IMG/VR virus record: IMGVR_UViG_3300042502_001233
Coordinates: 124,001-188,000 of that record
Reading direction: 5' to 3' (one strand)
Length of the DNA: 64,000 nt
Shown here: positions 1 through 64,000 of the stretch, piece by piece
Layout: every line of letters starts with the position of its first letter
Position numbering within the stretch: position 1 is the first letter of the stretch
Notes under the pieces: model-generated
What the model saw: the letters and a program-made list of their open reading frames with translations, nothing else
Database searches by the model: none
Told to the model about the DNA's origin: nothing
Program-made: the position numbers and the translations under genes

Positions 1-309
1 CGCTTGTAATGCAGCTCTAGCTTCGCAGAAAGGACAGTCTTCACCTTTTTCATGTTTCAAACAAGGGTAAGTTTTCCATTCACCATCTACTAATACTTTA
101 TGTGCATGCATTTCAACGAAAGGTGTTCCCCCATTGGTTGCTGGTAATATACGAATTGTTTTTGTACCAGTTTTAACTCCTTTTTCTAAAAAAGTGTTAA
201 AGTAGTTTTTCAAATCGTAAGTTTTTGCTTCTGTTTTTTCGTACTTCGGAGCATTGTTCTTTTCGTACTGTGCCAACATTTCAGCTAAGGCATTTTTTTG
301 TTCACTCAT
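1..309 (-). CDS. T4 gp32-like single-stranded DNA-binding protein (5' part; runs off the window start; not in the ORF track)
   Basis: Hand translation: MSEQKNALAEMLAQYEKNNAPKY...KTIRILP...PFVEMHAH...YPCLKHEKGEDCPFCEA. The 'IRILP' and H...C...CPFC Zn-site pattern fit gp32-type SSBs. Confidence 0.75.
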   Translation of the reverse strand, partial: MSEQKNALAEMLAQYEKNNAPKYEKTEAKTYDLKNYFNTFLEKGVKTGTKTIRILPATNGGTPFVEMHAHKVLVDGEWKTYPCLKHEKGEDCPFCEARAALQA

Positions 310-358
310 TTTTAAAATTTATATATATTTACGTTATTTTCTTTGTTTGTAAGTTATG

Positions 359-389
359 CAAATATACTAATTAAATTAACAAAAGTCAA
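359..389 (-). promoter_or_regulatory. Bacteroidota sigma70-type promoter for SSB (proximal)
   Basis: Minus strand reads TTG-N20-TATATTTG. Confidence 0.65.
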
Positions 390-445
390 TATTTAAAATA
401 GTATTTTTTTACTAATGATTTAAGTTTTTTTCAAAACTATTTTTA

Positions 446-476
446 CAAATATACGAATGTTTTTATCAAGTTGCAA
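446..476 (-). promoter_or_regulatory. Second tandem sigma70-type promoter for SSB
   Basis: Minus strand reads TTG-N20-TATATTTG. Confidence 0.55.
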
Positions 477-502
477 TATTTTTTATGAATATTTTTTAAA
501 AT

Positions 503-526
503 AAAAAAAGCCCCTATTAGGGGCTC
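503..526 (-). terminator. Intrinsic terminator after 545..1348
   Basis: AGCCCC-tatta-GGGGCT stem with a U-tract on the minus strand. Confidence 0.7.
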
Positions 527-544
527 TTATTATAATTTATTTGG

Positions 545-1348
545 TTAAATATCTTCTTCTTCATAATCGTCAGCATCAAAACTATTTCTTATTGACGAAT
601 CACTGTAGGTTGAATCTATATCATCTTTTGTCAACACATATTCTTTTGGTTTGTCATCTTTACTCATTACATCATAAGCACCTTCTTTATCACTCCAATA
701 ATCAGTTAACTTTTGAGAATATGGGTAAGAACTCAATGAACGCATTTCTAGTTTTTCAACTGGTGTTGGGTTTCTTTTGATTATTTCTTTTTCCAAACCA
801 TCTATTTTAGCTGTAACCGCATCCATTCTACCTAATTTATTTTCCAAATCAGCTAATTTCTGCATCAATACTTGCGCTACTTTGCTAGATTCTTTTTCAG
901 CGTTTTCAGCCGCTTCTTTTGCTTCTTCAGTTCCTTTTACAATTTGAGATACATCTATTTCAACAGAATCATCAGCTGGTTCTTCCATCGCTGGCTCGGC
1001 TGGTATGTCTTCAGCGCTTGGTTCTGCTGGTGCTTCATCACCACCAAAGCCAAAGTCTAAATCATCCTCAGCTGGTGTTTCATCTGCTGGCGCTTCTGCA
1101 TCTACTGGTGTTTCATCTGAAAGGCCAGTTTCCCCACCCATATCATTAACATCACCACCTTCAGCAGCATCTTGATTTGGGTCTGGAGCGTTAGGGTCTT
1201 CATCCGCTTCTTCCAAGTCAGTTCCTAGAATAAGTGGTTTTTCGTAATCAGACGTTTCTTTCTCAGTATAAAAACTATATTCATTCAACAGTCTGAATCT
1301 TTTAAGTTCTTCGTTAAGTAATTCAGGGTTTAACTTAGTTTTTTTCAT
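545..1348 (-). CDS. Highly acidic protein, possible head scaffold/internal protein
   Basis: 267 aa; D/E/P/A-rich middle, coiled-coil segment, LNEE/LLNE motifs near the N-terminus. Confidence 0.5.
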   Translation of the reverse strand: MKKTKLNPELLNEELKRFRLLNEYSFYTEKETSDYEKPLILGTDLEEADEDPNAPDPNQDAAEGGDVNDMGGETGLSDETPVDAEAPADETPAEDDLDFGFGGDEAPAEPSAEDIPAEPAMEEPADDSVEIDVSQIVKGTEEAKEAAENAEKESSKVAQVLMQKLADLENKLGRMDAVTAKIDGLEKEIIKRNPTPVEKLEMRSLSSYPYSQKLTDYWSDKEGAYDVMSKDDKPKEYVLTKDDIDSTYSDSSIRNSFDADDYEEEDI

Positions 1349-1548
1349 TAGAATAATAATTGTCTACCGTCTTCTGTTATAATTTTTTTGTTGATTCTTT
1401 CTAGAATACTTTTATCACCTTTGATTACACACACACCAGAGCTGCAATCTAAATTTGGGTCTTGGTTTTCAGTGTTAAGGAAACCTTTTAAAGCATCGTT
1501 AAGCTCATCAGATTTTTTTATTTGTTGTGTATTTTTTGATTGTTCCAT
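1348..1548 (-). CDS. Small hypothetical protein
   Basis: 66 aa; TATTTATA motif upstream; abuts the next gene; ends KIITEDGRQLLF. Confidence 0.6.
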   Translation of the reverse strand: MEQSKNTQQIKKSDELNDALKGFLNTENQDPNLDCSSGVCVIKGDKSILERINKKIITEDGRQLLF

Positions 1549-1600
1549 AATTACTATTATTAAATATATTTTATGTTTTAATATAAATATCTAAAAATCA

Positions 1601-2002
1601 TTAAAAAACTCTGTTTATATTAAAAAGACATAGTTTATTATCGTTTATTAATATGAATTTATTCTGATATTCGGACCAATCTAGTTTAACGTTCTTATTA
1701 TCCATATTTCCTATTGAATCTGGGTATTTTTCTTCAATAAGTTTGTTCAACGCATTTATGGTATATAAAGCATTGCCTTTTTTGTGTATAATTACAGCGT
1801 TAGGAAATAAATTTTTAAGGTTTAATTGTTTACCATCCTCAATGGTTAACCTAAAAGTGATAATAACCTTTGATTCATCATCAAGGTTTTCGAAACAGAA
1901 AACTTTTTCTTTTTCGATGTTAAATTTGTTTTTTAAATAGCTAAGGAACCATTCAACCCTTTCAGGAAATATGAATGACGCTAGTAATATTGTTCTGTCC
2001 AT
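1601..2002 (-). CDS. Hypothetical protein
   Basis: 133 aa ORF in operon context. Confidence 0.6.
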   Translation of the reverse strand: MDRTILLASFIFPERVEWFLSYLKNKFNIEKEKVFCFENLDDESKVIITFRLTIEDGKQLNLKNLFPNAVIIHKKGNALYTINALNKLIEEKYPDSIGNMDNKNVKLDWSEYQNKFILINDNKLCLFNINRVF

Positions 2003-2591
2003 GTTTAATAGAATATAAATAAGGTATAAATCGATACTGATTATCGAAATCCTCTATCGTATTTTTATATTCTATAAATATATCCTCATGTACCAAAAAC
2101 ACTGAGCTTAAAGAGATTATTTTAGTTTTTATTTTTTCAATGTTCATTCCAATATATTCTAACAATCTCAAATCAACTCCAAATATAAAATTATCACTGT
2201 ATATGTATATCATTTTACCATTGATATAGGTTATTTTATTTTCTAAGGAATAAATTTTTTTTAGTATTTTAACCAAAGCCCTTGGTTTATATTGTATTGG
2301 GTCTACAAACACATATGATACTTTTTCGAACAAATCTTTGTAAACCATGTATACAAAATGAAACACATCTTCTCTAAATTTATCTCGACCTTCAGTTGGT
2401 GTGCATGTCCAATACAAGTTGTCTTTGATGTGCATTTCCATAACATCAAAATCTGGGTAGTGTTTGTTTACATATGTAAAACTAATAATCAACGTTGGTA
2501 ATCCATGGATTATTTCATCCATGGATTTAACCACATTAAAGTCTTCTGAGACGTTGATTTTGTTGTTTGTTACTATATTCGCAATTTTCAT
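1962..2591 (-). CDS. Hypothetical protein (early-type promoter)
   Basis: 209 aa; TTG-N19-TATATTTG immediately upstream at 2596-2625. Confidence 0.6.
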   Translation of the reverse strand: MKIANIVTNNKINVSEDFNVVKSMDEIIHGLPTLIISFTYVNKHYPDFDVMEMHIKDNLYWTCTPTEGRDKFREDVFHFVYMVYKDLFEKVSYVFVDPIQYKPRALVKILKKIYSLENKITYINGKMIYIYSDNFIFGVDLRLLEYIGMNIEKIKTKIISLSSVFLVHEDIFIEYKNTIEDFDNQYRFIPYLYSIKHGQNNITSVIHIS

Positions 2592-2608
2592 AATGCAAAT
2601 ATACGAAA

Positions 2609-5600
2609 TTAAACTGGTTTTTCAAATATTTTTGCTTCAGTTTTTCTTCTAGTGACTAAACCTGGTAAAACACCTTGTCCTTTTCCTGTTATTGGTCCAG
2701 CTGCAATTTGACTGGCCGCTTGTTTAAAATTATTTTTAGTGATTGATTCAACTATACCCCTACTTTTTAACGTACCAGCTCCAGAATTATACGAATAAGA
2801 CATAATAGCAGCTTTTTGATTATCGTTTAATTTATCCCAATTTTTTTGACCTAATACTCCAATTATACTTTTTTTAAACCTATTGTTTATATCATAAGTT
2901 AAAGTAAGCTGGGCTTGTACTTTTGTAAATGTTGTTGAATATGTAACTTTTGATGGTTGAGTACCTTCACTGACTATAATATTATCAGTACCGTAACCAC
3001 CTCTCCATGTACCACTATCTTTTTTAGCTTTTGCCACATAACCTTCAAAACTTATAATTATAAGTTTTGACCTTTCAACCCAATCACCAGTTAAACTATT
3101 TATAATTTCTGAATTAGGAACACCACTAACACCACCATCTCCTGATGAAATGTATTTAAAATCACATTCATTTTCCAAATATACAGCTTCTTTATTATCA
3201 ACACCTTTAGGGTTTTTAACAACTGGTTTATATCCTGAATCTAATTTTGGTGTATAACCATATGTTGATGGTAATTTATTATATAAACATTTTGCTGATG
3301 TACCATGATATTCGAAATGCCAATATTCATCAACATTACTTTTATCTCTTAAAGTTGTTGGAATAATGAAACCGTACTTCCAAGAATTATCTAAGAACCA
3401 TTTTAACGATGGGTTGTACTCTAAACTAAAACCTTCTTTATTAGCATCAGTATCAATAGGTGCCCATTGGCCTACTTTAAGATAAGTTCCATTTTTTTGG
3501 GGTGCGAATAATAAATCAACAGCTATACCCCATGAATGATTTGATGTACCAGCTTCTGCTACATCACCTGGATTTCCACCATCTTTAATATTCTTATTAT
3601 ACAATTCTTGTTGATATTCATAAGACCTATATAAACTTGTAATACCCACATATTTTTTATTTATAGTTGGGTAACCCTCAGCTTTTGCAAATTTAACAAA
3701 TTCTGTTAACATTTCAGTTAAAGCTGGAACAGCTTCGGTTATCATTTTTCTTCTTTCTTTAGGCACATTTTGTGCAACATCTTTAATATCTTCAACGGTT
3801 ACCAATTTAATATTACCAACTTCTACATTACCATTAGAACCACCATTTTCGATAATTGTTCTAACGATTGGTGGGAAACTTCCAGCCACAGCACCACTAC
3901 TAGCATTACCAGCCCCAGCTACGTTCAACGTTTCAATTAGTGCCATGTATGCATCAGCAACGTCTATAATTGGTGTTTCAGCAGCTCTAATTCTAACACC
4001 AGTAAAATTTGTTGACATATTGTTAGGTTTTATACTATGTTTAACACGTGTAATCATATAAGCACCATGAAACATAGGTATATTGTCTAATTGAAAATAC
4101 ATCATAGGTTGAACCATAGCGTTACCCATCATTTCAACTTCAGCACTGTAACTTCTAACTGAATAAACGTTATACATATTTTGACCACCGACACTCATAT
4201 TAGTGTTAGACCCTTTCATTGATATGTCTTGAACTATCTTTATAGATTCTTCACTTTCTGAAAACTCACTCTGGTCTAAAGTAATATCTTTAAATAAATT
4301 TTGGTTTTGTTGACCATATCTTACAACAAAAACTGGTAGTGCGTCTTCATATGGTTTACCATTATTATTCGCTAACGGACTACTATAATCTGGTGGTATT
4401 GAACTACTTAAATTAACACCATCACATCTTATATCAAAACCATCGTTAGTATAGTTTGTTGAGGCATCTTTTAAATCTAAATTTTTAGATTTTTGACCAA
4501 CATAAACACACACAAAAGAAGGACCGCAAGATTTTATTGGTTCTTCGTACATACTTATTGGTTTAAACATAGTTTCTAAAACTTTATCGTCATGAAAATT
4601 AATAAACGTTGGTAAAGCAATAAAATCAAATTTGTTATCACCTAATAACCCTGAAATAATTTCATATGCAGATGTGTTTGGGAAATCTTGTAATTTGTCG
4701 TTTAACGGTATTGGATTTATAAATAGCTCATCACCAATATCTCTAAAGGACCTATTTACAAATCTGAAACTATCTATTAACCTAGCTTTTGTTCTTCCAA
4801 ACCTACTAGCCATGGCCAAATCAGTTTGCTTTCTGTTACCTTCGTTATTATCATTTTCACCACATTGAAAAATGATGTTATCTGGATTTGTTACACCACC
4901 TAACCATTTATCATAAATGTTTTTACAACTTCTATATAACATTAATTTTATGTCGTTTAGATTAGTTGTGTTGAAAATTTCATTTAACGCTGCATCTTTT
5001 TCTGTTGCTGTGCTATAACCTTCGGTTAATGCTGATAACTCAGTTGTCAATGTTTTAAAATACATGTCATAATTAGTGTTGCTAGCGTAAATTGGATAAC
5101 GTAAATCTTTTAAGTCACTACCACTAGTTCCAAAATTTTCTGTCTTAGGGCCACGCCAAATTCGATAACCTGTGTTTGCAATTATAACCTCTTCTTTGGT
5201 CAAAGCTGTTAATAAATTTGTGACTGCGGTCGAATCATCATTTAATTCTAAAAATAAAGTCAATGATGAAGTTTGTTTTGAAAGGTTAATTATATTATAG
5301 TTTTTATAATTTATTAAATTATTAGTAATTTGAGATGGTAATATACGCGCTTGGTTATTTTTTGGGTTTGATGTATTATACAATGAATCAACAAACGCAC
5401 AAAATTGTGTTACTGGTTTGTTTTCATCCCATATTTCTAAATTTTTACGAAGTGTATCAAAAGATGTGTATTCACTAGTACCATTTACAAAATCAAAAAA
5501 TATTTTTTTAAATTCTTCTTTTACTTGATTAGGTAAATTTACTAATACATCAGTTGATTTTATTTTATTAGCTGAACGTCCAACAGTTCTTGGTAAATAG

Positions 5601-8600
5601 TTACCGTTAAGTTCTGTAGCGTCATATTTAGGTGAAGCACTACTACCACAAGTCGTTTTCCATACAATAGGGTCTTCTTTACCTCTACCACCACCAGTAA
5701 TAAAATCACCGTCAATAATTGGGTCTTCCGTTGACATCCACCATAACATACCACCGATAAAAGCACACCAAAGTCTTGGTGTATGCACAAAACCACCTCT
5801 AACATCAAATAAGTGTCTTAATTCTTTTGGAAATAAAGGATTATTATCTAAAATTTCATCACCTAAATTAAACGGTAGTGTATTTAAAAAAATTAAAGCT
5901 TTTGTGTATTTACCACTAATATTGTTTATAAAGGTGTTATTGTTTTTTTTCATTCTAGAATTAGCTTGTAAATAGTACCATTTACTACCAAACAAACTAA
6001 GTGTATTTTTATCTGTTCCTGAACTTATTGAACCGTACACAAAACCATGTTCAATATATGGGTAACTGATTTTATATTTACCAGTATTTGGGTTTACTAA
6101 ATTATTAAATAATTCTCTATTATTTTTTCTACCAGAGTGTAGTAATAATTTATCATCTCTAGAATCAACCTTAACTTCAGACAACATACTACTATAAAAT
6201 TCATTTGAAGCTAAATACGATGAAGTATTTGGTTTAAAATCATATATACTAGTCAGTGTTTTATTGTTAGGTAATTTTTGTTGCTTTGCTGAATCTTTTC
6301 TAGTGTAACTTAAACCATAGTCTTTGTCTGGTGAATAAAACACATACATAAGTGGTAACCCATTTAAAGCTGTGTTATCACCATAATTCATATTTACAAA
6401 TTCTTGTATTCCATAACTACCACCAAAACAATTAAACCCAGCTTGTGAAATTTCACCATTTTTTAATTGTTCTAAATTAATGATAGATTCAGTTTTAATA
6501 CTAGTATCTATAAGTTGTTCTGTTGTAGTAAATTCAGATGGTGTAAACATTCTAACATAAATACCACCATCAATTAACTTTCTATTTTTAGCGCCAGTTA
6601 CAGCTACCGAGTTATAGTTAGTTAAAAAATTCTCAGTACTACTAAGTTCTTTTAAAGTATCTCTTGTATCTTCATTTTCATAAGAACCATTATCTACTAT
6701 ATATGAATAGTTAGTTGTTTTTACAGCACCAGGTGTTCCAACTGTTGGTATTGTCGTATCGGGAATATAAACTGTTTGGTCTAGATTAGCAACTGTGATT
6801 TTTTTTGTTGATGAACCACCAATTATTTTATCGTTAAAATCACCACTTATTGGTAACACTCTAATTTCTTTACTTGGGTTATTACCAACAAATAAATAAT
6901 TATAGATATAACCATTTGGTGTTGATGTAATTACTTTTCTAGGTTTATCGTTTATAACACCAGTAACATCTTTGATTGTATCAGGTTTAATATTTTTCAA
7001 CAAATTTTTTAATGCTGGTTGAGCTGCGGATGCAATTGCATTGGCTTCAATTTTAGCCATTGTTTGAATTTCTTCAGGTGTTAAATATTTCTCATCGTTG
7101 GTATAACCTAAAAATATCATAGCTCTAATTAACATAAGTCTTTTAACAGCTTCTAAAGAAATTAATTCACTTCTTTGATAAGGGTTTTTTTGATAACCAA
7201 ACAATCTAGTGTCTAATATGTTTGATGGAAACCAATTTATTTCTTCTCCAGCAGCCAATGCGTCAGCTTTATTTTCTGTTTCATTGGCAGTCAAAAATGC
7301 TTGCAACAAATCTTCAATAAATTTAATTTCATCTATTGAAAGTTTACTATCAATAACTGGGTTTGAACCTAAATATTTTTCAACATATGTGTTTGTTTTT
7401 GCATCGTATTCTGAATAATCTGGCCAAGGAAAATATTTTTTACCTTTAAGTTGAACATCTGTTATATCTGTTTTGGTTGTTTTTGATGTTTCAGAGAAAA
7501 CTTTTTCTAATTCCGCGGTTCTATCTACGTTGTTTTCAGCATTTTGAGAAACATTATATATTGTTTCAATAAATACTTCAATCAATCCAGTAAATATTTC
7601 TATAATATTTCTAACTGTTGGGTCGAAACCAAGTTCCGAGGTTATCTCATCTTTAATTTCGTTAGCTAAAGATTTATTTGAGATTTCAACATTAGAATCT
7701 AATTTAGTTTTCTCTTTTTCTAATAAATCAATAGTTTGTCTCAAATCATATATTCTAAATTTAAAACTATCATTAAATGTCATATAATCGTTAACATATA
7801 TTAATGCATCTCTTTTGAATTTTATTAATTCTTCACCTGTAATACTAGTGTCAATCCTTTCATTACTATTAGCGTTTAATAAAGGTATTGTTAAATCTGG
7901 AACATAAGTAATAGGTAAAAAATCACTTTCGTTTAATTTAAGACCAGTAATGTTTAAATCGTTATATTTTTTTATATAGGTTTTTACATTAGTGTCTAAA
8001 TCTTGGTACATTTTTCTTTGGTCTGACGTAAAGTCAGCATTTTTTGTAACAATAAACCTATAACTAGCTTCATCTTCAGATTTTTTTTCAATACCTATTG
8101 TTGAAAATGTTGTGAATTCACTTAAAATACTGTTTAATATTTCTTTACCCTCAGAAAAAGAATTTAAAATTTTTGAACTATTAGAATTTAAAGCTAATTT
8201 TTGAATAGCCGCGTCTATCTGACCAACTTTTATTTTTAAATCAACCAAATTTAAAATAGGTACGTCTCTACCGTCGTTGTAGTTTTTAAATTTTTCAGCG
8301 CCAATTTTTGTAAAAGGTATCGCTTTTAAAAACCCAACCAACATGTCAGATAACATTGCATACGTGTAACCGATAAAATTACATTTAATTTCAAAATTAC
8401 CTGTTTGTGAATTAAATTTTGATGTAAATTTAATCATATGTAAACAATACGTTACTGGTTGACCATAATATCCTTTAACCTCTAATTCAAATAAAGGGTA
8501 TGGTAATTGAAAAAAAGCAGCGTATGGGTTATTTACATCAGTATTAGAAATATCTGATTCATTTTGAAAAATAGAGCTACCTCTTACGTCAATAAAATCA

Positions 8601-8983
8601 ACTGTAATTTGTGGTGCAAAAGATGAATTAAAATCAATATCGATATTGGTAATACCCAACGTTTCAGTATTTATAGTACCTTGTTCAAAAACTGTTGTTA
8701 AATCAGTATATTTTGTTGTTAAAACTTTTTTACCGTTTATATCACTTCCTTCAATAAAATTAAGTCTGATAGTGTTTGTTGTTTGAACAGCACCTTTATC
8801 ATCTTTAGCTGAAAGAACTGTACGCCCTTTTCTGTATGTTGATAATTTTACTGAAATATTTAAATCTTCAGTTTGAACCGAACGATTCATAGATGAAGGG
8901 TACCCGTAAAAATCATTAGGGTCTATTATTTTTGTTCTATTTCCACCGCTACAACCTATTTTAGTTATGTTACTATTCTCCAT
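2609..8983 (-). CDS. Baseplate hub / tail-associated lysin with C-terminal M15 peptidase and GH24 lysozyme domains
   Basis: 2124 aa. Hub-like segments (GITNIDIDF...ITVDFIDVRG; SAEVEMMGNAMVQPMMYFQLDNIPMFHGAYMITRVKHSI). M15 motifs (SLYRS..Q, SNHSWGIAVD, EYWHFEY). GH24 motifs (FEG...TWRGGYG, LVTRRKTEA). Confidence 0.75.
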   Translation of the reverse strand: MENSNITKIGCSGGNRTKIIDPNDFYGYPSSMNRSVQTEDLNISVKLSTYRKGRTVLSAKDDKGAVQTTNTIRLNFIEGSDINGKKVLTTKYTDLTTVFEQGTINTETLGITNIDIDFNSSFAPQITVDFIDVRGSSIFQNESDISNTDVNNPYAAFFQLPYPLFELEVKGYYGQPVTYCLHMIKFTSKFNSQTGNFEIKCNFIGYTYAMLSDMLVGFLKAIPFTKIGAEKFKNYNDGRDVPILNLVDLKIKVGQIDAAIQKLALNSNSSKILNSFSEGKEILNSILSEFTTFSTIGIEKKSEDEASYRFIVTKNADFTSDQRKMYQDLDTNVKTYIKKYNDLNITGLKLNESDFLPITYVPDLTIPLLNANSNERIDTSITGEELIKFKRDALIYVNDYMTFNDSFKFRIYDLRQTIDLLEKEKTKLDSNVEISNKSLANEIKDEITSELGFDPTVRNIIEIFTGLIEVFIETIYNVSQNAENNVDRTAELEKVFSETSKTTKTDITDVQLKGKKYFPWPDYSEYDAKTNTYVEKYLGSNPVIDSKLSIDEIKFIEDLLQAFLTANETENKADALAAGEEINWFPSNILDTRLFGYQKNPYQRSELISLEAVKRLMLIRAMIFLGYTNDEKYLTPEEIQTMAKIEANAIASAAQPALKNLLKNIKPDTIKDVTGVINDKPRKVITSTPNGYIYNYLFVGNNPSKEIRVLPISGDFNDKIIGGSSTKKITVANLDQTVYIPDTTIPTVGTPGAVKTTNYSYIVDNGSYENEDTRDTLKELSSTENFLTNYNSVAVTGAKNRKLIDGGIYVRMFTPSEFTTTEQLIDTSIKTESIINLEQLKNGEISQAGFNCFGGSYGIQEFVNMNYGDNTALNGLPLMYVFYSPDKDYGLSYTRKDSAKQQKLPNNKTLTSIYDFKPNTSSYLASNEFYSSMLSEVKVDSRDDKLLLHSGRKNNRELFNNLVNPNTGKYKISYPYIEHGFVYGSISSGTDKNTLSLFGSKWYYLQANSRMKKNNNTFINNISGKYTKALIFLNTLPFNLGDEILDNNPLFPKELRHLFDVRGGFVHTPRLWCAFIGGMLWWMSTEDPIIDGDFITGGGRGKEDPIVWKTTCGSSASPKYDATELNGNYLPRTVGRSANKIKSTDVLVNLPNQVKEEFKKIFFDFVNGTSEYTSFDTLRKNLEIWDENKPVTQFCAFVDSLYNTSNPKNNQARILPSQITNNLINYKNYNIINLSKQTSSLTLFLELNDDSTAVTNLLTALTKEEVIIANTGYRIWRGPKTENFGTSGSDLKDLRYPIYASNTNYDMYFKTLTTELSALTEGYSTATEKDAALNEIFNTTNLNDIKLMLYRSCKNIYDKWLGGVTNPDNIIFQCGENDNNEGNRKQTDLAMASRFGRTKARLIDSFRFVNRSFRDIGDELFINPIPLNDKLQDFPNTSAYEIISGLLGDNKFDFIALPTFINFHDDKVLETMFKPISMYEEPIKSCGPSFVCVYVGQKSKNLDLKDASTNYTNDGFDIRCDGVNLSSSIPPDYSSPLANNNGKPYEDALPVFVVRYGQQNQNLFKDITLDQSEFSESEESIKIVQDISMKGSNTNMSVGGQNMYNVYSVRSYSAEVEMMGNAMVQPMMYFQLDNIPMFHGAYMITRVKHSIKPNNMSTNFTGVRIRAAETPIIDVADAYMALIETLNVAGAGNASSGAVAGSFPPIVRTIIENGGSNGNVEVGNIKLVTVEDIKDVAQNVPKERRKMITEAVPALTEMLTEFVKFAKAEGYPTINKKYVGITSLYRSYEYQQELYNKNIKDGGNPGDVAEAGTSNHSWGIAVDLLFAPQKNGTYLKVGQWAPIDTDANKEGFSLEYNPSLKWFLDNSWKYGFIIPTTLRDKSNVDEYWHFEYHGTSAKCLYNKLPSTYGYTPKLDSGYKPVVKNPKGVDNKEAVYLENECDFKYISSGDGGVSGVPNSEIINSLTGDWVERSKLIIISFEGYVAKAKKDSGTWRGGYGTDNIIVSEGTQPSKVTYSTTFTKVQAQLTLTYDINNRFKKSIIGVLGQKNWDKLNDNQKAAIMSYSYNSGAGTLKSRGIVESITKNNFKQAASQIAAGPITGKGQGVLPGLVTRRKTEAKIFEKPV

Positions 8984-9293
8984 ATAGTGTTTTATGTATT
9001 GAAACTTGAGTTATATATCTTGATAAAGCGTCTTCATAAGGAAATGGTATAGTAATCAATGTGTTATCTGGAATATCAAATTCTAAACCACCAAATTCTT
9101 GATTAGCTTGCATTATTAACCAACCGCTATATGGGTTATTATAATACATGTTACTGATTTTGTCAAGTCTTGTTACACCTTGTTTGTAAACAAGTGTTTT
9201 ATCTGTATTTTTTAACGGTATTGTAATACCTGGAATTGGTTTAACTTCTGAGTTAACTTTGAACCCTCTATATCTGTCGTAATATTGCGCCAT
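8973..9293 (-). CDS. LysM-like / gp53-like baseplate wedge protein
   Basis: 106 aa; RLDKISNMYYNNPYSGWLIMQAN pattern; lies between hub genes. Confidence 0.7.
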   Translation of the reverse strand: MAQYYDRYRGFKVNSEVKPIPGITIPLKNTDKTLVYKQGVTRLDKISNMYYNNPYSGWLIMQANQEFGGLEFDIPDNTLITIPFPYEDALSRYITQVSIHKTLYGE

Positions 9294-9321
9294 TTTTGTT
9301 TTATTTATTTTTTTTTGTATT

Positions 9322-12300
9322 TTATGTATTAGTTGTTCTGTTTACACTAGCTGAATAATACCCTATAGAACTTTTAGAATCTGAAACATCCCAATTAAAT
9401 GACAAACTGTAACGTTCATCACTAGTATCATTTTTAGCAGCTAACAAGAATTTTAATTCTCTATTTTTTAACGGTATTTCCAAAACCCAGTTTTTATCTG
9501 TTGGTGAAACAGTTACTTCGGATTTACCTTTGAAAATTGTTGAATTATCATCTTTCCTTTTACCAGTTACAAAAAAGTTTATATTATCAATATTTGTGGA
9601 ATTTAACCTTACTAAAGATAACCTTCCTTTGTAATTTTTATCCTCAGATAACGAAAATTTAAGGTTAGGTTTATCTTCTGGTGGGTAGAACCCTAAACCA
9701 ATTTGAAGAATATCATCACCTTCAGAAAGTTCTTGATAACTTTCTATTTTAACACATTTAATAACTTCTTCATCTGTACCAGTTACTGTTGTTGCGGTTG
9801 TTGAACTTAATGTTGGTTGCGTTGAATTTTCAACACCACTATTAACTTTTTCTTCAGCTTTAACTTGGTCAACTTCTTTATTATTTTCATTAATAATATT
9901 TTCAGATATTATTATTTCTTCTGGTGAATATATCTTAGGTGTAAAATCATTATTAATGTAAAAATCACTTAAAGGAGCTTCTACTTTTTTAGTTTCTAAA
10001 ACACCATCTTTATTTTTCTCAGTTACAGTCCATGAAGGTCTATTCTTAGATAGATAATCAGCTCTTGTGTCGTAAACATGTGTGTTTGCAAAATAGTTAA
10101 ATGATAATGCATTTTGTAATTTGTTAATTGGTCCGAATAAACTTGAACCACCTAAAAATTTAAACGAAATATCAACGTTAGCAATCATTGGTTGAACACC
10201 AATACCTTCTGGGTTTAAATCCCAAACCAATGGTTCATAATCAATGTTTACATTTTCCATAATTATTTTTGTGTTATAGAAATCACCAATTCTCAATATA
10301 CAAACTGGAGCTCTACCAAATGCTAAATTATTAGCGCCTTGTTGTTCAAGTGTTGGGCCTTGTCTAGTACATTGTAATAAAAATGTCAATCTAGAATTTA
10401 AACCTTCTGGTGTTGTTGAGTGAAACGCTGGGTGAAAATATCTAATTTTTTCTCGAATAGAATCAAATACAAATTTATTTCCAGGTATTTCTTGACCAGT
10501 AGCTGGGTCTGTATAACTTTCCATCATACGTTCAAAATAATTACATTCAGTATAAAATTTATTTAAAATTTCTTTTTTTATTTGTGTACGTTCTATTTTA
10601 GTTATTGGTTCTGGTTGTAAAGCTTTTTCTTTCTCAGCAGCAAACTCTGGGTCGTATTCAACAGTTATTTCAACAAATCTGTCCAATTTACATTCTAAAA
10701 TATCTGTTGGTGGGTCTGGGTATTGAGCTGTTTGTATTGGGCAACCTGAACTTGTTTTAGCTTCAAATGTAGCTGTTTTAAATCTTTTACCTACATCAGA
10801 AGCTTCTATACCAGCACCCCATTTTTTCTTTAATTCTTTAATAATATATTCAGCTCTTTTTTTAGCTAATGTATTATTTGAATCTTTATTACCTTGTGGA
10901 CTTGCATATCCTTTAACTCTTATAGTACAATACTTACATTCATTTTTAAGATATTCAACCATAGCAGTGTTGTAGTCTGGGTCGTAATAACCAAAATACT
11001 TTTTACCGTTAATATCGTATTCTTTGCCTTTATAACTGCTCCAATTTAAACCAAAATTATATCTGTCATCCCAATTTCTAGTAACACCATTTACATCTAC
11101 TTGTGTTATATTACTAGGGTATAACCCTATCCCATAACCAACACCATTAGCATTAGTTGTATAATCAATAGCAGTAGCTAAACCACTAGGTGTACTTCCA
11201 CTTAACCCGTTCTCATAATTTTCAAATTGGTCTAGCTCAAAATTATCATTAGGGAAATATACATTTAATTTTGCCGTTGGTGGTTTTGGCGAATCTTGTT
11301 TAGGTTGGTCAACAACAACGTTTTTATTTATAACGGCATTTATTTCTTTTACTGTTAAATTCCTAATCATACCTTCAGTCGGGTCAACACAACCAGCAAA
11401 GTACGAAGCAATATAATTATCATCAGGACCATTTTGGCCTCTAAAAGCATTGTAGTAGCTTGGGTGGTCTACAATCACTTTAAACGACAAAGTACCACTT
11501 CTTTCTGTGTTGTTGTATGTATATACTGGTTCACCTCTACCAATAAATTTGTTTGATTCCCAATCCAAAGTATTGTTTTCAGTGAATTGAATATCATATG
11601 GTGGAAACCACATAATTCTACCTTTTTTTCCAGTTGTTAAATCACCTGGTCCTTTTTCACATTGTGGTAAATCATTATAAGGGTCCCCAGCCCATGCTAA
11701 GTTTTCAATACTAAACATAAATTTTTTAGGGTCTGTCGGTACATCGTCAATATATGGTGCTATTTTAACAAAACCAGCATCACCCAAGACGCTGTTTTCA
11801 GTTTTAAATCTATAAGGTGCTTTGGTCCTATCGTATAAAGGTTTGTGTCTAATAAGTTTATTAACACTATCATATCTATCTAAAGTTGTCCAACTTCTAC
11901 AGAAGTTATTTTCAGCTTCAGCTCCAGATGAATTTACACGACCAGTTTCTAAATCGTATCTACCAGATGCTAACACAGCACTACCCTTTGATACACCATT
12001 GTTGTTGGCTGTTTGAATTTGAGTTGAATTAACACCCATCTCACCCTTAACAGTAACAAGACTTTTCATACCTACACTGTTGAATAAAGTTTGAGTTTTA
12101 ATCAACAATGATTTTTTATCACCTTGAATTAAATCAAAACTAGATACATTGTTAACAGCGCTTCCATTATCGCTAGTCCAACTAAATGGAATTGAACTAA
12201 CTACTCTATTATCATAACCATAAAAGCCGTTATTACCAGGTGAAGGATTTGTTAATGTTTCTTCAGGACTTTCAAAACCAGAATTAGAAACCATTGCTTC

Positions 12301-13599
12301 TCTATTATAACTAATTTGTGGAATTATTTCACCTTTATTCCAAAATTTATCAACATTACCAGATTTACTGTAAGCATATACTTTTGTATCGGCAGATTTA
12401 ACTGCTGGTCGACCTTTATTATCATTATAAGCTGGAACGTACCCATTTCTAAAAGGGTTAGTTGAACTATTTATAGCTCCGTTAGCCATCACATTGCTAA
12501 TCAAAGATTTTATCTGACCTTTACCTGTGTTTAAAATCATTGCGTTAGCTCTGTCTATGTTTGCTATATCACCATTTTCAGATTGAAAAATTGAGCCTGA
12601 GTCATCCAAATAACTTCTTGGTATTTGAAAACCTAATATATTAGCCGCTGTATTTAATAATCTACCACCAGTAGATTGAGCAACTGTAATCTTGTAGTTA
12701 GGTCTAAACGCTGGTGCTGAACCATCTTTAATAAGATTTAAAATATTTTCACCAATATTCAATCTACCCAACAAATCTTGTTGTACATTGAATGCTGCAT
12801 TGTTTGCTAATGCCAACGCTAATTGTTGTCCACCGATAGTTCCTAATTTTGTGTCGTTTAACAAACCAGTTGCCCCTAACACTCTACCAGCCAAAGAACT
12901 TCTAATATCAAAGTTTGGTACAACACTACCGTTGGTACCTATACCTACACCTTGACCGTTTAATACACTACCTAATATATTAACAACTGCGTTTCCACCT
13001 GTACCACCTTGATTTAAACCACCGAACACATCTAGATACCCTGGGATTTGTTGAGATATATCTAAAGGTTGATAATCAATAAAAGAAGCCATATCAATTT
13101 GTTTTGATTCATCTAAATATAAATTTTTGATTACATTGGCTTTTTTGTAATTTGCTTCTGTTGTTTTAGCTAAAATACCATATTGTTCAATTTGTGGGTT
13201 ATCACCTGTTGGATATGGTAAGTTACCACCTAGAGGCCATTCAGAGTTGATATAATCAGTGTTTAGTATATCAGGTATGTAATTGATACTTTCTACATTG
13301 TTTGCAACGCTAGGGTCATTTTGAAAGGTATTATATATAACATTCAAATCTTTAAACAACAAACCATTGGTAATTAAAGGTAAACCAATTGGAACTGTAA
13401 GAGCACCACTACCTACCATAGTATCTAATACTGGTTCACCAATACGTGGACTACCATTAATTGAAGTTGATATGAAAGGATATTGTGGTGCTAAGTTTAA
13501 ATTCAATAAAAAATCACGAATACCATAAGTAACTGCGATATCATTGATGTTGTTTTTTGTAGTTGGTGTAGGTGCACCTTGATTATAAAATATAGGCAT
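9322..13599 (-). CDS. Baseplate/tube-initiator-like protein with an internal OmpA_C-like domain
   Basis: 1425 aa. Tube-like segment (FPPYDIQFTE...FIGRGEPVYTYNNTERSGTLSF). OmpA-like motifs (VYFPND, VKGYASPQG...NNTLAKKRA, DRFVEI). Confidence 0.6.
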   Translation of the reverse strand: MPIFYNQGAPTPTTKNNINDIAVTYGIRDFLLNLNLAPQYPFISTSINGSPRIGEPVLDTMVGSGALTVPIGLPLITNGLLFKDLNVIYNTFQNDPSVANNVESINYIPDILNTDYINSEWPLGGNLPYPTGDNPQIEQYGILAKTTEANYKKANVIKNLYLDESKQIDMASFIDYQPLDISQQIPGYLDVFGGLNQGGTGGNAVVNILGSVLNGQGVGIGTNGSVVPNFDIRSSLAGRVLGATGLLNDTKLGTIGGQQLALALANNAAFNVQQDLLGRLNIGENILNLIKDGSAPAFRPNYKITVAQSTGGRLLNTAANILGFQIPRSYLDDSGSIFQSENGDIANIDRANAMILNTGKGQIKSLISNVMANGAINSSTNPFRNGYVPAYNDNKGRPAVKSADTKVYAYSKSGNVDKFWNKGEIIPQISYNREAMVSNSGFESPEETLTNPSPGNNGFYGYDNRVVSSIPFSWTSDNGSAVNNVSSFDLIQGDKKSLLIKTQTLFNSVGMKSLVTVKGEMGVNSTQIQTANNNGVSKGSAVLASGRYDLETGRVNSSGAEAENNFCRSWTTLDRYDSVNKLIRHKPLYDRTKAPYRFKTENSVLGDAGFVKIAPYIDDVPTDPKKFMFSIENLAWAGDPYNDLPQCEKGPGDLTTGKKGRIMWFPPYDIQFTENNTLDWESNKFIGRGEPVYTYNNTERSGTLSFKVIVDHPSYYNAFRGQNGPDDNYIASYFAGCVDPTEGMIRNLTVKEINAVINKNVVVDQPKQDSPKPPTAKLNVYFPNDNFELDQFENYENGLSGSTPSGLATAIDYTTNANGVGYGIGLYPSNITQVDVNGVTRNWDDRYNFGLNWSSYKGKEYDINGKKYFGYYDPDYNTAMVEYLKNECKYCTIRVKGYASPQGNKDSNNTLAKKRAEYIIKELKKKWGAGIEASDVGKRFKTATFEAKTSSGCPIQTAQYPDPPTDILECKLDRFVEITVEYDPEFAAEKEKALQPEPITKIERTQIKKEILNKFYTECNYFERMMESYTDPATGQEIPGNKFVFDSIREKIRYFHPAFHSTTPEGLNSRLTFLLQCTRQGPTLEQQGANNLAFGRAPVCILRIGDFYNTKIIMENVNIDYEPLVWDLNPEGIGVQPMIANVDISFKFLGGSSLFGPINKLQNALSFNYFANTHVYDTRADYLSKNRPSWTVTEKNKDGVLETKKVEAPLSDFYINNDFTPKIYSPEEIIISENIINENNKEVDQVKAEEKVNSGVENSTQPTLSSTTATTVTGTDEEVIKCVKIESYQELSEGDDILQIGLGFYPPEDKPNLKFSLSEDKNYKGRLSLVRLNSTNIDNINFFVTGKRKDDNSTIFKGKSEVTVSPTDKNWVLEIPLKNRELKFLLAAKNDTSDERYSLSFNWDVSDSKSSIGYYSASVNRTTNT

Positions 13600-13673
13600 A
13601 ATATTTCTTTTTATATATAAATACTATAGTACCAAAAAAGTTTAGAAAATAAATGGTTGATAAGTCTTTAAAA

Positions 13674-13696
13674 ACAAAAAAGGCGCAATTCGCGCC
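13674..13696 (-). terminator. Intrinsic terminator
   Basis: Minus strand GGCGC-gaatt-GCGCC followed by TTTTTTG. Confidence 0.7.
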
Positions 13697-13713
13697 AATT
13701 TTTAATTTATCAG

Positions 13714-13787
13714 TATAATATATAATTTATTATTATATTATATTATATTTATTATATTTTATTTATTATTATTATATTTTATATATA
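13714..13787. repeat. 74-bp pure A/T tract of degenerate TATTA/TATAT units
   Basis: No G or C between 13714 and 13787. Confidence 0.8.
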
Positions 13788-13818
13788 CAAAAATACGATT
13801 TTTTTCCCACAAAGTCAA
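13788..13818 (-). promoter_or_regulatory. Orphan sigma70-type promoter
   Basis: Minus strand reads TTG-N20-TATTTTTG; no ORF before the terminator. Confidence 0.5.
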
Positions 13819-13875
13819 GTTATCTCAACTAATTTTTTTAATTATTTTATATATAATTGATAATCAATAAATTAA

Positions 13876-16368
13876 TTATCCAGCTATTTTACCATTTTTA
13901 TTCATTTCCAATTGAGAATTAACCATACTAGCGATTTGAGTTCTAAAAGCTGTGGTTTTCATAATTTCCAGGGCTATTGCATTTGTTCCTGGTATATTTA
14001 TATTGATATTACCACTAACATTCATATCACCATGTTCAACTTCCATTTTTGAAGATTGATTACTTTGTTGATTGATTGCTCTATCAGCTGGTCCATATGG
14101 TTCCATAGATAAAAATCTTTCTTTATTAGGTATCGGTGTTATTTTACCATTTTCTAACACTCCTCTACCTTTAGAAAATTCAGCCCCTAACCCTTTTCTA
14201 GGTGCAAATACAGCATCGTTTTGTGGTTCACTAAAATATTCATTATAAGCACCGATACCACCACCAATTAAACCACCAGCCAAAGCACCCCATGGACCGA
14301 ACATCATACCAAGTGCTGCTCCTTGTAACGCAGCGCTACCAACACCCATACCTTTACCCATAGCATCATTAGGGTCATCTCTTTTACCTCTTAAATAATC
14401 AACACCCATACCAGCAGCACCTAAACCTAAACCAGCACCCATTTTAGCACCAGTACCCCATTTATTTAATTTTGTGGCTTCTCTAGCAGAAGCAAATCTA
14501 CCAGCACCCATACTTCTCATAGTTCCATAATCCTTACCAAACCCAGTACCACCTCTATTACTAGCAGCACCACCCATAGAAAACATACCAGGAGAAGCAC
14601 CACCACCAGAAAAACCTTTTGTACCTATATTAAAACCTTTAGCCAAAGCTAATCCGTTAGCAAACCATGTTGCTAATTTTAACGCCCCCCACGTAGCTAA
14701 AATACCTGTAGGTCCTAAAACATCGGCAATAGTAAATATTATTTTACCAGCAGTAACGACAAATTCACCAACTGTTTTAGCAATAGTTTCAATTTTTTCA
14801 CCCCATTTATTTTCTTCCCATTTATCAGTTAATTCATTAAATTCTGGTAATAATTTTTTATTTATTGTATCAACAAAAGGTAATAAATAAATTTTTATAC
14901 CATTAACAAAATTAGTAAAAGCTTCATCAAATGTTAGAGCTTGTTCTGCCCTTTCTTTCATATCAGCTTTTTGTTTCATATCAATTGCTAAAATTTCTTT
15001 ATCAGTTGTAGTTAAAGCGCTAATAAGTTTTGCTTGACCTTTAACCATAACAGTAGCTTTTCCATCTTTAAATTCAGCTGTGTTTGCAATAAATTCTTGT
15101 AATTCTGGACTAACACCACCAACTTGAGCTTTTATTTTACTCAACTTGAATGCTGCTTTACCAGCTTCAACCAATTTTTCATATTCTAAACCTGTTTGTT
15201 GTGCAACTATTTTTAATCTGTGCATTTCCATAGCACCCATTTCAATACTACCATCTTTTCCAAAACTCATAGATTGTTTTGCAGCGTTTGCAATCTCTTC
15301 AGTCAAACCTTCCATATCATTACGAGCCATATACATCAAATGAAACGGGTCAGCCATTTGTGCCCATGCACCACCCATAACTTGCAATTGTGCTGACATA
15401 TCAACAGCGCCTTCAATATCAAATAGTTTATCAGCCATTCCACCAGCGAATTCCATATCAACACCTAGTTTACTAGCTGTCATAGCCATTTTAGCCAAAC
15501 CTTTAACACCGTCTTTAAAACGATATTTATTTAACATTTTAATGTTTCCAGCAATGTTTTTGATTACCTTTGAAGCGTTAAGACCCATAGCGTGAGAATC
15601 ATTCAAAGTTTGATTCATAAAATCACCAGTTTTTTCAGCTGAAATACCTTGTTTGTCCATATCTGCCGCCATTCTAGCAGCACCTTCAGCACCCAAATCA
15701 GCAAACTTGGATAGTTGACCCAAAGCAACAAGACTTTTTTCATTCATTTGAACACTTCTACCTAGTTCTTCACTATAATCAGATTGTATTTTAGATAAAT
15801 CTTGAATTGTAACACCAATTTTTGATGTTTTTTTAGATGCATCAAGAATATTTTTTCTAAACCCTTCAGATTGGTTAGATAAAACACCCATAGACATTGC
15901 TGAATTTTTAATTGCTTTTTCCATTTCAAAAAGACCTAAAGATTTTACGACACCTTTTAAATTATTGAATAAATTAAAAGATGTTTTTAAAGCAGCGGCA
16001 GTGGTTAAAGAAACTTTATTAGCATCTTTAAGGGCAGAATTATATATTTGACCTTGTTTTTTTAATTTTTCATTTTGCTTATCAAGTAAAATTAATTTTT
16101 CTCTATCAATGTCTAATTGATTTTGTTGTTCTTGAGTCAAAATTAAAGTATTGGCTTTTATTTTATCATCAATATCTTTAATTTTTTGTCTTAAATCATT
16201 TGTTAATTTAATACTTTTATTATAAGTTTTTTGTAACTCAGAATATTTTTTAATATTTTCAATATAAGAATCATAGCTACTATTAATTTCTTTTCTTAAA
16301 TCAGCTTCCTTTTCTATATAATAAAGAGCATCTATTGCTTCTTGTTGTGCTTTAGTTTTTTTAGCCAT
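13876..16368 (-). CDS. Tail tape measure protein
   Basis: 830 aa; Ala/Lys/Met-rich helical body with Gly-rich hydrophobic C-terminal segments; lies downstream of the tube and chaperone genes. Confidence 0.75.
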   Translation of the reverse strand: MAKKTKAQQEAIDALYYIEKEADLRKEINSSYDSYIENIKKYSELQKTYNKSIKLTNDLRQKIKDIDDKIKANTLILTQEQQNQLDIDREKLILLDKQNEKLKKQGQIYNSALKDANKVSLTTAAALKTSFNLFNNLKGVVKSLGLFEMEKAIKNSAMSMGVLSNQSEGFRKNILDASKKTSKIGVTIQDLSKIQSDYSEELGRSVQMNEKSLVALGQLSKFADLGAEGAARMAADMDKQGISAEKTGDFMNQTLNDSHAMGLNASKVIKNIAGNIKMLNKYRFKDGVKGLAKMAMTASKLGVDMEFAGGMADKLFDIEGAVDMSAQLQVMGGAWAQMADPFHLMYMARNDMEGLTEEIANAAKQSMSFGKDGSIEMGAMEMHRLKIVAQQTGLEYEKLVEAGKAAFKLSKIKAQVGGVSPELQEFIANTAEFKDGKATVMVKGQAKLISALTTTDKEILAIDMKQKADMKERAEQALTFDEAFTNFVNGIKIYLLPFVDTINKKLLPEFNELTDKWEENKWGEKIETIAKTVGEFVVTAGKIIFTIADVLGPTGILATWGALKLATWFANGLALAKGFNIGTKGFSGGGASPGMFSMGGAASNRGGTGFGKDYGTMRSMGAGRFASAREATKLNKWGTGAKMGAGLGLGAAGMGVDYLRGKRDDPNDAMGKGMGVGSAALQGAALGMMFGPWGALAGGLIGGGIGAYNEYFSEPQNDAVFAPRKGLGAEFSKGRGVLENGKITPIPNKERFLSMEPYGPADRAINQQSNQSSKMEVEHGDMNVSGNININIPGTNAIALEIMKTTAFRTQIASMVNSQLEMNKNGKIAG

Positions 16369-16374
16369 AATCTA

Positions 16375-17349
16375 TTATTGTTGTTTAGTTTGTGTTGGTT
16401 TATACCCGTCTGAATATAAAAACTTAATATTTACATCTTTTTGTCTAGCTTCTTTTATTTTACCATTTATATCATTATAGTTTTTAGCAATATCACATAA
16501 ATAAACATCTTGTTCTGATAATTTTTCTTTAACATAAATCGTAAATCCAACTTTACCGTTAGTTAATACTTTGTATTTATAATCTTTTTCGTCAAATGAG
16601 AATTTTTTATTAACAGCTTCATAAGTTCCACCTCTTTCTAATTCGAAAGTTTTAGTTTTTCCTTGAGCATTTTCATAATATATCGTAATATCTTCAGAAA
16701 CCACACTAAATAAAGCGGTTCTACCAACAATAAATCCGTCACCCAACTCCCTATTTAATTTATTGGAATGAAAACTTGAAAAGAAATTCAATGCGTTTCT
16801 AACACCTTCACCTTCTGCTTTTTTACCCATTAATTCGGAAACAAAAGATTCCCACCATGGCGTATGTTGCATTAATTTTTTTAATTCTGGGTCATTAATT
16901 AAAGCATTATAAACCGTACCAGGTATGTATTTATTTTCTTCACCAGAAGTTTCTGGGTTTTCCCCATTAACATTAGGTTGTTGTTGTTGTTGTTGTTGAG
17001 TTTGATTAACATTACCACCCAAGTTTTCTAGTGCGTTAAGTTGAAAAGGTGTATCAACAACTTCTTGTTTTTTAGAATTATATATTTTAAAATTAATCAT
17101 TTTAGTTGTTTGATTATATGAATTTACATTGAATGTTACCTTGTCACCTTTTTCAGTCTCACCCATCACATTACCGTTTGTTGGGTCTGTGTTTACAACT
17201 TTTACTTTAAGTATTGAATTAACACCTTTAAACGATAAAATATCACCTATTTTAGCTTGTTTAATAGTATTGTTAATATCAGCAGATTCAGTTAATTGAC
17301 TTTGTAATCTAGAATATTGCTCTTCAGTTATGATTAATTTTTTTGCCAT
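16375..17349 (-). CDS. Putative virion/internal head protein
   Basis: 324 aa; leader MAKKLIITEEQY...LTES; late motif upstream; poly-Q linker. Confidence 0.55.
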   Translation of the reverse strand: MAKKLIITEEQYSRLQSQLTESADINNTIKQAKIGDILSFKGVNSILKVKVVNTDPTNGNVMGETEKGDKVTFNVNSYNQTTKMINFKIYNSKKQEVVDTPFQLNALENLGGNVNQTQQQQQQQPNVNGENPETSGEENKYIPGTVYNALINDPELKKLMQHTPWWESFVSELMGKKAEGEGVRNALNFFSSFHSNKLNRELGDGFIVGRTALFSVVSEDITIYYENAQGKTKTFELERGGTYEAVNKKFSFDEKDYKYKVLTNGKVGFTIYVKEKLSEQDVYLCDIAKNYNDINGKIKEARQKDVNIKFLYSDGYKPTQTKQQ

Positions 17350-17384
17350 AATAAAATTCTTTAATTATAAATATCTTATAAAAT

Positions 17385-17409
17385 AAAAATCCCCAAAAAA
17401 TGGGGATTT
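17385..17409 (-). terminator. Intrinsic terminator after the chaperone genes
   Basis: AATCCCCA...TGGGGATT stem with an adjacent U-tract on the minus strand. Confidence 0.6.
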
Positions 17410-17410
17410 A

Positions 17411-17689
17411 TTAATTGAGTGGTATATTACCAGATTTCATTCTTGATTTTAATGCGTCTCCAGAAATGCTTGTTTTTCTATTACCCTTGCTGTTGGTTTG
17501 GTTTTTCTGTATGTTTTCAACCTCTTCTTGTCTTTCAACGTTTTGTTTCATCAATAAACTTAAAAAGAATCTTCTTTCATAAGTCGGCATACACAGTACA
17601 TCTGTGTAAGACATTTTTAAATGTTGCATACAAATATAAACCTCTTCTAATAACGGAACTTTATAGCTTGATGTTAGGCCAAAAAAAGT
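17411..17689 (-). CDS. Tail assembly chaperone C-terminal extension (probably reached by frameshift)
   Basis: Frame overlaps the upstream gene at a T7 run. The track start at 17740 is TTG inside the upstream gene. Sequence LLEEVYICMQHLKMSYTDVLCMPTYERRFFL resembles chaperone 'T' parts. Confidence 0.55.
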   Translation of the reverse strand, partial: TFFGLTSSYKVPLLEEVYICMQHLKMSYTDVLCMPTYERRFFLSLLMKQNVERQEEVENIQKNQTNSKGNRKTSISGDALKSRMKSGNIPLN

Positions 17690-18950
17690 TGAAGTTAAGT
17701 GGAAGAAAGGTGGCCACAGACCCACCCCCAGGAGTCTCAACCTCTATATTCAAATCAATACCAGATTCAATAGAATCAACATATGCATCAAATGCTCTAG
17801 CATCAGATATTCTCATAGAATTAGCGATGTCTCTAATCATTCCTCTATCTCTACTACCGTTTACTTCAACAATCATTCTTTCTAATCTATATGTATTTGA
17901 ATTATTTACTGGGATGTTTCTTTCTTTTTCATCGGTAACAATTTTTTCGATAGCATCTACATCACCCATAGTCAACAATCTGAATTTAATTTCAGCTTTG
18001 GTCAAAGGTAATTGAAAATAAAACAATCCTTCTTCATCTGGATTTTCATTTAACTCTATTGTTTTTAACTCATTAAGGTTAATTTCAGTATCAAAAGGTT
18101 CGCTTAACTCATCCAACAAAGTAACTGGATACATTTCACCATATGCTGTAGCTCTTAACCACAACATAATAGCATTTCTATCACCAGGCAATAAATCTTT
18201 ATATCTAAGCGTCGGTTCCAATATCTTTCTGTTGATAAGAATCTCTAAAAACTCCCCGCTTTGAAGTAAGTTTGGACTTGTAAGAATGTTTTCATCCGCT
18301 GTAGTCATATACGCTAACCTTACACTCTCTTTTTTGTTTTTGTACAATTTACCTTTTGAAGGTAACGGAATAACGTCAAATGGTGCGTTGTAGTTAGGTT
18401 GACTCAATTCTAGAATATAAGGGTCAACACCAGTTTGTGAAGTCACAAAAGGTTCTATTCTAGGTTGTGTAATAGCTGGTGAAGACGGTTGTGGTGTGTT
18501 GTAACCACTTGGTTGATTTGTTTGCATATTTGTTGTTGTATTATATTGTCTATTCATTGCTTCTTCAGACATTTTTTGATAGTTTTGAGTTTGTTGTCTA
18601 TTTTTAGCTAATTGTTCATCTCTCAGTTTCATCAAATCTTCGTTTGGGTCTTTTTGAGTTACAAATCTAGTAGTCTGTCTTTCAGATAACGCTGGGTCTT
18701 TAACAACACCAACAGTGTTTTTCATTTCTAATTGAGCGGCTGTTCTAGCCATCATCATTTCAACACTATTGTTTTGGTTTAGATAATTGTATTGTTCTCC
18801 TTCAACGTTTTCAGGAACTTTTACTGATGAATAAATTTGATTTACTACTTGTGATTTTTCTGCTTCATACGCGGCCAATTTTGATTGTTCTTCTGCTGCG
18901 TTTTGTATTTGTGATTGCGAAGGAATCACGTTAGGTCTTTTTTCTGACAT
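17661..18950 (-). CDS. Tail assembly chaperone / T4 gp26-like baseplate hub assembly protein
   Basis: 429 aa; DVIPLPSKGKLY...MTTADENILTSPNL...DRNAIMLWLR motifs; lies between tube and tape measure; ends FFWP. Confidence 0.65.
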   Translation of the reverse strand: MSEKRPNVIPSQSQIQNAAEEQSKLAAYEAEKSQVVNQIYSSVKVPENVEGEQYNYLNQNNSVEMMMARTAAQLEMKNTVGVVKDPALSERQTTRFVTQKDPNEDLMKLRDEQLAKNRQQTQNYQKMSEEAMNRQYNTTTNMQTNQPSGYNTPQPSSPAITQPRIEPFVTSQTGVDPYILELSQPNYNAPFDVIPLPSKGKLYKNKKESVRLAYMTTADENILTSPNLLQSGEFLEILINRKILEPTLRYKDLLPGDRNAIMLWLRATAYGEMYPVTLLDELSEPFDTEINLNELKTIELNENPDEEGLFYFQLPLTKAEIKFRLLTMGDVDAIEKIVTDEKERNIPVNNSNTYRLERMIVEVNGSRDRGMIRDIANSMRISDARAFDAYVDSIESGIDLNIEVETPGGGSVATFLPLNFNFFWPNIKL

Positions 18951-19033
18951 ATTAAAACTTGTTTATTTTTTATTATAACATTCAAAAATAAATATATAAA
19001 AATAAATTTTTTTGTAAATAGGTATAAAATAAA

Positions 19034-19058
19034 AAAAACCATCTATATAGATGGTTTT
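19034..19058. terminator. Palindromic terminator after the tail tube gene
   Basis: AAAACCATCTAT/ATAGATGGTTTT inverted repeat. Confidence 0.65.
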
Positions 19059-19107
19059 GATATTTATGTTTGTAAAAATTTGTAACTTCTTGATAATCAA
19101 ATAGTTT

Positions 19108-19596
19108 TTAAAACAAAAGTATGGCGCGGTCAAACCTTAACGTTGCAGTAATCTCTGCGATACCGTCATCCTCGAATGATAAGTCACCAAAACCAACGTT
19201 TGTTAACATAGTACCATCCAATAACCATTTCTCGATTACAACACCTGTAGGGTCAAGCATTTCTAACTCTACTGGACGTTTGTAACCAGCAGCATAACCT
19301 TGACGGCCAGTGATTGATTCAGAGTGAAGACGAACCCACTCCATAATTGCTTGTGAAGCAGATGGACCAATTGGGTCACGGAAAGTAACGTCTATCGCCT
19401 CCCAAGTAAATCTACCGATAACCCATGTAGATGTGTTAAGGAAAGGGATTTCTACCTCATTTTGTGTGATAGAAGGTCTAGAAGCAGAAGATAACCACCA
19501 TTGTTGGATACCTAAATCTGCTGGGAATGTAATTAACCAACGATTCTTTTTCTTAGGTTCGTATGGTAAGGGCATTTTCATTAATAAATCAGCCAT
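19108..19596 (-). CDS. Tail tube protein (T4 gp19-like)
   Basis: 162 aa; YEPKKKNRW, SASRP, GRFTWEAIDVTFRDPI, EKWLL...GDL, ITATLRFD motifs. Confidence 0.85.
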   Translation of the reverse strand: MADLLMKMPLPYEPKKKNRWLITFPADLGIQQWWLSSASRPSITQNEVEIPFLNTSTWVIGRFTWEAIDVTFRDPIGPSASQAIMEWVRLHSESITGRQGYAAGYKRPVELEMLDPTGVVIEKWLLDGTMLTNVGFGDLSFEDDGIAEITATLRFDRAILLF

Positions 19597-19602
19597 ATTT
19601 TC

Positions 19603-19633
19603 TTGTTTTTTATTATATTTATTAGTATATTTG
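19603..19633 (+). promoter_or_regulatory. Sigma70-type promoter of endonuclease 1
   Basis: TTG-N20-TATATTTG. Confidence 0.6.
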
Positions 19634-19680
19634 TATACTATTATGTTATTTTATAATAAATATCTAAAACTAAAAAAAAA

Positions 19681-21111
19681 ATGAATAAAAAAGAAAAATT
19701 TATAAATAAAGCAATAATTAAATTTGGTGATAAATTTAATTATGAAGAAATTGATTATATTGATTCTACAAAAAAAATAAAAATAAAATGTAATAAACAT
19801 GACTTATTTTTCTATCAATCCCCGTCTGAACATTTAAGGGGTAAAAATTCTTGTAATGAATGTACTAGAAACCCTAAAGTTAACACAAATTATTTTGTTC
19901 AAAAATCAAAAGAAATTCATGGTGATAAATATGATTATTCATTAACTAACTATATTGATTCATCAACAAAAGTAGATGTTATATGTAAAGAACATGGTGT
20001 TTTTAGTGTATTACCAAATAACCACTACAAACAAAATTGTCCAAAATGTAAAGAAAAAGATAGATATTTAACAACTAAAGATTTTATTGATAAAGCATGT
20101 ACCTTACATAATAAATATGATTATTCTGAAACAGAATATATGAATTCAAAAACTAAAATTAATATAAATTGCAAAGAACATGGTGTTTTTAAACAAATTC
20201 CCAACGACCATTTAAATGGGAAAGGTTGTCCAAAATGTGGTTTAGCTTATAATAAAATGGAAGATGAAATAAAAGAATTTATTAAATCTTTAAACATAAA
20301 TATTATAGAAAATTCAAAACAAATAATATCACCGTTAGAATTAGATATATTTATACCATCACATAATTTAGCTATTGAGTTTGATGGTTTATATTGGCAT
20401 TCTGAAGTTTATAAAGATAAAAATTATCATTTAAAAAAAACTGAACTTTGTCAAAGTAAAAATATTAGGTTAATTCATATATTTGAAGATGAATGGTTAT
20501 CTAAAAAAGAAATAGTTAAATCTAGATTAAAAAATATGTTAGGTTTAACACCAAATAAAATATATGGTAGAAAATGTGTTATAACAAAAGTTACAGCTAA
20601 AGAAACTAAAATATTTTTAGAAAATAATCACATACAAGGTAACGTTAATTCTAAAGTTAGGTTAGGGTTATATTATAATAATGAATTGGTTAGTCTTATG
20701 ACATTTGGCGGGTTAAGAAAAAACCTAGGGAATACATCAAACGAAAATAAATATGAGCTGTTTAGATTTTGTAATTTATCTAATCATATAATAATTGGTG
20801 GTGCAGATAAGTTGCTTAAATATTTTATCAAACATTATAAACCAAAAGAAATAATTAGCTACGCTGACAGAAGATGGTCACAAGGTGATTTATATAATAA
20901 ATTAAATTTTATTTTTTCACATAACACAAAACCAAATTATTTTTATTTGGTTAACGATAAAAGGGAAAATAGATTTAATTATAGAAAAGATATATTGGTC
21001 AAAGAAGGTTTTGATAAAAACAAAACAGAACATGGTATAATGTTAGAAAGAAAATTATATAGAATATATGATTGTGGTAGTATGTGTTTTAAAATTAAAA
21101 TGACCGATTAA
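19681..21111 (+). CDS. Free-standing endonuclease 1 (Zn-ribbon repeats + Vsr/PD-(D/E)XK-like nuclease + GNAT/Mom-like C-terminal domain)
   Basis: Three C..H...H...CPKC repeats; LDIFIP...AIEFDGLYWH; ELFRFC...GGADKL...SYADRRWSQGDLY; antisense to its neighbours. Confidence 0.75.
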   Translation: MNKKEKFINKAIIKFGDKFNYEEIDYIDSTKKIKIKCNKHDLFFYQSPSEHLRGKNSCNECTRNPKVNTNYFVQKSKEIHGDKYDYSLTNYIDSSTKVDVICKEHGVFSVLPNNHYKQNCPKCKEKDRYLTTKDFIDKACTLHNKYDYSETEYMNSKTKININCKEHGVFKQIPNDHLNGKGCPKCGLAYNKMEDEIKEFIKSLNINIIENSKQIISPLELDIFIPSHNLAIEFDGLYWHSEVYKDKNYHLKKTELCQSKNIRLIHIFEDEWLSKKEIVKSRLKNMLGLTPNKIYGRKCVITKVTAKETKIFLENNHIQGNVNSKVRLGLYYNNELVSLMTFGGLRKNLGNTSNENKYELFRFCNLSNHIIIGGADKLLKYFIKHYKPKEIISYADRRWSQGDLYNKLNFIFSHNTKPNYFYLVNDKRENRFNYRKDILVKEGFDKNKTEHGIMLERKLYRIYDCGSMCFKIKMTD

Positions 21112-21123
21112 TCGGTCATTTTA
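21096..21123. terminator. Perfect 28-bp palindrome / bidirectional terminator
   Basis: TAAAATGACCGATTAATCGGTCATTTTA; contains the stop codon of endonuclease 1. Confidence 0.75.
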
Positions 21124-21124
21124 T

Positions 21125-23626
21125 TTAACTTAACATAATTTTTTTTATTCTATTTAATTCTTCCATCAATTTATAGTTCTCATTTAAATCCATACTGTAT
21201 TGACCTTTATCATTTGGTTGAGGTTCAGCACTAGTTTGAGATGGATTTTTTTGTCTAGGCGCTGCACTAACATTTCGTTTTGTTTGTTTAGTTTTACTTT
21301 GTTTACCACTAGCAGCAGCTTGTTTTCTAAGTTTAACCATGTATTGAAACAACGCTATTGAATCATCCAAAAATTGTAATAAATGTTTTTTAAATTTCTT
21401 TCTGTCTTGAGCATTTTTTTCGAATTGTGTTCTAGCAGCATTAGGGTCGGCTTCATTCATTTTACCAATACCACCTAATTTATCAATTAGACCAGATTGT
21501 TTGTATTTACCAGTGTATATTGTTTTGAATATATCATTGATAAAGTTAGCCATATTTTGATATGCTTGTTGGTTTACAGTTACTATGTTGAACATTTTAT
21601 TAAAATCAGTCTTAACTATAGGGTTTTGTCTAAATCTTTCCAAAAATTGGTCAAAAACTTTATCACCAGTTGGTTTAAGGTTTCTAATTTTATTTCTTAA
21701 CTGTTCAACTCTGTTTAATAAATTTTCAAATTCTACAACTCTAGTTGGGCTAACGTTTTTGTTCAAAAACTTAACCAAAGCTTTATCTCTAAAGTATTTT
21801 GCTTCATCCAACATCTCTTCATCCAACAATGCTTCAGCTAAAGTATTTTTAGGTCCTTTACCAAATTTTTTCTCACTGTTAACAATAAAACCAAATAAAT
21901 TACGTAAAGAGTTGTATAAATCATCATTCATTGCTCCATCAGCGCTATTATCAGTTTTTGTTGTTTTTTGTTTTCCAGTATCTACTCCAGTTCCAGTGTC
22001 TACTCCTGTATCTACACCAGTTCCAGTATCTACACCAGTATCTGTACCAGTATCTACACCAGTATCTGTACCAGTATCGTTTCCTGTTTCATCACCTGTT
22101 GGGGCTGGTATCAAACCAACACCACCATCTAACCCACGCATAGATTGATACAACGCGTTAAGTGTTGCAGCTCTTGATGATTTTTGACCTTTCATTCTAA
22201 CCAATTTAACAGCAGCACCAGTAGCTAACAACCCAATACCAACACCAGCTAACACAGGACCTAAACCTATTAACTTACCAGCTAACGCAGTACCAGCTCC
22301 TTTTACAAGCGTTTTAGTTGCTTGTTTAACAACAATAGTTGCAAAGAATTTAGCAGAACTAGATACACCAAATAGGTTTTGTCCACCACTCATACTACCA
22401 AAAGTTTGGTCAGCTTTGTTGAATAAATCACCCATACTAGCTTGAGGGTTAGAACTAATCATTTGTTGTAATTTTTGCATTTGACCCATTGAGTCGCCAC
22501 CACCATTACCATCAAACATGTGACTAACGTTTTCTGAACCAAATTTGTCAACAAATTGCTGCATATCAGCACCAGTTTTAATATCTTTACCCATTAACTT
22601 ACTAGCCCAATGAACAAAACCTTGTTTGTCATCTGGTCCACCAGTAATATCTTGAGTTATAGCTGGTGTTCTAACTATTTTATCACCACCACCTAGTACC
22701 GTTTCTAACCAAGTTTTAAACCATTCAGTTTGAGCCATCCATCCTAATGCACCTAACGCAGCACCAGTTCCAGCCAATATCAATGGTAATTTGTTAGATT
22801 TAAGGGTATCCATCCTTGTACTATCAAAATCTTCACCATCACCTCTTTTAGCTTGTAATTTAGACCTAATATCACCAGAATCTAAAGGGTCTTCGTCAGG
22901 GGCTACGTCTTCATAATCAACATCTTCAATATCGTTATTTGATTTATAGTTACCAGCACTACCTTGTCCACTAACTTTTGGCCCAGTAGTACCCATTTGT
23001 GAATTACCAGTTCTAGCTGGAAGAGCTTCATCTATACCAAAATATTCATCAATTTGACACATTTGTTCTTCATCAAGGTCATATTCTTCATTCATCAAAT
23101 CATCTTCACCTAGTTTGTCTTCACTCTCATCAAAACCAGAATAAACAGCAGCTAAGTCAGTATCTAAGAATTTTTTTGTGTAGTCTCTTAAATCAGTAAT
23201 AATACCATTAGCAGCGTCAATCGGCATATAACCTTCTTCCTGTGGTGCTTTTTTAGTTGCAGCAACAACTGAATCATATATTGCAGCGATTTCCATAACA
23301 GTTTTTAAGAATTGTTGTGGGTCTTTATTATTAGGGAAATCAGGATTTTCTTCTCTAATTTTAGAATCAAGATTTTTAATTAACTCATTACCTTCTTTAT
23401 CAATAATTTGTTGGATTTTTCTTGCAGCTTCTTGGTCAATTTTACCTTTTCCGAAAATTTTACCGTTGGCTTTGTATCTACCTAATTTAGATAATCCGTA
23501 TTTTACAGAATCCCAAAAACCTTCATCTAACCTTTCGTTACCTTCTATCTTTTCTAGTGTTTCTTTAAGGATTTCATTGATGATAACTGTATGTTGTTGT
23601 TCTGTAAGTATTAATTTTTTAGCCAT
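21125..23626 (-). CDS. Putative internal head/ejection protein with hydrophobic helices and DTG repeats
   Basis: 833 aa; leader MAKKLILTEQQ; many (L/I/M)xE motifs; two Gly/Ala-rich hydrophobic stretches. Confidence 0.55.
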   Translation of the reverse strand: MAKKLILTEQQHTVIINEILKETLEKIEGNERLDEGFWDSVKYGLSKLGRYKANGKIFGKGKIDQEAARKIQQIIDKEGNELIKNLDSKIREENPDFPNNKDPQQFLKTVMEIAAIYDSVVAATKKAPQEEGYMPIDAANGIITDLRDYTKKFLDTDLAAVYSGFDESEDKLGEDDLMNEEYDLDEEQMCQIDEYFGIDEALPARTGNSQMGTTGPKVSGQGSAGNYKSNNDIEDVDYEDVAPDEDPLDSGDIRSKLQAKRGDGEDFDSTRMDTLKSNKLPLILAGTGAALGALGWMAQTEWFKTWLETVLGGGDKIVRTPAITQDITGGPDDKQGFVHWASKLMGKDIKTGADMQQFVDKFGSENVSHMFDGNGGGDSMGQMQKLQQMISSNPQASMGDLFNKADQTFGSMSGGQNLFGVSSSAKFFATIVVKQATKTLVKGAGTALAGKLIGLGPVLAGVGIGLLATGAAVKLVRMKGQKSSRAATLNALYQSMRGLDGGVGLIPAPTGDETGNDTGTDTGVDTGTDTGVDTGTGVDTGVDTGTGVDTGKQKTTKTDNSADGAMNDDLYNSLRNLFGFIVNSEKKFGKGPKNTLAEALLDEEMLDEAKYFRDKALVKFLNKNVSPTRVVEFENLLNRVEQLRNKIRNLKPTGDKVFDQFLERFRQNPIVKTDFNKMFNIVTVNQQAYQNMANFINDIFKTIYTGKYKQSGLIDKLGGIGKMNEADPNAARTQFEKNAQDRKKFKKHLLQFLDDSIALFQYMVKLRKQAAASGKQSKTKQTKRNVSAAPRQKNPSQTSAEPQPNDKGQYSMDLNENYKLMEELNRIKKIMLS
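21978..22082 (-). repeat. In-frame DTG(T/V) tandem repeat
   Basis: Encodes DTGTDTGVDTGTDTGVDTGTGVDTGVDTGTGVDTG. Confidence 0.85.
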
Positions 23627-23696
23627 ATTAAACTTTTAATTATAAATATTTGATATTAATTAAAAAGTTCGTATCTTTGTAGATAAAACCATTATT

Positions 23697-23972
23697 ATGA
23701 TTACAAAAGACCAATTATTTGAACAATACGATAAAAAAGTTGACGCTATATTAGATGTGTGTGATTGGAAAACAAATTTTACCAGTGAAGAAGTTTGTGG
23801 TATTGTTTATAAAATCCTAGAACAGAATAAAATAAACACTTCAATACCAGTTGAAGAGTTCCATAATCTTTATTCGGAAGCTGTGGATAAAATATGGACT
23901 AGTGATATAACAATGCGACAAATAACCGACATTGTTTACGATACATTACTTTCTAAGAATATTGTTGAGTAA
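23697..23972 (+). CDS. Hypothetical early protein
   Basis: 91 aa; TTG-N19-TATCTTTG at 23650-23679. Confidence 0.6.
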   Translation: MITKDQLFEQYDKKVDAILDVCDWKTNFTSEEVCGIVYKILEQNKINTSIPVEEFHNLYSEAVDKIWTSDITMRQITDIVYDTLLSKNIVE

Positions 23973-24356
23973 CCCAGATTCAGTCAACTCATCTTCCATA
24001 CCCAAAGCTTTTGCGTATTGATTAAAATTGCTAACTATTTTTTGGTAGTTTTTAATCATTTTTTTGTGTGGTTCAATCATTCCTTTGGTTTCCAAGTCTT
24101 GAATCAATTCTTCGCGCTTTTTAGGGTCTGAAATAATAGTTTTGATGTTAGACATCGCTTTAGTACTGTTAGTGGCTTTATCAGCGTCTATTTTGTTCTG
24201 TTTGGTTAAATTAATACCTAATATCTTTGCAAAACCCATAAGAGTTAACTTATCATGATTAAATGATATTTCTTTGTCTTCCACAAGCATTCTTTCTTTT
24301 TGTTCGTGGATTAAAATTCTTTGATATTGTTCTTTGGTAATCTTTAACTTTGTCAT
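23946..24356 (-). CDS. Putative internal head protein (true start probably MTKLKITKEQY at 24356)
   Basis: Late motif at 24368-24375 lies just upstream of this ATG; same leader as 16375 and 21125. Confidence 0.6.
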   Translation of the reverse strand: MTKLKITKEQYQRILIHEQKERMLVEDKEISFNHDKLTLMGFAKILGINLTKQNKIDADKATNSTKAMSNIKTIISDPKKREELIQDLETKGMIEPHKKMIKNYQKIVSNFNQYAKALGMEDELTESGLLNNILRK

Positions 24357-24432
24357 AATCTTTTTACTATAAATATCATATAAAACAAAAAAGCTCCCAT
24401 ATTTGGAAGCTTTGATGTTTTGTTTATTTTTA

Positions 24433-24474
24433 TTAGATATTATCAAAAGAAGCACCAGTATTCATGATAACAAA
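24433..24474 (-). pseudogene. Orphan duplicate of the sheath 3' end (FVIMNTGASFDNI*)
   Basis: 42 bp matching 26362-26403 with one synonymous mismatch; 38 bp identical. Confidence 0.9.
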
Positions 24475-24524
24475 ATTTTATTTTTTTTATTGACTTATGT
24501 TATATTTATTAGTATATTTGTATT

Positions 24525-26333
24525 ATGAAAAAAATAAATAAATTTTTAGAAAAATGTAATAATGTACATGGTAATGTATATGATTATTCTTTAGTTAATT
24601 ATATTAATAATAAAACTAAAGTTAAAATAATTTGTTCGATTCATGGTGAATTTGAACAGACACCAGACAAGCATATAAACTCAAAACAAGGATGTCCAAA
24701 ATGTTCGTCAAACTATAAATTAACAAATGAAAATTTTATAACTATATCAAATAAAATCCACAAGAATACTTATAATTATACCAACACAGTTTACTTAAAT
24801 GCAAATTCTGATGTTGATATAATTTGTGAACATCATGGTCTTTTTAAACAAAGACCTAGTGCACATATGTCAGGTCAAGGGTGTCCAAAATGTGCTGGTA
24901 AAAATAAAACCAACAGTGAGGTAGTTAATGAATTTGTTACTGTTCATAAAGATAAATACGATTATTCTTTAGTTAATTATGTTAACCAAAAAACACCATT
25001 AAAAATACTATGTAAAGAACATGGTATTTTTGAACAAACCTATAACACACATAAAAACGGTCACGGGTGTCCAAAATGTGTTGGTAGGAATAAAACAAAC
25101 GAACAATTTATTAAACAAGCAAAAAAAATACACAATAATAAATACAATTATTCGTTGGTTGATTATAATAAATCCAACGATAAAATAAAAATTATATGTC
25201 CAATTCATGGTGAATTTGAACAAAATTCAAACAACCACTTAAATGGAAATGGTTGTCCAAAATGTAAGGGGTTATCAATAATAGAAAAAAAGACAAAGAC
25301 AACTGAACAGTTTATAAGTGAAGCTAAACTTGTTCATGGTGATAAATATGATTATTCTTTAGTTGAATATAAAAATTGTAAAGATTGTATTAAAATTAAA
25401 TGTGTAGAACATGGTGAGTTTGAACAAACACCAGAAATACATTTATCTGGTTGTGGTTGTCAAAAATGTGGTTTTAAATACAATTATAACGAAATCATGA
25501 TAAGCGATTTTATTAAAAGTTTAAATATAAAGACAATTAATAATTCTAGAAAAATAATATCACCACTAGAATTAGATATATTTATACCATCACATAATGT
25601 AGCAATTGAATACAACGGTTTATATTGGCATAGTGAAATAAATAAACCATCTAACTATCATTTAAATAAAACTGAAATGTGTGAAAAACAAGGTATTCAG
25701 TTAATCCATATTTTTGAAGATGAATGGTTATACAAACAAGATATTGTAAAATCTAGACTAAAAAATATATTAGGGTTAACACCCAATAAAATATATGCTA
25801 GAAAATGTGTTATAAAAGAAATAGATATTGAAACATCAAAAAAATTTTTAAATGAAAACCATATTCAAGGTAATGTAAATAGTAGTATTAAAATCGGATT
25901 GTTTTATAATAATGTGTTAGTCAGTTTAATGACATTTGGTAAGGGTAGGATAGCCCTAGGTGGTAATTCAAATCAATTTGAATTGCTTAGATTTTGTAAT
26001 AAATTAGAATCTATCGTTATTGGTGGTGCAGATAAATTACTTAAATATTTTATAAAAACCTATAACCCAAAAGAAATAATTAGTTATGCTGATAGAAGAT
26101 GGAGTCAAGGTGGTTTATACGATAAATTAAACTTTATTAAAACTCATAACTCACAACCAAATTATTGGTATATTAACAATAATCGAAGAGAATATAGATT
26201 TGGTTATAGAAAATCAATACTAGTTAAAAAAGGTTTTAACCCAAATAAAACCGAACACCAAATTATGTTAGATAGAAAAATATACCGAATTTATGATTGC
26301 GGTAATATAGCATACAAAAAAACCCTCTATTAA
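24525..26333 (+). CDS. Free-standing endonuclease 2, paralogue of 19681..21111
   Basis: 602 aa; five Zn-ribbon repeats; the same IISPLELDIFIPSHN and IHIFEDEWL nuclease region and GNAT-like tail. Confidence 0.75.
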   Translation: MKKINKFLEKCNNVHGNVYDYSLVNYINNKTKVKIICSIHGEFEQTPDKHINSKQGCPKCSSNYKLTNENFITISNKIHKNTYNYTNTVYLNANSDVDIICEHHGLFKQRPSAHMSGQGCPKCAGKNKTNSEVVNEFVTVHKDKYDYSLVNYVNQKTPLKILCKEHGIFEQTYNTHKNGHGCPKCVGRNKTNEQFIKQAKKIHNNKYNYSLVDYNKSNDKIKIICPIHGEFEQNSNNHLNGNGCPKCKGLSIIEKKTKTTEQFISEAKLVHGDKYDYSLVEYKNCKDCIKIKCVEHGEFEQTPEIHLSGCGCQKCGFKYNYNEIMISDFIKSLNIKTINNSRKIISPLELDIFIPSHNVAIEYNGLYWHSEINKPSNYHLNKTEMCEKQGIQLIHIFEDEWLYKQDIVKSRLKNILGLTPNKIYARKCVIKEIDIETSKKFLNENHIQGNVNSSIKIGLFYNNVLVSLMTFGKGRIALGGNSNQFELLRFCNKLESIVIGGADKLLKYFIKTYNPKEIISYADRRWSQGGLYDKLNFIKTHNSQPNYWYINNNRREYRFGYRKSILVKKGFNPNKTEHQIMLDRKIYRIYDCGNIAYKKTLY

Positions 26334-26344
26334 GAGGGTTTTTT
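26317..26344. terminator. Bidirectional terminator containing the endonuclease 2 stop codon
   Basis: AAAAAACCCTCT-atta-AGAGGGTTTTTT. Confidence 0.75.
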
Positions 26345-26361
26345 ATTTATTATTTTAATAA

Positions 26362-29202
26362 TTATATATTATCAAAAGAAGCACCAGTATTCATGATAAC
26401 AAACTCAAGTTGAATAAACTCTAAAGCTCTAGTTGGCTTCAAGAAAATTTGACCTGTAAGTTGATTTCTGTCGATATCTTCTGGGTCGTTTGAAAGAACC
26501 ACTCTAAAGTCTGTAAGACCTCTTTCACTTCTAATGTTATCTAAGATTGGGTTAACCAACGCTAAGAATTGATTTCTAACCACGTTATCATTTTGTTCAA
26601 ACAACAATCTGATAGAAACAGCAGAGATAAGTTTTCTTGCTTGTAACAACAATCTTCTTACGTTAATTCTGTCAAGAGCAGACTCTTTAACTTGCATTGT
26701 TTTATTACCCCAGATTTTAATACCATCTGTTGTAAACGTAGCGATTGGGTTGATTCTAGCTTCGTACAACGTATCTCTTTCAGCAAGAGTAAGTTTTTTA
26801 CGAGCTTGGATTGCATCAACATCACCTCTGTTAATACCAGCAACCGCGAACCAAGGGAAAGCAATGTTGTCAGTAAGAGCGATGTTTCTAACTACATCTC
26901 TTGTTGGCGGCATCCAAATGTAAACGTTGTTTTCTGTATCGTTTACTTGAATCCATGGCCAATAAGTACAAGAGTAGTTACTATCATACATACCATCTAA
27001 ACGGTCAGAAACTTCTTCAGCGCTTATTACATCACCAGATAAATCAGTATCTGGTGTTGTCATAATGTACAACGAGTCAGCTCTATCTTGTTCAACCATA
27101 TCGATTGTAGCTTCAATTAAGTTGCTGTTGTAATCGTTGTCGATACCTGGGGTTGCGAATACGTTAATATTAACAGCTTCTGGGTTTCTAAATGTCCAAA
27201 TAGCTTCTAGGTAAGCATAGTAATCAGAGTTGATACCAATATCACCGTTAGTAAGAGTTCTATATTTGAATATTTCACTTTGTAAACCAGCTTGTCCGTT
27301 AGTACCATTTACGACGAAACTATCTAAATTACTTCTTCTAGTTCTGTAAATATCCCAACCATCAAAACCACCGTAAGGTACAAATGTAAATTTACGTGCA
27401 AATATTTTTTCATAGTCAGTTCCTAACACACCAGCTTCAGTTCTAAACTCAGCATTACCAGTATCAAATAGGAATACTGGAGAATATGTGTCACCACTTG
27501 AGTTAATAACAATTTTAACATTGTCAATTGTAGCACCAGTAGCGTCAATATCCATGTGGAAACCATGTGTCATACCAGTCCACATATTTGAATCACCAAC
27601 TGTTGGAATACCTTTATAGTCAAAGAAATCAGAATCAATACCTAAAGTCTCAGAAAGACCTAAGAAAACTTTACGTTTATTTTCAAAAGCGCTATACGCT
27701 CTTTTATACGTTAACGTTGGGTCAACAACTGATTGTCCGTTTGAATCGTAATCTCTAATAGGGAAACCAATAAAACCAGCTGGGAAAGTTGTGCTAGTAT
27801 CACTAGTGTCATCCATTTCAATAAGAACGTAAGATGATTTTGAAGGGTATTCACCATTATAAGTACCAATTCTTCTAGCTATATAGTTGTTAGATGTTGG
27901 GTCAAGAGTACAACGACTAAAGCTTTCCAAGATTGTTGGTTGAGCGTCAGTATCGAAATAACTTCTTATAATAACATCAAACTCTTTAGTGTCTAATTTA
28001 ATATTTCTAATAGATATTTTGAATTGTTCGTTAGCAGCGTTACCATCAGAAATAGTCCAAAATCTGAATAATCTCAATACTTTAGTACCACGTAATTCTG
28101 ATACAACATATGGAGTTACAGCTGGGCTGTATTCTTGTAAGTAATCATCAAAACTTCTGTCATAATCAACAAGAGCTTGTTTTAAACCTCTGATTTTACC
28201 AGCTGCTCTGTCATCTTTAAACATTTCTCTATAGAATTCTTCAACAAACAAAGCTGTATTACCATCATCGTTAGTTCTACCTAATACTCTAGGTAAATAA
28301 TTTTGTTTTGTATTATCCATAGATAGTTGGTAACTAAACGCACCTTGTGTTGTTGATGTACCAGTCAATACAAAATCACCAACAGGGTTTGTAGTAGAAG
28401 TTGTAATACTTGTACTGAAATTTACGTTAGTTGAAGCTGTTATTTCAAATGCTGGAGATTGTAAAGTTGGGTCAACAGAACCTCTAGAACGTAACAACGC
28501 AACCAATTTATCTTCAATACCGCTATAAACAGTACCTGAATAAGTTACTGTAACACCAGTTGTAGAACCTGTTACAAAACCACCTGAAGTACCTACTGAA
28601 GTTACTTTTAAATCAAAAGAAATACCGTTAAAATTAGCACCCACTTTTTCATAATAAGGACCAACACTAACAACATCATTTACAGATGAAGTAGCCAAGA
28701 ATGCTAATTCAGAAGTCAATGTACCATCATTGATAAGTGTTTGAATCAAAGGAACTGAAGAAACAACTGTTACGTTAGTACCACCAGTTGTTGCTGTAAA
28801 TGTTATGAAATTTGAAGTTACTGAAGTTCCAGTGTTTGTTGTTACAACCGAAGCTGGGTCCAAAGCAGCATCCAAAGTGATACCCCATGCAAAACCAGCA
28901 TCATATCCAGAAAACCCTAATACTCTAGTTACGAATAATTGGTTTGATTGTGTTAAATATGATTTAGCGATGTATGGTAATTCATATTTAGGTGCCCCTG
29001 TGTCTTTAACTCTAGTCGCATTTTGCCCACCAAAGAAAGATTGGAACTCGCCATAGTTACCAACAAATATAGGTTGGAATGCTGGACCAATTGTAGTCTC
29101 ACCAACTAAACCTAATGTTGTTACACCTATCTGACGTGTGATAAAAGATAAGTCTTTTTCTGAAGTATATACACCAGGACTTACGAATACTTTTGTTGCC
29201 AT
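26362..29202 (-). CDS. Tail sheath protein
   Basis: 946 aa; VFVSPGVYTSEKD, GLVGETTIGPAF, YWPWI, PWFAVAG..RG, WGNKT, LDRINVRRLL, KPTRALEFI. Confidence 0.92.
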   Translation of the reverse strand: MATKVFVSPGVYTSEKDLSFITRQIGVTTLGLVGETTIGPAFQPIFVGNYGEFQSFFGGQNATRVKDTGAPKYELPYIAKSYLTQSNQLFVTRVLGFSGYDAGFAWGITLDAALDPASVVTTNTGTSVTSNFITFTATTGGTNVTVVSSVPLIQTLINDGTLTSELAFLATSSVNDVVSVGPYYEKVGANFNGISFDLKVTSVGTSGGFVTGSTTGVTVTYSGTVYSGIEDKLVALLRSRGSVDPTLQSPAFEITASTNVNFSTSITTSTTNPVGDFVLTGTSTTQGAFSYQLSMDNTKQNYLPRVLGRTNDDGNTALFVEEFYREMFKDDRAAGKIRGLKQALVDYDRSFDDYLQEYSPAVTPYVVSELRGTKVLRLFRFWTISDGNAANEQFKISIRNIKLDTKEFDVIIRSYFDTDAQPTILESFSRCTLDPTSNNYIARRIGTYNGEYPSKSSYVLIEMDDTSDTSTTFPAGFIGFPIRDYDSNGQSVVDPTLTYKRAYSAFENKRKVFLGLSETLGIDSDFFDYKGIPTVGDSNMWTGMTHGFHMDIDATGATIDNVKIVINSSGDTYSPVFLFDTGNAEFRTEAGVLGTDYEKIFARKFTFVPYGGFDGWDIYRTRRSNLDSFVVNGTNGQAGLQSEIFKYRTLTNGDIGINSDYYAYLEAIWTFRNPEAVNINVFATPGIDNDYNSNLIEATIDMVEQDRADSLYIMTTPDTDLSGDVISAEEVSDRLDGMYDSNYSCTYWPWIQVNDTENNVYIWMPPTRDVVRNIALTDNIAFPWFAVAGINRGDVDAIQARKKLTLAERDTLYEARINPIATFTTDGIKIWGNKTMQVKESALDRINVRRLLLQARKLISAVSIRLLFEQNDNVVRNQFLALVNPILDNIRSERGLTDFRVVLSNDPEDIDRNQLTGQIFLKPTRALEFIQLEFVIMNTGASFDNI

Positions 29203-29352
29203 ATTTTTGTCTTTTTTATATGTTATTATTTACTTTATAGTTTTGTTTATTATAAATATTCATTTTTTTTCAAAAGTAGAGTAGACATAGAATATAAATC
29301 AGAATTAGTATGATTTTTTTCATACTTTTGTATACTTATTAGTAAAAACACT

Positions 29353-29514
29353 ATGAAAAGGGATAAAAACATAAAAATTACACCAATAACCCATGAGCTT
29401 CTTAAAAAGTATTGTGAAGAACATGGATTAAAGATGTTTCAATTCGTAGAGTCACTAATTAAAAAAAATTGTATAATACCTAAAACTTTTAAAGATATTT
29501 ATAATGAAGATTAA
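29353..29514 (+). CDS. Ribbon-helix-helix-like DNA-binding protein (not in the ORF track)
   Basis: Hand translation, 53 aa: MKRDKNIKITPITHELLKKYCEEHGLKMFQFVESLIKKNC...; divergent from the sheath gene. Confidence 0.6.
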   Translation: MKRDKNIKITPITHELLKKYCEEHGLKMFQFVESLIKKNCIIPKTFKDIYNED

Positions 29515-29529
29515 ATTTTTATAATAATT

Positions 29530-30114
29530 TTAATTCCTTTGGTTTATCGAATATATTATTTCACTTGGTGTTATATATGAAGCAAAAATATAATTTATTC
29601 CCCCAATAGAATAATTTCCACTCCCAGTTAATTTTTTAAATTCACTACTAAAAGTAGGTAAAGTACTACCACTATGTATAAGAATATTTGTAACACCTAA
29701 CAAACCATTTGCTGTGTTTGCTGTTATTGTTGTACCTGTTTCAGGTAATGTAAGAGTTCCATATACTGTATCAGTAACAAAAGATAAAACGACACCATTA
29801 CTACTTTCCGCTTCTGTTGATAAGGGAATATAACCATTATATGTTGTTGCTGATATTGTGTTTGACATTAAACCACTTGTAAAGTTAGTAAAACCTGTTA
29901 CTGTCCCACCACTTAAAGGTAAATAATCTCCTGTAATAGGGTAGTTATCATCTAATATTTGTGACCACATTGAAATACCGTCTTTATTTACGTATAATAT
30001 ACCTGTTTCAATATCAATATACGTACAACCTCTAGTGGAAATATGTGTTGGATACCCTTTACCACTTTGATAAAAGATTGAACCGATTTTAAACGAACTA
30101 ATTTTTTCTGACAT
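29530..30114 (-). CDS. Small fibre-module protein
   Basis: 194 aa; YLPLSGGTVTG fibre motif; C-terminal module shared with 32378..32860. Confidence 0.6.
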   Translation of the reverse strand: MSEKISSFKIGSIFYQSGKGYPTHISTRGCTYIDIETGILYVNKDGISMWSQILDDNYPITGDYLPLSGGTVTGFTNFTSGLMSNTISATTYNGYIPLSTEAESSNGVVLSFVTDTVYGTLTLPETGTTITANTANGLLGVTNILIHSGSTLPTFSSEFKKLTGSGNYSIGGINYIFASYITPSEIIYSINQRN

Positions 30115-30131
30115 TTTTATTTATTTTTTTT

Positions 30132-30419
30132 TTAATACCCAGCAAACGTATGTCTAGGGTTATTTACTTCAATTTTAGCATTACCAAAATCAATATCCTG
30201 TTCACTCATTACATCATAATGATAACCATCTGCATAAATTGGTTCTGTTGTTACATTACCTTCATTATCATAAGTTCCATCAGTTAATGTGATTTCACCT
30301 ATTTCAACAACTGCTTGAATACCTTGTTGGTAATTACCTTCTACATCAATTACATTCTTTGTAATTAAGTCAGTTAGTGCTGTTTCTTTGTCTGTGTATT
30401 TTAGTTTTGATATGTTCAT
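30132..30419 (-). CDS. Small partner protein of the lectin-like fibre
   Basis: 95 aa; coupled to the upstream lectin gene. Confidence 0.55.
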   Translation of the reverse strand: MNISKLKYTDKETALTDLITKNVIDVEGNYQQGIQAVVEIGEITLTDGTYDNEGNVTTEPIYADGYHYDVMSEQDIDFGNAKIEVNNPRHTFAGY

Positions 30420-30420
30420 A

Positions 30421-32376
30421 TTATAAAGTTGTTAAGTTTTGTAATTGTGTATTGGTCAACCTTGTCTTAAATAGTGCAACATTGTTTATAAAATCATTAA
30501 AAAAGTTACCATTACTTCTATTTTGTCCTAACCCAACTCTATTTTGACCTGTTATATTATAAGTATTAGTTATAACAGTTGTTTCTTGATTACCATTTAT
30601 AAACATAACAGTATCTCCTGACTTGTATGCTAATGCAATTTTTAACCTAACATTATTAGTAAATGTTGATGTACTAGCAACACCTGCTAAAGAACCTGTG
30701 TTTCCGACTATATCAAAATATATTTTTCCATTTGTAAATTTGTAAAGTTCAATTCTGACTGTTGTTTCATTTATAGCAGTTGACAAAAATACTCCCGTAT
30801 TAGAGAAAGATGTAATATAAACATCTGCAAATAGAGTTCCTTCACTTTGTCCAATCAATGTACTTGCATTTGTATTTCTAATCACATCAGCATTTCTTGT
30901 AACAGCAGCAGTTGTTGTTGGTATATAAGAAGTTGCATTTGTACCTACTTCTAATTGAGCACCCCACAAAAATACTGAAGTTGTAAGTGTATTGTTTTGG
31001 GTTCTTGTGGCATTTGCAGAATTTACTATAAAAATTGAAAAATTAGTGCTATTAGTTGTAGTTGATACAAATACCATTTCACAACGATACCAACCATTCC
31101 CTACATTAGTAATTTTAGATGTTGGTAAATTACCAGTTAAAGTACCTAAAGTACCTGTTACTCCATTGTTTAAATCAAAATTAGCAAACATACCACCTAT
31201 TGCACCATTTACCCATAACTGTATAAAATTATTAGTGTCTTTTTTTGCAAAAACAGTATAAGTATATGTTGTACCAATTGTAAAAGATATGTTAGAATGA
31301 AAAATATAATGAAAACCTGAAGTACCATCAGCAGTTAGTTTATTGGTATTCTCTAATCCACTTGGTGATAGTTCTACTGTAGCAGTTACATTTGAATTAA
31401 TAATTGTCCAATTTGTTGCTAAGAAGTTCTCACTTTGTAATACTAAATTAGTTCTTTGTGGTTCAACCAATATACTTGGACAACTTGCATTTGAATAATC
31501 TATTCTTGGTATATTAAATCCTGTTGAAACTGGTAAATATTCTTTTGCTAAATCACCATCGACTAACTGAGCACCCCATACATAAACACCATCAACACCA
31601 TCAGCAATTGTTTTTACAGTATCACCTAACCCAACACCAAATCTGTTATTTGTTGCTGAAACACCCATATTTGACGTAAATCCAACACTATACCAACCAT
31701 CACCAACATCTTCAATAAAAGGATTTGTAATATTTACTCCTGTATCAGTTATTATACCTAATTGTAAATCAACTTCAACATATCTACCACCACTCATACT
31801 TGTTGCACCACCATACATAACTCTAATTCTATTTAACCCATTATATTTTAAGTAAAAGAATACTGTACATTCATTTCTTGCAACAAATGAGGTAGAAACT
31901 ACATTCACACCTAAAGTACCAGTAAAAGCATAAGTATTACCACTCACTCCTACTAAACTATCAGCACTCATTGTACCATTTGGAGCCATAATAGCATTTG
32001 GTGTAATAGAAGTTCTTTGCTTAGTCCAATAAGTATTTTCAAACTCTTCACTTCTATTAAATAAATTATAAGGTACATTTTCAATCAATCCATCTGAATT
32101 AACCCTTGTTGCTCTGGTTGCTCTTGTAACACTCATATCACCAGTTGCATCACTTGGTACTACACTATACAACAAAGTTTCTTTATAAGCATTTGGTGTT
32201 ACTATTAAAGAAGCATTGTCTAATAAACTTTGATTATCTAATTGAGTTAGTTGTGCTTCTAAACAACTTTCTGCTTCAAATTGACCAAAGTCTGTTAAAA
32301 CTCTTGCTTTAAATGCTTGTATTAAATTCTTTATTTTTGCCCCTAATGTAAAGAACATCATTCTTCTTATACTCAT
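30421..32376 (-). CDS. ConA/LamG-like lectin fibre or head-spike protein with two carbohydrate-binding-like modules
   Basis: 651 aa; ATRVNSDG, PRIDY, LVEPQRTNL, two 'WGAQL' modules, SYIPTT..AVTRNAD. Confidence 0.65.
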   Translation of the reverse strand: MSIRRMMFFTLGAKIKNLIQAFKARVLTDFGQFEAESCLEAQLTQLDNQSLLDNASLIVTPNAYKETLLYSVVPSDATGDMSVTRATRATRVNSDGLIENVPYNLFNRSEEFENTYWTKQRTSITPNAIMAPNGTMSADSLVGVSGNTYAFTGTLGVNVVSTSFVARNECTVFFYLKYNGLNRIRVMYGGATSMSGGRYVEVDLQLGIITDTGVNITNPFIEDVGDGWYSVGFTSNMGVSATNNRFGVGLGDTVKTIADGVDGVYVWGAQLVDGDLAKEYLPVSTGFNIPRIDYSNASCPSILVEPQRTNLVLQSENFLATNWTIINSNVTATVELSPSGLENTNKLTADGTSGFHYIFHSNISFTIGTTYTYTVFAKKDTNNFIQLWVNGAIGGMFANFDLNNGVTGTLGTLTGNLPTSKITNVGNGWYRCEMVFVSTTTNSTNFSIFIVNSANATRTQNNTLTTSVFLWGAQLEVGTNATSYIPTTTAAVTRNADVIRNTNASTLIGQSEGTLFADVYITSFSNTGVFLSTAINETTVRIELYKFTNGKIYFDIVGNTGSLAGVASTSTFTNNVRLKIALAYKSGDTVMFINGNQETTVITNTYNITGQNRVGLGQNRSNGNFFNDFINNVALFKTRLTNTQLQNLTTL

Positions 32377-32377
32377 A

Positions 32378-32860
32378 TTACGTTCTTTGATTTATTGAAT
32401 AAATTATTTCTGTTGGTTCAATATATGTTGCAAATACGTAATTTACCTGACCAGTAGTATAATTACCACTACCACTTAGTTTTTTATATTCAGAACTAAA
32501 CGTAGGTGTTGTAACACCACTATGTATTAATATATTTGTAACACCTAACAAACCACCTGTAACATTAGCCGTGATACCTGTGGCTGTTTCTGGTGAAGTA
32601 AGTGTACCATACACTCTATCAGTTGTAAAAGACAAAGTAACACCTGTAGTAATTGATGCAGCTGTTGGTAAAGGTGTATAACCTAAAACAGTTGGAATTG
32701 TCTTATTCTCCCATAATTGTGTTGATGGTGTATATGCAAGAACTTGACCAGCTGTTGCACACTTATTATTAACTTCCTCATTTAACCTTATTCCACGTGC
32801 AGCAGCTTCTTTAACAGCTTCTGGGTAATCACTATATGATTTTAATTTAATATCTATCAT
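32378..32860 (-). CDS. Chimeric fibre-module ORF
   Basis: 160 aa; contains the 84-bp copy of the 33005..35770 segment and the C-terminal module of 29530..30114. Confidence 0.55.
   Translation of the reverse strand: MIDIKLKSYSDYPEAVKEAAARGIRLNEEVNNKCATAGQVLAYTPSTQLWENKTIPTVLGYTPLPTAASITTGVTLSFTTDRVYGTLTSPETATGITANVTGGLLGVTNILIHSGVTTPTFSSEYKKLSGSGNYTTGQVNYVFATYIEPTEIIYSINQRT
32677..32760. repeat. 84-bp direct repeat, copy 1 (copy 2 at 33478-33561)
   Basis: Identical by eye; encodes ATAGQVLAYTPSTQLWENKTIPTVLGY. Confidence 0.9.
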
Positions 32861-33000
32861 AAGTTATTATCTTTTACAAACTGCTCAGTGTTTTCAACCG
32901 TATATAATATTACTTGACCATCTATTTCTACACTAATTTGTGTATCATTGTGAATGATGTATCCGTGTTCTAATAATTCTTTTGTTATATTCATAATCAT
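32857..33000 (-). CDS. Small fibre-associated protein (start probably at 33000)
   Basis: MIMNITKELLEHGY... begins right after the fibre stop codon. Confidence 0.45.
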   Translation of the reverse strand: MIMNITKELLEHGYIIHNDTQISVEIDGQVILYTVENTEQFVKDNNL

Positions 33001-33004
33001 ATTT

Positions 33005-35770
33005 TTAATTTTTTGTAATTCTATAAAAATCTCCAAATGTTGCAGGTTGGTCATTTGTTGAATGTGAAATAGCAAAAATTATAAATTGGTCCACATTCCA
33101 GTTTATAGATACATTATTTGATGTTGGTAATGAACCTATATCTGATGCTGATGAAACAGTTGAATTTATAACTCTAGTATTTGCTCCTTTGATTGCCAAA
33201 TTTCTTGATATTTGAAAACTTCTAGTTGATGTACCAGAGTTACCTATAGCTACTTGTATAGGACTTCCCGTTGATAAATTATTTGTTGTATTAGCATAAA
33301 TTATTGAACTTGTAATACTTGTTTTTGCTAGCAAAGCAACCCATCTAAAAAATATTTCAACAACATCACCAGCAGCAAATGTTCCAGCTGGAATAAGTTG
33401 CACATAAGTAGGTGTAATAATAAGAGTGTTAGCAACACTTGTTCCATCTAATGCTGATGACCAAGTTTGTGATGGTATATAACCTAAAACAGTTGGAATT
33501 GTCTTATTCTCCCATAATTGTGTTGATGGTGTATATGCAAGAACTTGACCAGCTGTTGCACCACTTATACTTACATCAGACAATGTTTCTAATGAAAATG
33601 GTAAATTACTTGCAGGTACAGGAAATGTTGTTCTTACAGGACTTGTCCCACCAAATTGAAATTCATAACTTGGGTTTGAACCACTACCTATTCTGTCAGC
33701 ATAATACTTAACAACTATTCTATCTGTTACTAAAAATGTTCCGTTATTCAATAAAGCAGCTGCTAAAAACTCTGTATAAACATTTGTGTTCACAGGTGCT
33801 GTTTTATTAGAAGTAGAAATAAGTGTTTCAGTACCAACTGAATTTCTATGATAAACTTCATAGTAGAACTCAGCAGTACCACTACCACTCACTCTTCTTA
33901 CATTACCTATTGTTAAAAGATTGATAATCCCTGGGTTACCAATAAGTACACCAGCTTCACTTGATAAAGCAGCAATGAATTGTCCTGTTGTTGTAATTGC
34001 ACCTGTTGGTATATCAACTGGTGTTGTATTATAATCAGGGTCATCAATAGAAGTTACTAATTTAAAGTAAGTTGCAATATCGCTTGAAACATTAGTTGCA
34101 AATAAGTTTAAGTTGGAAGGTAATTGGTCTGCTGTTACAAAAGGACTAGTTCCATCATCACCATCATTTATTAGTTGAGAAGTGTTGGTAGGAATATCAT
34201 TTAAAAGTGCAATAGTACCACCAGCATTTGGTAATTTATAAGCACGGCTATCAGTAAGTAATCCAGTTGAAATACGAGCCATAATAGTACCATCTTTAGA
34301 TAATACTGTCTGTCCATCTTCATCTGCACTAGCATTTGTACCGAATAGATTTACATTGTTAAAAGTGTTTTCAAAACCTGATTCTCTACCAAAAGCATTT
34401 ACATCATTACCACTATTACCAATACCAGCACCTTCCCCAATAGCATTTTGATTTTGACCACTATTGTTTTGACCAGCCTTTATACCTAAAGCATTTTGAT
34501 TATCACCTGTATTTACAGAACCTGCTCCAGGTCCTAGAGCATTCTGATTTTGACCTGTATTGTCTGTACCAGCACTTGAACCCAATGCATTTTGATTTCC
34601 AGCTTGGTTGTTTTGACCAGCACCTGAACCCAATGCATTTTGACTATCAGCTTGGTTGTTTGCTCCAGCACCTTCCCCAATAGCATTTTGATTTTGACCA
34701 CTATTGTTTTGACCAGCATATTGACCAAAGGCATTCTGATAATCACCTTGATTATCAAGACCAGCAGATTCACCAAATGCATTTTGATTACTACCATTGT
34801 TATTTTGGCCAGCACTAAAACCTAAAGCATTTTGATTAATCCCAGTGTTGTCTGTACCAGCATAAAAACCTAAAGCATTTTGATTAATCCCAGTGTTGTT
34901 TCTACCAGCATAAAAACCTAAAGCATTCTGATAATCACCTTGATTATCAACACCAGCAGATTCACCAAATGCATTTTGTTTATCACCAAAATTATTAACA
35001 CCAGCAGCATAACCAAATGCATTTTGATTATCAGCTTGATTTTGAAAACCAGCTAACCCACCCAATGCATTTTGATTACTACCATTGTTATTCTTACCAG
35101 CATTAAAACCTAATGCATTTTGATTTACTATTCCAGTATTATTATCACCAGCACCAGTTCCAGCATTGAAAACACCATTATTTAAATCGTGATTATTATC
35201 TTGGATTTGTTGAAGTGTTGGGATTGGTAAACCTAAATATGTTGTTGCTGATATTGTTGTTGCAGATAAACCATTAGTGAAAATAGTTGACCCAGAAACT
35301 GTACCACCAGTAAACGGAGTTGTTGTGTTAAACCCACTTACGCTAAATGTACCACCAGTATTGTTTGTAAACAAAGCAGTTCCGTTATTATAAGTACCAC
35401 CAGTAACAAACACGTCAAAAGGTGTTGTCGACCCAGTATAAAACCCAGAAACGGTAAACGTACCACCTGTATTGTTTCTAAATACAGCTGTTCCGTTTGA
35501 ATATGTCCCACCAGTAACAAACGTATCTTGTGTTGAAACACCTGTAAGATTCGAACCATCACCATAATACGTTGTTGCGCTAATAATCGTTGCCAAGGTA
35601 TTTCCGTTAAACACAATTAGGTTTTCACCTAAGTTTATTGTTGTGTTACCACTACATGATATTATGTTGTTGCTATATAATGCAGTACACGCACTAAATA
35701 TATCATTCCCATCTGCTGAATCGATAATATAAGTTTCGTTGATACTTAAAGATTTGTTTATATTGTTCAT
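33005..35770 (-). CDS. Tail fibre / adhesin-like protein with 14-aa NQNA(L/F/I)G repeats
   Basis: 921 aa; about 16 repeats of YadA-head-like period; GGTY modules. Confidence 0.7.
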   Translation of the reverse strand: MNNINKSLSINETYIIDSADGNDIFSACTALYSNNIISCSGNTTINLGENLIVFNGNTLATIISATTYYGDGSNLTGVSTQDTFVTGGTYSNGTAVFRNNTGGTFTVSGFYTGSTTPFDVFVTGGTYNNGTALFTNNTGGTFSVSGFNTTTPFTGGTVSGSTIFTNGLSATTISATTYLGLPIPTLQQIQDNNHDLNNGVFNAGTGAGDNNTGIVNQNALGFNAGKNNNGSNQNALGGLAGFQNQADNQNAFGYAAGVNNFGDKQNAFGESAGVDNQGDYQNALGFYAGRNNTGINQNALGFYAGTDNTGINQNALGFSAGQNNNGSNQNAFGESAGLDNQGDYQNAFGQYAGQNNSGQNQNAIGEGAGANNQADSQNALGSGAGQNNQAGNQNALGSSAGTDNTGQNQNALGPGAGSVNTGDNQNALGIKAGQNNSGQNQNAIGEGAGIGNSGNDVNAFGRESGFENTFNNVNLFGTNASADEDGQTVLSKDGTIMARISTGLLTDSRAYKLPNAGGTIALLNDIPTNTSQLINDGDDGTSPFVTADQLPSNLNLFATNVSSDIATYFKLVTSIDDPDYNTTPVDIPTGAITTTGQFIAALSSEAGVLIGNPGIINLLTIGNVRRVSGSGTAEFYYEVYHRNSVGTETLISTSNKTAPVNTNVYTEFLAAALLNNGTFLVTDRIVVKYYADRIGSGSNPSYEFQFGGTSPVRTTFPVPASNLPFSLETLSDVSISGATAGQVLAYTPSTQLWENKTIPTVLGYIPSQTWSSALDGTSVANTLIITPTYVQLIPAGTFAAGDVVEIFFRWVALLAKTSITSSIIYANTTNNLSTGSPIQVAIGNSGTSTRSFQISRNLAIKGANTRVINSTVSSASDIGSLPTSNNVSINWNVDQFIIFAISHSTNDQPATFGDFYRITKN

Positions 35771-36834
35771 TATGTTGTTGTTGTTGTACCTAATAATTTA
35801 AAAGAACCTTGTGTAAGGTTATTTTTATATACTCTAATTTTTATCACATCGTTAGCGCTTAATATCAAAGGTGATGACAATACTGTTCCATCAAAAATAC
35901 CCACACCATTAGCGCTAACAACTATTCTACTTATATTTAATATTTCTGTTAATATTGTAAAATTAACATCATATTTAAGAATGAATTCAAATTCATTTTT
36001 TGCTCTAGGTTTAAATAAAAAACTAAAATTAGCTTCGTTATTTTTGTTGCTACTATCAAAAATTATATCGTTATATAGTTTAGCTTCATCAATCTCCATA
36101 GCAATTAGGGTTCTATTTATTGACGGAACCACTTCATACTCTTCTTCATCTAACAAATAACCCAATAATTTTAGTTCAAATAGTTGGACGTAAAATCTTT
36201 TATTTTCAAAATCATCAATATTACTTTCATCACCTATATTTTCTAAATGCAACGGCATTGGATGACCTTTAACATCAATATAACATTGTTTAGATTGAAA
36301 AGCTCTTTGCATTAACCTATTAAATTTGTTTAACTGTCTTAGTTTGGTTGCAAATATTCTAACTTCGTAAGTTAAATCTACACTGGTAGGTTGCGGTATC
36401 TTGTACATATCTACACCTTTTCTTGCCCCATCCCATGTTGGAACTTTTACCATTGTGTAGGTACGATTTCCTGGTATGTTCCATAATCCAGCTTGGTTTT
36501 GACCTTGTTGAATATCTGGGTTTCTTACAACAGTTATAAATGGCATTCTTATGTTTTTATATTCATCAGTAAACTCCCAAGTTTTTGTAAACTCAGTCCA
36601 TCTTTGAATCGTTAAAAAAATAACTGGGATTCTTTCTCCTTCTAGACTCATATAAAATCTTTCGTCATTTTTTAACGTTTCAATAACCGCTTCATCCATG
36701 TCTTCTTCTAAAACACCTCTCGGTAAAAAAGTACCTTTGTCGGTAATACCATCTAGAATTTCTTGTCTTCTTTCTGGCCCAATTTTACTTGGTGTGATAT
36801 CTATGTTGGTCATATAACCTTTGGGCATTCCCAT
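35770..36834 (-). CDS. Tail terminator / sheath stabiliser (T4 gp15-like)
   Basis: 354 aa; RMPFITVVR, PTSVDLTYEVRIFA motifs; lies next to the neck gene. Confidence 0.55.
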   Translation of the reverse strand: MGMPKGYMTNIDITPSKIGPERRQEILDGITDKGTFLPRGVLEEDMDEAVIETLKNDERFYMSLEGERIPVIFLTIQRWTEFTKTWEFTDEYKNIRMPFITVVRNPDIQQGQNQAGLWNIPGNRTYTMVKVPTWDGARKGVDMYKIPQPTSVDLTYEVRIFATKLRQLNKFNRLMQRAFQSKQCYIDVKGHPMPLHLENIGDESNIDDFENKRFYVQLFELKLLGYLLDEEEYEVVPSINRTLIAMEIDEAKLYNDIIFDSSNKNNEANFSFLFKPRAKNEFEFILKYDVNFTILTEILNISRIVVSANGVGIFDGTVLSSPLILSANDVIKIRVYKNNLTQGSFKLLGTTTTT

Positions 36835-36852
36835 ATCTTATCTGTTTTTAAA

Positions 36853-37374
36853 TTACATACCTTGGAATTCTAAGTCTTCAATTGTAGTACAAATAATTGT
36901 TCTAAATGCACCTTTGTAACCCATAATAGTGTGTTTATTATTATAATTTTTAACTCCATCATTAACAACGCTGAAATATCTGATTTCTGTTTCAGTAACT
37001 GGATAACCTATATAATCACCGTAGCTAATCTCAGTATCTAGTTCTTTTAATTGAGCATCATAAATCCCAAAAGTTAATTGTCCATCTTGTAAATATCTTA
37101 AACCACCGTTGGAATTGTATGATTTATTCTCAGCTTCATCCATTATTGGAATCACTTTTAACTCAATTGGTGGGAAATATCTGATACTATTAGCTGATGC
37201 TTCACCATATAAATCGTCAGATTCAGTTAGTTGTCTATCAACTCTGTATAGAATTAAAGTAAAATTACCATCACCTTCGATAGCTTCTCTACCCATTTCA
37301 ATTTCAAGGTTAAAATCGTCTTCAGAAAACCATTTATTAACTCTAGTTATCGGTGTTACTTTTTTGTTATCCAT
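36853..37374 (-). CDS. Head closure / neck protein (T4 gp14-like)
   Basis: 173 aa; DDLYGEA...YFPPIEL, ISYGDYIGY motifs. Confidence 0.6.
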   Translation of the reverse strand: MDNKKVTPITRVNKWFSEDDFNLEIEMGREAIEGDGNFTLILYRVDRQLTESDDLYGEASANSIRYFPPIELKVIPIMDEAENKSYNSNGGLRYLQDGQLTFGIYDAQLKELDTEISYGDYIGYPVTETEIRYFSVVNDGVKNYNNKHTIMGYKGAFRTIICTTIEDLEFQGM

Positions 37375-37423
37375 AGGTTTTATTTTATAAATATTTATGT
37401 TTTAATAATTCTTCCACAAACCC

Positions 37424-37454
37424 TTGATTTTTATTTTTATTTTCCTTATATTTG
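37424..37454 (+). promoter_or_regulatory. Sigma70-type promoter of the helicase gene
   Basis: TTG-N20-TATATTTG. Confidence 0.65.
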
Positions 37455-37486
37455 TATATAATAACCAGGATTAAACCACTAATTAT

Positions 37487-39322
37487 TTGATAAATTTAGA
37501 CGACATAAAAGGACGCTCAGCAATATCTCTATTAGAGAATTACGACGGCATTAACCCTTACATTAAAGGGTTACAAAATCAGTACCTTAAAAACAACAAA
37601 TTGGCCCTTACGGATAACCAATCCAAATATATTATAGATAACATTGATAGAGAACCGCTATATATAAATAGAGTGGTAAACATAACTAGTTACTTGGGTG
37701 AAGAACTACAAAAAAAACATGAATTATCGTTTACACCAGAAAGAGTTCTTATTGAATTTATTTTGGGTGAAACAGATAAATCATACCACATTTATGGAAA
37801 GTTTTCAACAAAACAACAATCCAAAATGTATTTCATCCCAAAAACACAAGTAATTGATGACCCATATTTCGAACCAATCAAAATAGATGTTGATTTTACC
37901 AAATACAACGATGTATTGGCTAATACGGGTAAAAAACTATATCAACACCAAGAAGAAGGTATTAAATTTTTGTTGTCTAGAAACGGCTGTATTCTAGCTG
38001 ACGACATGGGTTTGGGTAAATCGATGCAATCAATCATTGCTGCGTTGGAAAGTGGTGCTAAAAAGATATTGATTGTGTGCCCATCAGCCACCAAAATTAA
38101 TTGGCAACGTGAAATAAACGTATTTTGTGATGAAACAACAATTATTGATGGCAAAAAATTCAAAGATGCAAAATTTACGATAATAAATTTTGACATTCTT
38201 AAAAACTTTCATAGTCTTAAACCAACCAAAAGATTAAAAGAAGGTGAGGTTGAGCCAGAACCAATCAGAAACTTAGCCAACGCTGGGTATGATTTATGTA
38301 TTGTTGACGAAGCTCACTATTTGAAAAATAACGATAGTATTCGCGGTAAAATAATTGTAGAGTTATCCACAAAGTTTAATATTCAAAAAGTTTGGTTATT
38401 GACTGGAACACCAGTTGCAAACAGACCAATGGATTTCTTTAATTTATTAAAGATTATAAAGTCTCCTATTGCAGAAAATTGGAAACACTATGCTACGAGA
38501 TACTGTGAAGGTAGAAAGTTCTTTAGAACGCTTAAAAATGGTCAGAAAAGACAAATATGGTTAACTGATGGTGCCAGCAATCTAGAAGAGTTGGCTACTA
38601 AAACAAAAAATATACTTTTAAGAAGACTTAAAACTGAAGTGTTGGATATGCCAGACAAAGTCATCACACCCATGCATCATGTGTTAGATTCTAAACAATT
38701 ATCACAATACGAATATTTATGGGATGAGTACATGTTAGCCAAGATAGAAGCTGGTAAAAAAGTTAGAGAAGAACAAAAAGACTTGGTTGAACTTATTTTG
38801 CTTAGGCAATTTATAGCACAGCAAGCTATTCCGTATACAATTGAAATGGCCGAGAACGCGATAGAGATGGGTCGTAAAGTAATTATATTTACTAGCTTTA
38901 CTGAAGAACTTGAAACAATAACAAATCATTTTGGTAAAGCCGCTGTAAAACACAACGGACCAATGAGTACCGCTAACAAACAAAAGTCAGTTGATGCGTT
39001 TCAAAACAATGACAAAATTAAAGTTTTTGTTGGGAATATTAAATCGGCTGGTGTTGGAATTACCCTTACTGAAGGTACTGTGGTTATTTTTAACTCATTC
39101 GATTGGGTTCCAGGTTCAAACGAACAAGCTGAAGATAGAGCGTTTCGTATCGGACAAAAAAATGATGTTAACGTTTACTATCAATTATTTGATGGTACTA
39201 TTTCTTCTAGAATGTGGGAGATGTTAAAAAATAAAAAAAATGTCATATCAACCATTATGGGTGAAAAAGTGATGACAGAAGATGAAATAACAGAATTATT
39301 AATAGAACAATTATTAGATTAA
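37487..39322 (+). CDS. SNF2-family (HARP/SMARCAL1-like) helicase
   Basis: LADDMGLGKS, IVDEAH, LLTGTP, LLRRLK, GITLT, QAEDRAFRIGQ. Confidence 0.9.
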   Translation: MINLDDIKGRSAISLLENYDGINPYIKGLQNQYLKNNKLALTDNQSKYIIDNIDREPLYINRVVNITSYLGEELQKKHELSFTPERVLIEFILGETDKSYHIYGKFSTKQQSKMYFIPKTQVIDDPYFEPIKIDVDFTKYNDVLANTGKKLYQHQEEGIKFLLSRNGCILADDMGLGKSMQSIIAALESGAKKILIVCPSATKINWQREINVFCDETTIIDGKKFKDAKFTIINFDILKNFHSLKPTKRLKEGEVEPEPIRNLANAGYDLCIVDEAHYLKNNDSIRGKIIVELSTKFNIQKVWLLTGTPVANRPMDFFNLLKIIKSPIAENWKHYATRYCEGRKFFRTLKNGQKRQIWLTDGASNLEELATKTKNILLRRLKTEVLDMPDKVITPMHHVLDSKQLSQYEYLWDEYMLAKIEAGKKVREEQKDLVELILLRQFIAQQAIPYTIEMAENAIEMGRKVIIFTSFTEELETITNHFGKAAVKHNGPMSTANKQKSVDAFQNNDKIKVFVGNIKSAGVGITLTEGTVVIFNSFDWVPGSNEQAEDRAFRIGQKNDVNVYYQLFDGTISSRMWEMLKNKKNVISTIMGEKVMTEDEITELLIEQLLD

Positions 39323-39324
39323 TT

Positions 39325-39597
39325 ATGGTAACAATTTACACAATGCAAAACTGCCCATATTGTGCAGAATTAAAAGAACTTCTAACTACTGAAAATATCG
39401 AATTTAACGATATAGATATTTTTGACAAAAAACATGAAAAAGAAGTTGGAGAAATAATGGAAGCGTCAAAAGCTGAAGAAGTTCCAATAGTTAGGATTGA
39501 AAAACAATTATTCATCCCTAACGTTTCTTTTAAAAGTATTACAGAAGCTTGCTATTTGGTTAAAAAAATATTAAGTGATTCCGATATAACTTCATAA
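39325..39597 (+). CDS. Glutaredoxin (NrdH-like)
   Basis: YTMQNCPYC active site, VP motif. Confidence 0.85.
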   Translation: MVTIYTMQNCPYCAELKELLTTENIEFNDIDIFDKKHEKEVGEIMEASKAEEVPIVRIEKQLFIPNVSFKSITEACYLVKKILSDSDITS

Positions 39598-40640
39598 TAA
39601 GGTATTCTAATTAATCTAATATTATTATCAAGACAAAATTTTGTCTTGATAGAATCGTTATGTTTTATTTTTAAAAAACCTAGTTCACCGCCAAATTTGT
39701 TTATAGGTTTATAATGTTGGATTCCGTCGTATTCAATACATATATTATGGTTTGGTAAATAAAAATCAAACGGTAGTACTTGAATGTTTTTGCAATTTAC
39801 AAACGTGTGTTGTTGCTTAAATAAAATATTATTTTCAACTAGATATTCCCTAATCTTTTTTTCACCTTTTGATTCTTTACAAATAGGGCAACCATTGCCC
39901 CTCAAGTGCATATTAGGGGTCTGGTTAAACATACCATGAACAGGGCAAATTATTTTAACTTTAGTTTTTGATTTTAAATAATCAACCATAGAGTAGTCAT
40001 ATTTATTACCATGTATTTTTTTAGCTTCTAAAATAAAATCATTATTAGTCTTATCCCTACCAACACATTTTGGACATCCTTGTTTTAATTTAATGTGAGC
40101 ACTTGGTAATTGTTCAAACACACCATGAACAGGGCAAATTATTTTCATTTTAGTTTTAACGTTTTTAAACTGTATTGATGAATAATCATATTTATCACCA
40201 TGTGTTTTTTTAGCTTCTAAAAGAATATCTTTAGTTGTTTTAAACAACCCATTACACTTACCACATGTTTGACCTTTTAAATGATTATCTGGTGTTTGTT
40301 CAAACATACCATGAATAGGGCAAATTATTTTAACTTTAGTTTTAGCATTTTTATAATTAACTAAAGAATAATCATATTTATTATTGTGTATTAAAATAGC
40401 CTCATTAATAAATATATTATCCTTTTTCCTAGTATTTTCACTAATTTTATCATAACCACATTTATTACAACCTTGTCCCCTAGAAATATGGTGATGTGGC
40501 GTTTGTTCAAACATACCGTGAATAGGGCAAATTATTTTTACTTTGGTCCTAACATCTTTATAATCAACTAATGAATAATCATACTTATTTTCATGTATTT
40601 TTTTAGCTTTTTCGATAAATTTTAAATTTTTATTTTCCAT
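39552..40640 (-). CDS. Free-standing endonuclease 3 (Zn-ribbon repeats + PD-(D/E)XK/DUF559-like nuclease)
   Basis: Four CPxHG...H...C..C repeats; LPFDFYLP...IEYDGIQH; RLIRIPY; late motif upstream. Confidence 0.75.
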   Translation of the reverse strand: MENKNLKFIEKAKKIHENKYDYSLVDYKDVRTKVKIICPIHGMFEQTPHHHISRGQGCNKCGYDKISENTRKKDNIFINEAILIHNNKYDYSLVNYKNAKTKVKIICPIHGMFEQTPDNHLKGQTCGKCNGLFKTTKDILLEAKKTHGDKYDYSSIQFKNVKTKMKIICPVHGVFEQLPSAHIKLKQGCPKCVGRDKTNNDFILEAKKIHGNKYDYSMVDYLKSKTKVKIICPVHGMFNQTPNMHLRGNGCPICKESKGEKKIREYLVENNILFKQQHTFVNCKNIQVLPFDFYLPNHNICIEYDGIQHYKPINKFGGELGFLKIKHNDSIKTKFCLDNNIRLIRIPYYEVISESLNIFLTK

Positions 40641-40765
40641 AATGTGTTTTTATATAAATATCTAATATATAATAAAAAGACAACTTAAGTATATTTTTTT
40701 TTTATTAACTAAAAAATTTATTGGTTAATTTAAAAAATTCTTATATTTATAAGAAAAGATAAAAA

Positions 40766-41905
40766 ATGTCAGTAAGTACAGAAGAAAGAGAAAAACTATT
40801 TAGACAATTTAGACATTCAGTTGGTGCGCCTATTCGTAAGATTGAATTAGAAGATGAACAACTTTGTACTCTTCTAGAAATATCAATTGAAGACTACGCA
40901 CAGTATGTACAAGAATGGCTTATCGAACATCAATGGCAATCATTGTTAGGTCAAAGTATTGATACTACTGATATGGCTTTTGCTTTGAGTGTTAGAAGTT
41001 TAGATTTAGCAACACAATATACATACGCATATTCAAAACAAGTAGGTTTACAAACTAGAGGTCCATGGGAACTTAAAAAAGACTACGTTTTAATAGAATC
41101 TGGGAGACAAGTTTATCAAATTCCAGCTGGTCGTGAAATCAATGAAGTTCTTTGGATAACACCACCAGCAACCAGCCAAGCTTTATTGGCTAACTATGGT
41201 GGTATTGATTATGGTTTTGGTGGTGGATTTTCACAAGTAGGTGGTGGCGTAGGTACTGGTGGTCCTAATGGTAGAATGGGTTATTATGTAGCACCAGCAT
41301 TTGACATATTGTTAACAGCTGCTGATATGAATCTTAAAAATCGTATAATTAGGAGTGAGTTGGTTTATAAGATTACTGCTGGTCCAGCTGGAACTAAGCT
41401 GTTGCATTTGATGAGTACGCCTGGTTCTAAATTATCATTTGGACAAGGTATTGGTGGTGTCGGTAGTTCAATCAACATGACTGGTTGTCAAGTTTGGTAC
41501 CACTATTATGATACAACACCTGAAAATATTGACCAATGTCTTCAAGATAACCCAGACATCATTAAAATGCCAAACCAAGTTCCGTTGTCAAAATTAGATT
41601 ATGCTGATTTTAACGAACCAACAAAAACCCTTATACGTCAGTTATTTATCGCTGAAGCTAAAAGAGCTTTAGGAAGAACAAGAGGTAAATTTGGTGGTAT
41701 AGTAGGTCCACCTGAAGCTGAAAGAACAATGGATTACGAAACCCTTATTAGTGAAGGTAATGAAGAAAGAAAAGCTGTTTTGGAAAGACTTGATGCTAGA
41801 TTACTTAGATTATCATCAACATCACAATTAGAAAGAGGTGCCAAAGAAGCTACAGATTTAAATACTTCAATGAAATACAGACCATTAGGGTTCTGGGTAT
41901 ATTAA
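40766..41905 (+). CDS. Neck/adaptor protein (T4 gp13-like)
   Basis: 379 aa; VGAPIRKIELEDEQL, LGRTRGKFGG, LISEG..E motifs. Confidence 0.7.
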   Translation: MSVSTEEREKLFRQFRHSVGAPIRKIELEDEQLCTLLEISIEDYAQYVQEWLIEHQWQSLLGQSIDTTDMAFALSVRSLDLATQYTYAYSKQVGLQTRGPWELKKDYVLIESGRQVYQIPAGREINEVLWITPPATSQALLANYGGIDYGFGGGFSQVGGGVGTGGPNGRMGYYVAPAFDILLTAADMNLKNRIIRSELVYKITAGPAGTKLLHLMSTPGSKLSFGQGIGGVGSSINMTGCQVWYHYYDTTPENIDQCLQDNPDIIKMPNQVPLSKLDYADFNEPTKTLIRQLFIAEAKRALGRTRGKFGGIVGPPEAERTMDYETLISEGNEERKAVLERLDARLLRLSSTSQLERGAKEATDLNTSMKYRPLGFWVY

Positions 41906-41935
41906 AATAAAAAGGGGCTAATGCCCCTTATTTAT
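41906..41935. terminator. Bidirectional terminator between convergent genes
   Basis: AAGGGGC-taat-GCCCCTT with flanking A/T tracts. Confidence 0.7.
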
Positions 41936-41937
41936 TT

Positions 41938-44900
41938 CTAGAAACCCCAATCTTCTTCTGGTTCTTTTTTTTGTGAATCAGCTTCTTTATCCATACCATT
42001 TACAATAGCTAATTCGTCAGCGTTAACCTTTATTGGGTCACTAATTACATAACCATCTGGCATTTCACCATATGTATCGTCATATTCATCATCCAACAAT
42101 AAATCTTCATCAGTTCTGATTATGTTACCATCTCCATCCTCTTCCAATTCTTCATCATCGTCTTCATTTTCAGAATAAACACGTTTCTTTTTAACCTCTT
42201 TCACTTCAACCAAAAACTCTTTAGCTTTTTCGTTAAATTTCTCAGCCATATCTTTAATATCAGGTGTAGTGTTTTCTACACCATAATTAAATGTATCACC
42301 ACTAAGATGTTTATGTTCAGCTAAATAATCTAACCATAATTCATATCTATCATCATCATTTTCCAAAGATTTTTCTTTGTAGAATAAATCTCTTTCGATG
42401 GCTTGTTTTCTATAATCCATGATATCTTTAACTGGTCGTAAAGGTTCATCCCATTTTCTAGAATAAAACATTTCGGTTTCTTCATCAATATTACAAATAA
42501 CCAAAACATCTATAGGTATCAAACCATCTTTAAGTAGTTTTTCATAATCATCAGCTTCTAAGTGTTTAAAAACATGTTCTAACCTTTCTTTTTCATCTTT
42601 TAAACCTTCTTCCTTTGCAACACGCATTCTCTCGTGGTAATCACTTCTAAGTACGTCCCATTCTTCTTGTGTCATGTTGTTTGGTAATTTATCAACTCTT
42701 TCCCAGAATTTAATTTCTTTGTCTTCCATAATCATAAGGTCTTTGTAAGAGTCTTGGTCAGTATCTTTAAATGGTTTACCAGAAACTAAACTGCATTGAG
42801 ATTTTGTAAACACCATTCTGTCTTTTAATTTCTCGTATGTTTTTTTAGTTTCTTTATCTTTAACCTTAACAATATCCAAAAGAATGTTGTATCGAATCTC
42901 AGGGTCAAAACAAACCAACAATGGTCTAACCTTTTTATTAAACGCCTCCAAATATCTAGCAACGTTATATTCATCAGTAAATAACTCTTCTTCAATTTGA
43001 GATATTCTTTCTTCCATATCAGCAATATTTGAATCACCTTTCTCTAATGAAGCTATGGCTTTTTTAAGCATCTCTAATTCTTTAACAGCTTCAAAATCAC
43101 GCTCAACAGTTGCTGGGTCTATAAGTTTACAGTTTAACTGAACTTCTTTAGTTACCTCTGGTGGATGATTTTCAAAACCATTAGCACTATACCATTTTTC
43201 AAGTTGTTTATTTGTCATTTTATTATGGTAAACAGTTTTCAAATCACCTTGAGATTTAGAAGTACCAGTGTTTATGTAATACAATACATCACCTAAATTC
43301 AAATCTAACCCTTCTCTCATCGCTAATTCCATATGCGCTTGTTTTGGCATAGGGTTACCAGCTTTGTTCTTCATGGTAGCTTTTTTCTTGTACTCTGGCA
43401 TAGATAATTTAACTTTAGCTTTTGATGCAATTTTAACCAATGGAATTTGATAATTATAAATCTTATCAACATATTCATAGTAATAATTAATAAATGAATA
43501 ACCATCACCATCCAATAACATACGAATCGCTTTACCCAAAAAATCTTCGATATAAACGGACATCTTTTTAGATTTAACTGAGTTACCCACAAGTTTAATT
43601 TTACCACCTATATCGTTCGCGTAGTTCTTTCTAGCGAAGTTTATTGTAGAGCTACAAACATCATCTAGGTCTAACCCCATACGACCTTCCATGTAAGTTT
43701 CGTTAAACTCAGCCAGAACAGCATCAATACCAATAAGTTCTTTACCACCATCATCACTAGTTTTCCAGTGACTACCTTTAGCAACATACTTGATATCGTT
43801 TAGGTTTTCTGGTGCTGCGAAGTTGAAACCATCGGTATTATGAGCTATAATACCGTTTATCCCACAAATAAAAGTACCATCTTCTGTTGAAATATCATAA
43901 ACGAAATCATTTTTATCTTTATTCAAAATAATTTCGTTTTTCCAAACTTCATTAGTTTTCTTTTTTGTTTTATCTGTAAATGAAGAGTTATTTCTATTTC
44001 TATTTTTTAATGAAAATGAAATAAAATTTTGTTTATCAGACCTTGTTTTAATCTTATATTCAATATTTAATTCTTTAAGTAATAAAGCAATACCAGCCAT
44101 AGCTATTTGTGACTTCATACCAATATCCGAACAATCCTCTATAGTATCACCATAACCATCTGAAGCAAAAACACCTTCAATAAACGCTTTTTTAGTTTCT
44201 TCAGACGCGTTTAATATCATATATGGTATTTTCTTTTCTCTATATGATGTGTAAAAATGTTCACAAAAATTATTAGCAAAATCAACATTATGGACGATTA
44301 AATTATAAACACCACTTGATTTCATATTATTTTTTATCACCCCATCAATAGCGTATTCATCTTTAAGTATAGTCTGTAATTTTTCCAATAAATCAATTCT
44401 TGAATTAGAGATTTTCCAATCACTTCTTTTACCTTTATTTATATGTACTTCACCAGTTTTTATAGATTTATATTTTTGTGTTCTACCTGAACAATTAGCT
44501 GAACCATCACCTAAGAAAAAACCACACAAATAAGCTTTATTAACATTTAAACCAGTAGCAACATTGTTTTTCGGTATTTCGTATGTGTCTATACTATCAA
44601 ATCTTTTAAGTTCTGATGGTTTAACTTCTTTACCATTTTGAAATAACGAATGGTCTTCAGTAACATTTATTAACCTATCTTTAGTTGTTATTCTATGAAT
44701 GTTTTTATCTGTTCCATGTCTATAGACATACTTTATATCCTTCCAACCATTACGTGTTAAAACTTCAAATGGTTTTTCTTCAAAATCTCTAAATTTATCT
44801 GCATCTAAAAATTCTGAATTTTCATTAAACAAATCACATATAGGTAAAACATCGATATAATTTTTTTGTGATTTATATCTGACATAAACAGGTGTATCAA

Positions 44901-46773
44901 ATGTTACTGAATCACCTACTAGCGCGCGGAAACCATGTTTTTCAGTAAAGTGTCTAACCATAAGACGTAAGTATTGACGGCCACGACATGTTGTTTCTTC
45001 GGCCGAATCAGTATCACCCCAGTTAAAAATGTATGGCGCACCATACGAACCAAACCATGAGTTAGCAAGTATTTTAAGTGGTAATTGTTTTTTATCGTAT
45101 AAACTAGCCAAAGCTTTGTGCTCCGATATTTGTTTTTTAAGAGCTTCTATTTCAGCTGTAGACATGTTGTCTTTATTAGCATCTAATTGCTCTTGTAACT
45201 TTTTAGCTTTTTTCTTTTCAATACCAGTTTTGAATTTGAATTCATCACGACTATCAACAACGTAGGTAAGCATTCCAGCCATTACACCGCTAATATCCAA
45301 ATCTGGGAATATTCCGTGTGTTAACTGTGTTTTAGGGTACAAAGCTGCGTAATCTAATTTGTAAACATTTTTGGCAAACCCTACTTCTAATAAACGTGAC
45401 AAACCACCTGTAAAATCTCTTTTGGTTTGTGTTTCTGGAATAGCCAAACCGTTTTCGTAAGACCATGCCGCCATGATAAGTTTCCATTGACCAGCGGTAC
45501 CCATCGTGGATGAACGTTGAAATGTAGTTGGTAACATTTTTGCAATAAGGAAACTAGCTTGGTTATAGATATAATCAATTTGCTCAGTTTCCCAAAGGTC
45601 ATCACATAAATAACGTTGAACAATATATGCACCACTTTTAATTGTGTAACCTTCTTTCAACGGATTTTTAGTTGTTATTTTATACCAATCACCATTATCG
45701 TTGTTAAATGCGTATTTGTTTTTTTTGTCAGACCATGTTGTGTTAATTTTATCACCTGGTACGTATACACGGTTAGGTTTTGCAATTTCAGAATATTGTG
45801 TAATATATTTCAAACCCCAAGATTTAATTTCAGAGTTAATCGCCATAGCTCTACGAACAGCGTGTGAGATATCGATAATGCTATAACCATACATACTTGT
45901 TTGTAAGTAATGTTCTGTTTCACCACCTAACTTAAGTGTAGCTGGTTTTCTTTTGATTTTAGAAATTCTATTAAGCGTTATCGCTAATTCAGTTATTGGC
46001 ACACCTAAACGTTCAGCGCGCTCAAATAAATAAGGCCAGTCAAAGTTTTCAGAGTTATAACCAGTAATTATATCTGGTTTAACCATATCAATAATCTTAA
46101 AAAATTTTGATATATTTTCTCTTTCGCTTTTTCTTCTTTCTTGTGCAGTTTCACCAAGAGTTTCCATAACACCTTCTAATCCTTTGTTGTCACGAACACC
46201 GATTTGGAAAATTGCATTCTTACTAGCGAATAAACCTTCCGTCTCCAAGTCAAATTGAAATCTATGGACATCATCGTAATCGTCCATACCTCTAAATAAT
46301 CGTTTACCACTTTGTATTAGGAATTGTTCAGTTGGACTGAACATAACAAAACTTTTCATGTAGTCTTTATGGAATACATCGATACCACCTTCTTTGAAGA
46401 ATTGAATAAGTGAATTATAGGACCTATCACACGTTGCCATGTATTTGTATCCATAAGCTAAACGGTCAGGTGAAACACCTTCGTCGTTCCAAGTTCTAAG
46501 AGTTTTGATTTTTACACCGTATTGTCTTCCAGCTTCAATACGTTTTAGTTTTTTACCACCATAAAGTTCTTTGGTGATATCTTCTTTAAACCACAAGAAT
46601 GGTTTATAAGGGCAATCCTCTAATCTTTTTTCACAATTTGGTTCGTTAATAACCAATGTTACCATGGGTTTATCATAACTAGATTCTACCGCTACTATGT
46701 ATTCTTGAGGGTCACTACCTTGCAAAAACGATTCAATTATTTCGTTACTTACTTTTGTTTTTGTTTGACTCAT
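41938..46773 (-). CDS. Family B DNA polymerase containing an intein
   Basis: Exonuclease motifs FDLETEG, GYNSENFD, YLCDD; polymerase motifs DYAALYP, KILANSWFG, VGD|TDG. Confidence 0.92.
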   Translation of the reverse strand: MSQTKTKVSNEIIESFLQGSDPQEYIVAVESSYDKPMVTLVINEPNCEKRLEDCPYKPFLWFKEDITKELYGGKKLKRIEAGRQYGVKIKTLRTWNDEGVSPDRLAYGYKYMATCDRSYNSLIQFFKEGGIDVFHKDYMKSFVMFSPTEQFLIQSGKRLFRGMDDYDDVHRFQFDLETEGLFASKNAIFQIGVRDNKGLEGVMETLGETAQERRKSERENISKFFKIIDMVKPDIITGYNSENFDWPYLFERAERLGVPITELAITLNRISKIKRKPATLKLGGETEHYLQTSMYGYSIIDISHAVRRAMAINSEIKSWGLKYITQYSEIAKPNRVYVPGDKINTTWSDKKNKYAFNNDNGDWYKITTKNPLKEGYTIKSGAYIVQRYLCDDLWETEQIDYIYNQASFLIAKMLPTTFQRSSTMGTAGQWKLIMAAWSYENGLAIPETQTKRDFTGGLSRLLEVGFAKNVYKLDYAALYPKTQLTHGIFPDLDISGVMAGMLTYVVDSRDEFKFKTGIEKKKAKKLQEQLDANKDNMSTAEIEALKKQISEHKALASLYDKKQLPLKILANSWFGSYGAPYIFNWGDTDSAEETTCRGRQYLRLMVRHFTEKHGFRALVGDSVTFDTPVYVRYKSQKNYIDVLPICDLFNENSEFLDADKFRDFEEKPFEVLTRNGWKDIKYVYRHGTDKNIHRITTKDRLINVTEDHSLFQNGKEVKPSELKRFDSIDTYEIPKNNVATGLNVNKAYLCGFFLGDGSANCSGRTQKYKSIKTGEVHINKGKRSDWKISNSRIDLLEKLQTILKDEYAIDGVIKNNMKSSGVYNLIVHNVDFANNFCEHFYTSYREKKIPYMILNASEETKKAFIEGVFASDGYGDTIEDCSDIGMKSQIAMAGIALLLKELNIEYKIKTRSDKQNFISFSLKNRNRNNSSFTDKTKKKTNEVWKNEIILNKDKNDFVYDISTEDGTFICGINGIIAHNTDGFNFAAPENLNDIKYVAKGSHWKTSDDGGKELIGIDAVLAEFNETYMEGRMGLDLDDVCSSTINFARKNYANDIGGKIKLVGNSVKSKKMSVYIEDFLGKAIRMLLDGDGYSFINYYYEYVDKIYNYQIPLVKIASKAKVKLSMPEYKKKATMKNKAGNPMPKQAHMELAMREGLDLNLGDVLYYINTGTSKSQGDLKTVYHNKMTNKQLEKWYSANGFENHPPEVTKEVQLNCKLIDPATVERDFEAVKELEMLKKAIASLEKGDSNIADMEERISQIEEELFTDEYNVARYLEAFNKKVRPLLVCFDPEIRYNILLDIVKVKDKETKKTYEKLKDRMVFTKSQCSLVSGKPFKDTDQDSYKDLMIMEDKEIKFWERVDKLPNNMTQEEWDVLRSDYHERMRVAKEEGLKDEKERLEHVFKHLEADDYEKLLKDGLIPIDVLVICNIDEETEMFYSRKWDEPLRPVKDIMDYRKQAIERDLFYKEKSLENDDDRYELWLDYLAEHKHLSGDTFNYGVENTTPDIKDMAEKFNEKAKEFLVEVKEVKKKRVYSENEDDDEELEEDGDGNIIRTDEDLLLDDEYDDTYGEMPDGYVISDPIKVNADELAIVNGMDKEADSQKKEPEEDWGF
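43837..44910 (-). mobile_element. LAGLIDADG intein in polymerase motif C (358 aa)
   Basis: Starts SVTFDTP, ends IAHN, +1 residue Thr; CGFFLGDG and EGVFASDG motifs. Confidence 0.92.
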
Positions 46774-46790
46774 GTTAAATATATTTTATG

Positions 46791-46821
46791 CAAATATACT
46801 AAACAATTTTGGTTTTTACAA
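46791..46821 (-). promoter_or_regulatory. Sigma70-type promoter of the DNA polymerase gene
   Basis: TTG-N20-TATATTTG; a second match lies at 46859-46889. Confidence 0.65.
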
Positions 46822-46899
46822 GGTTTTGACCTATAAATATTTTTAACTTTGTAATATACAAAGTTACTATTTTTTTTCTAATAATGCAATATTTAAGAA

Positions 46900-47271
46900 T
46901 TATTTTTTTATAGTTCCTTCCAACACATTTATAAATAGTTCTTCTCTGATTGGTATTATAAGTGTTCCACTACCATCCAAAAATATGATTTCAAATTGAC
47001 CTACAAACCTACCAGCAACGCTAGTTTCTCTTTCACTAAATTGATATACCAAATAGAATTCTGGTCCAACACAATCCTCTGGTTCTACCTGTTCTATCCC
47101 AGCCTTTTTTTTCGCTATTTTTTTCACACCAGTAATCACATCCGACATAGTAAAAAATATGTCAGCATTTTGAACTTGTTCATGAAAACGGTTGAAATCG
47201 TTTCTACCGTCCTGAATCAATTCAAGTTTTAGTTTTGGTAATGTTGAATTTTTGTTAATAAAGAATTCCAT
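46900..47271 (-). CDS. BppU-like Ig-fold baseplate/fibre attachment protein
   Basis: 123 aa; FFINKNSTLP.LKL, GRFVGQFEI, LIIP pattern. Confidence 0.5.
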   Translation of the reverse strand: MEFFINKNSTLPKLKLELIQDGRNDFNRFHEQVQNADIFFTMSDVITGVKKIAKKKAGIEQVEPEDCVGPEFYLVYQFSERETSVAGRFVGQFEIIFLDGSGTLIIPIREELFINVLEGTIKK

Positions 47272-47293
47272 TTATATTTTAATTTAGTTTATG

Positions 47294-48841
47294 TTATGGT
47301 TTTATATAAGCGGTTCTGTTTTCATTCAACCTATAAATACCACCTTTAGGCATAGTAGTGTCAGAATCAGCATCATCATGAGTAGAATAAGGTCCATAAG
47401 TTTTAAGGCTTAATCTATCAACATAAGTTACGTTGTTTGTTGTACCAGTTATATTAGCACCCAATACTATTGTGTTATCACCACCAGCGATAGAATTATA
47501 ACCATGAACAAATGATGTTTCTCCACTAGCTATTGTTATTTGACCACCAGCGTGACTATATAAACCACTAGCTATTGTGGAAATACCTTCAGCGTGACTA
47601 TAATCACCACTTGCTATAGTGGCACCACCTTCAGAGTGACTAAAATCTCCACTTGCTGTTGTACTACCACCTTCAGCGTGACTAGCATTACCACTTGCTG
47701 TTGTAATCCCACCTTCAGCGTGAGAACCAAGACCAGATGCTAATGTACCATAACCTTCAGCATGACTATAATCACCACTAGCTATTGTATTATTACCTTC
47801 AGCGTGACTAGAATAACCACTAGCTATTGTGTCACCACCTTCAGCGTGAGAAGCAAAACCTGATGCTAATGTGTTATAACCTTCAGCATGTGCTGAATCA
47901 CCCATAGCCCTAGTATTCCAACCTTCAGCATGTGCACCTCTAATACCACCAGCAGTTGTTAAATAACCCTCAGCAAATGATGTGGTACCAGTAGCCTTGG
48001 TTTGTAAACCACTAGCGAAGCTCCAATTACCACTAGCCAATGTATCGTAACCACTAGCCACAGCATAATTACCCGTCGCGTCAACACTACTACCGTTTTT
48101 AGCTCTAATTGAATTGGTACCTGTAGAACCAGTTGTCCAAAGACTGTTAGCTAAAATATTTGTGATTCCAGAACCATCACCAACTAAAGTAGTTGCTGAC
48201 AATGTTCCGTTAACTGTTAGACCAGACACTGCGTTAAAACTTACGTTAAACACTTCTCCAGATGAATCTTGTATTGTAAATGTGTTTGAGTTGTTGTATG
48301 TAAATGCGGTAATAACTGTATCGGTATAACCAGTTAAAAATCCAGTTACGTTAAACGTACCACCACTATTGTTTGTAAAAGTACCAATACCAGTAGACGG
48401 ATTATATGTACCACCAGTAACTCTAAGGTCACCAGCAAGTACCCCAAGACTTTGTGTGAAATTAACACCGTCATTTCTATTAACAGTTAAATCATAAGTT
48501 CCTTGATTAAAAGTTAAACCACTAACATAAACATCATCAGATGATGTAAAAAACCCAGTAATACTAACAGTATCACCATTAACATTATCTAACGTTACAA
48601 CACCTGTAGATGGGTTATAAGTACCACCAGTTACCCCAGCACCAACACCGTTAAGTGAAACATCTATGGTTTCACCGTTTATTTTGGTTAGTGTCAATAA
48701 ACTATCAAGTGTAGATGCTGTATATATTAATTCACCCTTTAATTGGATAAAGTTGTTGTCAACTTCTTGATGTGATAAAACACTACCTTTGGTTGTGTCT
48801 GAATATGGACTGATAAGATTTCTAAGTATTAGATTAATCAT
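47294..48841 (-). CDS. Fibre protein with YadA/Hep-Hag-like 14-aa AEG..T.ASG..SH repeats
   Basis: 515 aa; about 14 repeats; N-terminal LSHQEVDNNF motif; GGTY modules. Confidence 0.7.
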   Translation of the reverse strand: MINLILRNLISPYSDTTKGSVLSHQEVDNNFIQLKGELIYTASTLDSLLTLTKINGETIDVSLNGVGAGVTGGTYNPSTGVVTLDNVNGDTVSITGFFTSSDDVYVSGLTFNQGTYDLTVNRNDGVNFTQSLGVLAGDLRVTGGTYNPSTGIGTFTNNSGGTFNVTGFLTGYTDTVITAFTYNNSNTFTIQDSSGEVFNVSFNAVSGLTVNGTLSATTLVGDGSGITNILANSLWTTGSTGTNSIRAKNGSSVDATGNYAVASGYDTLASGNWSFASGLQTKATGTTSFAEGYLTTAGGIRGAHAEGWNTRAMGDSAHAEGYNTLASGFASHAEGGDTIASGYSSHAEGNNTIASGDYSHAEGYGTLASGLGSHAEGGITTASGNASHAEGGSTTASGDFSHSEGGATIASGDYSHAEGISTIASGLYSHAGGQITIASGETSFVHGYNSIAGGDNTIVLGANITGTTNNVTYVDRLSLKTYGPYSTHDDADSDTTMPKGGIYRLNENRTAYIKP

Positions 48842-48878
48842 ACGTGTATTGTGTTGCTGTTATTTATTTTTATGTTTT

Positions 48879-49643
48879 TTAATTATACACTCTAATTTCT
48901 ATTGGGGTTTTGAACAAAAGTTCATCAAGAGTTACCATCGCACTACTATTAAAATCAATAATAGCTGTACTTATAATAATATATAAACCTTGAAAATATG
49001 AAGCAATAATAGCACCATTACCTCCTCCATCATAAGAATCTCCAATTATGACAAAAGTTTTATCATCTACAAATAAGCCATCAGAATTAATAAGATAACC
49101 ACCTACACCATCATAAGTAAACCAAATATTCCCAATGGTGTTTTCTAACACTGTTACTACTGGAGCTCCTGTATTAAATTTTAATTCAGAAGTTCCATAA
49201 CTGTTAGGTATTTCATCATTAATTGCTACAAAAAATGTACTCTCGTTGTTATTAGGTGCACCTACATTTGAAAAATTTCCATCAATCCCAGATATTTGAT
49301 ATGTAACTCCTTTTGTAACAGCTCCTGAACTTAAACTTTGAACGTCATCTCCACCACTCTGTGTTAATAAAGCTGTATACACCTTATATTGACTCATATT
49401 TGTTGTAAAACCAGTAACCTCAAAACTGGTACCGTTTGAATAGTTAAATGTAATAATACCTGTGTTATCATTATAAGTACCACCAGTTAACATTGGATTT
49501 ACACTGTCAATATACGGTCCAATAAATTCTGTTAAACCAGTTAAACTTAACTGTTTAGTAATACCATTATTAACAACAGGAAATACATCCAAAAGAGTTG
49601 GATTATTGTTTATAACTAATTGTGTTATTTTTTTATTAGACAT
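48879..49643 (-). CDS. Fibre-module structural protein
   Basis: 254 aa; KKITQL N-terminus, GGTY module, YKVYTALLTQSG...APVVTVLENTIG. Confidence 0.55.
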   Translation of the reverse strand: MSNKKITQLVINNNPTLLDVFPVVNNGITKQLSLTGLTEFIGPYIDSVNPMLTGGTYNDNTGIITFNYSNGTSFEVTGFTTNMSQYKVYTALLTQSGGDDVQSLSSGAVTKGVTYQISGIDGNFSNVGAPNNNESTFFVAINDEIPNSYGTSELKFNTGAPVVTVLENTIGNIWFTYDGVGGYLINSDGLFVDDKTFVIIGDSYDGGGNGAIIASYFQGLYIIISTAIIDFNSSAMVTLDELLFKTPIEIRVYN

Positions 49644-49703
49644 TTTGTTTTTATTTTATTATAAATATTATATTTAAAGTTAAAAAATGGTTTAATCTAA
49701 TAA

Positions 49704-51572
49704 TTAATTCCATAACAAACCATATCCATCTTCTTGTAACAATAAATCACCATCTTCTTGTAATAATAAATTAGTGTCTAAAGGTCTATACGTTGGGATT
49801 CCATCGTTAAAATTCTGTATGATATTGCAATATTTTAATTCGCAAATATTAAACTTAAATTGTGATATTGAACCAATAAAACTACCCGCAAAATTTGTTT
49901 CTATTGGTAGATTTCTATCGTTAGGGTCTAACCCATCAAAAGTCTGGCTTTCTAACAAACCTTGAGTACCACCACCTAAACTAAAGTTAAACGGTACACC
50001 CACTTGTTTTGATTTGTGTTCATCAAGTCTTCTAGCTATAAATTCACTAAAGTTATCAAAAACTTTTTTAAGTTTACCATTGACATAAACCATAAGTTTG
50101 CCTTTTCTTTGATGAGCAGTAGTTAAATCACATTCTGATTTATAATCAGTTACAAATTTAAGAACCACATAAGACCATACATCCGTATCAACAACTCCTG
50201 AAAGTGAATATCTTTCTTCTATAGTAACACCAGTAATGTTGATTCTTTCATTGTTAATAGTTTCACATTTGCCAGTTACTGTCAATAATCTATAACCTAT
50301 ACTACCATCATCTTTTATTCTAAACCCTAGCGCGTTGTCAATTATATCAATGTTATAATCTAGATTATTAGCACCTAATGGACTAGTAAAACCAGAAAAA
50401 GAACTTACCGTTTCCCTGCCGTAACCGTCATTAGGACCACAACAACGACCACCGTCATCTGCACGACCGTAAATTAAAAATGGGTTGGTCGTATTAGTTA
50501 CAACTTCTTTAGGTCTAACAACTAAAATTCCACCGCCATCATAATCACAAACCATCTTAGAGCCTAATCCATCCATAGGTCCGCTACAACGAGAACAACT
50601 ACAATTAGCATTACTATCATCGTGTTGTGTGTTTCCAGTAACAATTAAAATAGTATCAGTTTCACCTGTAACTCTAACCATGTTAGTTCTACCAGAACCC
50701 CTACCATAAATTAAAAAATTATTAGTTATCAAATCAAATTCAACTTCTTCACCAGTTAACGGTATTTCATAACCATCCTCACCAATTATATAAACATCAC
50801 TTTCTTTTGGTATTGTACACCACTCACTAACAGTTTCACCACTAGTACAAGCTGTTGTTGTACATGCGCTTGTACAACCAGTATCAGCACCAGCAAATTG
50901 GTTCCAAAACTTGTTTTCGGCTCTAGTACCCATATAAAAGAAAAACCCTTTGTTATTTGGATACAAATCATTAAGTGTTGTACCTGTTGTCAATATGTCT
51001 TCTGGTTTAATCCAAAATTCAGCACTCCATGAATCATTTACTCTAGTTGGTAACACTTGGTAACTATAACCGTCTAATTTATAAAATCCTTGATAAAAAC
51101 CACCTAAAAACTGCATAAAATTACCTTCTGTGGTACCAGAACTTGAACTTATCTGATATGTTAAACCAGATGTTGTACCAGTCACGGCATGCATCATCAA
51201 CCCAGTATTACCAGATTGAATAACATAAAGACTTTGCGTCAAGGCCGATAATAATGCTTGGTTGGTAGTATCGCCACTAGATTTATCAAAAGTAATTAAA
51301 CCATTGTCAATACCAGTAAGACCAATTGTGTTTAATGTGTATCCAGAATTTGTTGCACCAGTCCAGCTAACAAGACTATGTAATGAATTTGTATTACCAC
51401 TTAAAAAAGTATCTGGATTGTTAAAATCGTACCAAACAACAAAACAAGAACCTGACAACAAAGAATCACACCCACCAGATGTTTCATCCGTAGCCAAATA
51501 AAAGTCCCAATAATCACTGTTTGAAACTTGTAGTTTTAATTTGTCAAAGTTAAAGTTTTTAATATTACCCAT
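49704..51572 (-). CDS. ConA/LamG-like structural protein
   Basis: 622 aa; WSAEFWIKP, LMVYVNG, FSLGGG, FIGSISQF; ends LLLQEDGDLLLQEDG. Confidence 0.55.
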   Translation of the reverse strand: MGNIKNFNFDKLKLQVSNSDYWDFYLATDETSGGCDSLLSGSCFVVWYDFNNPDTFLSGNTNSLHSLVSWTGATNSGYTLNTIGLTGIDNGLITFDKSSGDTTNQALLSALTQSLYVIQSGNTGLMMHAVTGTTSGLTYQISSSSGTTEGNFMQFLGGFYQGFYKLDGYSYQVLPTRVNDSWSAEFWIKPEDILTTGTTLNDLYPNNKGFFFYMGTRAENKFWNQFAGADTGCTSACTTTACTSGETVSEWCTIPKESDVYIIGEDGYEIPLTGEEVEFDLITNNFLIYGRGSGRTNMVRVTGETDTILIVTGNTQHDDSNANCSCSRCSGPMDGLGSKMVCDYDGGGILVVRPKEVVTNTTNPFLIYGRADDGGRCCGPNDGYGRETVSSFSGFTSPLGANNLDYNIDIIDNALGFRIKDDGSIGYRLLTVTGKCETINNERINITGVTIEERYSLSGVVDTDVWSYVVLKFVTDYKSECDLTTAHQRKGKLMVYVNGKLKKVFDNFSEFIARRLDEHKSKQVGVPFNFSLGGGTQGLLESQTFDGLDPNDRNLPIETNFAGSFIGSISQFKFNICELKYCNIIQNFNDGIPTYRPLDTNLLLQEDGDLLLQEDGYGLLWN

Positions 51573-51574
51573 TT

Positions 51575-54013
51575 TTATTGTGCTGTTGAAACTGTTACAG
51601 CACTAAACGTTAAACCAGATGTTATTACATTATAAACCAATCTCTTATCTTGTGTATCATTATAAACTGATTTATCGTTAAAACTTTGATTAAAATCATA
51701 GATATAACCAAAATCAGTTTTAGACGGTAACCTGTCTGAGAATGTTTTTAAATTATAAGACACACCATATGTATCACCACTGTTTTTAACCCTAGTTAAA
51801 AACATACTACCAGACATACTAGATACACCCATTAACCTATGTATAATTAAACTACTGTTTATCATTAAACCATTTAATAATACACTATCTAATCTGTTTG
51901 CACCAAATACCGAATTAACGATTATTGAGTCATCAGAAACTGTATAATCAAATTGTTCATTAACACCTGGCCCACTATACCCTAAACCAAACGAACAGTT
52001 TCTTAAGATACCGTTGTTTTTAATATTTCCGTTGGCTAACAAGTTAAGTTGGTACATTTGATTCCTATTATCTAACCCAACACCGTCAAGAGCCACAACA
52101 TTATCAATTGAAGCTGTGTTAGTTATTATAAATAAGCTCATAAATGTTGAATTAGTGATACTACCATTAACCGAACTAATATTTAAATTGAATGTATCAC
52201 CATATCTTTGTGAGTATGGTAAAAATACTGAATTATAAAGATTGTTTACAACAAAACCATCAACATTTGTATCTGGTTCGTAATCGACAATAGGGAATAT
52301 GTTGAAATCTTTTATTAATGATGTACCACTAAATCCAGATAAAGGTAACGTTACATCAACAGAATACGGTGTTTCATTTAGGGCAATTGGTAAACGAACA
52401 CCATTCCCTAACGATGGTACTGTACCTGTGGTTACACCAGATATAAATGGGTCTGCTACTGTTTTTGCGAAATCTATGTATAAATTATCGTAATACGGTT
52501 CATACATAACATATCTATGGTTTGTAGTTATAGTAGGGTTATTATTAGTACAATAATTTACCGTTCCTCTATTATAAATCGTAGAGGCTGTTGTAGCACT
52601 TGTCCCACCAGATAACTTATTGTATAAATAATTAAACCAATTTGTGTTATCCATTTGAAATCTTCTGTATCTCTGCACTCTCCAATCCACATTTGCAGAA
52701 ATAGACCCGTCAGCGTTTTCTCTTTTTATGATAAGACCTTTTCTAGTACCAATTAAATTAGCTGGTATGTTGTCATCATAAATGTCTGTATCTGTAAAAT
52801 CGTATTCTAATTTATCACCAGCAAAAGTTAAACTTTCTGCAAATATTGAGAAACTAGAATTATCCAGAGCGGTTAACACCAATGATTCTACAATTGGTGA
52901 AGGGTTTTCAGCACCAGTCATAGACATATATGGTCCATCATCATGTACTTCAGTGTTTAACACACCACCAGATTTAAAGACTGGTTTTCCATTTATATCA
53001 TTTATGGTAGAACCAGACGGTACATTAGAATATCTTTGTTTTTCAAATTTCATCTTAACACCAATATTATTAGCGCCAGTTATTGATGGAGAAAAACGGA
53101 TATAAGCTGAGTTAAAATAATCAATAATGGTAAATGTAGAACCAGTTGTTACAGATGCACCTGAAGGTGCAAAAACACATACCACCGTATCACCGTTAGC
53201 CGCAATGTTGCTAGGTACATTATTGAATTGGCTATAAAGACCTGAAGAACCTATAATTTCATGTTCTTGAATTCTATTTCTAGAATCAGAACCATTTATT
53301 TGGTAAACTGTTTGATAGTCGGTTAATATGTATTTATTACCTGGAACTAATTGATTGTTTGTTACCAGCGTATTTAATGTTGCGTAATCACCACTAAAAC
53401 GACCCTCAGGCGCTTGCCATTCAGCCATACCCTCAGCATCAACACATGTTAATACACTACCTATTTGTGGTTCATTTGTAACTATAAGCCTTTCGGTTCT
53501 AGTAATCCCAGAAACATCAACCCAAATTGTTCTACCAGTGTAACCTAAACTAGTAGCTGAATAAGTTGTCAAATCCAAAGTTTCAACAGTACCACTATAA
53601 TTACCACCACCTAAATCATAGAAAGCTATAGGTGTTATATCAAAAGTAACACCAGTATAAAACAATGCAACGGTGTTTCCGTCAATAACAGTGGTTGTTT
53701 CAGCCGAAAAAACTGGTTCTTCAATAAGTTGAGTGGTTGCGGATAAAGATGGTGTTATCGCTGAAAGATAAGGTTCACCAATTACCATAATAGGGTCATA
53801 CCAATTATAAATAGTCGTCGTACCGTTACCTGAAAATGTACTAGCTAGCATTGTGTATGTTTCTGTATCTCCGCTAGTTTCCAAATTTGGACCACTAGTC
53901 AATGCACTGAATGTTAATCCAAATGAAGTACCACCAGATAAAACTGTGTGAGTTTTCTCAAATTGCTTTATTTGTCTATTGTCTGAATAATCTAATTTTG
54001 TCCTAAAAGCCAT
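51575..54013 (-). CDS. Structural/fibre protein
   Basis: 812 aa; LVPGNKYILTDYQT fibre-like motif; beta-helix-like C-terminus; late motif upstream. Confidence 0.55.
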   Translation of the reverse strand: MAFRTKLDYSDNRQIKQFEKTHTVLSGGTSFGLTFSALTSGPNLETSGDTETYTMLASTFSGNGTTTIYNWYDPIMVIGEPYLSAITPSLSATTQLIEEPVFSAETTTVIDGNTVALFYTGVTFDITPIAFYDLGGGNYSGTVETLDLTTYSATSLGYTGRTIWVDVSGITRTERLIVTNEPQIGSVLTCVDAEGMAEWQAPEGRFSGDYATLNTLVTNNQLVPGNKYILTDYQTVYQINGSDSRNRIQEHEIIGSSGLYSQFNNVPSNIAANGDTVVCVFAPSGASVTTGSTFTIIDYFNSAYIRFSPSITGANNIGVKMKFEKQRYSNVPSGSTINDINGKPVFKSGGVLNTEVHDDGPYMSMTGAENPSPIVESLVLTALDNSSFSIFAESLTFAGDKLEYDFTDTDIYDDNIPANLIGTRKGLIIKRENADGSISANVDWRVQRYRRFQMDNTNWFNYLYNKLSGGTSATTASTIYNRGTVNYCTNNNPTITTNHRYVMYEPYYDNLYIDFAKTVADPFISGVTTGTVPSLGNGVRLPIALNETPYSVDVTLPLSGFSGTSLIKDFNIFPIVDYEPDTNVDGFVVNNLYNSVFLPYSQRYGDTFNLNISSVNGSITNSTFMSLFIITNTASIDNVVALDGVGLDNRNQMYQLNLLANGNIKNNGILRNCSFGLGYSGPGVNEQFDYTVSDDSIIVNSVFGANRLDSVLLNGLMINSSLIIHRLMGVSSMSGSMFLTRVKNSGDTYGVSYNLKTFSDRLPSKTDFGYIYDFNQSFNDKSVYNDTQDKRLVYNVITSGLTFSAVTVSTAQ

Positions 54014-54074
54014 ATTTTATTGTTTTATTATAAATATTCTAGGTTTTGAATATATTTATAATAAAACATAATTT

Positions 54075-54584
54075 ATGAGTAGATTTATATCAAAAGAACG
54101 TTTACAGGAATTAGTTGGTGGAGATATCACTTCAATTGGTGGTGATTTTATCGCAACAAATGATAGTCAAATACAAACAGGACCAGTTAAAAAACCGTAC
54201 AATGATGATTCTGAATACGAAAAAGGTATGTCAACAACAACCGATAAAGTGTTTGGTCGTTATAGACAAGACATACCATGGTTTGCTGTTTATAGCTTTG
54301 GCGGTTCAAACACTGGTGGTCTTGCACTTAACTATGGTTCAATCAGTAAAATAGGTTTTAATGAAAATACTACGGTTATCAAAAAGAAAACTGTTGAAGA
54401 AAAGATAGATGATTTGGTAAAAAGAAGCAAAACTTCAGATGTTACCGATAAAAATTACAACCCAAAAGTTGCTAAATTAATTGACACTATTAGTGATGTT
54501 GATTTAACTGATGCTCAATTAGAAGAATTATCAAAAGCAATATTAGATAAAAAGAACAACATCAAACCAATTAAAAACCTATAA
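54075..54584 (+). CDS. Hypothetical late protein
   Basis: 169 aa; TATTTATA at 54053-54060. Confidence 0.6.
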   Translation: MSRFISKERLQELVGGDITSIGGDFIATNDSQIQTGPVKKPYNDDSEYEKGMSTTTDKVFGRYRQDIPWFAVYSFGGSNTGGLALNYGSISKIGFNENTTVIKKKTVEEKIDDLVKRSKTSDVTDKNYNPKVAKLIDTISDVDLTDAQLEELSKAILDKKNNIKPIKNL

Positions 54585-54585
54585 T

Positions 54586-55014
54586 ATGAATAGTAACATC
54601 AATGATAAACAAATTAAAAGCACCGATGGTCAAGTTAAAAACCATCAAGCTTTTGCTATGGAACTATCTAGGATTGGTGAAGCTAAAAAAATGTGTGAAG
54701 AAACTAAAAATTGTTTTGAATACAACAGACTAGGTGGTCAAAAAAGAAAAATAGAACTTGAATCAATAGTTCAAAGTGAAAGAAAAAGGGATGAAATGAG
54801 AAGAAAAACTCAAATGGATACAAACCCTGAAAACATGCACCAAGATGAAAAAAAACCAACTGACGTTGGTGTTACTAAAGTGACAAAATCAGCGGACCAT
54901 AGCGGTGGTGAAGTTAAAAAAATTCTTTCTAACTCACAAGCATTATCTGAAGAAATTTCTAATATGAAATATTTAATAGAATACATGAATAATAACAAAA
55001 AACAAAAACTATAA
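54586..55014 (+). CDS. Hypothetical late protein
   Basis: 142 aa; C-terminal LSEEISNMKYLI motif. Confidence 0.6.
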   Translation: MNSNINDKQIKSTDGQVKNHQAFAMELSRIGEAKKMCEETKNCFEYNRLGGQKRKIELESIVQSERKRDEMRRKTQMDTNPENMHQDEKKPTDVGVTKVTKSADHSGGEVKKILSNSQALSEEISNMKYLIEYMNNNKKQKL

Positions 55015-55017
55015 AAC

Positions 55018-55476
55018 ATGCCTACAGTTTACAACGGTGGTCAATCACCATTAGAAAATTATGCAATTAACGGTAACCCAATATATCCTGGGACTGGTAG
55101 ATTAGCTATTATACAACAAACTAGAATTGGTACTGGTAAATATAATTTCCAAGGTCCATATAAAAATCCACAAATTACAGGTAACTTAAACGATGTTTAC
55201 GGAGCTACCAATACAAACGCATTGGCTGATAACTTATCACCATACAACGGTAGAGGTACTGGTGACGGTGTAACTAACGGTGTATATGCAGCAATTACTA
55301 ACTATGCTGGTGGTAACATCGAAGACATAAACGGTGTTGCTTCTTATGCGGGTTCTGGTAGAAATCAAGAAGTCACACTTAATGCTGCAACTTGGGGTTA
55401 CGGACCATCAGCTATTGCTGGTAGTAACTATGTAATACCTAACACAGCTAGTAACATTGGTCAAGTAATAATCTAA
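55018..55476 (+). CDS. Gly/Asn-rich small virion protein
   Basis: 152 aa; composition and late-operon context. Confidence 0.5.
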   Translation: MPTVYNGGQSPLENYAINGNPIYPGTGRLAIIQQTRIGTGKYNFQGPYKNPQITGNLNDVYGATNTNALADNLSPYNGRGTGDGVTNGVYAAITNYAGGNIEDINGVASYAGSGRNQEVTLNAATWGYGPSAIAGSNYVIPNTASNIGQVII

Positions 55477-55490
55477 AAAAAAAATATTTT

Positions 55491-55988
55491 ATGAAGCTTT
55501 ACAATATCTTTGAAGAAGTTATATTAGAAGAAATCAAGAAAAATTCTCAGTTAATTTCTGAGGGTGTTTCTTCTGATGCGGTTAAAGCTGTTATCAGGGA
55601 TAAAGTAAATGTAAACATACTTTATCAAGATTATGTTGACCAACCACCTAGTAAACGATATATACAAGTATATAATTACGCATCAACTAAAGTAAACAAC
55701 GACTCAATTAGAGCGTATCAAATTAGTGGTGGTTCAAAAACTAAAAAACCAAATAGTTGGAAAATATTTTTGTTAGATAAAATAGTTGGTTGGTATCCAA
55801 CAAACATGAAATGGCAAAACCCTGTATCTGATTATGACGCTAGTATTCCAGCTTATAATCAGTTAGGTGATAGAACAATGAGTCAAGTTTATGATAAAGT
55901 CAACCCAGATACGTTCACAAGACAAAGAAGTGATATCTATCAAAACCCTAACTTAACACAAGATAACGAAGAAGACGAAGAATTTTAA
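55491..55988 (+). CDS. Stand-alone WYL-like domain protein
   Basis: KRYIQVY...SIRAYQ..G.S...WKIFLLDKI pattern. Confidence 0.5.
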   Translation: MKLYNIFEEVILEEIKKNSQLISEGVSSDAVKAVIRDKVNVNILYQDYVDQPPSKRYIQVYNYASTKVNNDSIRAYQISGGSKTKKPNSWKIFLLDKIVGWYPTNMKWQNPVSDYDASIPAYNQLGDRTMSQVYDKVNPDTFTRQRSDIYQNPNLTQDNEEDEEF

Positions 55989-55992
55989 AATT

Positions 55993-56604
55993 ATGGATGT
56001 ACCAAAACCAGTAGACATAGGTGCTTTAAGTGCTTTATTAGGTAAAGCAAAACAAGTAATGAATGTGGTAGAATCTAGAGCTCCAGAAAAAAAACAAGAA
56101 AGAGGTCGAGATTTCGACCCTAGAGACTCATACAATCAATCAATGTTTGATAACGCTCCAATATATAACGAATCTGACGAAAGAGAACCTATTTATGAAA
56201 ATTATCAACAATCAGCACCACAAGGTATTGTTCAAAACCATGACTACACACCAGAACAAATTATGGCGTCAAATTTACCTCCAATAGTAAAAGAAGCGAT
56301 GTTAAAAAACCCAATCCCTAGATTGAGTGGACCACCTTCAAAAGTTAGCGCTGAAGAGATTGCTAGAATAACTGGAGCTAAAATTAGAACACCACAAAAA
56401 CAACAAAGACAAGTTATTTCTGAAGGTATAGTGAGTGATGATATGATAACAATTAGCAAAACTCAATTACAAGATATGATTAATGAATCAATTAACACTT
56501 TTTTTAAACAAACGTACAATAAAACTGTTACAGAAGAAACAATAAAAAAGACAATTAATCTACTAATAAAAGAAGGTAAAATACAAACTAAAAGAAAAAT
56601 ATAA
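55993..56604 (+). CDS. Hypothetical protein
   Basis: 203 aa; LPPIVKEAMLKNPIP; ISE/INE motifs. Confidence 0.6.
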   Translation: MDVPKPVDIGALSALLGKAKQVMNVVESRAPEKKQERGRDFDPRDSYNQSMFDNAPIYNESDEREPIYENYQQSAPQGIVQNHDYTPEQIMASNLPPIVKEAMLKNPIPRLSGPPSKVSAEEIARITGAKIRTPQKQQRQVISEGIVSDDMITISKTQLQDMINESINTFFKQTYNKTVTEETIKKTINLLIKEGKIQTKRKI

Positions 56605-56633
56605 AAAAAAGGGGTTTAATAACCCCTTTTTTA
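56604..56633. terminator. Intrinsic terminator
   Basis: AAAAAAGGGGTT-taat-AACCCCTTTTTT. Confidence 0.75.
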
Positions 56634-56696
56634 TTTACTATTTGTTTTTAAAACGATATATTTAAAAATCAATAAAATGTTTTAAAACAAATTTTC

Positions 56697-56753
56697 ATGA
56701 AAAAATTAAAAGTATTGGTAGTGCCTTCAGACCGTACAGGTGTAAGCTACTTT
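56697..56753 (+). pseudogene. Orphan 5' end of the glycosyltransferase (MKKLKVLVVPSDRTGVSYF)
   Basis: Hand translation; the frame runs on into the cassette and stops at 56819. Confidence 0.85.
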
Positions 56754-56796
56754 GACTTTTTTTATGTTTTTCTATATATTTATAATAAAATAACTT

Positions 56797-57693
56797 ATGG
56801 AAAAAGAAACAGAAAATAAAATTATTAACCTTTATTTAAGTGGGGTAGGTTCGACAACAATAATAAAGTTAATCCCAAACATAACAAAAAAAAATGTTTT
56901 GAAATTATTAAAAGAAAAAAACATATTAAGAAATCGATTATTAGGTGACGAATTTTATAAAGATTATTGGTTTGATGGTGAATATTGGTGTGGGTTATGG
57001 GTTTGTGAATCATGTAATAATAAAATTAATTTTTCAGTTAAAGAAAAAAGTTTATTAAATAGAAATTTAAAAAGAAAAAAAATATGTAAAAAATGTTCAC
57101 TAGAAAATCAAATAGGTGAAAATAACCCATTTTTTAATAAAAAACATTCAATTGAATCAATAATTAAAATATCAAAAAGTAAAATTGGTATAACAACTAG
57201 CGACCATATGAGTAAATCTGAATATAGAAAAATGTTTAGTGACATGGCTAAAGAACGTTGGGGTAATGGTAGTATGGAAGAAACAAGAATTAAATTAAGT
57301 AATCTAATGAAAGAAAGAATTTCATCAGGTTTATTAAAAAGTTATAATAGGTCTAAAGCAGAAGATGAATTAATATTAACATTAGAAACTAAAAATATTT
57401 TAGTCGAACCAAATTATCTATTAGAAGGTAAAATATTTGATTTATATATACCTAAATTTAATTTATTAATTGAATATAATGGAGATTATTGGCATTGTAA
57501 CCCACAAAAATACGAATCTAATTATTTAAACACTAAAAAAAATAAAACAGCTAAAGAAATTTGGGAGTATGATGCTAAAAAACTTTACTTAGCCAAAAAA
57601 AATCACTATAATTGTGAAGTAATTTGGGAAACAGATTACAAAAAAAATAAAAACATAATATTAAACATATTAAAAAAATATGAAACAAACTAA
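56797..57693 (+). CDS. Free-standing endonuclease 4 (HTH + Zn finger + NUMOD3 + Vsr/DUF559-like nuclease)
   Basis: CESC...CKKC; GENNPFFNKKHS; RSKAE...FDLYIP...IEYNGDYWH; VIWE. Confidence 0.8.
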   Translation: MEKETENKIINLYLSGVGSTTIIKLIPNITKKNVLKLLKEKNILRNRLLGDEFYKDYWFDGEYWCGLWVCESCNNKINFSVKEKSLLNRNLKRKKICKKCSLENQIGENNPFFNKKHSIESIIKISKSKIGITTSDHMSKSEYRKMFSDMAKERWGNGSMEETRIKLSNLMKERISSGLLKSYNRSKAEDELILTLETKNILVEPNYLLEGKIFDLYIPKFNLLIEYNGDYWHCNPQKYESNYLNTKKNKTAKEIWEYDAKKLYLAKKNHYNCEVIWETDYKKNKNIILNILKKYETN

Positions 57694-60077
57694 TTTAAAC
57701 ATCACCCCAGTTAGTCGAAAAATCAAGGTATTAGTAGTACCTAGCGACAGGACTGGGGTGAGCTGAAAGCTACTTCCGTTCAACAAACCCACACATCGCA
57801 TTAGAAAACAATTACCCAGATGAGTTTTCAGTAGATATTGATTATGAACCACAATTAAATAACGATGAGTGGTTAAAACAATATGATATCATTCATTACC
57901 ATAGAACACTTGGTAGTTACGAACAAATGCCACAATTATTACAACATCTAGATAATTTAGGTATAATCACCATTATGGATTTAGATGACCATTGGGCTCC
58001 AGGCCCACACCACCCAGCATATCACATTATTAAATCTTCTGGGTTAGATAAAAAGATATTAGACAACATTAAGTGCGCTAGAAACGTAACAACAACAACA
58101 CGTTTATTTGCAGAAGAAATAGCTAAACACAATAAAAATGTTTTTGTTCTTCCAAACGCAGTTGAACCAACTGAGAAACAATTTACTCCAAACTTAGAAA
58201 AATCTGATAGAATTAGAATTGGATGGTTAGGTGGTTCGTGTATGACACCAGATACTGAAATTCTAACCGATGAAGGTTGGAAACGATTTGATGAATTGGA
58301 CCAAACAGAATTGGTTGCAACGTTAAACCCAAAAACAAATCAAATGGAATATCATAAACCAGTTGGGTATATATGTGAACCGTTTGATGGTGAATTGAAT
58401 TGTGCTAAAAATGGTTTAATTGAATATGAAGTTACACCAAACCATAATATGTATGCTTCTGTTGCTAAATCATTGACACATAAAAAATTAAATCTAGAAT
58501 TAATTCAATCTGAAAAAATACATGGTAAAAATTTTCATGTTAAAAAAGATGCTATTTGGATGGGTGAAGAAAAAGAGTTCTTTATTTTACCAATGTTAAA
58601 CGAATATCATGAAATTGAGGAAAATGAAAATTTTATTGATAGGTTAATATCTAAAAAACGCTATAATGGGTTATCTGGAAAATATAGTTCAGATAAATTT
58701 ATAGATATGGATAAGTGGTTAGAATTTTTCGGTTTTTGGTTAGCTGAAGGTTGGACTAGTAAAACAAAAGGATTACATCAAGTTGGTATTGCTCAATCAA
58801 AAGATAATAATTATTTATCACATATGTATGATTTATTAATTGAAATTGGGTTCAAACCAACATATACTAAAGATAAAAAACAAATTAGAGTTTTTGATAA
58901 ACAACTATGGGAATATTTATCAAATTTTGGAGATGCTTACGATAAATTTGTACCAAAAGAAGTTTTAGAGTTATCTAGAAGACAATTAACTATTTTTTTA
59001 GAATGGTTTATTAAAGGTGATGGTCATATTGAAAAAAATAAATATAATAGAACTAGAGCGTTTACATGCTCACCTTCATTAGCTAATAATTTACAAGAAA
59101 TTGCATTAAAAATAGGTATATCAGCAACTATAACAAATAGGGGTAAACGAACATCAGAAATTAAAGGTAGAGCTATTAATAATCAATATGATTCGTTAGT
59201 TGTTAATTTTACTAAACACCCTAGCGTTAGTAAACATAATAAAAACACGCCATTAGTTAAAAGTGAAGACCAATATAATAGATACTATAAAGGTAACGTG
59301 TATTGTGTTGAAGTTAAAAACCATATCATTTATGTAAGGAGAAATGGTAAAGCGATGTGGATTGGTAACTCACACTTGAAAGATTTGGAGATTCTTAATG
59401 GCGTTGTCACTAAATTAAGAACTGATGGATTGATTGACAAAGTTCAATTTGTTTTGTGTGGTTTTGATACAAGAGGTACACACACAGAAATTGACCAAGC
59501 AACTGGTGAGCAAAAAGTAAGACAAATTACACCTATGGAAAGTGTTTGGTTTAGATATGAAAAAATATTTACAGACAACTATCAAATCGTTAGTCCAGAG
59601 TATAAATCTCATCTTATGAAATTTACGTTGGATGAATTCCCAAATGTTGCTAACGAACCGTATCGCAGAGTTTGGACAAAACCAATATCAACCTACGCGT
59701 CAAACTATAATTTATTTGACATCTCTTTGGCACCGTTAGAAGAAAATATATTTAACAAAGTTAAAAGTCAGTTAAAAGTTATCGAAGCTGGTTTCCACCA
59801 TAAAGCTATCATTGCTCAAGACTTTGGACCATATAAAATTGATTTAAAGAACGCGATTCAATATGGTGGTGGTTTTGATGAAACAGCTAACGGTATCCTT
59901 ATTGATTCTAAAAAGAATCACAAAGATTGGTATACTTCGTTGAAAAAATTAATAACAAACCCTAATATGATTCCAATCCTTCAAGAAAATCTTTATAACA
60001 CTGTTAAAGACACATATTCAATGAACAAAGTAACTGAGGATAGAAAAGAATTATATTTAAAATTAACACAAAAATAA
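57680..60077 (+). CDS. GT-B (GT4-like) glycosyltransferase with intein; 5' part interrupted by a 7-nt out-of-frame insert with TGA at 57764
   Basis: KVLVVPSDRTGVS*|SYFRSTNPH...DLDDHW...NVTTTT...VLPNA...RIGWLGGS|SHLKDL...DISLAPL...FNKVKSQLKVIEAG; frame open from 57762. Confidence 0.75.
57702..57761 (+). other. GC-rich stem-loop within the recoded gene start
   Basis: TCACCCCAGT/ACTGGGGTGA outer stem; GTCG/CGAC and AGGTA/TACCT inner stems. Confidence 0.7.
58239..59369 (+). mobile_element. LAGLIDADG intein in the glycosyltransferase (377 aa)
   Basis: Starts CMTPDTEILTDEGWK, ends WIGN, +1 residue Ser; FFGFWLAEG and WFIKGDG motifs. Confidence 0.9.
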
Positions 60078-60078
60078 A

Positions 60079-60486
60079 ATGGGGAAGAAAAAAGATTTAA
60101 AGAAAGTGTTAGCGTTTTTAGCTGATTACCTTAAAGAAGGTAAAACTAAAAAAACTAAAAAAACTAAAAAAATTAAAAACACAAAAACTTTATTGGTTGA
60201 AGAAAAAGAAGATGTAATATCTAAACTTACAACACCAATAGATAATTTAAGTGTAACGGCAGAACACATCAAAGACCTTATGGATAGAATTGATGAAAAA
60301 AGAATAGAAGAAGCTAAAACTAAAAGCTTATTAACCAATCAAAGAAAAGAATTCCAAGAGGAAATTAAAAAAGTAAAAGAAATCGCCATTGAAAAAATCT
60401 TAGAATCTAAAAAAGAAGAAGAAGTGTCATTAAGTGGTGTGACTTTATCTGTTTTGAATAATGATTTTTCTAATTTACATAAATAA
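60079..60486 (+). CDS. Hypothetical charged coiled-coil protein
   Basis: 135 aa; K/E-rich. Confidence 0.5.
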   Translation: MGKKKDLKKVLAFLADYLKEGKTKKTKKTKKIKNTKTLLVEEKEDVISKLTTPIDNLSVTAEHIKDLMDRIDEKRIEEAKTKSLLTNQRKEFQEEIKKVKEIAIEKILESKKEEEVSLSGVTLSVLNNDFSNLHK

Positions 60487-60502
60487 AAATTAGTCAAAAA
60501 CA

Positions 60503-60533
60503 TTGATTTTTTGTATTTTTATGCGTATATTTG
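60503..60533 (+). promoter_or_regulatory. Sigma70-type promoter of the HD/dUTPase operon
   Basis: TTG-N20-TATATTTG. Confidence 0.65.
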
Positions 60534-60565
60534 TAAAAAATAACAGATACTAATATATAAAAACA

Positions 60566-61117
60566 ATGTCTTTAACACAAGAAAAAATCCTTGCTAACAC
60601 AAAAAAATATTTTGAGACAGCAAAAAATAATGATTTCATGACTGACGAACTTATGACTTTCTTAGGTGAAAGTTTTATAAAAGCTCCAGCATCAACAATG
60701 GATTCTTTACATAACGCTTTTGAAGGTGGTCTAATTGACCATTTATTAAGAGTTGCGTTTTACGCTGTAAGATTCAATAACTCATTACCAGACGATAAAA
60801 AAGTAGACCAAAAAAGTCTTCTTAAAGTTTGTCTGTTGCACCAAATAGGTAAAGCTAATCTCTATGTTGACGGTCCAGAGTGGGCTAAGAAAAACGGTAA
60901 ACATTACGACTTTAACAACGCGTTGGTTTCAATGAGAGTTAGTGAAAGAAGTATTTACTACGCAACATCTAACGGAGTTACTTTCACAGAAGAAGAGTTT
61001 GGTGCTATTCTTATGTCAGATAAATCAGATGACAAACAAGCGGAATACCACAATTCAGTATTGGGTGATTTGTTAAAAATAGCTAACTTATTTGCAATTA
61101 AACACGAGAAAAACTAA
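60566..61117 (+). CDS. HD-superfamily protein with variant HQ motif
   Basis: APAS...HNAFEGGLIDH...CLLHQIGK. Confidence 0.7.
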   Translation: MSLTQEKILANTKKYFETAKNNDFMTDELMTFLGESFIKAPASTMDSLHNAFEGGLIDHLLRVAFYAVRFNNSLPDDKKVDQKSLLKVCLLHQIGKANLYVDGPEWAKKNGKHYDFNNALVSMRVSERSIYYATSNGVTFTEEEFGAILMSDKSDDKQAEYHNSVLGDLLKIANLFAIKHEKN

Positions 61118-61698
61118 TGAATTACAACGTTGAAGAAATGAGAAAGAAGTTATTAGAAACTTTTGATTCTAATAGCGGTTATACCATGGATGATTTTAAC
61201 AAAGAATTCGGCGGTCAAGCACCTTTAACTATTGCTGAGCAATTCAAATTCAAGGTTAATTTTAAAAACGAATCAACAAACCCAGACCCAGAGTATGCAA
61301 CTGCTGGGTCTTCTGGTTTTGATTTAAGAGCTAATCTAGTAGACGGTCCTATGAAATTATATACTGGTGAAAGAGCTATGGTCCCAACTGGTTTATTTTT
61401 TGAATTACCAGAAAACTTTGAGATTCAAGTTAGACCTAGAAGTGGATTGGCTGCTAAGAATGGTGTTACGGTTTTGAATACACCTGGAACGGTTGATGCT
61501 GATTATCGCGGTGAAATTAAAGTTATCTTAATTAATTTAGGTGAACAACCATTTGAAATATTTCATGGTGATAGAATCGCCCAAGCAGTTGTTGCTAGTG
61601 TAACAGCTAAAAACATTATTAACTTAAATAGAGTTACTGAAATATCAGAAAACACTGAACGTGGTTCTGGTGGGTTTGGTAGTTCGGGGGTTAAATAA
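61117..61698 (+). CDS. dut: Trimeric dUTPase
   Basis: GSSGFDL, RPRSGLA, GTVDADYRGEI, DRIAQ, RGSGGFGSSG. Confidence 0.95.
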   Translation: MNYNVEEMRKKLLETFDSNSGYTMDDFNKEFGGQAPLTIAEQFKFKVNFKNESTNPDPEYATAGSSGFDLRANLVDGPMKLYTGERAMVPTGLFFELPENFEIQVRPRSGLAAKNGVTVLNTPGTVDADYRGEIKVILINLGEQPFEIFHGDRIAQAVVASVTAKNIINLNRVTEISENTERGSGGFGSSGVK

Positions 61699-61804
61699 AT
61701 TAAACCTTTTAGTTTTTATGCTATATTTAGTGTGCTAAAATTTTAAATAAAAAATTAAGTTCGGTTTATAATAAAATAAGAACATTGAAAAAACAAAATA
61801 AATT

Positions 61805-63457
61805 ATGATTACAATAGGTTATTGTACTAGAATTAGTAACCCAAATTTTGGTAAACATTTAATAAAAACGTGTGGTTTAGGTAATAAAAAAGTTGAAATT
61901 ATTGAAATAGTTAATACTGGTAATAGGTCATTAACTGAATGTTATAATGAAATTTTAAATAAGGCGAAATATAATTATGTAGTGTTTACACATTCTGATT
62001 TAACTATTGACACAAAACAATGGGGTAATAAATTGGTTAAACTATTCGAAAAAAATCCTGAATATGGTATCATCGGTGTTGCTGGTAGCAAAAACATGCC
62101 AGAGTCTGGTCAATGGTGGGAAAATAGAAGTAAAATGTATGGTCGCGTTCAACACACGCACGAAGGCAAAACTTGGTTATCAAGTTATTCTGAGGACTTA
62201 GGTCAAGAACTTGAAGAAATTGTTGTTTGTGATGGTGTTTGGTTTTCTGTTGATAAAAGAAGATTGAAAAAAGAATTTAACGAAGAAGTTGAAGGGTTTC
62301 ATTTTTATGATGTAACCTTTGCTTTTGAAAATTACCTACAAGGTGTTAAAGTTGGTGTAACAACTGCTATTAGAATCAATCACCAATCTATCGGTATGAC
62401 CAACGAAGCGTGGGAAAAAAACAGAGCCGATTTCGCTGAAGCTTTTCAAGCATTCTTACCAGCAAACGTAAAGAAAACACTTCGAAAAGGGCAAAAACTT
62501 AAAGTACTTATTGGTTGTTTAAGTTTTTCAAATTATACTGGTTCTGAGTTATATGTTTTTGAATTGGCAAAACAATTAATCAAACAAGGTTGTGAGGTTT
62601 CTGTGTGTTCTAGTATCGGAGAACCTTTGTTATCTGCGGCAAATAAACTAGGGGTTAAAATGTATAGTATACAAGAACCACCTGGGTTTAAGTTAGGTGA
62701 TGGTAAATGGATGTTAAAATCACCACAAGGTGATGTAGTCTCACAACCAAACACATTGTACAAAGTACAAGATGTTAATTTTGATGTGATTCACTTAAAC
62801 CACAAACCAGTTACGGAACATTTATTGAGATTCTATCCAGAAACACCAGTAATTTGTTCTATACATTCAGAAGTAATATCTTTGGAGGAGCCAGTTATTT
62901 CACCTCAAATAAAACAATACATCGCCATTAGACCAGAGATTAAAAAACACATTGTGGATACTTTTGGTGTTGATAAAGATTTGGTTAGTGTTATTTATAA
63001 CCCAATTGATGCTGATAAATTTAAAGTAGTTAACACAACTGAAAAACGAAATAAAAAAAGAATACTTTTTGTTGGTACCATTGATTATCTTAGAAGAAAC
63101 ACAATTCAAGATTTGATAAATGTTACTCGAGAAAACAACCAAGAACTTTGGATTCTTGGGAAGAAAAACGATACGTATTTAGATGAGATAATAACCAACG
63201 AACCACATGTAACATATCATGAACCTACATCTAATGTTGAAAAATTCATTCACCAATGTGATGAAACCGCTGGGATACTTTTAGGTAGAACAACTATTGA
63301 AGGTTGGATGTGTGGAAAATCTGGTTGGATTTACAATGTTGATTCTACTGGGGTTATATTGTCAAAAGCATTACATGAAGTACCTACAGACGTCGATAAA
63401 TTCAACAGCAAAAACATAACAACCCAAATAATTGAAGAATATAAAAAAATATTATAA
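61805..63457 (+). CDS. Two-domain glycosyltransferase (GT2-like + GT4-like)
   Basis: YVVFTHSD, GIIGVAG, FHFYDVTF in the N-terminal part; TGSELYV..L, YNPID, GRTTIEG in the C-terminal part. Confidence 0.75.
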   Translation: MITIGYCTRISNPNFGKHLIKTCGLGNKKVEIIEIVNTGNRSLTECYNEILNKAKYNYVVFTHSDLTIDTKQWGNKLVKLFEKNPEYGIIGVAGSKNMPESGQWWENRSKMYGRVQHTHEGKTWLSSYSEDLGQELEEIVVCDGVWFSVDKRRLKKEFNEEVEGFHFYDVTFAFENYLQGVKVGVTTAIRINHQSIGMTNEAWEKNRADFAEAFQAFLPANVKKTLRKGQKLKVLIGCLSFSNYTGSELYVFELAKQLIKQGCEVSVCSSIGEPLLSAANKLGVKMYSIQEPPGFKLGDGKWMLKSPQGDVVSQPNTLYKVQDVNFDVIHLNHKPVTEHLLRFYPETPVICSIHSEVISLEEPVISPQIKQYIAIRPEIKKHIVDTFGVDKDLVSVIYNPIDADKFKVVNTTEKRNKKRILFVGTIDYLRRNTIQDLINVTRENNQELWILGKKNDTYLDEIITNEPHVTYHEPTSNVEKFIHQCDETAGILLGRTTIEGWMCGKSGWIYNVDSTGVILSKALHEVPTDVDKFNSKNITTQIIEEYKKIL

Positions 63458-64000
63458 TGAATGTAATAGAATGGTTTAGAAGAAAAGTTGCTGTAGTGTC
63501 ATTAGCTTTAAGCAACGTTGAAAAAGGTGCGTTGACGCAGACTGGTGAAGGTTTATCTAGCGATGTAACACATAGTCAAAGACTTAGTCAAGGTCAAGTT
63601 GCTGATTCGTTGATAAATGGCGAGGTGACGCAAGAGGTCTTAAACCTAAAATGGAGAACATACAAAGTTTTAAAAGCTACTGAAGGTCTTACAGCTGAAA
63701 TAGTTGGTTATGATGAAGACGGTATGCCTATTGTTAAAACTCAAAAAAAAAGTAAGAAAAAAGGTCTTAAAAAAGTAAAACTAGATACTGTTGATGATTA
63801 TGTGTTAGAGATGGTTGTCGACAATAGTGAGATTGTATTATCTGGAAGTCAAGCGATGGATAACGAACATATTAGCTTGTTAGATGAGGTTATGTTAAAC
63901 GATGGAGAGATGGGTCAAACAGCTACTCATGGTAGTATTGATTCTGACAAATATTTTATAACGAGTAAAACTGAACGACCTATAAAAATTGGTAGAGACA
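63457..64000 (+). CDS. Hypothetical protein (runs off the window end)
   Basis: Hand translation MNVIEWFRRKVAVVSLALSNVEKGALTQ...; ATG overlaps the upstream stop codon. Confidence 0.6.
   Translation, partial: MNVIEWFRRKVAVVSLALSNVEKGALTQTGEGLSSDVTHSQRLSQGQVADSLINGEVTQEVLNLKWRTYKVLKATEGLTAEIVGYDEDGMPIVKTQKKSKKKGLKKVKLDTVDDYVLEMVVDNSEIVLSGSQAMDNEHISLLDEVMLNDGEMGQTATHGSIDSDKYFITSKTERPIKIGRD

What the first reader, a model, noticed from the sequence alone, without database searches (positions are those of the whole stretch)
13674..13818. Orphan early promoter, 74-bp pure-AT tract and terminator: small RNA or R-loop origin
A host-type promoter in the middle of the late tail operon points into a G/C-free repetitive tract and then an intrinsic terminator. 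This predicts a ~100-nt non-coding transcript. The next gene has its own late motif at 13616-13623. A promoter plus a downstream unwinding element is the layout of T4 R-loop origins (established). An AU-rich protein-sponge RNA is the alternative.
Basis: partly seen in the sequence, partly recalled or inferred. Interest (0 to 1): 0.6.

Follow-up and report, generated by a model that had tools for sequence, protein, structure and literature searches.

The report
Orphan promoter with AT-only tract
Between two tail genes of a 362-kb uncultured phage lies a small transcription unit with no gene: a host-type promoter, about 75 bases of only A and T, and a terminator; nearly every relative examined keeps it, and it is a good candidate for a transcription-primed replication origin, or else an unusual A/U-only RNA.

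Summary
Reading 13818 down to 13670 gives a promoter, a 74-bp G/C-free tract (13714-13787) and a GC hairpin with a U-run. The tract is the longest AT-only run and the least stable duplex in the 362-kb genome.

The promoter is not best read as E. coli-type. It fits the Bacteroidota sigma-A pattern, TTG-N20-TAnnTTTG, which is about 4-fold enriched in this genome.

Among the relatives from IMG/VR and metagenomes, the unit sits at the same place in all that retain this junction. The promoter boxes are invariant and only the 'nn' positions vary. The tract keeps its composition but not its sequence or length (45-104 nt). The hairpin covaries at all six pairs.

What follows the tract varies: a terminator, a small ORF plus terminator, or the next gene directly. 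So the selected unit is promoter plus tract.

There is one such tract per genome. There is no ORF, no Rfam family and no fold.

Function is not shown. I favour a transcription-activated unwinding element of the T4 oriF/oriG type (about 0.4). A trans-acting unstructured A/U RNA (0.25) and a cis-acting leader role (0.15) remain open. No expression data could be obtained.

The parts
13876..16368 (-). Upstream gene: 830-aa tape-measure-like tail protein. Its stop codon lies 58 nt before the promoter's TTG.
   Evidence: ORF; PHROG 167 tape measure, E 2.9e-12; 74%-identical relative L001.
13857..13867 (.). 11-bp palindrome TTGATWATCAA between the tape-measure stop codon and the promoter. Possibly a site for a dimeric protein; function unknown.
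   Evidence: Conserved 223-399 nt upstream of the next gene's ATG (256-288 nt in 10 of the 12) in 12 of the 20 loci scanned, counting the window; a 13th locus (L029) has one copy, inside the layout-B ORF. Only 2 intergenic copies in the own genome.
13788..13818 (-). Host-type (Bacteroidota sigma-A) promoter: -33 TTG at 13818-13816, a 20-nt spacer with an A-run, and the -7 box TATTTTTG at 13795-13788.
   Evidence: Gapless alignment of 23 loci: TTG, G-T and TTT are invariant, A and G nearly so, and only the two 'nn' positions vary freely. The class is about 4x enriched in the genome. The -7 box lies at -12..-5 in Flavobacterium (PMC9723704).
13714..13787 (-). 74-bp tract of A and T only, starting at the base after the -7 box, so it includes the predicted start site (about 13782-13784).
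   Evidence: Longest AT-only run and least stable duplex of the genome. Relatives carry 45-104 nt AT-only runs at the same place with unrelated sequence. It is the only run of at least 45 nt in 4 of 5 large relatives; the fifth has one more of 48 nt.
13674..13783 (-). Predicted non-coding early RNA of about 110 nt: an A/U-only 5' part, a 3' hairpin and a U-tail. The ends are inferred, not mapped.
   Evidence: No minus-strand ORF of 20 aa or more. No Rfam family. The tract RNA is no more structured than shuffles in 13 of 15 loci (z < -2 in L021 and L031).
13670..13696 (-). Intrinsic terminator: stem-loop 13696-13682 plus U-run 13681-13670, with an A-run on its 5' side, so it is potentially bidirectional.
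   Evidence: All 6 stem pairs covary across 16 loci: 89.6% of cells are paired against 31-66% for slid controls, and 0 of 500 shuffles reach this. The hairpin ends about 80 nt before the ATG in 15 of the 20 loci where one was found (range 61-100).
13616..13655 (-). The next gene's own promoter-like region: conserved CATTTATTTT (13655-13646) and TATTTATA (13623-13616), 16 nt before the ATG.
   Evidence: Conserved in relatives. TATTTATA precedes 57 genes at a fixed 11-16 nt distance.
9322..13599 (-). Downstream gene: 1425-aa protein with no family match. Its N-terminal 400 aa served as the anchor for finding relatives.

Best explanation
SHOWN BY SEQUENCE COMPARISON. This is a self-contained transcription unit with no gene, kept by purifying selection in a clade of huge (about 150-370 kb) phages whose promoters are of the Bacteroidota type. 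A host sigma-A promoter fires into 45-104 bp of DNA containing only A and T. In the window, transcription should end about 110 nt later at a covarying intrinsic terminator. The part that is always kept is promoter plus AT-only tract. What follows the tract differs between lineages.

INFERRED MECHANISM. The unit works through transcription of the most easily melted DNA in the genome. Early after infection host RNA polymerase starts at about 13783. The A-rich transcript stays or re-anneals on the T-rich template within the tract as an R-loop. The displaced strand and the RNA 3' end then give the phage replisome an entry point and a primer. The genome encodes a family-B polymerase and a T4 RNase H-like flap nuclease. 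[quoted passage not shown]

The terminator mainly ends the upstream tail operon and keeps early transcription out of the next late gene.

My confidence in the anatomy is about 0.85-0.9. My confidence in the origin function is about 0.4, which is the figure given below.
For: (1) Conservation. 38 IMG/VR loci were anchored on the neighbouring gene, whose protein identity ranges from 44 to 72%. About 27 of them carry an AT-only run of 45-104 nt at this junction. Several of the others retain a G/C-interrupted or partial form. One further metagenome contig carries it too.

(2) Promoter. The alignment is gapless. Only the -33 TTG and the G-TAnnTTTG positions are invariant or nearly so, and the two free 'nn' positions vary. 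This genome has 101 intergenic sites of this pattern.

(3) Tract constrained by composition only. From the -7 box to the hairpin, 15 distinct loci span 72-107 nt with 2.7% G+C and unrelated sequences that differ by indels.

(4) Helix stability. The tract is the genome-wide minimum.

(5) Copy number. There is one such tract per genome in the own genome and in 5 large relatives.

(6) Outlier. Behind the other 100 intergenic sites of this promoter pattern the AT-only run is at most 20 nt, and the next ATG typically lies 15-35 nt away.

(7) Three layouts. P-AT-terminator occurs in the window and most loci. P-AT-ORF(UVR motifs)-terminator occurs in L027/29/30 and L032-34. P-AT running directly into the next gene occurs in L014/15. 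The ORF-bearing loci are nested among ORF-less ones. So the promoter and tract persist whatever follows them.

(8) Energetics. The sense RNA:DNA hybrid over the tract is nearly iso-energetic with the duplex: -70.6 against -71.5 kcal/mol in the window. The antisense hybrid is much weaker at -51.6 (nearest-neighbour values recalled from Sugimoto 1995).

(9) Precedent. T4 oriF/oriG are about 100 bp: a promoter plus an A+T-rich DUE. R-loop formation is sequence-independent and the DUE is replaceable. oriG lies in a late tail-fibre gene, and oriF is also the uvsY promoter (PMC3016281).

(10) Enzymes. The genome has PolB and a T4 RNase H-type nuclease.
Against: There are no expression, R-loop or replication data.

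GC skew and third-position skews show no inflection at the site. They are dominated by gene orientation, so they neither support nor refute an origin.

The tract's composition is strand-specific: A 58%, U 39%, C:G 28:7, and UU at 0.52x expectation. It mirrors ordinary 5' leaders of this phage: A .53, U .31, C .12, G .036. A purely duplex-level unwinding element should be strand-symmetric, so some constraint acts on the RNA or on the act of transcription.

A strong terminator right after the tract is not part of the T4 or T7 origin layouts. A gp59-type helicase loader was not detected, although that search had no working control. No RNase HI was found.
Confidence: 0.4

Rival explanations
1. The product matters, not the DNA. 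An abundant early RNA of about 110 nt, made of a structure-free A/U 5' part on a terminator hairpin, acts in trans as a decoy or sponge. Its targets would be proteins that bind single-stranded A/U-rich RNA without sequence specificity. Candidates are ribosomal protein S1 or the 30S subunit of Shine-Dalgarno-independent Bacteroidota translation, or host or phage ribonucleases.
For: The constraints are strand-specific and RNA-like. G is avoided more than C (7 against 28). A exceeds U. U residues are mostly isolated. The tract RNA is no more folded than shuffles in 13 of 15 loci. The composition is an exaggerated form of this phage's real 5' leaders. A 3' hairpin with a U-tail would stabilise the RNA. 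Conservation of composition alone is what non-specific protein binding would select for. The phage encodes an RNase R/II-like enzyme with CSD and S1 domains.
Against: The 3' hairpin is not always present. In L014/15 the tract runs straight into the next gene, and in six loci an ORF intervenes. No Hfq is encoded by the phage. No partner protein has been identified. There is one gene copy and no repeat unit. Nothing shows that the RNA accumulates.
Confidence: 0.25
2. It is a cis-acting leader. The tract is an extra-long, unstructured A/U 5' UTR that boosts translation or expression of whatever lies downstream. In the window's lineage the original small ORF was lost. The promoter persists because terminator read-through gives early, low-level expression of the 1425-aa gene and the genes after it.
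For: In six loci the tract is the 5' UTR of a 162-185-aa ORF with two UVR motifs. In L014/15 it leads directly into the big gene. The composition equals that of real leaders. Bacteroidota translation relies on unstructured leaders rather than Shine-Dalgarno sites (PMC9723704; PMC7797042 abstract).
Against: Most loci, including the window, have no ORF. They have a strong, covarying terminator directly after the tract, and the next gene has its own conserved promoter-like motif. Ordinary leaders here are 15-35 nt, and none of the other 100 has an AT-only run of more than 20 nt. The ORF has no homologue anywhere in this genome, yet promoter and tract stayed intact over deep divergence.
Confidence: 0.15
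3. It is another DNA-level or transcription-control role. One option is a lambda pR'-tR'-like unit whose short RNA is extended by a phage antiterminator into the late genes. Another is a protein-loading or binding platform, with the palindrome as operator and the tract as a flexible or melted region. For example, it could be a clamp-loading enhancer for late transcription.
For: The layout of promoter, about 110 nt of non-coding sequence, terminator and then a block of late genes resembles lambda pR'/6S RNA/tR' (own knowledge). A conserved 11-bp palindrome lies about 40 nt upstream of the promoter.
Against: The downstream gene has its own recurrent promoter-like motif. The terminator is absent or distant in some lineages. 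The palindrome is missing in the more distant relatives that still keep promoter and tract. No antiterminator was sought or found.
Confidence: 0.12
4. It has no function of its own. It is a slippage-prone AT microsatellite in an intergenic spacer next to a chance promoter-like match.
For: The tract contains short tandem units and changes length between close relatives, for example 75 against 90 nt and 73 against 79 nt. Three metagenome contigs break at or in it.
Against: The promoter boxes are invariant across 23 loci while neighbouring bases vary. The tract has stayed nearly free of G/C at one locus across lineages whose neighbouring protein is only 44-72% identical. It is unique in each genome. 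It is retained next to an IS insertion and next to ORF gain or loss.
Confidence: 0.05

Closest known systems
Bacteriophage T4 origins oriF (ori-uvsY) and oriG (ori-34): promoter plus downstream unwinding element, R-loop primed
   Same: Both are minimal units of about 100 bp. Each has an early or middle promoter read by host polymerase, immediately followed by an A+T-rich element whose sequence is unimportant. oriG lies inside the late tail-fibre region, and oriF doubles as the promoter of a protein gene, as in the ORF-bearing relatives here. A T4 RNase H-type nuclease is present (PMC3016281).
   Different: Here the promoter is a plain Bacteroidota sigma-A type with no MotA-like box. The tract is strictly G/C-free and up to 104 bp. 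A strong terminator usually follows. There is one element per genome, whereas T4 has several origins. No R-loop or replication evidence exists. The phage is not a close T4 relative: tail proteins match only at PHROG or remote level.
Bacteriophage T7 primary origin: promoters 1.1A/1.1B followed by a 61-bp AT-rich region (own knowledge, not checked here)
   Same: Promoter(s) transcribing into a short AT-rich stretch where RNA-to-DNA switching occurs.
   Different: T7 uses its own RNA polymerase and primase-helicase. The T7 region is not G/C-free and has no terminator.
Lambda pR'-6S RNA-tR' late control unit (own knowledge)
   Same: A constitutive host-type promoter, a short non-coding RNA and a strong terminator, placed in front of late structural genes.
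   Different: No Q-like antiterminator or qut-like element has been identified. The next gene has its own promoter-like motif. The lambda RNA is not compositionally extreme.
Protein-sponge sRNAs with A-rich motifs, for example Pseudomonas CrcZ titrating Hfq/Crc (own knowledge)
   Same: A non-coding RNA with many A-rich single-stranded motifs and a terminator hairpin. Its function depends on motif density rather than on a fold.
   Different: No Hfq in the phage. The host is unknown. There are no discrete repeated motifs. The RNA is conserved in composition only. It is not in Rfam.
Ordinary Shine-Dalgarno-less 5' leaders of Bacteroidota and of this phage
   Same: Same strand-specific composition (A>U>>C>G), and the same position directly behind a TAnnTTTG promoter.
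   Different: It is 3-5 times longer and almost free of C and G. In most lineages no ORF follows it.

Membership tests
Bacteroidota sigma-A promoter (-33 TTG / -7 TAnnTTTG) | TTG and TAnnTTTG boxes at the class spacing | tested here: met
   TTG-N20-TATTTTTG at 13818-13788, the same spacing as most of the 135 genome matches against about 33 expected.
Bacteroidota sigma-A promoter (-33 TTG / -7 TAnnTTTG) | Box positions conserved and free positions variable among relatives | tested here: met
   Across 23 loci TTG, G-T and TTT are invariant and the 'nn' positions vary as TT/TA/AA/AT.
Bacteroidota sigma-A promoter (-33 TTG / -7 TAnnTTTG) | Mapped transcription start about 5 nt after the box | not testable with these tools
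The start at about 13783 is inferred from PMC9723704.
Intrinsic (Rho-independent) terminator | GC-rich stem-loop followed by a U-run | tested here: met
   6-pair stem with 5 G-C pairs, then TTTTTTGTTTTT.
Intrinsic (Rho-independent) terminator | Stem maintained by compensatory changes | tested here: met
   All 6 pairs show changes on both sides. 89.6% of cells are paired and 0 of 500 shuffles reach this.
T4-type R-loop origin (promoter + DUE) | Pre-late promoter directly upstream of an A+T-rich, helically unstable element within about 100 bp | tested here: met
   The tract starts at the base after the -7 box and is the genome-wide stability minimum.
T4-type R-loop origin (promoter + DUE) | The unwinding element acts independently of its sequence | tested here: met
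   Indirect evidence only: relatives keep the composition but not the sequence or length.
T4-type R-loop origin (promoter + DUE) | Persistent RNA-DNA hybrid in the element | not testable with these tools
   Only an energy estimate is available: the sense hybrid is about equal to the duplex (recalled parameters).
T4-type R-loop origin (promoter + DUE) | Supports initiation of replication (plasmid assay, 2D gels, marker frequency) | not testable with these tools
   No read data. Skews are uninformative.
T4-type R-loop origin (promoter + DUE) | Phage enzymes to process and use the R-loop (RNase H-type nuclease, polymerase, helicase loader) | tested here: inconclusive
   A T4 RNase H-like FEN and PolB are present. 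gp59 was not found, but that search had no positive control. No RNase HI.
Hfq-type sponge sRNA | A cognate Hfq/Sm protein is available | tested here: not met
   No Hfq in the phage genome, while the control genomes ring. The host was not examined.
Type III toxin-antitoxin antitoxin RNA (ToxI-like) | Tandem array of a fixed repeat unit between promoter and terminator, followed by the toxin gene | tested here: not met
   Only imperfect low-complexity repeats with 72-86% matches. The downstream gene is a 1425-aa tail-region protein.
Any Rfam family | Score at or above the gathering threshold | tested here: not met
   No hit in the window. The best sub-threshold match is RAGATH-35 at 18.7 bits against 38.9, E 0.47.
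Lambda pR'-tR' antitermination unit | Q-type antiterminator and its binding or pause elements | not tested
   Only the layout resemblance was noted. The next gene has its own motif.

The most novel reading that the evidence does not exclude
This is an RNA gene conserved in composition only. It makes an early, structure-free RNA of about 100 nt that contains essentially only A and U. The RNA acts in trans as a decoy for the Shine-Dalgarno-independent initiation machinery (S1/30S) or for single-strand-specific ribonucleases of Bacteroidota hosts, and so biases the cell toward phage gene expression. No described RNA family is defined by the absence of G and C rather than by sequence or fold.
Probability: 0.2. 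Interest if true: 0.8.

Novelty: new variant of a known kind. Interest (0 to 1): 0.6.

Why it matters
To my knowledge, replication origins and non-coding RNAs of huge uncultured phages have hardly been mapped. This element is short, unique in each genome, easy to recognise and under clear selection. It therefore gives a concrete handle on how a whole clade of about 360-kb phages with Bacteroidota-type promoters starts replication, or else on an unrecognised kind of phage RNA.

It also shows that phage regulatory elements can be found and dated by conservation of composition alone, which sequence-based or fold-based searches miss.

On the practical side:
- The promoter analysis assigns the phage to a Bacteroidota/FCB-type host from sequence alone.
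- The tract explains why assemblies of these phages tend to break at this junction.

Tried and rejected
I replaced it with the Bacteroidota pattern.
- Near and protein searches of GenBank phages with the region, the tape-measure protein and the intergenic DNA: there is no relative. The only hits are weak low-complexity matches to Lak, Listeria and Fusobacterium phages, which I dismissed.
- Small ORFs: the only ones are two 21-aa frames on the opposite strand. Reading the first (13653..13718) in L002 by eye from the output, it stops after four codons, so I dismissed it.
- A conserved RNA fold in the tract: none. In 13 of 15 loci the MFE equals that of shuffles (L021 z -2.0, L031 z -3.9).
- Phased A-tract curvature: there is no 10-11 nt periodicity.
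- Cumulative GC skew and third-position skews as origin evidence: uninformative.
- A homologue of the relatives' UVR-motif ORF elsewhere in this genome: none.
- Searches for the promoter block outside the clade in IMG/VR and JGI metagenomes: they returned only the same phage lineage plus one new contig.
- Comparable AT-only runs in other phages: a Flavobacterium phage (160 kb) and an uncultured 484-kb phage have none of 45 nt or more. Prevotella phage Lak-A1 has one 62-nt run, but it is a plain gene spacer with no promoter box seen.
- Hfq, bS21 and RNase HI in the phage: absent.
I did not attempt it any other way, so no reads were laid.

Full report
CONTEXT

The window is bases 124,001-188,000 of a single 362,018-bp IMG/VR virus record. 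The record has 31.4% GC and CheckV rates it 100% complete.

The genes around the finding all lie on the minus strand and form a myovirus tail block:
- sheath, 26362..29202
- tube, 19108..19596
- a baseplate-hub-like gene, 17661..18950
- an 830-aa tape-measure-like gene, 13876..16368
- after a 276-bp spacer, a 1425-aa gene with no family match, 9322..13599
- a 2124-aa protein with VanY and lysozyme domains

No GenBank phage is close. Megablast and tblastn with the tape-measure protein found nothing, and the sheath protein reaches only 27-39% identity over part of its length.

THE OBSERVATION

Reading the minus strand from the tape-measure stop codon gives, in order:
- an 11-bp palindrome, 13867-13857
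- TTG, 13818-13816
- a 20-nt spacer with an A-run
- TATTTTTG, 13795-13788
- 74 bases of A and T only, 13787-13714
- 17 more bases with one C and one G
- the hairpin GGCGCG-AAT-TGCGCC, 13696-13682
- TTTTTTGTTTTT
- about 50 nt further on, CATTTATTTT and TATTTATA (13623-13616), 16 nt before the ATG at 13599

The 74-bp run is the longest AT-only run in the genome. The next is 47 bp, and Markov-1 simulations reach 29-34 bp. It is also the least stable 75-bp duplex window, 4.8 sd below the genome mean.

No minus-strand ORF of 20 aa or more exists in the spacer. The two 21-aa plus-strand frames look like chance; read by eye in L002, the first stops after four codons. Rfam has nothing at gathering level. 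The best sub-threshold hit has E 0.47.

THE PROMOTER

The same bases fit TTG-N20-TAnnTTTG, the -33/-7 pattern of the Bacteroidota primary sigma factor. The -7 box lies at -12 to -5 in Flavobacterium psychrophilum (PMC9723704).

This pattern occurs 135 times in the genome against about 33 in Markov-1 simulations. Of these, 106 are on the strand that carries most genes. 101 are intergenic. In most of them the next ATG lies 15-35 nt after the box.

So the phage relies on host-type promoters of a Bacteroidota (FCB-group) host. This one sits in the tail block, where the few other promoters of this type in the window's tail block lie in front of plus-strand genes: two homing-endonuclease genes, a 91-aa ORF and a helicase.

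With G13788 at -5, the start site should be about 13782-13784 and the RNA about 110 nt long.

This site is the outlier of its class. Behind the other 100 intergenic sites the AT-only run is at most 20 nt.

RELATIVES

The N-terminal 400 aa of the 1425-aa protein recovered 38 IMG/VR loci at 44-72% identity. Pattern searches added one metagenome contig.

About 27 loci show an AT-only run of 45-104 nt at this junction.

A gapless alignment of 23 promoter regions has invariant TTG, G-T and TTT. The A and G of the -7 box are nearly invariant. Free variation occurs exactly at the two 'nn' positions (TT, TA, AA, AT).

The tract sequences are unrelated to one another and differ by indels even between close relatives. 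Yet from the -7 box to the hairpin, 15 distinct loci contain only 2.7% G+C over 72-107 nt.

The hairpin stem changes between lineages (GGCGCG, GGCAC, GACAC, GCCC, GGTACC, GGGGGC and others). All six pairs show double changes. 89.6% of cells are paired against 31-66% for slid controls, and 0 of 500 shuffles reach this.

In five large relatives (155-369 kb) the tract is the only AT-only run of 45 nt or more, apart from one 48-nt run in one of them.

The promoter block was not found anywhere else in IMG/VR or in JGI metagenomes.

Two other phages tested, a Flavobacterium phage and an uncultured 484-kb phage, have no run of 45 nt or more. Prevotella phage Lak-A1 has one 62-nt run, but it is an ordinary gene spacer.

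WHAT IS CONSTANT AND WHAT IS NOT

Three layouts exist:
- A (the window and most loci): promoter, tract, terminator.
- B (L027/29/30 and L032-34): promoter, tract, then a 162-185-aa ORF with two UVR motifs, then the terminator.
- C (L014/15): promoter, a 104-nt tract, then the big gene directly with no GC hairpin.

In L017 an IS-like element with a TnpB-like ORF (identified from its sequence, no family scan run) was inserted downstream, and the unit was kept.

In L013, L016, L020 and L021 the tract is interrupted mainly by C.

On a tree of the neighbouring protein, the ORF-bearing loci are nested among ORF-less ones. The ML topology needs two changes for layout B, although the strongly supported branches alone do not force more than one.

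The ORF has no homologue in the window's genome.

Whichever state is ancestral, promoter plus tract has been kept with and without an ORF, and with and without an adjacent terminator. The selected unit is therefore the promoter and the AT-only DNA it transcribes.

CLUES TO THE LEVEL OF ACTION

Points favouring a DNA or transcription-coupled role:
- The tract is the genome's stability minimum.
- There is one copy per genome.
- Constraint is on composition only.
- The 3' context does not matter.

Points favouring a constraint on the RNA or on transcription, because the composition is strand-specific:
- On the sense strand A is 58% and T 39%.
- C outnumbers G 28 to 7.
- TT is at half its expectation, and T residues are mostly isolated.
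- There is no 10-11-nt periodicity.
- The RNA is no more folded than shuffles in 13 of 15 loci.

The 54 ordinary 5' leaders behind host-type promoters in this genome have the same bias: A .53, T .31, C .12, G .036. Intergenic DNA in general has G above C. The tract therefore looks like an exaggerated leader.

The A-rich, UU-poor sense RNA also gives an RNA:DNA hybrid almost as stable as the duplex it would replace: -70.6 against -71.5 kcal/mol in the window. The antisense RNA would give -51.6. The nearest-neighbour values there were recalled from Sugimoto et al. 1995 and not checked. This fits an R-loop, but it is also just a restatement of A>U.

GC skew follows gene orientation, and third-position skews show no clear step at the site.

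MECHANISM

I favour a transcription-activated unwinding element that works as an R-loop-type origin, with confidence about 0.4.

[quoted passage not shown] R-loop formation there does not depend on specific sequence, and the element can be replaced by a heterologous one. oriG lies in late gene 34. oriF is the uvsY promoter, so the origin transcript is also an mRNA (PMC3016281). These features match layouts A and B here.

The genome encodes a family-B polymerase within a 1611-aa ORF and a T4 RNase H-type flap nuclease. A search for a gp59-type loader was uninformative, and no RNase HI was found.

Steps shown: the promoter class, the conservation, the terminator, the uniqueness and the instability of the tract.
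Steps inferred: transcription itself, the R-loop and priming.

Rivals:
- A trans-acting, structure-free A/U RNA that titrates A/U-binding proteins (0.25). The leader-like, G-poor composition and the 3' hairpin fit this. The variable 3' context and the lack of a partner protein count against it. The phage has no Hfq but does encode an RNase R/II-like enzyme.
- A cis-acting super-leader, or read-through expression of the downstream gene (0.15).
- Other DNA-level or antitermination roles (0.12).
- A neutral microsatellite (0.05).

COMPARISON AND NOVELTY

The unit works like a T4 or T7 promoter-plus-AT-rich origin. It cannot be filed as one, because the defining functional tests (R-loop formation, initiation of replication) cannot be done here.

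It differs from those origins in its strictly G/C-free tract, its plain host-type promoter and the terminator that usually follows.

It belongs to no Rfam family. It fails the tests for ToxI-like and Hfq-sponge RNAs.

I rate it a new variant of a known kind, with interest 0.6.

LIMITS

I did not try to get round that, so no reads were laid and no expression evidence exists.

The host is inferred from promoter type only.

The 'late' timing of the TATTTATA motif is an assumption based on the genes it precedes.

Noticed in passing
window 13616-13623 and genome-wide: A second promoter-like motif, TATTTATA (often ATATTTATAAT), lies 11-16 nt before the ATG of 57 genes, including sheath and other tail genes. 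It is the reverse complement of the T4 late box TATAAATA, which precedes only 10 genes here.
   Followed up: partly
window 19681-21111 (+) and 24525-26333 (+): Two paralogous HNH/homing-endonuclease genes (PHROG 559, E 1e-131 and 1e-164) are inserted on the opposite strand inside the tail-gene block. Each has its own host-type promoter.
   Followed up: no
window 13857-13867 and 19090-19100: The palindrome TTGATWATCAA has only two intergenic copies in the genome, each a few bases after the stop codon of a tail gene (tape measure, tube). The first is conserved in relatives; the second is not.
   Followed up: partly
window 2609-8983 (-): A 2124-aa protein carries VanY (D-Ala-D-Ala carboxypeptidase) and phage lysozyme domains at its C-terminus. 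It is probably a tail-associated cell-wall hydrolase.
   Followed up: no
window 34424-35125, 47523-47902, 39927-40381: Long in-frame tandem repeats lie inside three ORFs: 48/96/192-nt units in the 921-aa ORF, 42/126-nt units in the 515-aa ORF, and 189-nt units in the 362-aa ORF.
   Followed up: no
genome 310,714-312,705 (L056:1715-3706, minus): The phage encodes a 663-aa RNase R/RNase II-type exoribonuclease with RNB, two cold-shock-like OB domains and an S1 domain.
   Followed up: partly
window 41938-46773 (-): A family-B DNA polymerase domain lies inside an unusually long 1611-aa ORF.
   Followed up: no
L001 end; L026 and L028 starts: Three IMG/VR contigs end or begin at or inside this unit. 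L001 stops 47 nt after the tape-measure stop codon, L028 starts within the tract and L026 starts just before the hairpin. This suggests coverage drop-out or length heterogeneity at the AT-only tract.
   Followed up: no
L017:4771-5937: In one relative an IS-like element with a 388-aa TnpB-like ORF (identified by eye, no family scan run) is inserted between the unit's downstream motif and the big gene. Its near-identical sister L016 lacks it.
   Followed up: partly
L036-L039, promoter spacer: Near-identical contigs differ by one A (A8 against A9) in the A-run of the promoter spacer. This changes the box spacing from 20 to 19 nt.
   Followed up: no
genome ends (1-230 and 361,900-362,018): The last 100 bases of the record recur at positions 130-229, and the same promoter appears at both ends. 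The assembly therefore overlaps itself (circular or terminally repeated), although IMG/VR labels it linear.
   Followed up: no

What the first reader, a model, noticed from the sequence alone, without database searches (positions are those of the whole stretch)
16375..24356. Unrelated proteins share a K-K-L-x-I/L-T-x-E-Q leader: possible capsid-targeting and cleavage signal
The N-termini are MAKKLIITEEQYSRL...LTES (17349), MAKKLILTEQQHTVI...LDEG (23626) and MTKLKITKEQYQRI...LVED (24356). Related (L/I)xE-rich helices occur in 545..1348 (LLNEELKRFRLLNEY), 21125 (LMEELNRIKKIM), 54586 (LSEEISNMKYLI), 55491 (ILEE...ISEG) and 55993 (INES). The T4 prohead protease cleaves after (I/L)-x-E, and T4 internal proteins use a short capsid-targeting leader (established). 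These may be a portable tag for loading cargo into the head.
Basis: partly seen in the sequence, partly recalled or inferred. Interest (0 to 1): 0.6.

Follow-up and report, generated by a model that had tools for sequence, protein, structure and literature searches.

The report
Portable N-terminal leader on phage proteins
Three unrelated late proteins of a 362-kb T4-like jumbo phage start with the same ~20-residue tag; the tag is virus-specific, sits on many different proteins in uncultured phages, and most likely loads them into the capsid, where a T4-type protease trims it off, though no experiment has shown this.

Summary
The core observation is real. The genes at 16375-17349, 21125-23626 and 23946-24356 (all minus strand) begin with M-x-K-[LI]-x-[IL]-T-[EK]-x-Q-[YH]. 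Beyond about residue 36 they share no similarity. Two more genes of the same 362-kb virus carry the tag; one is an ArdC-like protein.

The tag is widespread. A degenerate DNA pattern found at least 119 stretches in viral contigs. 76 of 92 matches lie at the start of an ORF, against 6 of 81 in prokaryote genomes. The cargo is very diverse. Codon choice at the invariant residues is free, so selection acts on the protein.

The genome has a T4-type head module with a Peptidase_S77 protease. The capsid protein has L-T-E where T4 gp23 is cut. The tag contains I-T-E, the site at which T4 Alt is cut, and is usually followed by [LI]-x-E. In one cargo family the extension ends in L-T-E exactly where leaderless homologues start.

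A second leader (MK-x-x-IK-x-LLRE) behaves the same way, and the two swap on one cargo.

Best reading, at about 0.55: a new sequence class of T4-like capsid-targeting propeptide. Cleavage and packaging are inferred, not shown.

The parts
16375..17349 (-). 324-aa leader-bearing protein, immediately upstream of the tape-measure gene. Model: SH3-like barrel, Q-rich linker, helices, C-terminal beta sandwich. No family assigned.
   Evidence: ORF. No Pfam or PHROG hit. In the orthologue alignment A1, 10 of 14 invariant columns lie in residues 1-21. Model pLDDT 69. Fold searches uninformative.
17287..17349 (-). Leader of the 324-aa protein, residues 1-21: the K-L-I-I-T-E-E-Q-Y core, then L-T-E at residues 19-21.
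   Evidence: M1, K4, I6, I7, T8, E9, Q11, Y12 and E21 are invariant and L19 is at least 90% conserved in 12 orthologues of 27-93% identity. Two orthologues lack the next domain but keep the leader.
17366..17374 (-). Promoter-like motif ATATTTATA, 16 nt upstream of the 324-aa gene and preceded by a hairpin plus T-run.
   Evidence: The same motif stands before the sheath, tube, protease and scaffold genes.
21125..23626 (-). 833-aa leader-bearing protein between the sheath and tube genes. It has a conserved N-domain, an acidic stretch, two hydrophobic segments (about 280-298 and 444-478) and a variable DTG repeat.
   Evidence: No relative in cultured phages.
23522..23626 (-). Leader of the 833-aa protein, residues 1-35: the K-L-I-L-T-E-Q-Q-H core, then an invariant L-D-E at 33-35 in front of the conserved KYGLSKLGRYK block.
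   Evidence: Alignment A3: T8, Q11, L33, D34 and E35 are invariant in 7 orthologues of 45-93% identity.
23641..23649 (-). Promoter-like motif ATATTTATA, 14 nt upstream of the 833-aa gene.
23946..24356 (-). 136-aa leader-bearing small helical protein downstream of the sheath gene.
   Evidence: In alignment A4, 7 of 18 invariant columns lie in residues 1-15.
24279..24356 (-). Leader of the 136-aa protein, residues 1-26: the K-L-K-I-T-K-E-Q-Y core, then I-H-E at 16-18 and L-V-E at 24-26.
   Evidence: Every orthologue has [LI]-x-E right after Q-Y-x-x-[IL]-L.
24368..24376 (-). Promoter-like motif ATATTTATA, 11 nt upstream of ATG 24356.
26362..29202 (-). Context: tail sheath gene.
   Evidence: PHROG 23, E 9e-60.
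19108..19596 (-). Context: tail tube gene.
   Evidence: PHROG 4542, E 9e-26.
13876..16368 (-). Context: tape-measure gene.
   Evidence: PHROG 167, E 3e-12.

Best explanation
The shared N-terminus is a portable propeptide of about 15-35 residues: a new sequence class of T4-style capsid-targeting leader. Proposed mechanism (inferred): the genes are transcribed from the same promoter-like motif as the virion genes. The leader (consensus M-K-I-I-I-T-E-x-Q-Y-x-x-L-L-x-E) brings the attached protein into the scaffolding core of the prohead. The T4 gp21-type serine protease encoded in the genome then removes the leader after a Glu in an [LI]-x-E context: the internal I-T-E and/or the [LI]-x-E that ends the leader. 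The mature cargo stays with the DNA and enters the host at infection. The cargo includes an ArdC-like 821-aa protein, an 833-aa protein with hydrophobic segments, and small proteins. A second leader, MK-x-x-IK-x-LLRE, on about 12 other genes would work the same way. Shown: the motif, its strict N-terminal position, its modularity, protein-level selection, its restriction to viruses, the T4-type head genes, and the positions of [LI]-x-E. Inferred: late expression, targeting, cleavage and injection.
For: 1) Five proteins that are unrelated beyond the leader share it at residues 2-3.
2) The leader is the most conserved part of the 324-aa and 136-aa families. Some 324-aa homologues lack the next domain but keep the leader.
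3) A DNA pattern for K-[LIVFM]-x-I-T-E-x-Q-Y found at least 119 viral stretches. 76 of 92 matches are within 6 codons of the first ATG of an ORF, against 6 of 81 in prokaryote genomes. There are 78 distinct leaders on cargo of 41-926 aa with 6% mean column identity.
4) Codon entropy at the invariant I, T, Q and Y equals that of the gene bodies.
5) The genome encodes Peptidase_S77 (91.7 bits), a T4-type portal and a Gp23-type capsid protein. All 5 of 5 leader-bearing virus records that are at least 90% complete also encode S77.
6) The capsid protein has L-T-E at residue 60, directly before the stretch that aligns with the N-terminal region of mature T4 gp23.
7) T4's own sites, read from NC_000866: Alt I-T-E-6, IPI I-T-E-19, IPII/III I-A-E-10, gp24 L-R-E-10, gp23 L-T-E-65. 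These are confirmed as cleavage sites in PMC5694885 and PMC9026906. The leader's invariant core contains I-T-E. In leader 2 the R-E of L-R-E is invariant and the L at least 90% conserved.
8) 61 of 78 leaders have [LIVMF]-x-E ending 13-18 residues after the motif's first Lys. L-x-E is invariant or nearly so in the 324-aa and 833-aa orthologues.
9) HVA1-family cargo starts at M-A-x-Y-x-G in phages that are not T4-like. In leader-bearing phages and in a Kyanoviridae phage it is preceded by an extension ending L-T-E|A-E-Y-Q-G. The Kyanoviridae extension begins like the T4 CTS.
10) One Zn-ribbon cargo carries leader 1 in one contig and leader 2 in others (E 3e-11).
11) Cargo domains are of effector type: ArdC-N, ART-PolyVal, NUDIX, lysozyme, M78, patatin, GNAT. 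PMC5512222 predicts that ArdC and ART-PolyVal domains are packaged. No sheath, tube, portal or capsid protein carries the tag.
12) 4 of 5 leader-1 genes and 6 of 12 leader-2 genes have the ATATTTAT[AT] motif that also precedes the sheath, tube, protease and scaffold genes. The rest lie just downstream of such a gene on the same strand.
13) In one relative a leader gene lies two genes upstream of the protease.
Against: There are no proteomic or N-terminomic data for this virus or any relative, and no cultured relative of the focal proteins was found. The three focal genes keep conserved synteny inside the tail module, between sheath, tube and tape measure, down to about 40% identity. A prohead protease never meets tail proteins. 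[LI]-x-E is frequent (1.43 per 100 aa), and helical, Glu-rich N-termini will often contain it by chance. 9 of 78 leaders have no such site within 26 residues. Two focal leaders read I-T-K-E instead of I-T-E. The leader does not resemble the T4 CTS in sequence. Co-occurrence with S77 may only reflect shared ancestry. The promoter motif also precedes homing endonucleases and other non-structural genes, so it does not prove virion association. The complex prediction of protease with leader gave no answer.
Confidence: 0.55

Rival explanations
1. The leader is a retained docking or assembly peptide. It would plug different proteins into one common partner in the tail or baseplate, or bind a common chaperone, as short conserved N-termini anchor different tailspikes to an adaptor in some phages. 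It would not be cleaved.
For: Three of the five genes lie in conserved synteny between sheath, tube, a hub-like gene and the tape measure. The 324-aa gene sits where tail assembly chaperones or hub subunits usually sit. The invariant Q-Y behind I-T-E is not explained by what is known of gp21 specificity. The 833-aa protein is conserved along its whole length.
Against: Most cargo elsewhere consists of small enzymes or unknown proteins far from tail genes, often in tandem arrays. The other two genes of this genome are not in the tail module. The HVA1 extension ends in L-T-E exactly at the domain start. No recognised tail protein carries the tag. T4 itself places alt beside baseplate genes 48 and 54, so position is weak evidence.
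Confidence: 0.2
2. The leader is a recognition tag for some other machinery, such as a chaperone, regulated proteolysis or degron, export, or localisation in the infected cell. It would be unrelated to the capsid.
For: Cargo includes NUDIX, GNAT, kinase and DHH enzymes that need not be packaged. Up to 11 leader genes occur in one genome. Nothing computed here shows physical association with proheads.
Against: It is not a Sec, Tat or lipoprotein signal: mean hydropathy of the first 20 residues is -1.0 to 0.4 and there is no hydrophobic core. The Glu in an [LI]-x-E context is the shared feature of both leader families and matches the T4 protease rule. The same cargo carries a T4-CTS-like N-terminus in a Kyanoviridae phage. 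The genes use the promoter motif of virion genes.
Confidence: 0.15
3. The similarity is a nucleic-acid feature: a mobile promoter plus start-codon cassette, or a translation-initiation ramp for leaderless or Shine-Dalgarno-less mRNAs. The encoded peptide would have no function of its own.
For: The genes have a hairpin, a promoter-like motif and very short 5' leaders (3-16 nt), and the leader codons are A/U-rich. T4-type phages are known to shuffle genes with regulatory cassettes (own knowledge).
Against: Synonymous codon choice at the invariant residues is as varied as in gene bodies: I 1.36 vs 1.34 bits, T 1.62 vs 1.76, Y 0.82 vs 0.72. 40% of same-residue codon pairs differ. The residues stay invariant across orthologues of 27-45% identity.
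Confidence: 0.03

Closest known systems
[quoted passage not shown]
   Same: It is a short N-terminal tag shared by otherwise unrelated proteins and it ends in [LI]-x-E. It occurs in a phage with a gp21-type protease, gp22-type core and gp23-type shell. The cargo is diverse and includes anti-defence proteins. The genes sit in variable loci, sometimes in tandem.
   Different: The sequence is different: T4 has M-K-T-Y-Q-E-F-I-A-E, here it is M-K-I-I-I-T-E-x-Q-Y-x-x-L-L-x-E. The new leader is longer (about 15-35 vs 10-19 residues). It spreads over many uncultured phages, including jumbo phages, and carries larger cargo (up to 926 aa). Function is untested. The second leader family (MK-x-x-IK-x-LLRE) is closer in length and style to the T4 CTS and to the gp24 propeptide.
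T4 Alt, an ADP-ribosyltransferase that is packaged and injected and is cut at I-T-E-6 and L-T-E-619 (PMC5694885)
   Same: A large effector with an N-terminal [LI]-I-T-E. The alt gene lies beside baseplate genes. An ART-PolyVal protein of this genome carries leader 2.
   Different: Alt's propeptide is only 6 residues and has no Q-Y-x-x-L-L-x-E part. There is no sequence homology with the focal proteins.
Long propeptides of ejection and inner-body proteins of phiKZ, 201phi2-1 and SPN3US (PMC5694885, PMC7411985)
   Same: Jumbo phages in which many head-internal or ejected proteins lose N-terminal propeptides, cut after Glu by a gp21-related protease. SPN3US gp47 is an ejection protein with a propeptide and a transmembrane domain, like the 833-aa protein here.
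   Different: Those propeptides are 100 residues or longer, are not one shared short motif, and are cut at S/A/G-x-E. This phage has a canonical S77 protease and a gp23-type capsid protein.
Polyvalent proteins and their solo domains (Iyer et al. 2017, PMC5512222)
   Same: ArdC-N plus a zincin-like HExxH in the 821-aa protein, and ART-PolyVal and NUDIX among the leader-2 cargo. These domains are predicted to be delivered with the DNA.
   Different: That work describes domain content, not a shared N-terminal leader. Most cargo found here has no known domain.
Conserved N-terminal anchor peptides of exchangeable tailspikes or tail fibres (own knowledge, not tested here)
   Same: A short conserved N-terminus on unrelated proteins that serves as a docking module.
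   Different: Those proteins are receptor-binding proteins and keep their N-terminus. Here no cargo looks like a fibre or spike, and the leader ends in a protease-type site.

Membership tests
T4-type capsid-targeting propeptide (CTS) | The tag lies at the extreme N-terminus of otherwise unrelated proteins. | tested here: met
   Five of five hits are at residues 2-3. There is no similarity beyond residue 36. 76 of 92 viral matches are at the ORF start.
T4-type capsid-targeting propeptide (CTS) | The same genome encodes a gp21-type prohead protease, a scaffolding core and a gp23-type shell. | tested here: met
   Peptidase_S77 91.7 bits, Portal_T4 245 bits, Gp23 244 bits. A scaffold-like 449-aa gene lies between the protease and capsid genes, with 3.3 [LI]-x-E per 100 aa.
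T4-type capsid-targeting propeptide (CTS) | The tag ends in the protease's [LI]-x-E motif. | tested here: met
   I-T-E lies in the core. L-T-E-21, L-D-E-35 and L-V-E-26 occur in the focal proteins and are conserved in orthologues. 61 of 78 leaders have such a site. This is at the sequence level only.
T4-type capsid-targeting propeptide (CTS) | Sequence similarity to the T4 CTS (M-K-T-Y-Q-E-F-I-A-E). | tested here: not met
   Leader 1 shares only the Glu-terminated hydrophobic pattern, and I-T-E with Alt and IPI. This is why it is filed as a new variant and not as a member of the same sequence family.
T4-type capsid-targeting propeptide (CTS) | The tag is removed in the mature virion protein. 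| not testable with these tools
   No proteomics exist for this virus or its relatives. There is only the indirect HVA1 boundary argument.
T4-type capsid-targeting propeptide (CTS) | The tag is sufficient to package a foreign protein. | not testable with these tools
   This needs a cultured phage and a fusion experiment.
T4-type capsid-targeting propeptide (CTS) | The genes are expressed late, with the head genes. | tested here: inconclusive
   The ATATTTAT[AT] motif is shared with the sheath, tube, protease and scaffold genes. It also precedes homing endonucleases. No expression data were examined.
Polyvalent-protein-type injected effectors | The cargo carries domains of that repertoire. | tested here: met
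   This holds for the 821-aa protein (ArdC-N, 27.6 bits against a cut-off of 22.6) and for leader-2 cargo (ART-PolyVal E 7e-17, NUDIX). It does not hold for the three focal proteins, which have no domain hit.
Tail assembly chaperone or tail hub protein | Gene position next to the tube and tape-measure genes, and a matching fold or family. | tested here: inconclusive
   The position fits. There is no family hit. The model matches nothing above noise: Foldseek TM about 0.1, best Z 6.7 for an SH3-like barrel.
Sec, Tat or lipoprotein signal peptide | A hydrophobic core of 10 or more residues after a basic N-region. | tested here: not met
   The leader is amphipathic and charged, with mean hydropathy -1.0 to 0.4. 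True lipoprotein-like N-termini in this genome form a separate cluster.

The most novel reading that the evidence does not exclude
Two previously undescribed short leaders (M-K-I-I-I-T-E-x-Q-Y-x-x-L-L-x-E and M-K-x-x-I-K-x-L-L-R-E) are the capsid-loading signals of a large, mostly uncultured clade of T4-related phages, many of them jumbo. If so, the set of proteins these phages inject could be read from sequence alone, and the leaders would be interchangeable handles for packaging foreign proteins. That set comprises many cargo families, most of unknown function, plus ArdC-like, ART, NUDIX, lysozyme, peptidase and phospholipase domains.
Probability: 0.5. Interest if true: 0.75.

Novelty: new variant of a known kind. 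Interest (0 to 1): 0.65.

Why it matters
Proteins that a phage injects along with its DNA are its first weapons against host defences, yet they are almost impossible to recognise from sequence. In T4 the only common mark is the 10-residue CTS. A sequence-defined leader that is virus-specific, strictly N-terminal and spread over many uncultured phages would give a direct computational handle on that hidden set of injected proteins. It would flag dozens of unknown protein families as candidate early effectors or anti-defence factors. It would also offer new packaging tags for phage engineering. More broadly, it would show that the T4 principle of a targeting peptide plus Glu-specific trimming was reinvented or diversified with different sequences across the T4 supergroup.

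Tried and rejected
- Complex prediction of the S77 protease (alignment A2) with residues 1-45 of the 324-aa protein: verdict 'no answer' (score 0.00). It is not evidence either way.
- Structure of the 324-aa protein searched against PDB by Foldseek, PDB by VIA wide, BFVD and the ESM Atlas: nothing above noise. The best hit was Z 6.7, with a TraI translocation-signal SH3-like domain, which is within the noise range the tool states. The fold does not settle head versus tail.
- Feature search of the 833-aa protein in the ESM Atlas: nothing.
- Megablast of the region and tblastn of the 833-aa protein and of a 195-aa cargo family against cultured phages: no match. No published virion proteome can therefore be brought to bear.
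- Literature search for the motif letters: no paper holds them.
- An HMM built only from the pattern-selected leaders was too strict. It finds only the two genes with exact I-T-E-x-Q-Y. The local matrix is the better detector for the K and H variants.
It was corrected and re-sent.

Full report
**Setting.** The window is bases 124001-188000 of a 362,018-bp virus record with 31% G+C, estimated complete. The finding lies in a tail module on the minus strand:
- sheath, 26362-29202
- a 136-aa gene, 23946-24356
- an 833-aa gene, 21125-23626
- tube, 19108-19596
- a weakly gp26/hub-like 429-aa gene, 17661-18950
- a 324-aa gene, 16375-17349
- tape measure, 13876-16368

Two large HNH/DUF723 homing-endonuclease-like genes are inserted on the plus strand. 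The sheath is of the T4 supergroup type, and no cultured phage is close.

**The observation.**
- A position matrix made from them, run over all 494 called genes of the genome, finds five proteins at 28-37 bits, all at residues 2-3. The next hit scores 14 bits, and shuffled proteomes give 0-1 windows of 16 bits or more.
- The two extra members are an 821-aa protein (genome 72141-74606) and a 112-aa protein (genome 246013-246351).
- Unsupervised clustering of all N-termini returns the same group.
- Beyond residue 36 the five proteins are unrelated.
[LI]-x-E alone occurs 1.43 times per 100 residues.

**Conservation.** In 12 homologues of the 324-aa protein (27-93% identity), 10 of the 14 invariant columns lie in residues 1-21. 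Two homologues lack the following domain but keep the leader. In the 136-aa family, 7 of 18 invariant columns lie in residues 1-15. In the 833-aa family the core T and Q and an L-D-E at 33-35 are invariant. All three genes keep their leader and their synteny in related contigs down to about 40% identity.

- Of 92 matches in the 80 loci returned, 76 lie within six codons of the first ATG of their ORF. Most read M-K-I-I-I-T-E-[SNE]-Q-Y.
- They give 78 distinct leaders on cargo of 41-926 residues, with 6% mean column identity.
- The same pattern in prokaryote genomes gave 6 of 81 near a first ATG, mostly in tiny ORFs. The N-terminal leader is therefore a feature of viruses.
- Codon choice at the invariant I, T, E, Q and Y is about as varied as in the gene bodies, so selection is on the peptide and not on DNA or mRNA.
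- Some contigs carry two or three leader genes in tandem, and one protein has the leader twice.

**A second leader.** The same clustering exposed about 12 genes of this genome, all outside the window, that start M-K-x-x-I-K-x-L-L-R-E. A DNA pattern for it hit at least 118 viral stretches, 72 of 89 at the first ATG. One Zn-ribbon cargo carries leader 1 in one contig and leader 2 in others, including this genome (E 3e-11 and 5e-11). The alignment places the K-L-I-E of leader 1 on the K-L-L-R-E of leader 2. The two leaders are therefore interchangeable modules that share a basic-L-L-x-E end.

**Head machinery and cleavage logic.** The genome encodes a T4-type portal, a Peptidase_S77 prohead protease, a scaffold-like protein rich in [LI]-x-E, and a Gp23-type capsid protein.
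- The capsid protein has L-T-E at residue 60, directly before the segment that aligns with the N-terminal part of mature T4 gp23.
- From the T4 record itself, the known gp21 sites are I-T-E-6 in Alt, I-T-E-19 in IPI, I-A-E-10 in IPII and IPIII, L-R-E-10 in gp24 and L-T-E-65 in gp23. The rule L/I-x-E and the Alt site are stated in PMC9026906 and PMC5694885.
- Leader 1 has I-T-E in its invariant core. In 61 of 78 cases a further [LIVMF]-x-E ends 13-18 residues after the motif's first Lys. In leader 2 the R-E of L-R-E is invariant and the L nearly so.
- All five leader-bearing virus records that are at least 90% complete encode S77. In one of them a leader gene lies two genes upstream of the protease.

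**The most telling comparison.** One cargo, an HVA1-family domain, starts directly at M-A-x-Y-x-G in two phages that are not T4-like. In leader-1 phages it is preceded by a 38-residue extension that begins with the leader and ends L-L-T-E|A-E-Y-Q-G. In a Kyanoviridae phage the same domain is preceded by an extension that begins M-K-K-F-K-Q-Y-I-D-E, which is T4-CTS-like, and ends L-E-L-T-E|A-E-Y-Q-G. Cutting after that Glu would leave almost exactly the N-terminus of the leaderless homologues.

**Cargo and expression.** The 821-aa protein has an ArdC-N domain and an HExxH motif. Leader-2 genes of this genome include an ART-PolyVal protein and a kinase/2H-phosphoesterase. Across the viral sets:
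- leader 1: lysozyme (3), M78 peptidase, DHH
- leader 2: NUDIX (6), ART-PolyVal (2), patatin, GNAT, kinase

Most cargo is unknown, and no canonical structural protein is among them. ArdC and ART-PolyVal domains are among those predicted to be delivered with the DNA (PMC5512222).

Four of five leader-1 genes and six of twelve leader-2 genes have the motif ATATTTAT[AT] 3-16 nt before the ATG. The others lie just downstream of such a gene on the same strand. The motif also precedes the sheath, tube, protease and scaffold genes. It occurs 30 times in the window against 11.2 +/- 3.4 expected.

**Interpretation.** The best reading (0.55) is a new sequence class of T4-style capsid-targeting propeptide that the S77 protease removes after Glu. 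Targeting, cleavage, late timing and injection are all inferred. The main reservation is the conserved position of the three focal genes inside the tail module. A retained docking peptide for a tail or chaperone partner (0.2), or a tag for other machinery (0.15), cannot be excluded. T4's own alt gene lies beside baseplate genes, so position is weak evidence. A nucleic-acid explanation is essentially excluded.

**What did not help.** The protease-leader complex prediction gave no answer. The 324-aa model matched nothing above noise. The Atlas search was empty. No cultured relative and no paper with the motif was found.

**Novelty.** The principle is known: the T4 CTS, and the propeptides of phiKZ-like phages. 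This sequence family appears not to be described, nor its breadth, its twin leader, or the cargo catalogue. I file it as a new variant of a known kind, interest 0.65.

Noticed in passing
whole genome, outside the window (e.g. genome 207708-208448, 208451-208897, 210527-211306, 239644-240180, 352281-353762): A second N-terminal leader family, M-K-x-x-I-K-x-L-L-R-E, sits on about 12 unrelated genes. These include an ART-PolyVal protein and a gene directly beside the capsid gene. It is also found in at least 118 viral stretches, and it resembles the T4 gp24 propeptide end L-L-R-E.
   Followed up: partly
window 17366-17374, 23641-23649, 24368-24376, 29251-29259, 19655-19663 and 25 more: The promoter-like motif ATATTTAT[AT] occurs 30 times in the window against 11 expected. 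Genome-wide, 93 of 153 copies lie within 80 nt upstream of a same-strand gene start. The spacing has two modes, 11-16 nt and 3 nt; the 3-nt class would give leaderless mRNAs.
   Followed up: partly
window 19681-21111 (+), 24525-26333 (+), 39552-40640 (-): Large homing-endonuclease-like genes (PHROG 559, E 1e-131 to 1e-164; repeated DUF723/treble-clef fingers) are inserted between tail genes. Each has its own promoter-like motif. More paralogues occur elsewhere in the genome.
   Followed up: no
L103:10524-12053: A homologue of the 324-aa protein carries the leader twice in tandem: the core motif at residue 2 and again at residue 20.
   Followed up: no
G005 (268,739-bp virus record), loci L169 and L172: One complete jumbo record has two S77 protease genes, each next to a scaffold-like gene. 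The second pair is more divergent (44% identity).
   Followed up: no
window 21125-23626, residues about 520-560 of the product: A (T/V)DTG repeat tract varies greatly in length between orthologues. The protein also has two hydrophobic segments and a conserved C-terminal K-L-M-E-E-x-x-R-I-K-K-I-M-L-S.
   Followed up: partly
genome 212119-214008 (capsid gene, outside the window): The Gp23-type capsid protein has 629 residues. Pfam matches it in two stretches with a large insertion between them, suggesting an extra domain relative to T4 gp23.
   Followed up: no
genome 324-701, 268028-268402, 274163-274555, 279624-279887, 286650-287033: A group of small proteins has lipoprotein- or secretion-type signal peptides of a Bacteroidota-like style. 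Together with the absence of Shine-Dalgarno sequences, this hints at a Bacteroidota host.
   Followed up: no
window 23946-24356, residues 124-126 of the product: The 136-aa protein also has L-T-E ten residues from its C-terminus. This recalls the C-terminal L-T-E-619 processing of T4 Alt. It is not conserved in distant orthologues.
   Followed up: no

What the first reader, a model, noticed from the sequence alone, without database searches (positions are those of the whole stretch)
17660..17700. Tail chaperone frameshift candidate in the unusual +1/-2 direction
The chaperone ends AAC TTT TTT TGG CCT...TAA. The downstream ORF reads ACT TTT TTT GGC across the same T7 run (17681-17687) and has no ATG until an internal Met. 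G/GT-type frameshifts before the tape measure gene are established (lambda -1, Mu -2). Here tRNA-Phe could re-pair perfectly after a +1 or -2 slip. A separate gene (16375..17349) lies between this site and the tape measure gene.
Basis: partly seen in the sequence, partly recalled or inferred. Interest (0 to 1): 0.65.

Follow-up and report, generated by a model that had tools for sequence, protein, structure and literature searches.

The report
Conserved +1 frameshift in tail chaperone
A 362-kb freshwater phage very probably makes a short and a long tail-assembly chaperone from one gene, by a ribosome slip of one base forward on a run of U's; about 200 related phage sequences keep the same device, and phage T4 appears to get the same pair from two separate genes, 26 and 51.

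Summary
On the minus strand a 429-aa gene (17661-18950) ends AAC TTT TTT TGG CCT ... TAA. The +1 frame stays open from before the T7 run (17681-17687) to 17411.

It is far more than chance:
- Among 206 distinct homologous loci, 197 have a +1 ORF of at least 50 codons past the 0-frame stop. Every one keeps an in-frame UUU followed by U or C.
- The +1 peptide is conserved from the slip site onward, upstream of any Met.
- Third-position variability changes phase exactly at a 12-nt invariant block.
- Two loci have lost the UUU_Y. In just these two, the extension is a separate gene with its own ATG.
- Three natural proteins carry the same two parts fused in frame.

Interrupted variants (TTC TTT TGG, TTT CTA TGG) fit a +1 slip of tRNA-Phe. 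They do not fit a -2 slip, nor polymerase slippage as the shared mechanism.

The protein belongs to the T4 gp26/gp51 "baseplate hub" family, and its N-terminal part has the tail-assembly-chaperone fold. T4 gp26 (short) and gp51 (long) are paralogues, and the gp51 tail probably matches the frameshift extension.

I found no mention in the literature searched, and the gene callers and records seen call the extension a hypothetical protein or miss most of it. No product has been observed.

The parts
17661..18950 (-). 0-frame gene, 429 aa (P0001): the short chaperone form. Residues 1-184 are a Q/N-rich, partly helical N-terminal addition. Residues 185-429 are the gp26/gp51-like domain.
   Evidence: ORF and translation. 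Weak PF12322 match (21.9 bits) and phrog_150 'baseplate hub'. The AF2 model matches viral 'baseplate hub subunit / hub assembly protein' models down to E 3e-24. It is the only copy in the 362-kb genome.
17676..17687 (-). Slip site: TTT TTT T (17687-17681) followed by GG CCT. These 12 bases are invariant in the window's clade.
   Evidence: Entropy is 0 at all 12 positions in 57 distinct sequences, while the codon before the block varies. Site classes across 206 distinct loci are.
17661..17680 (-). Overlap of the two frames, from the slip site to the 0-frame stop. 0 frame: W P N I K L stop. +1 frame: G L T S S Y K.
   Evidence: Variability here peaks at the third position of the +1 frame, not of the 0 frame (1.27 against 0.39 and 0.41 bits).
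17411..17680 (-). +1-frame extension, 89 aa (P0003) plus its stop: three predicted helices with the conserved motif MP..ER. The first ATG is at 17629-17627.
   Evidence: Conserved from its first residue in 243 loci. The profile finds 1,652 cluster representatives. It is the only copy in the genome.
17411..18950 (-). Modelled long form, 512 aa (P0004): 0 frame up to ..N F F, then +1 frame from G L T.
   Evidence: Collinear with the natural in-frame long forms P0144, P0184 and P0188. AF2 gives pLDDT 87.6 for residues 185-512.
17387..17409 (-). Terminator-like hairpin plus T tract, 2 nt after the stop of the +1 ORF.
   Evidence: This is a consensus match only.
19108..19596 (-). Tail tube gene, upstream neighbour.
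   Evidence: phrog_4542 tail tube, E 9e-26.
16375..17349 (-). 324-aa gene of unknown function between the chaperone and the tape measure. It is variable and not part of the device.
   Evidence: No family or atlas hit. A match (mostly 25-44% identity) was found in 42 of 79 clade loci; in several loci with ample downstream sequence there is none, and the tape measure follows directly.
13876..16368 (-). Tail length tape-measure gene.
   Evidence: phrog_167, E 2.9e-12.

Best explanation
Gene 17661-18950 encodes a tail/baseplate-hub assembly chaperone of the T4 gp26/gp51 family. Most ribosomes stop at TAA 17663-17661 and make the 429-aa short form. A fraction slip one base forward while peptidyl-tRNA-Phe (anticodon GAA) sits on an in-frame UUU followed by a pyrimidine (UUU_U here), re-pair on UUY, and read GGC CUA ... 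to the TAA at 17413-17411. That gives a 512-aa long form (..N-F-F-G-L-T-S-S-Y-K..) carrying an 89-aa, three-helix C-terminal extension. The short and long forms would correspond to lambda gpG and gpGT, and to T4 gp26 (short) and gp51 (long, not present in the finished particle). What is shown: the anatomy, its conservation, the frame of selective constraint, the co-variation of slip site and start codon, natural in-frame fusions, and family and fold relations. What is inferred: that the shift is ribosomal and +1, its efficiency, and what each form binds.
For: (1) In the window's clade, 78 of 78 loci that reach the site keep N TTT TTT TGG CCT. The +1 frame stays open 80-90 codons in all complete ones but one. 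The -1 frame closes within 1-22 codons.
(2) Across five clades (31-97% identity), 197 of 206 distinct loci have a +1 ORF of at least 50 codons. Six more are cut by a contig end.
(3) All 243 loci that have the complete +1 ORF have an in-frame UUU_Y in the stretch where the shift could occur.
(4) The +1 peptide is conserved from its first residue (G-L-T-x-x-Y-K/R). The first Met lies 8-31 residues in, and is often the Met inside the conserved MP..ER motif. In many loci a +1-frame stop lies directly upstream of the site, so no upstream start is possible there.
(5) Third-position variability switches from the 0 frame to the +1 frame exactly after the invariant 12 nt, including inside the overlap. 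A variant strain differs at 17630, 17633, 17648, 17651 and 17654, all third positions of the +1 frame and all upstream of the first ATG.
(6) Natural controls: L257 and L263 have lost UUU_Y (TTC TTG TAT; TTC CTT TGG CCA). Only there is the extension homologue a separate gene with its own ATG, in another frame.
(7) Natural in-frame long forms P0144, P0184 and P0188 combine PF12322 (34.9-62.9 bits) with the extension (E 2e-17 to 5.5e-16), and are collinear with the modelled fusion.
(8) The genome holds one copy of the domain and one of the extension.
(9) The interrupted sites TTC TTT TGG, TTT CTA TGG, TTT CTA TTC and TTC TTT CGT allow UUU to UUY re-pairing after +1 but no good re-pairing after -2.
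(10) The gene lies after the tube gene and before the tape measure. The model's residues 1-95 give the three solved tail assembly chaperones as top hits: 3fgx Z 7.0, 3klu Z 5.3, 2ob9 Z 5.3.
(11) T4 gp26 and gp51 both match PF12322 end to end, and gp51 is about 45 aa longer at the C-terminus. The extension profile against an alignment of gp51 C-termini gives hhalign E 5.8e-4 with MP..ER aligned, with atlas leads to Gp51_C clusters.
Against: No protein, RNA or ribosome data exist for this phage: no RNA run holds it, so neither the long product nor the shift efficiency has been seen. On a pure T7 run, +1, -2 and loss of one U by RNA polymerase all give the same frame and cannot be told apart from sequence. 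No stimulator was found: there is no conserved downstream RNA structure and no Shine-Dalgarno-like element upstream in the window's clade. That is unusual for an efficient +1 site. The window protein itself scores below Pfam's cut-off for PF12322 (21.9 against 24.5 bits). The fold matches to chaperones are modest (Z 5.3-7.0). The link to the gp51 C-terminus is only moderate (29% hhalign probability). L257 and L263 show the extension can work unfused in some phages.
Confidence: 0.85

Rival explanations
1. Two ordinary genes: the downstream ORF is translated on its own from ATG 17629 (72 aa) or from an upstream TTG, and the overlap is incidental.
For: The window has an ATG at 17629-17627 with GAAGAGG 11 nt upstream. 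Gene callers report 59-132-aa 'hypothetical proteins' here. In L257 and L263 the domain really is a separate gene.
Against: The ATG is not conserved: it is Thr, Ile or Leu in many relatives. The GAAGAGG encodes the conserved Glu-Glu. Residues upstream of the ATG are conserved and under +1-frame constraint back to the run. Many loci have a +1 stop right before the site and no start codon after it. The called starts are inconsistent. The 12-nt block is invariant, including the synonymous positions of both Phe codons.
Confidence: 0.04
2. Transcriptional slippage: RNA polymerase drops one U (or adds two) on the T7 run, and ordinary translation of the edited mRNA gives the long form.
For: 152 of 206 distinct loci have an uninterrupted T7. 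Within the window's clade the whole run is invariant, including the first TTT, which a single-codon ribosomal slip would not need. No RNA stimulator was found.
Against: About a quarter of distinct loci keep the same frame offset with interrupted runs of 3-4 T: TTT CTT T in 28, TTC TTT T in 12, plus TTT CTA and TTC TTT C. These are too short for the known slippage, which by my knowledge of dnaX in Thermus and mxiE in Shigella needs about 9 A or T. It could still contribute in T7 lineages.
Confidence: 0.08
3. A ribosomal -2 shift on U7, giving N-F-F-F-G-L-T.. with one more Phe than the +1 product.
For: On U UUU UUU, tRNA-Phe re-pairs perfectly after -2. It leads to the same frame as +1.
Against: In TTC TTT TGG, TTT CTA TGG, TTT CTA TTC and TTC TTT CGT, a -2 move puts the P-site tRNA on TCT, ACT or similar mismatched codons, whereas +1 gives UUU to UUU or UUC. 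The natural in-frame long form P0188 reads ..S-I-F-G-L-S.., the spacing of the +1 product (weak evidence).
Confidence: 0.06
4. Artefact or decay: a homopolymer miscall in the assembly, or a recently broken gene.
For: Homopolymer runs are a classic source of false frameshifts. A T6 would fuse the frames.
Against: Four independent metagenome assemblies show the same T7 with no inserted or deleted base. More than 190 distinct loci, including cultured phages (Microcystis phage Mel-JY01, Flavobacterium phage immuto), keep the offset. Several have no homopolymer at all.
Confidence: 0.01

Closest known systems
Lambda gpG/gpGT, and the conserved tail-assembly-chaperone frameshift of long-tailed phages (Xu et al. 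2004, cited from memory)
   Same: Two overlapping reading frames lie between the tail tube gene and the tape-measure gene. A short form and a C-terminally extended long form come from one start, with the slip site just before the short form's stop. The N-terminal subdomain has the chaperone fold.
   Different: The direction is +1, not -1. The site is UUU_Y rather than an X XXY YYZ heptamer. The protein is about 250 aa (429 aa here) of the PF12322 family, against about 140 aa for gpG. There is no sequence relation to gpG or gpT. In this window another gene separates it from the tape measure.
Phage T4 gp26 and gp51 (baseplate hub assembly chaperones)
   Same: The domain family is the same: both T4 proteins match PF12322 over their full length, and the window model matches viral 'baseplate hub' models. 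The T4 pair likewise consists of a short and a long form, and gp51 carries a C-terminal tail that aligns with the frameshift extension, MP..ER included. A review lists both as hub assembly chaperones and says gp51 is absent from the particle (PMC3004832).
   Different: T4 uses two separate genes transcribed divergently. Its gene 26 ends ..TTC TTT GAG.. with the +1 frame closed, and neither gene adjoins the tube gene. The homology of the two C-terminal tails is probable but not proven (hhalign probability 29%).
The prfB (RF2) +1 frameshift, CUU UGA C (from memory)
   Same: A +1 slip of a P-site tRNA onto an overlapping U-rich codon. The variant TTT CTT TGG could also slip CUU to UUU as RF2 does.
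   Different: There is no in-frame stop in the A site, no upstream Shine-Dalgarno stimulator in the window's clade, and no autoregulatory logic.
The +1 frameshifts in structural genes of Listeria phage PSA (Zimmer et al. 2003, from memory)
   Same: +1 recoding near the 3' end of a phage structural-module gene, giving a C-terminally extended form.
   Different: PSA recodes the capsid and major tail proteins, at different sites and with an RNA stimulator. The proteins are unrelated.

Membership tests
G/GT-type tail assembly chaperone with programmed frameshift | The gene lies between the tail tube gene and the tape-measure gene | tested here: met
   The order is tube 19108-19596, chaperone, (variable 324-aa gene), tape measure 13876-16368. 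The two are directly adjacent in part of the clade and in phage immuto.
G/GT-type tail assembly chaperone with programmed frameshift | An overlapping second frame without its own start, entered at a conserved slippery site near the end of the first | tested here: met
   The natural controls are L257 and L263.
G/GT-type tail assembly chaperone with programmed frameshift | -1 direction on an X XXY YYZ heptamer | tested here: not met
   The second frame is +1 in 197 of 206 distinct loci. The -1 frame closes within 1-22 codons in the window's clade.
G/GT-type tail assembly chaperone with programmed frameshift | Tail assembly chaperone fold | tested here: inconclusive
   The top three of 48,161 chains are the three solved chaperones, but Z is only 7.0, 5.3 and 5.3, over model residues 1-95. 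Foldseek against the PDB found nothing.
G/GT-type tail assembly chaperone with programmed frameshift | Both products are made, both are needed for tail assembly, and both are absent from virions | not testable with these tools
   No RNA or protein data exist.
PF12322 T4_baseplate (T4 gp26/gp51) | HMM score above Pfam's gathering cut-off (24.5 bits) | tested here: not met
   The window protein scores 21.9 bits, E 1.5e-4, over residues 206-343. Relatives reached through the window's profile do pass: P0144, P0184, P0188, P0194 and P0195 score 34.9-62.9 bits.
PF12322 T4_baseplate (T4 gp26/gp51) | Same fold as annotated gp26/gp51-type proteins | tested here: met
   64 viral models match at E <= 0.001. 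They are named baseplate hub subunit, hub assembly protein or hub assembly chaperone. The best named one is Bacillus phage SP-15, E 1e-18, TM 0.84.
PF28602 Gp51_C | Sequence or profile match of the extension to the C-terminal domain of gp51 | tested here: inconclusive
   hhalign of A1 against A4 gives E 5.8e-4, probability 29%, 49 columns. Atlas gives cosine 0.93 and TM 0.59/0.75 to Gp51_C clusters. The model is not in the local Pfam copy.
PF20546 DUF6760 | HMM score above the cut-off (27 bits) | tested here: not met
   The window extension scores 17.5-18.4 bits. Only 5 of 41 diverse extensions match at E <= 0.01.

The most novel reading that the evidence does not exclude
A stimulator-free +1 ribosomal frameshift at UUU_Y is the ancestral and widespread way in which large contractile-tailed phages make the short and long forms of the gp26/gp51-type hub and tail chaperone. 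The profile of the extension finds 1,652 cluster representatives. T4 genes 26 and 51 would be a duplicated, hard-wired version of the same pair, which would explain two T4 hub-assembly proteins, one of which a 2010 review still called of unknown function. As far as I could see, the device is unannotated.
Probability: 0.55. Interest if true: 0.78.

Novelty: new variant of a known kind. Interest (0 to 1): 0.68.

Why it matters
Four reasons.

1. Annotation. In the records and gene calls I saw, the downstream frame is called as an orphan 'hypothetical protein' with arbitrary starts, or mostly missed. The extension profile finds 1,652 cluster representatives, most of them small ORFs of this kind. 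The long chaperone is absent from those annotations.

2. Recoding. This would be a large natural series of +1 sites with a minimal motif (UUU followed by a pyrimidine) and no detectable stimulator. It comes with built-in controls: lineages that replaced the slip by a separate gene or by an in-frame fusion.

3. Phage assembly. It ties T4 gp26 and gp51 to the gpG/gpGT logic of lambda. [quoted passage not shown] The link gives a testable idea of why T4 needs both.

4. Testability. Two cultured phages carry the device: Flavobacterium phage immuto and Microcystis phage Mel-JY01.

Tried and rejected
- Word search for in-frame fused relatives of the window's extension found none. The exhaustive profile search later found three.
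- DUF6760 was only a weak, sub-threshold lead and appears in no paper.
- Literature searches for a gp26/gp51 frameshift, or for this chaperone in jumbo phages, returned nothing relevant. Two searches failed on syntax.
- The single-sequence AF2 model of the 512-aa fusion was useless, pLDDT 37.
- Alignment A5, which mixed full-length and extension-only rows, was scrambled and was discarded.
- Foldseek against the PDB gave no match. Profiles A1 and A6 against PDB sequences gave nothing meaningful.
- The predicted complex of the tube protein with the extension gave no verdict, score 0.00. It is evidence neither for nor against binding.
- The downstream RNA has no consensus structure. The window's own fold has z = -0.8.
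- The genome-wide six-frame search with PF12322 found nothing, even at the known locus, so it is uninformative. The profile A6 was used instead.
- TAG recoding was considered because of a tRNA with a CUA anticodon. Coverage by long ORFs hardly changes (0.758 to 0.775), so no other code is claimed.
- The four-base step TGGC=G is only a device to write the +1 product. It is not a claim about the genetic code.
- Operators' notes: read laying was given 1,701 letters.

Full report
WHAT IS THERE. The window is bases 124001-188000 of a 362,018-bp virus record that CheckV rates complete. It has 31.4% G+C and occurs in many freshwater lake metagenomes. All genes around the finding lie on the minus strand. 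In order they are:
- an 833-aa ORF, 21125-23626;
- the tail tube gene, 19108-19596 (phrog_4542, E 9e-26);
- a 429-aa ORF, 17661-18950;
- an overlapping +1-frame ORF, open 17411-17743;
- a 324-aa ORF, 16375-17349, with no family;
- the tape-measure gene, 13876-16368 (phrog_167).
The 429-aa ORF ends AAC TTT TTT TGG CCT AAC ATC AAG CTA TAA. The T7 run is 17687-17681. The +1 frame reads ACT TTT TTT GGC CTA across it, and its first ATG is at 17629-17627.

IS IT REAL AND MORE THAN CHANCE? Contigs from four other lake metagenomes span the run without any inserted or deleted base. I gathered 259 homologous loci from IMG/VR and GenBank phages, of which 206 are distinct.

In the window's own clade (47-97% identity over the last 100 residues), all 78 loci that reach the site keep N TTT TTT TGG CCT. 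The +1 frame continues 80-90 codons beyond the 0-frame stop in every complete locus but one. The -1 frame closes after 1-22 codons.

Over all clades, 197 of the 206 distinct loci have a +1 ORF of at least 50 codons. Six more are cut by a contig end, one (L033) is truncated, and two are discussed below.

In 57 distinct sequences of the window's clade, the twelve bases TTTTTTTGGCCT have zero entropy while the preceding codon varies freely. Variability peaks at the third position of the 0 frame upstream of the block. From the first base after it, the peak moves to the third position of the +1 frame, including inside the 20-nt overlap. One variant strain differs from the window at 17630, 17633, 17648, 17651 and 17654. 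All five are third positions of the +1 frame, and all lie upstream of the first ATG.

NO INDEPENDENT START. The +1 peptide is conserved from its first residue (G-L-T-x-x-Y-K/R ... M-P-x-x-x-R). The first Met lies 8 to 31 residues in, and in many loci it is the Met of the conserved MP motif itself. In many loci a +1-frame stop lies immediately before the site. Gene callers give these ORFs inconsistent starts, 59-132 aa, and all that carry a name are 'hypothetical protein'.

NATURAL CONTROLS. L257 and L263 have lost every in-frame UUU at the site (TTC TTG TAT and TTC CTT TGG CCA). In exactly these two, the extension homologue is a separate gene in another frame, with its own ATG and about 20 extra N-terminal residues.

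The opposite case also exists. An exhaustive profile search with the extension (1,652 representatives at E <= 0.001, 400 at <= 1e-10) found mostly small orphan ORFs. It also found three proteins of 308-313 aa in which the PF12322 domain (34.9-62.9 bits) and the extension are fused in frame. The modelled +1 product aligns with these without a gap at the junction. The window's genome has a single copy of the domain and a single copy of the extension, so a long form can only arise here by recoding.

WHICH MECHANISM? The site classes among distinct loci are:
- TTT TTT TGG: 152
- TTT CTT TGG: 28
- TTC TTT TGG: 12
- TTT CTA TGG: 3
- CTT TTT TGG: 3
- TTT TTT TAC: 2
- TTT CTT TAC, TTT TTT TTC, TTT CTA TTC and TTC TTT CGT: 1 each

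The only element common to all is an in-frame UUU followed by U or C. All 243 loci with a complete +1 ORF have one in the stretch where a shift could occur. tRNA-Phe (GAA) re-pairs on UUU or UUC after a +1 move. After a -2 move it would land on TCT or ACT in the interrupted variants. Runs of three or four T are also too short for polymerase slippage.

I therefore favour a ribosomal +1 shift as the shared mechanism. On the window's pure T7, though, -2 or a transcriptional contribution cannot be excluded from sequence alone. No conserved RNA structure follows the site, and the window's clade has no Shine-Dalgarno-like element upstream. The genome avoids the motif elsewhere: 6 in-frame TTT TTT T against about 18 expected. 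It also encodes three tRNA-Phe and one tRNA-Trp.

WHAT THE PROTEIN IS. Residues 196-343 match PF12322 'T4_baseplate' and phrog_150 'baseplate hub' weakly. An AF2 model of residues 185-512 of the long form, built on 50 sequences, has pLDDT 87.6 and pTM 0.73. It shows a confident domain, a flexible linker at the junction and three helices in the extension. It matches 64 viral models named baseplate hub subunit, hub assembly protein or hub assembly chaperone, down to E 3e-24.

Against 48,161 solved chains, the three best matches all fall on model residues 1-95: 3fgx (Z 7.0), 3klu YqbN (Z 5.3) and 2ob9, the HK97 tail assembly chaperone (Z 5.3). A paper describes these three entries as phage tail assembly chaperones (PMC9603447). 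The Z scores are modest, so I treat the fold as supporting evidence only.

THE T4 CONNECTION. T4 gp26 (208 aa) and gp51 (249 aa) both match PF12322 over their whole length (E 9e-64 and 4e-52), so they are paralogues. gp26 ends ..E-F-F-E-L-L, at the position equivalent to the window's ..N-F-F-W-P.., and its +1 frame is closed. gp51 runs about 45 residues further. That tail (Pfam 38.1 Gp51_C) aligns with the extension profile at hhalign E 5.8e-4, with the MP..ER motif in register.

In L270, and probably in L269, a short PF12322 gene ending ..F-F-W-P.. is directly followed by an in-frame long-form gene. That is a T4-like pair. The T4 tail review lists gp26 and gp51 as hub assembly chaperones. [quoted passage not shown]

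My reading is that one gene plus a +1 shift, a separate extension gene, an in-frame fusion next to a short paralogue, and T4's genes 26 and 51 are alternative ways to supply a short and a long chaperone. That reading is an inference.

LIMITS. No RNA or protein evidence exists for this phage. The partners of either form are unknown, and the one complex prediction gave no verdict. The literature library may lack subscription papers that already describe this, so I rate it a new variant of a known kind rather than something categorically new.

Noticed in passing
Whole genome G000, outside the window: 954-57943 and 354351-357705: ARAGORN finds 45 tRNA genes in the 362-kb genome. They include three tRNA-Phe(GAA), one tRNA-Trp(CCA) and one tRNA with a CUA anticodon (44350-44423) that would read UAG. 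Treating TAG as sense barely changes long-ORF coverage (0.758 to 0.775), so there is no sign of genome-wide recoding.
   Followed up: partly
window 16375-17349 (-): The 324-aa gene between the chaperone and the tape measure has a poly-Q stretch and no family, atlas or PHROG match. A match (mostly 25-44% identity) was found in 42 of 79 clade loci. In several loci with ample downstream sequence there is none, and the tape-measure gene starts about 100-200 nt after the +1 ORF.
   Followed up: partly
window 18399-18950 (-), residues 1-184 of the 429-aa protein: The window's clade carries a Q/N-rich, partly helical N-terminal addition of about 185 residues. Other clades lack it: their proteins are 240-300 aa.
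   Followed up: no
window 17387-17409 (-) and 19035-19058 (both strands): Terminator-like hairpins bracket the chaperone-plus-extension unit. One lies 2 nt after the +1 ORF stop, not after the 0-frame stop. The other lies between the tube gene and the chaperone. In lake metagenomes, unrelated contigs share 17364-17396, and contig depth peaks in the bin 17357-17413. That suggests a short element shared with other phages.
   Followed up: partly
L033:3655-3838: One close relative has its +1 ORF cut short after ..Y-E-R-R-Y-F, 34 codons past the 0-frame stop, while two near-identical loci (L035, L037) are intact. This may be a mutation or an assembly error.
   Followed up: no
L269:1-1720 and L270:603-2356: These loci carry tandem PF12322 paralogues: a short form ending ..F-F-W-P.. 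followed by an in-frame long form. In L269 the long-form gene starts 8 nt before the short form's stop, in its +1 frame, so a slip at the retained F-F-W-P site would read into it. I did not inspect the nucleotides of that site.
   Followed up: partly
L001:6833-6943 and L002:6740-6976: In the GenBank records of Flavobacterium phage immuto and Microcystis phage Mel-JY01, the extension is annotated as a truncated 36-aa ORF and as a 78-aa ORF with an arbitrary start. Neither carries a frameshift annotation.
   Followed up: yes
Whole genome, ORFs of at least 200 aa: In-frame UUU is followed by A or G about three times as often as by U or C (2,032 against 677). In-frame TTT TTT T is about three times rarer than codon frequencies predict, which would fit avoidance of slippery UUU_Y contexts. 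This is a crude count.
   Followed up: no

What the first reader, a model, noticed from the sequence alone, without database searches (positions are those of the whole stretch)
19681..26333. Two paralogous nucleases fused to a Mom-like GNAT domain
After the Zn-ribbon array and nuclease core, both proteins carry about 170 aa with EL(F/L)RFC...GGADKLLKYF...ISYADRRWSQG.LY..LNF. This resembles the GNAT-fold Mom family, and phage Mu Mom hypermodifies adenine (established). A nuclease joined to a DNA-modifying-type fold could act as a self-protecting restriction-modification-like unit or read modified DNA. The two copies differ in Zn-ribbon number (3 versus 5), suggesting modular retargeting.
Basis: partly seen in the sequence, partly recalled or inferred. 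Interest (0 to 1): 0.65.

Follow-up and report, generated by a model that had tools for sequence, protein, structure and literature searches.

The report
Hef-like homing endonucleases with Mom-type domain
The two genes are selfish, mobile "homing endonuclease" genes of the known Hef-like family, lodged between the tail genes of a giant phage; their C-terminal Mom-like domain is real, its role in homing has never been tested, and the nuclease-Mom fusion itself is already published.

Summary
ORF A (19681-21111, 476 aa) and ORF B (24525-26333, 602 aa) are paralogs. Each has an array of CxxH...CxxC zinc modules (3 in A, 5 in B), then a Vsr-like nuclease, then a GNAT domain of about 188 aa carrying the quoted motifs.

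The GNAT/Mom reading holds:
- Pfam Mom (PF25680) scores over its cut-off for A.
- The AlphaFold model (pLDDT 95) has Mu Mom (8BV8) as its best Foldseek match.
- The nuclease matches I-Bth0305I (3R3P).

The proteins are not an oddity. Nuclease plus GNAT is the constant core of the widespread Hef-like free-standing homing endonucleases (phrog_559/3339; over 1100 phage records). Iyer et al. (2021) already described Mom-REase fusions in jumbo phages and read them as restriction-modification-like.

Here the genes behave as selfish elements:
- Close relatives carry both, one or neither at the same tail sheath/tube sites, or only deletion remnants.
- Their GC is 23-25% against 31% for the genome.
- Each has its own promoter-like box and terminator.
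- The zinc arrays evolve fastest.

The GNAT pocket is as conserved as the nuclease site, so it probably matters for homing. Mom's essential Ser124 is Asp in both proteins, and Asp149/Arg151 drift across the family. I favour an accessory role engaging nucleic acid over protective DNA modification, but this is untested.

The parts
19614..19636 (+). Promoter-like element upstream of HEG-A. It is 23 nt and identical to the one upstream of HEG-B. It contains a Bacteroidota-type -7 box, TAnnTTTG (TATATTTG, about 19626-19633).
   Evidence: exact 23-nt copies occur only at these two sites in the 362-kb genome; looser copies lie upstream of other genes
19681..20247 (+). HEG-A zinc-module array: 3 CapR/DUF723/DUF4379-type treble-clef modules (aa 1-189). 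Presumed target-DNA reader.
   Evidence: Barth et al. 2023 for this module type in phage homing endonuclease genes
20248..20544 (+). HEG-A Vsr-like (EDxHD-type) PD-(D/E)xK nuclease domain (aa 190-288). D222, E233, H240 and K253 are invariant family-wide. H250 is conserved in all but one aligned homolog (Gly in XapPhi3).
   Evidence: 3R3P, E 2.4e-5; 3R3P TM 0.80, rmsd 2.7
20545..21108 (+). HEG-A Mom-family GNAT domain (aa 289-476). H317, R362, G373 and Y405 are invariant family-wide. D376 sits at the position of Mom Ser124.
21100..21126 (+). Hairpin plus T-run (terminator-like) overlapping the stop codon of HEG-A.
   Evidence: read directly from the sequence
24501..24523 (+). Promoter-like element upstream of HEG-B: the same 23 nt as for HEG-A. 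It ends 1 nt before the ATG at 24525; its -7 box (about 24513-24520) ends 4 nt before the ATG, so the mRNA may be leaderless.
24525..25478 (+). HEG-B zinc-module array: 5 modules (aa 1-318).
25479..25766 (+). HEG-B Vsr-like nuclease domain (aa 319-414).
   Evidence: 71% identical to A
25767..26330 (+). HEG-B Mom-family GNAT domain (aa 415-602).
   Evidence: PF25680 25.2 bits alone, 27.3 summed in frame
26320..26345 (+). Hairpin plus T-run (terminator-like) overlapping the stop codon of HEG-B.
19108..19596 (-). Tail tube gene, a conserved neighbour flanking insertion site A (98-99% aa identity in relatives with and without the HEG).
26362..29202 (-). Tail sheath gene, a conserved neighbour flanking insertion site B.

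Best explanation
A and B are two diverged paralogous free-standing homing endonuclease genes of the Hef-like family, inserted in the tail sheath-tail tube interval of a 362-kb T4-like jumbo phage whose host is probably in the Bacteroidota. Each is a self-contained cassette with its own promoter-like box and its own terminator. The inferred mechanism has three steps. First, the N-terminal string of zinc modules reads a long DNA site in a related genome that lacks the gene. Second, the Vsr-like (EDxHD-type) nuclease cuts there. Third, recombinational repair from the HEG-bearing genome copies the cassette in. The Mom-family GNAT domain is a fixed part of the catalytic core: it packs confidently against the nuclease and is equally conserved. 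My best guess (about 50%) is that it works as an accessory that engages nucleic acid, for example by clamping or flipping a base at the cleavage site or by binding a nucleotide-type ligand, rather than as a genome-protecting Mom enzyme. What is shown: domain identities, family membership, presence/absence polymorphism, decay, and conservation patterns. What is inferred: cleavage, homing, the target site, and any role of the GNAT domain.
For: Family membership. Full-length matches to phrog_559/phrog_3339, 'homing endonuclease', at E 1e-110 to 1e-164. tblastn finds 1129 phage records, annotated as Hef-like homing endonuclease or nuclease/acetyltransferase. The core is 37% identical (E 7e-53) to the ORF lying between nrdA and nrdB of Tequatrovirus G8, which is the published Hef position (review text). 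Taylor et al. 2011 place Hef-type enzymes in the Vsr-like EDxHD family. Structure. AF2 gives pLDDT 95.1 and pTM 0.90. 3R3P matches at TM 0.80, and 8BV8 is the top hit. Mobility. Relatives with 93-99% identical tube protein have sheath-p169-tube with no HEG (L007, L009-L013), only HEG-A (L005) or both (L006). More distant relatives (88%, L024-L027) have sheath next to tube with nothing between. L040 and L039 hold deletion remnants. The same sheath/tube or capsid-gene intervals are occupied in Kuttervirus KE31, Limestonevirus, Acinetobacter phage Berthold and Vibrio phage D528. Campylobacter phage F370 has 12 matching places. Cassette features. GC is 22.6% and 25.2% against 31.4% for the genome. 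A shared 23-nt promoter-like box and terminators are present. The zinc arrays evolve fastest, and GNAT is as conserved as the nuclease. GNAT pocket. H317, R362, G373 and Y405 are invariant down to 30% identity. Conserved Arg/Lys residues lie in the inserted helices.
Against: No cleavage, homing or target site is shown for these two proteins. I found no HEG+/HEG- correlated substitutions in the 5' part of the tube gene. The identification of the G8 ORF as Hef rests on synteny and on other authors' annotations, not on the U5 sequence, because the original paper is not held. The last acidic residue of EDxHD is a conserved His in this family. Strong conservation of Mom pocket residues is also what an active transferase would show. 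The homodimer prediction gave no verdict.
Confidence: 0.75

Rival explanations
1. Self-protecting restriction-modification-like unit. The Mom-type domain modifies adenines in the phage's own DNA. The fused nuclease then destroys unmodified host DNA or superinfecting phage DNA.
For: The domain is a true Mom-family member. A and B keep the equivalents of Mom H58, R111, D149, R151 and Y159. A helical insertion with conserved basic residues lies where Mom has its essential HTH-like insertion. The GNAT domain is as conserved as the nuclease. The prediction is published. Free-standing homing genes do need some form of self-immunity.
Against: Mom's essential Ser124 (S124A is dead) is Asp in A and B, and the position toggles D/S/N in their clade. 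Asp149 is Asn in the T-even and Acinetobacter Hef lineage, and Lys or Ala in others. Arg151 is Leu, Cys or Asp in many members. The genes are sporadic, multi-copy, decaying and low in GC, unlike a retained defence function. In a mixed infection, an enzyme acting in trans could not tell its own genome from the target genome (inference). No stand-alone Mom is present in the genome.
Confidence: 0.15
2. The GNAT domain is only a scaffold or dimerisation domain that brings two single-site nucleases together for a double-strand cut. Its pocket has no ligand.
For: Mu Mom is a dimer. I-Bth0305I works as a homodimer. The model shows tight nuclease-GNAT packing (pTM 0.90).
Against: Pocket residues H317, R362 and Y405 and the Gly loop stay invariant at 30% identity, which a mere scaffold would not require. 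I-Bth0305I dimerises without any GNAT domain. The homodimer prediction gave no verdict and counts neither way.
Confidence: 0.12
3. The GNAT domain is a reader of modified or flipped bases that lets the nuclease work on, or select, hypermodified phage DNA.
For: From my own knowledge, not tested here: Hef-like genes are frequent in phage groups known for modified DNA, such as T-even, Ackermannviridae and Campylobacter phages; searches show their presence in those groups. The AF3 model in the Mom paper has Mom flipping its adenine into the pocket.
Against: No evidence was collected that this phage modifies its DNA. Only the two fused Mom domains were found with the Mom profile. The family also occurs in many other phage groups.
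Confidence: 0.08

Closest known systems
Hef (homing endonuclease-like function) of T-even phage U5 and Hef-like free-standing endonucleases (Sandegren et al. 2005; F-LimIII/VII/VIII/X of Dickeya phage LIMEstone1)
   Same: They share the same nuclease+GNAT core: 30-47% identity to nine phage homologs. They also share the free-standing position between conserved genes, including tail tube neighbours, and occur in multiple copies per genome.
   Different: The N-terminal DNA-binding part differs. Here it is 3 or 5 CapR/DUF723 zinc modules, while the T-even protein (530 aa) has a different N-terminal half. The Ser at the Mom Ser124 position is Asp in A and B.
I-Bth0305I, prototype of the EDxHD (Vsr-like) homing endonucleases, PDB 3R3P
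   Same: The nuclease fold and most catalytic residues match: profile E 2.4e-5, TM 0.80, rmsd 2.7 A over 99 columns.
   Different: I-Bth0305I is intron-encoded, has N-terminal NUMOD/HTH modules with the nuclease at its C-terminal end, and has no GNAT domain. Its last catalytic Asp aligns with a conserved His here.
Phage Mu Mom, a Gly-tRNA-dependent DNA adenine N6 aminoacyl transferase, PDB 8BV8 (Silva et al. 2026)
   Same: Both are GNAT folds with an extra helical insertion. 8BV8 is the best Foldseek hit and gives the longest structural alignment (163-195 positions). The Pfam family is shared, and equivalents of H58, R111, D149, R151 and Y159 are present in A and B.
   Different: Here the domain is fused behind a nuclease rather than stand-alone. 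Ser124 is Asp and Tyr59 is Ile. The glycine loop is more canonical (G-G-A). Identity is only 15-20%. No modification activity is known.
Mom-REase fusions of group 2 jumbo phages (Iyer, Anantharaman, Krishnan, Burroughs, Aravind 2021, Viruses 13:63)
   Same: This is the same architecture in the same kind of phage; A and B are further examples.
   Different: That paper reads them as restriction plus protective momylation and does not mention homing endonucleases. Here they are tied to the Hef family and shown to be sporadic mobile genes.
CapR/DUF723/DUF4379 zinc-module arrays of T5orf172 homing endonuclease genes in ICP1 and other phages (Barth et al. 2023)
   Same: They share the repeated zinc DNA-binding modules, a variable module number, and the proposal that module shuffling retargets the enzymes.
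   Different: In A and B the modules are joined to a Vsr-like+GNAT core. The same genome also joins them to other nuclease types, including T5orf172-like ones.

Membership tests
Hef-like / EDxHD (Vsr-like) homing endonucleases | Vsr-like PD-(D/E)xK nuclease fold | tested here: met
   The AF2 model matches 3R3P at TM 0.80, rmsd 2.7 A. The profile matches 3R3P at E 2.4e-5.
Hef-like / EDxHD (Vsr-like) homing endonucleases | The five EDxHD active-site residues (I-Bth0305I E170, D196, N208, H213, D222) | tested here: inconclusive
   E194, D222, D/N235 and H240 align and are conserved. The last Asp aligns with H250, which is His in all 70 close homologs and in 8 of 9 divergent ones. Taylor et al. 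nevertheless include Hef-type proteins in the family.
Hef-like / EDxHD (Vsr-like) homing endonucleases | Sequence homology to Hef-type proteins across the core | tested here: met
   phrog_3339/559 match at E down to 1e-164. Identity to the nrdA/nrdB ORF of phage G8 is 37%, E 7e-53. Homologs of that G8 ORF include genes annotated Hef-like in phages 133, CP8, JC221 and PTm5, and the Hef-like-annotated gene of phage Internexus matches A and B directly.
Hef-like / EDxHD (Vsr-like) homing endonucleases | Free-standing gene between conserved genes, sporadic among close relatives | tested here: met
   Empty, singly filled, doubly filled and decayed sites occur among related viral contigs.
Hef-like / EDxHD (Vsr-like) homing endonucleases | Site-specific cleavage of the HEG-less allele and unidirectional gene conversion | not testable with these tools
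   This needs biochemistry or co-infection crosses.
Mom family (Pfam PF25680) | Score over the curated Pfam cut-off (27.1 bits) | tested here: met
   A scores 28.3 bits and 29.7 bits. B scores 25.2 bits alone and 27.3 bits summed in frame, so it is borderline. About two thirds of the 120 listed homologs carry a precomputed PF25680 annotation.
Mom family (Pfam PF25680) | GNAT fold closest to Mom, including the Mom-specific helical insertion | tested here: inconclusive
Mom family (Pfam PF25680) | Essential Arg111 | tested here: met
   R362 aligns with it and is invariant in all homologs examined.
Mom family (Pfam PF25680) | Essential Ser124 (S124A is inactive) | tested here: not met
   The position is Asp376 in A, with the equivalent Asp in B. 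Among 70 close homologs it is D 36, S 27, N 6, G 1. It is Ser in 8 of 9 divergent phage homologs. The mapping comes from a profile alignment, and an alternative alignment of this loop exists.
Mom family (Pfam PF25680) | Asp149 and essential Arg151 | tested here: met
   D396 and R398 are present in A, in B and in all 70 close homologs. They are not conserved in divergent Hef-likes, where D becomes N, K or A and R becomes L, C or D.
Mom family (Pfam PF25680) | Gly-tRNA-dependent N6-adenine modification of dsDNA | not testable with these tools
   This needs an enzyme assay and nucleoside analysis.
Restriction-modification-like self-protecting unit | A modification made by the unit blocks its own nuclease | not testable with these tools
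   No modification data are available.
Restriction-modification-like self-protecting unit | Retained as a stable defence or offence gene in the lineage | tested here: not met
   The genes are present, absent or decayed among relatives with 93-99% identical tube protein.
CapR/DUF723/DUF4379 zinc DNA-binding modules | Pfam cut-off passed and CxxH...CxxC ligands in each repeat | tested here: met
   DUF723 scores 47.4 bits and DUF4379 scores 29.7-40.5 bits. All eight modules align with conserved ligands.

The most novel reading that the evidence does not exclude
The Mom-type domain of Hef-like homing endonucleases is catalytically active or ligand-gated. One possibility is that it uses an aminoacyl-tRNA or acyl-CoA to mark an adenine in or near its own target site, giving the carrier genome immunity or blocking re-cleavage after homing. 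Another is that it couples cleavage to the charged-tRNA or CoA state of the infected cell. Either would be a new principle for homing endonucleases and a second biological use of Mom chemistry.
Probability: 0.2. Interest if true: 0.75.

Novelty: new member of a known kind. Interest (0 to 1): 0.4.

Why it matters
Hef-like genes are among the commonest free-standing homing endonuclease genes in large phages, yet the role of their constant GNAT half has never been tested. Mu Mom is now known to be a tRNA-dependent DNA aminoacyl transferase (2026). That makes the Mom-type domain in a proven homing endonuclease family a concrete, cheap question: is it a dead DNA-binding relic, a cofactor sensor or an active modifier? 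The two literatures, Hef/EDxHD homing enzymes and Mom-REase fusions read as restriction-modification-like, are not linked in any paper I could find in the held library. These particular two genes are ordinary members of the family.

Tried and rejected
- Single-sequence PDB search gave nothing for B and only a weak 3R3P hit for A. A profile was needed.
- The narrow 70-sequence profile did not reach 8BV8 by hmmsearch. Against the single Mu Mom sequence, hhalign was weak (E 0.063) and placed Ser124 differently. I prefer the profile-profile alignment with divergent members, which has near-equal spacing and no large indels. The Ser124 mapping remains the least certain residue assignment.
- The homodimer prediction of the nuclease+GNAT core gave no verdict (score 0.00, controls not run). 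It is no evidence either way.
- A search for substitutions in the 5' part of the tube gene that separate HEG-plus from HEG-minus relatives, as a hint to the target site, found none. Flanking intergenic DNA is too diverged to define insertion boundaries.
- The original Hef paper and Iyer et al. 2009 are not held.
- megablast of the region against cultured phages found only a 71% stretch in an uncultured megaphage.
Full report
**Setting.** The window is bases 124001-188000 of a 362,018-bp viral record that CheckV rates as complete. GC is 31%. The finding lies in a T4-like tail module. It includes a tail tube gene (19108-19596, -), a tail sheath gene (26362-29202, -) and a baseplate-hub-like gene (17661-18950, -). 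Two long ORFs run on the opposite strand: A (19681-21111, 476 aa) and B (24525-26333, 602 aa). Between them lie three genes without family matches: p833, p91 and p169.

**Observation.**
- A has three zinc modules of about 62 residues and B has five. Each has a CxxH...CxxC pattern, and all eight align with one another.
- Pfam calls them DUF723, DUF4379 ("probable treble clef zinc finger") and CapR, with the first two over their cut-offs.
- Behind the array comes a nuclease of about 100 residues, then a domain of about 188 residues carrying the quoted motifs.
- A and B are 71% identical in the nuclease and 67% in the last domain.

**Domain identities.**
- I aligned 70 nuclease+C-terminal cores (A1). 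The AlphaFold2 model is very confident: mean pLDDT 95.1 and pTM 0.90, so the two domains are predicted to pack rigidly.
- In Foldseek against the PDB, the top hit is 8BV8, the crystal structure of phage Mu Mom (E 1.5e-7, 195 columns). Many generic GNAT acetyltransferases follow. The N-terminal part hits 3R3P, the catalytic domain of the homing endonuclease I-Bth0305I (TM 0.80, rmsd 2.7 A, 23% identity).
- Sequence evidence agrees. Pfam Mom (PF25680) scores 28.3-29.7 bits for A against a cut-off of 27.1. B scores 25.2 bits, or 27.3 summed.
- A profile of Hef-type GNAT domains aligns with a Mom-family profile at E 3.4e-7 over 187 columns. The A1 profile finds 3R3P at E 2.4e-5.
- The GNAT/Mom claim is therefore supported.

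**What family this is.**
- Both proteins match PHROG families annotated as homing or HNH endonuclease over their full length (E 1e-110 to 1e-164).
- tblastn finds 1129 phage records. Their annotations include "Hef-like homing endonuclease", "homing endonuclease" and "nuclease/acetyltransferase". The word search finds 1783 proteins, and about two thirds of those listed are already tagged PF25680.
- The part shared by all of them is the nuclease+GNAT core. The N-terminal DNA-binding part varies.
- In Tequatrovirus G8 the homolog sits between nrdA and nrdB. That is where Hef of phage U5 was described, and Hef cleaves nrdB (review text).
- Taylor et al. 2011 placed Hef-type enzymes in the Vsr-like EDxHD family defined by I-Bth0305I.
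- Iyer et al. [quoted passage not shown] They read this as restriction plus protective momylation and did not mention homing endonucleases.

**Evidence that A and B are mobile selfish genes.** I fetched 80 related viral contigs through the tail tube protein and mapped the neighbours.
- Among relatives whose tube protein is 93-99% identical, L007 and L009-L013 have sheath-p169-tube with no endonuclease gene.
- L005 has only the A ortholog (92%). L006 has both (91% each).
- L016 and L018 have a 54-67% relative at site A.
- More distant relatives (88% tube identity, L024-L027) have sheath directly next to tube.
- L030, L032, L033, L038 and L041 have other Hef-like genes between sheath and tube or after the tube gene.
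- L040 keeps only the start of the first zinc module joined out of frame to the last ~110 residues of the GNAT domain. L039 keeps only three zinc modules. These are deletion remnants.
- The same kind of interval is occupied in unrelated phages: between tube and sheath in Kuttervirus KE31, next to the tube gene in LIMEstone1, between capsid genes in Acinetobacter phage Berthold, and between the topoisomerase subunit genes in Campylobacter phage F370, which has 12 matching places.
- A and B have 22.6% and 25.2% GC against 31.4% for the genome and 29-41% for their neighbours.
- Both are preceded by an identical 23-nt element, found exactly only at these two places in the genome. It contains TATATTTG, which fits the Bacteroidota -7 promoter box TAnnTTTG (consensus from my own knowledge). 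Both end in a hairpin with a T-run overlapping the stop codon.
- The genome holds five more genes that join the same zinc modules to other nucleases: three PD-(D/E)xK-like and two T5orf172-like.
- Across 88 full-length homologs the zinc modules are 37-48% identical (median), against 63-64% for nuclease and GNAT. This fits the module-shuffling idea already proposed for such arrays.

**The GNAT pocket.** Silva et al. 2026 showed that Mom transfers glycine from Gly-tRNA to N6 of adenine in dsDNA. R111, S124 and R151 are essential. D149, H58, Y59 and Y159 are important, and an HTH-like insertion (175-209) is required. In the profile alignment these residues map onto A as follows:

| Mom residue | Residue in A |
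|---|---|
| H58 | H317 |
| Y59 | I318 |
| R111 | R362 |
| S124 | D376 |
| D149 | D396 |
| R151 | R398 |
| Y159 | Y405 |

- Over homologs down to 30% identity, H317, R362, G373 and Y405 are invariant, as are the nuclease residues D222, E233, H240 and K253.
- The Ser124 position is Ser in 8 of 9 divergent phage homologs. In the clade of A and B it toggles (D 36, S 27, N 6, G 1 of 70), and it is Asp in both A and B.
- Asp149 is Asn in the T-even and Acinetobacter lineage, Lys in Vibrio phage D528 and Ala in XapPhi3.
- Arg151 is Leu, Cys or Asp in several homologs, while the neighbouring Arg397 is conserved instead.
- The loop before helix 3 reads G-G-A-(S/D)-K-L-L, which is closer to the canonical GNAT pyrophosphate loop than Mom's own (my reading).
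- The inserted helices carry conserved Arg/Lys residues.

**Interpretation.** A homing gene is selected only through its spread (established view). A pocket conserved as tightly as the nuclease site therefore probably serves cleavage, target engagement or tolerance by the carrier phage. It is unlikely to be a mere scaffold.

The full Mom catalytic set is not kept family-wide, and the essential Ser is replaced in A and B. That argues against conserved Mu-type momylation. I therefore favour an accessory role engaging nucleic acid or a ligand (about 50%). I rank protective modification at about 15-20%, a pure scaffold or dimerisation role at about 12%, and a modified-base reader at about 8%. None of these was tested. 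The homodimer prediction gave no verdict.

**Novelty.** The architecture, the family and the restriction-modification-like reading are all known. A and B are new members. What I did not find in the held literature is an explicit link between the experimentally founded Hef homing endonuclease family and the Mom family. Given the 2026 mechanism of Mom, that link makes a clear experiment possible. Interest is moderate.

**Limits.**
- No residue-level structural superposition was available, so the Ser124 mapping rests on profile alignment. An alternative alignment exists.
- The target sites are unknown.
- Two key older papers were not held.
- The large representative search and the read tools were not used.

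Noticed in passing
window 19614-19636 and 24501-24523 (+): An identical 23-nt element lies upstream of both endonuclease genes, although the coding regions have diverged to 58% protein identity. It contains TATATTTG, which fits the Bacteroidota -7 promoter box TAnnTTTG. Looser copies precede other genes in the genome. This hints at a Bacteroidota host; the best cultured-phage match for B is Tenacibaculum phage PTm1.
   Followed up: partly
window 39552-40640 (-); G000 294472-295605, 331454-332359, 261394-262095, 307683-308543: Five further genes join the same CapR/DUF723 zinc modules (1-4 copies) to other nuclease cores: three PD-(D/E)xK-like and two T5orf172/GIY-YIG-like. The phage therefore carries at least seven homing-endonuclease-like genes built on one DNA-binding module type.
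   Followed up: partly
window 21125-23626 (-): The 833-aa protein has a run of TG(V)DTG repeats, no PHROG match and a predicted hydrophobic stretch. It is present in only some close relatives (L005, L006, L014, L021), so it too is a variable insert between the sheath and tube genes.
   Followed up: no
L040:3000-3580 and L039:4985-5800: Two deletion remnants of Hef-like genes lie between the sheath and tube genes. L040 has the start of a zinc module joined out of frame to the last ~110 residues of the GNAT domain. L039 is an ORF with three zinc modules and no nuclease or GNAT domain.
   Followed up: yes
L046, L047, L050, L053 (upstream of the tube gene): More distant relatives show two tandem sheath-like matches upstream of the tube gene, which may be a duplicated tail sheath gene.
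   Followed up: no
whole window: TATAAATA, the T4 late-promoter consensus, occurs 36 times against 15.6 expected from shuffles (largest shuffle count 25). This fits T4-like late transcription.
   Followed up: no
L030:10428-11291, L038:5989-6954, L041:9950-10915, L044:10193-11155: Further Hef-like nuclease+GNAT genes lie just downstream of the tube gene in some relatives. The matches cover only the core, so these may lack zinc arrays.
   Followed up: no
L001 (Escherichia phage G8) 3834-5604: The nrdB gene next to the Hef-position ORF is annotated in two pieces with a 264-nt ORF between them. This is consistent with the known nrdB intron of T-even phages.
   Followed up: no
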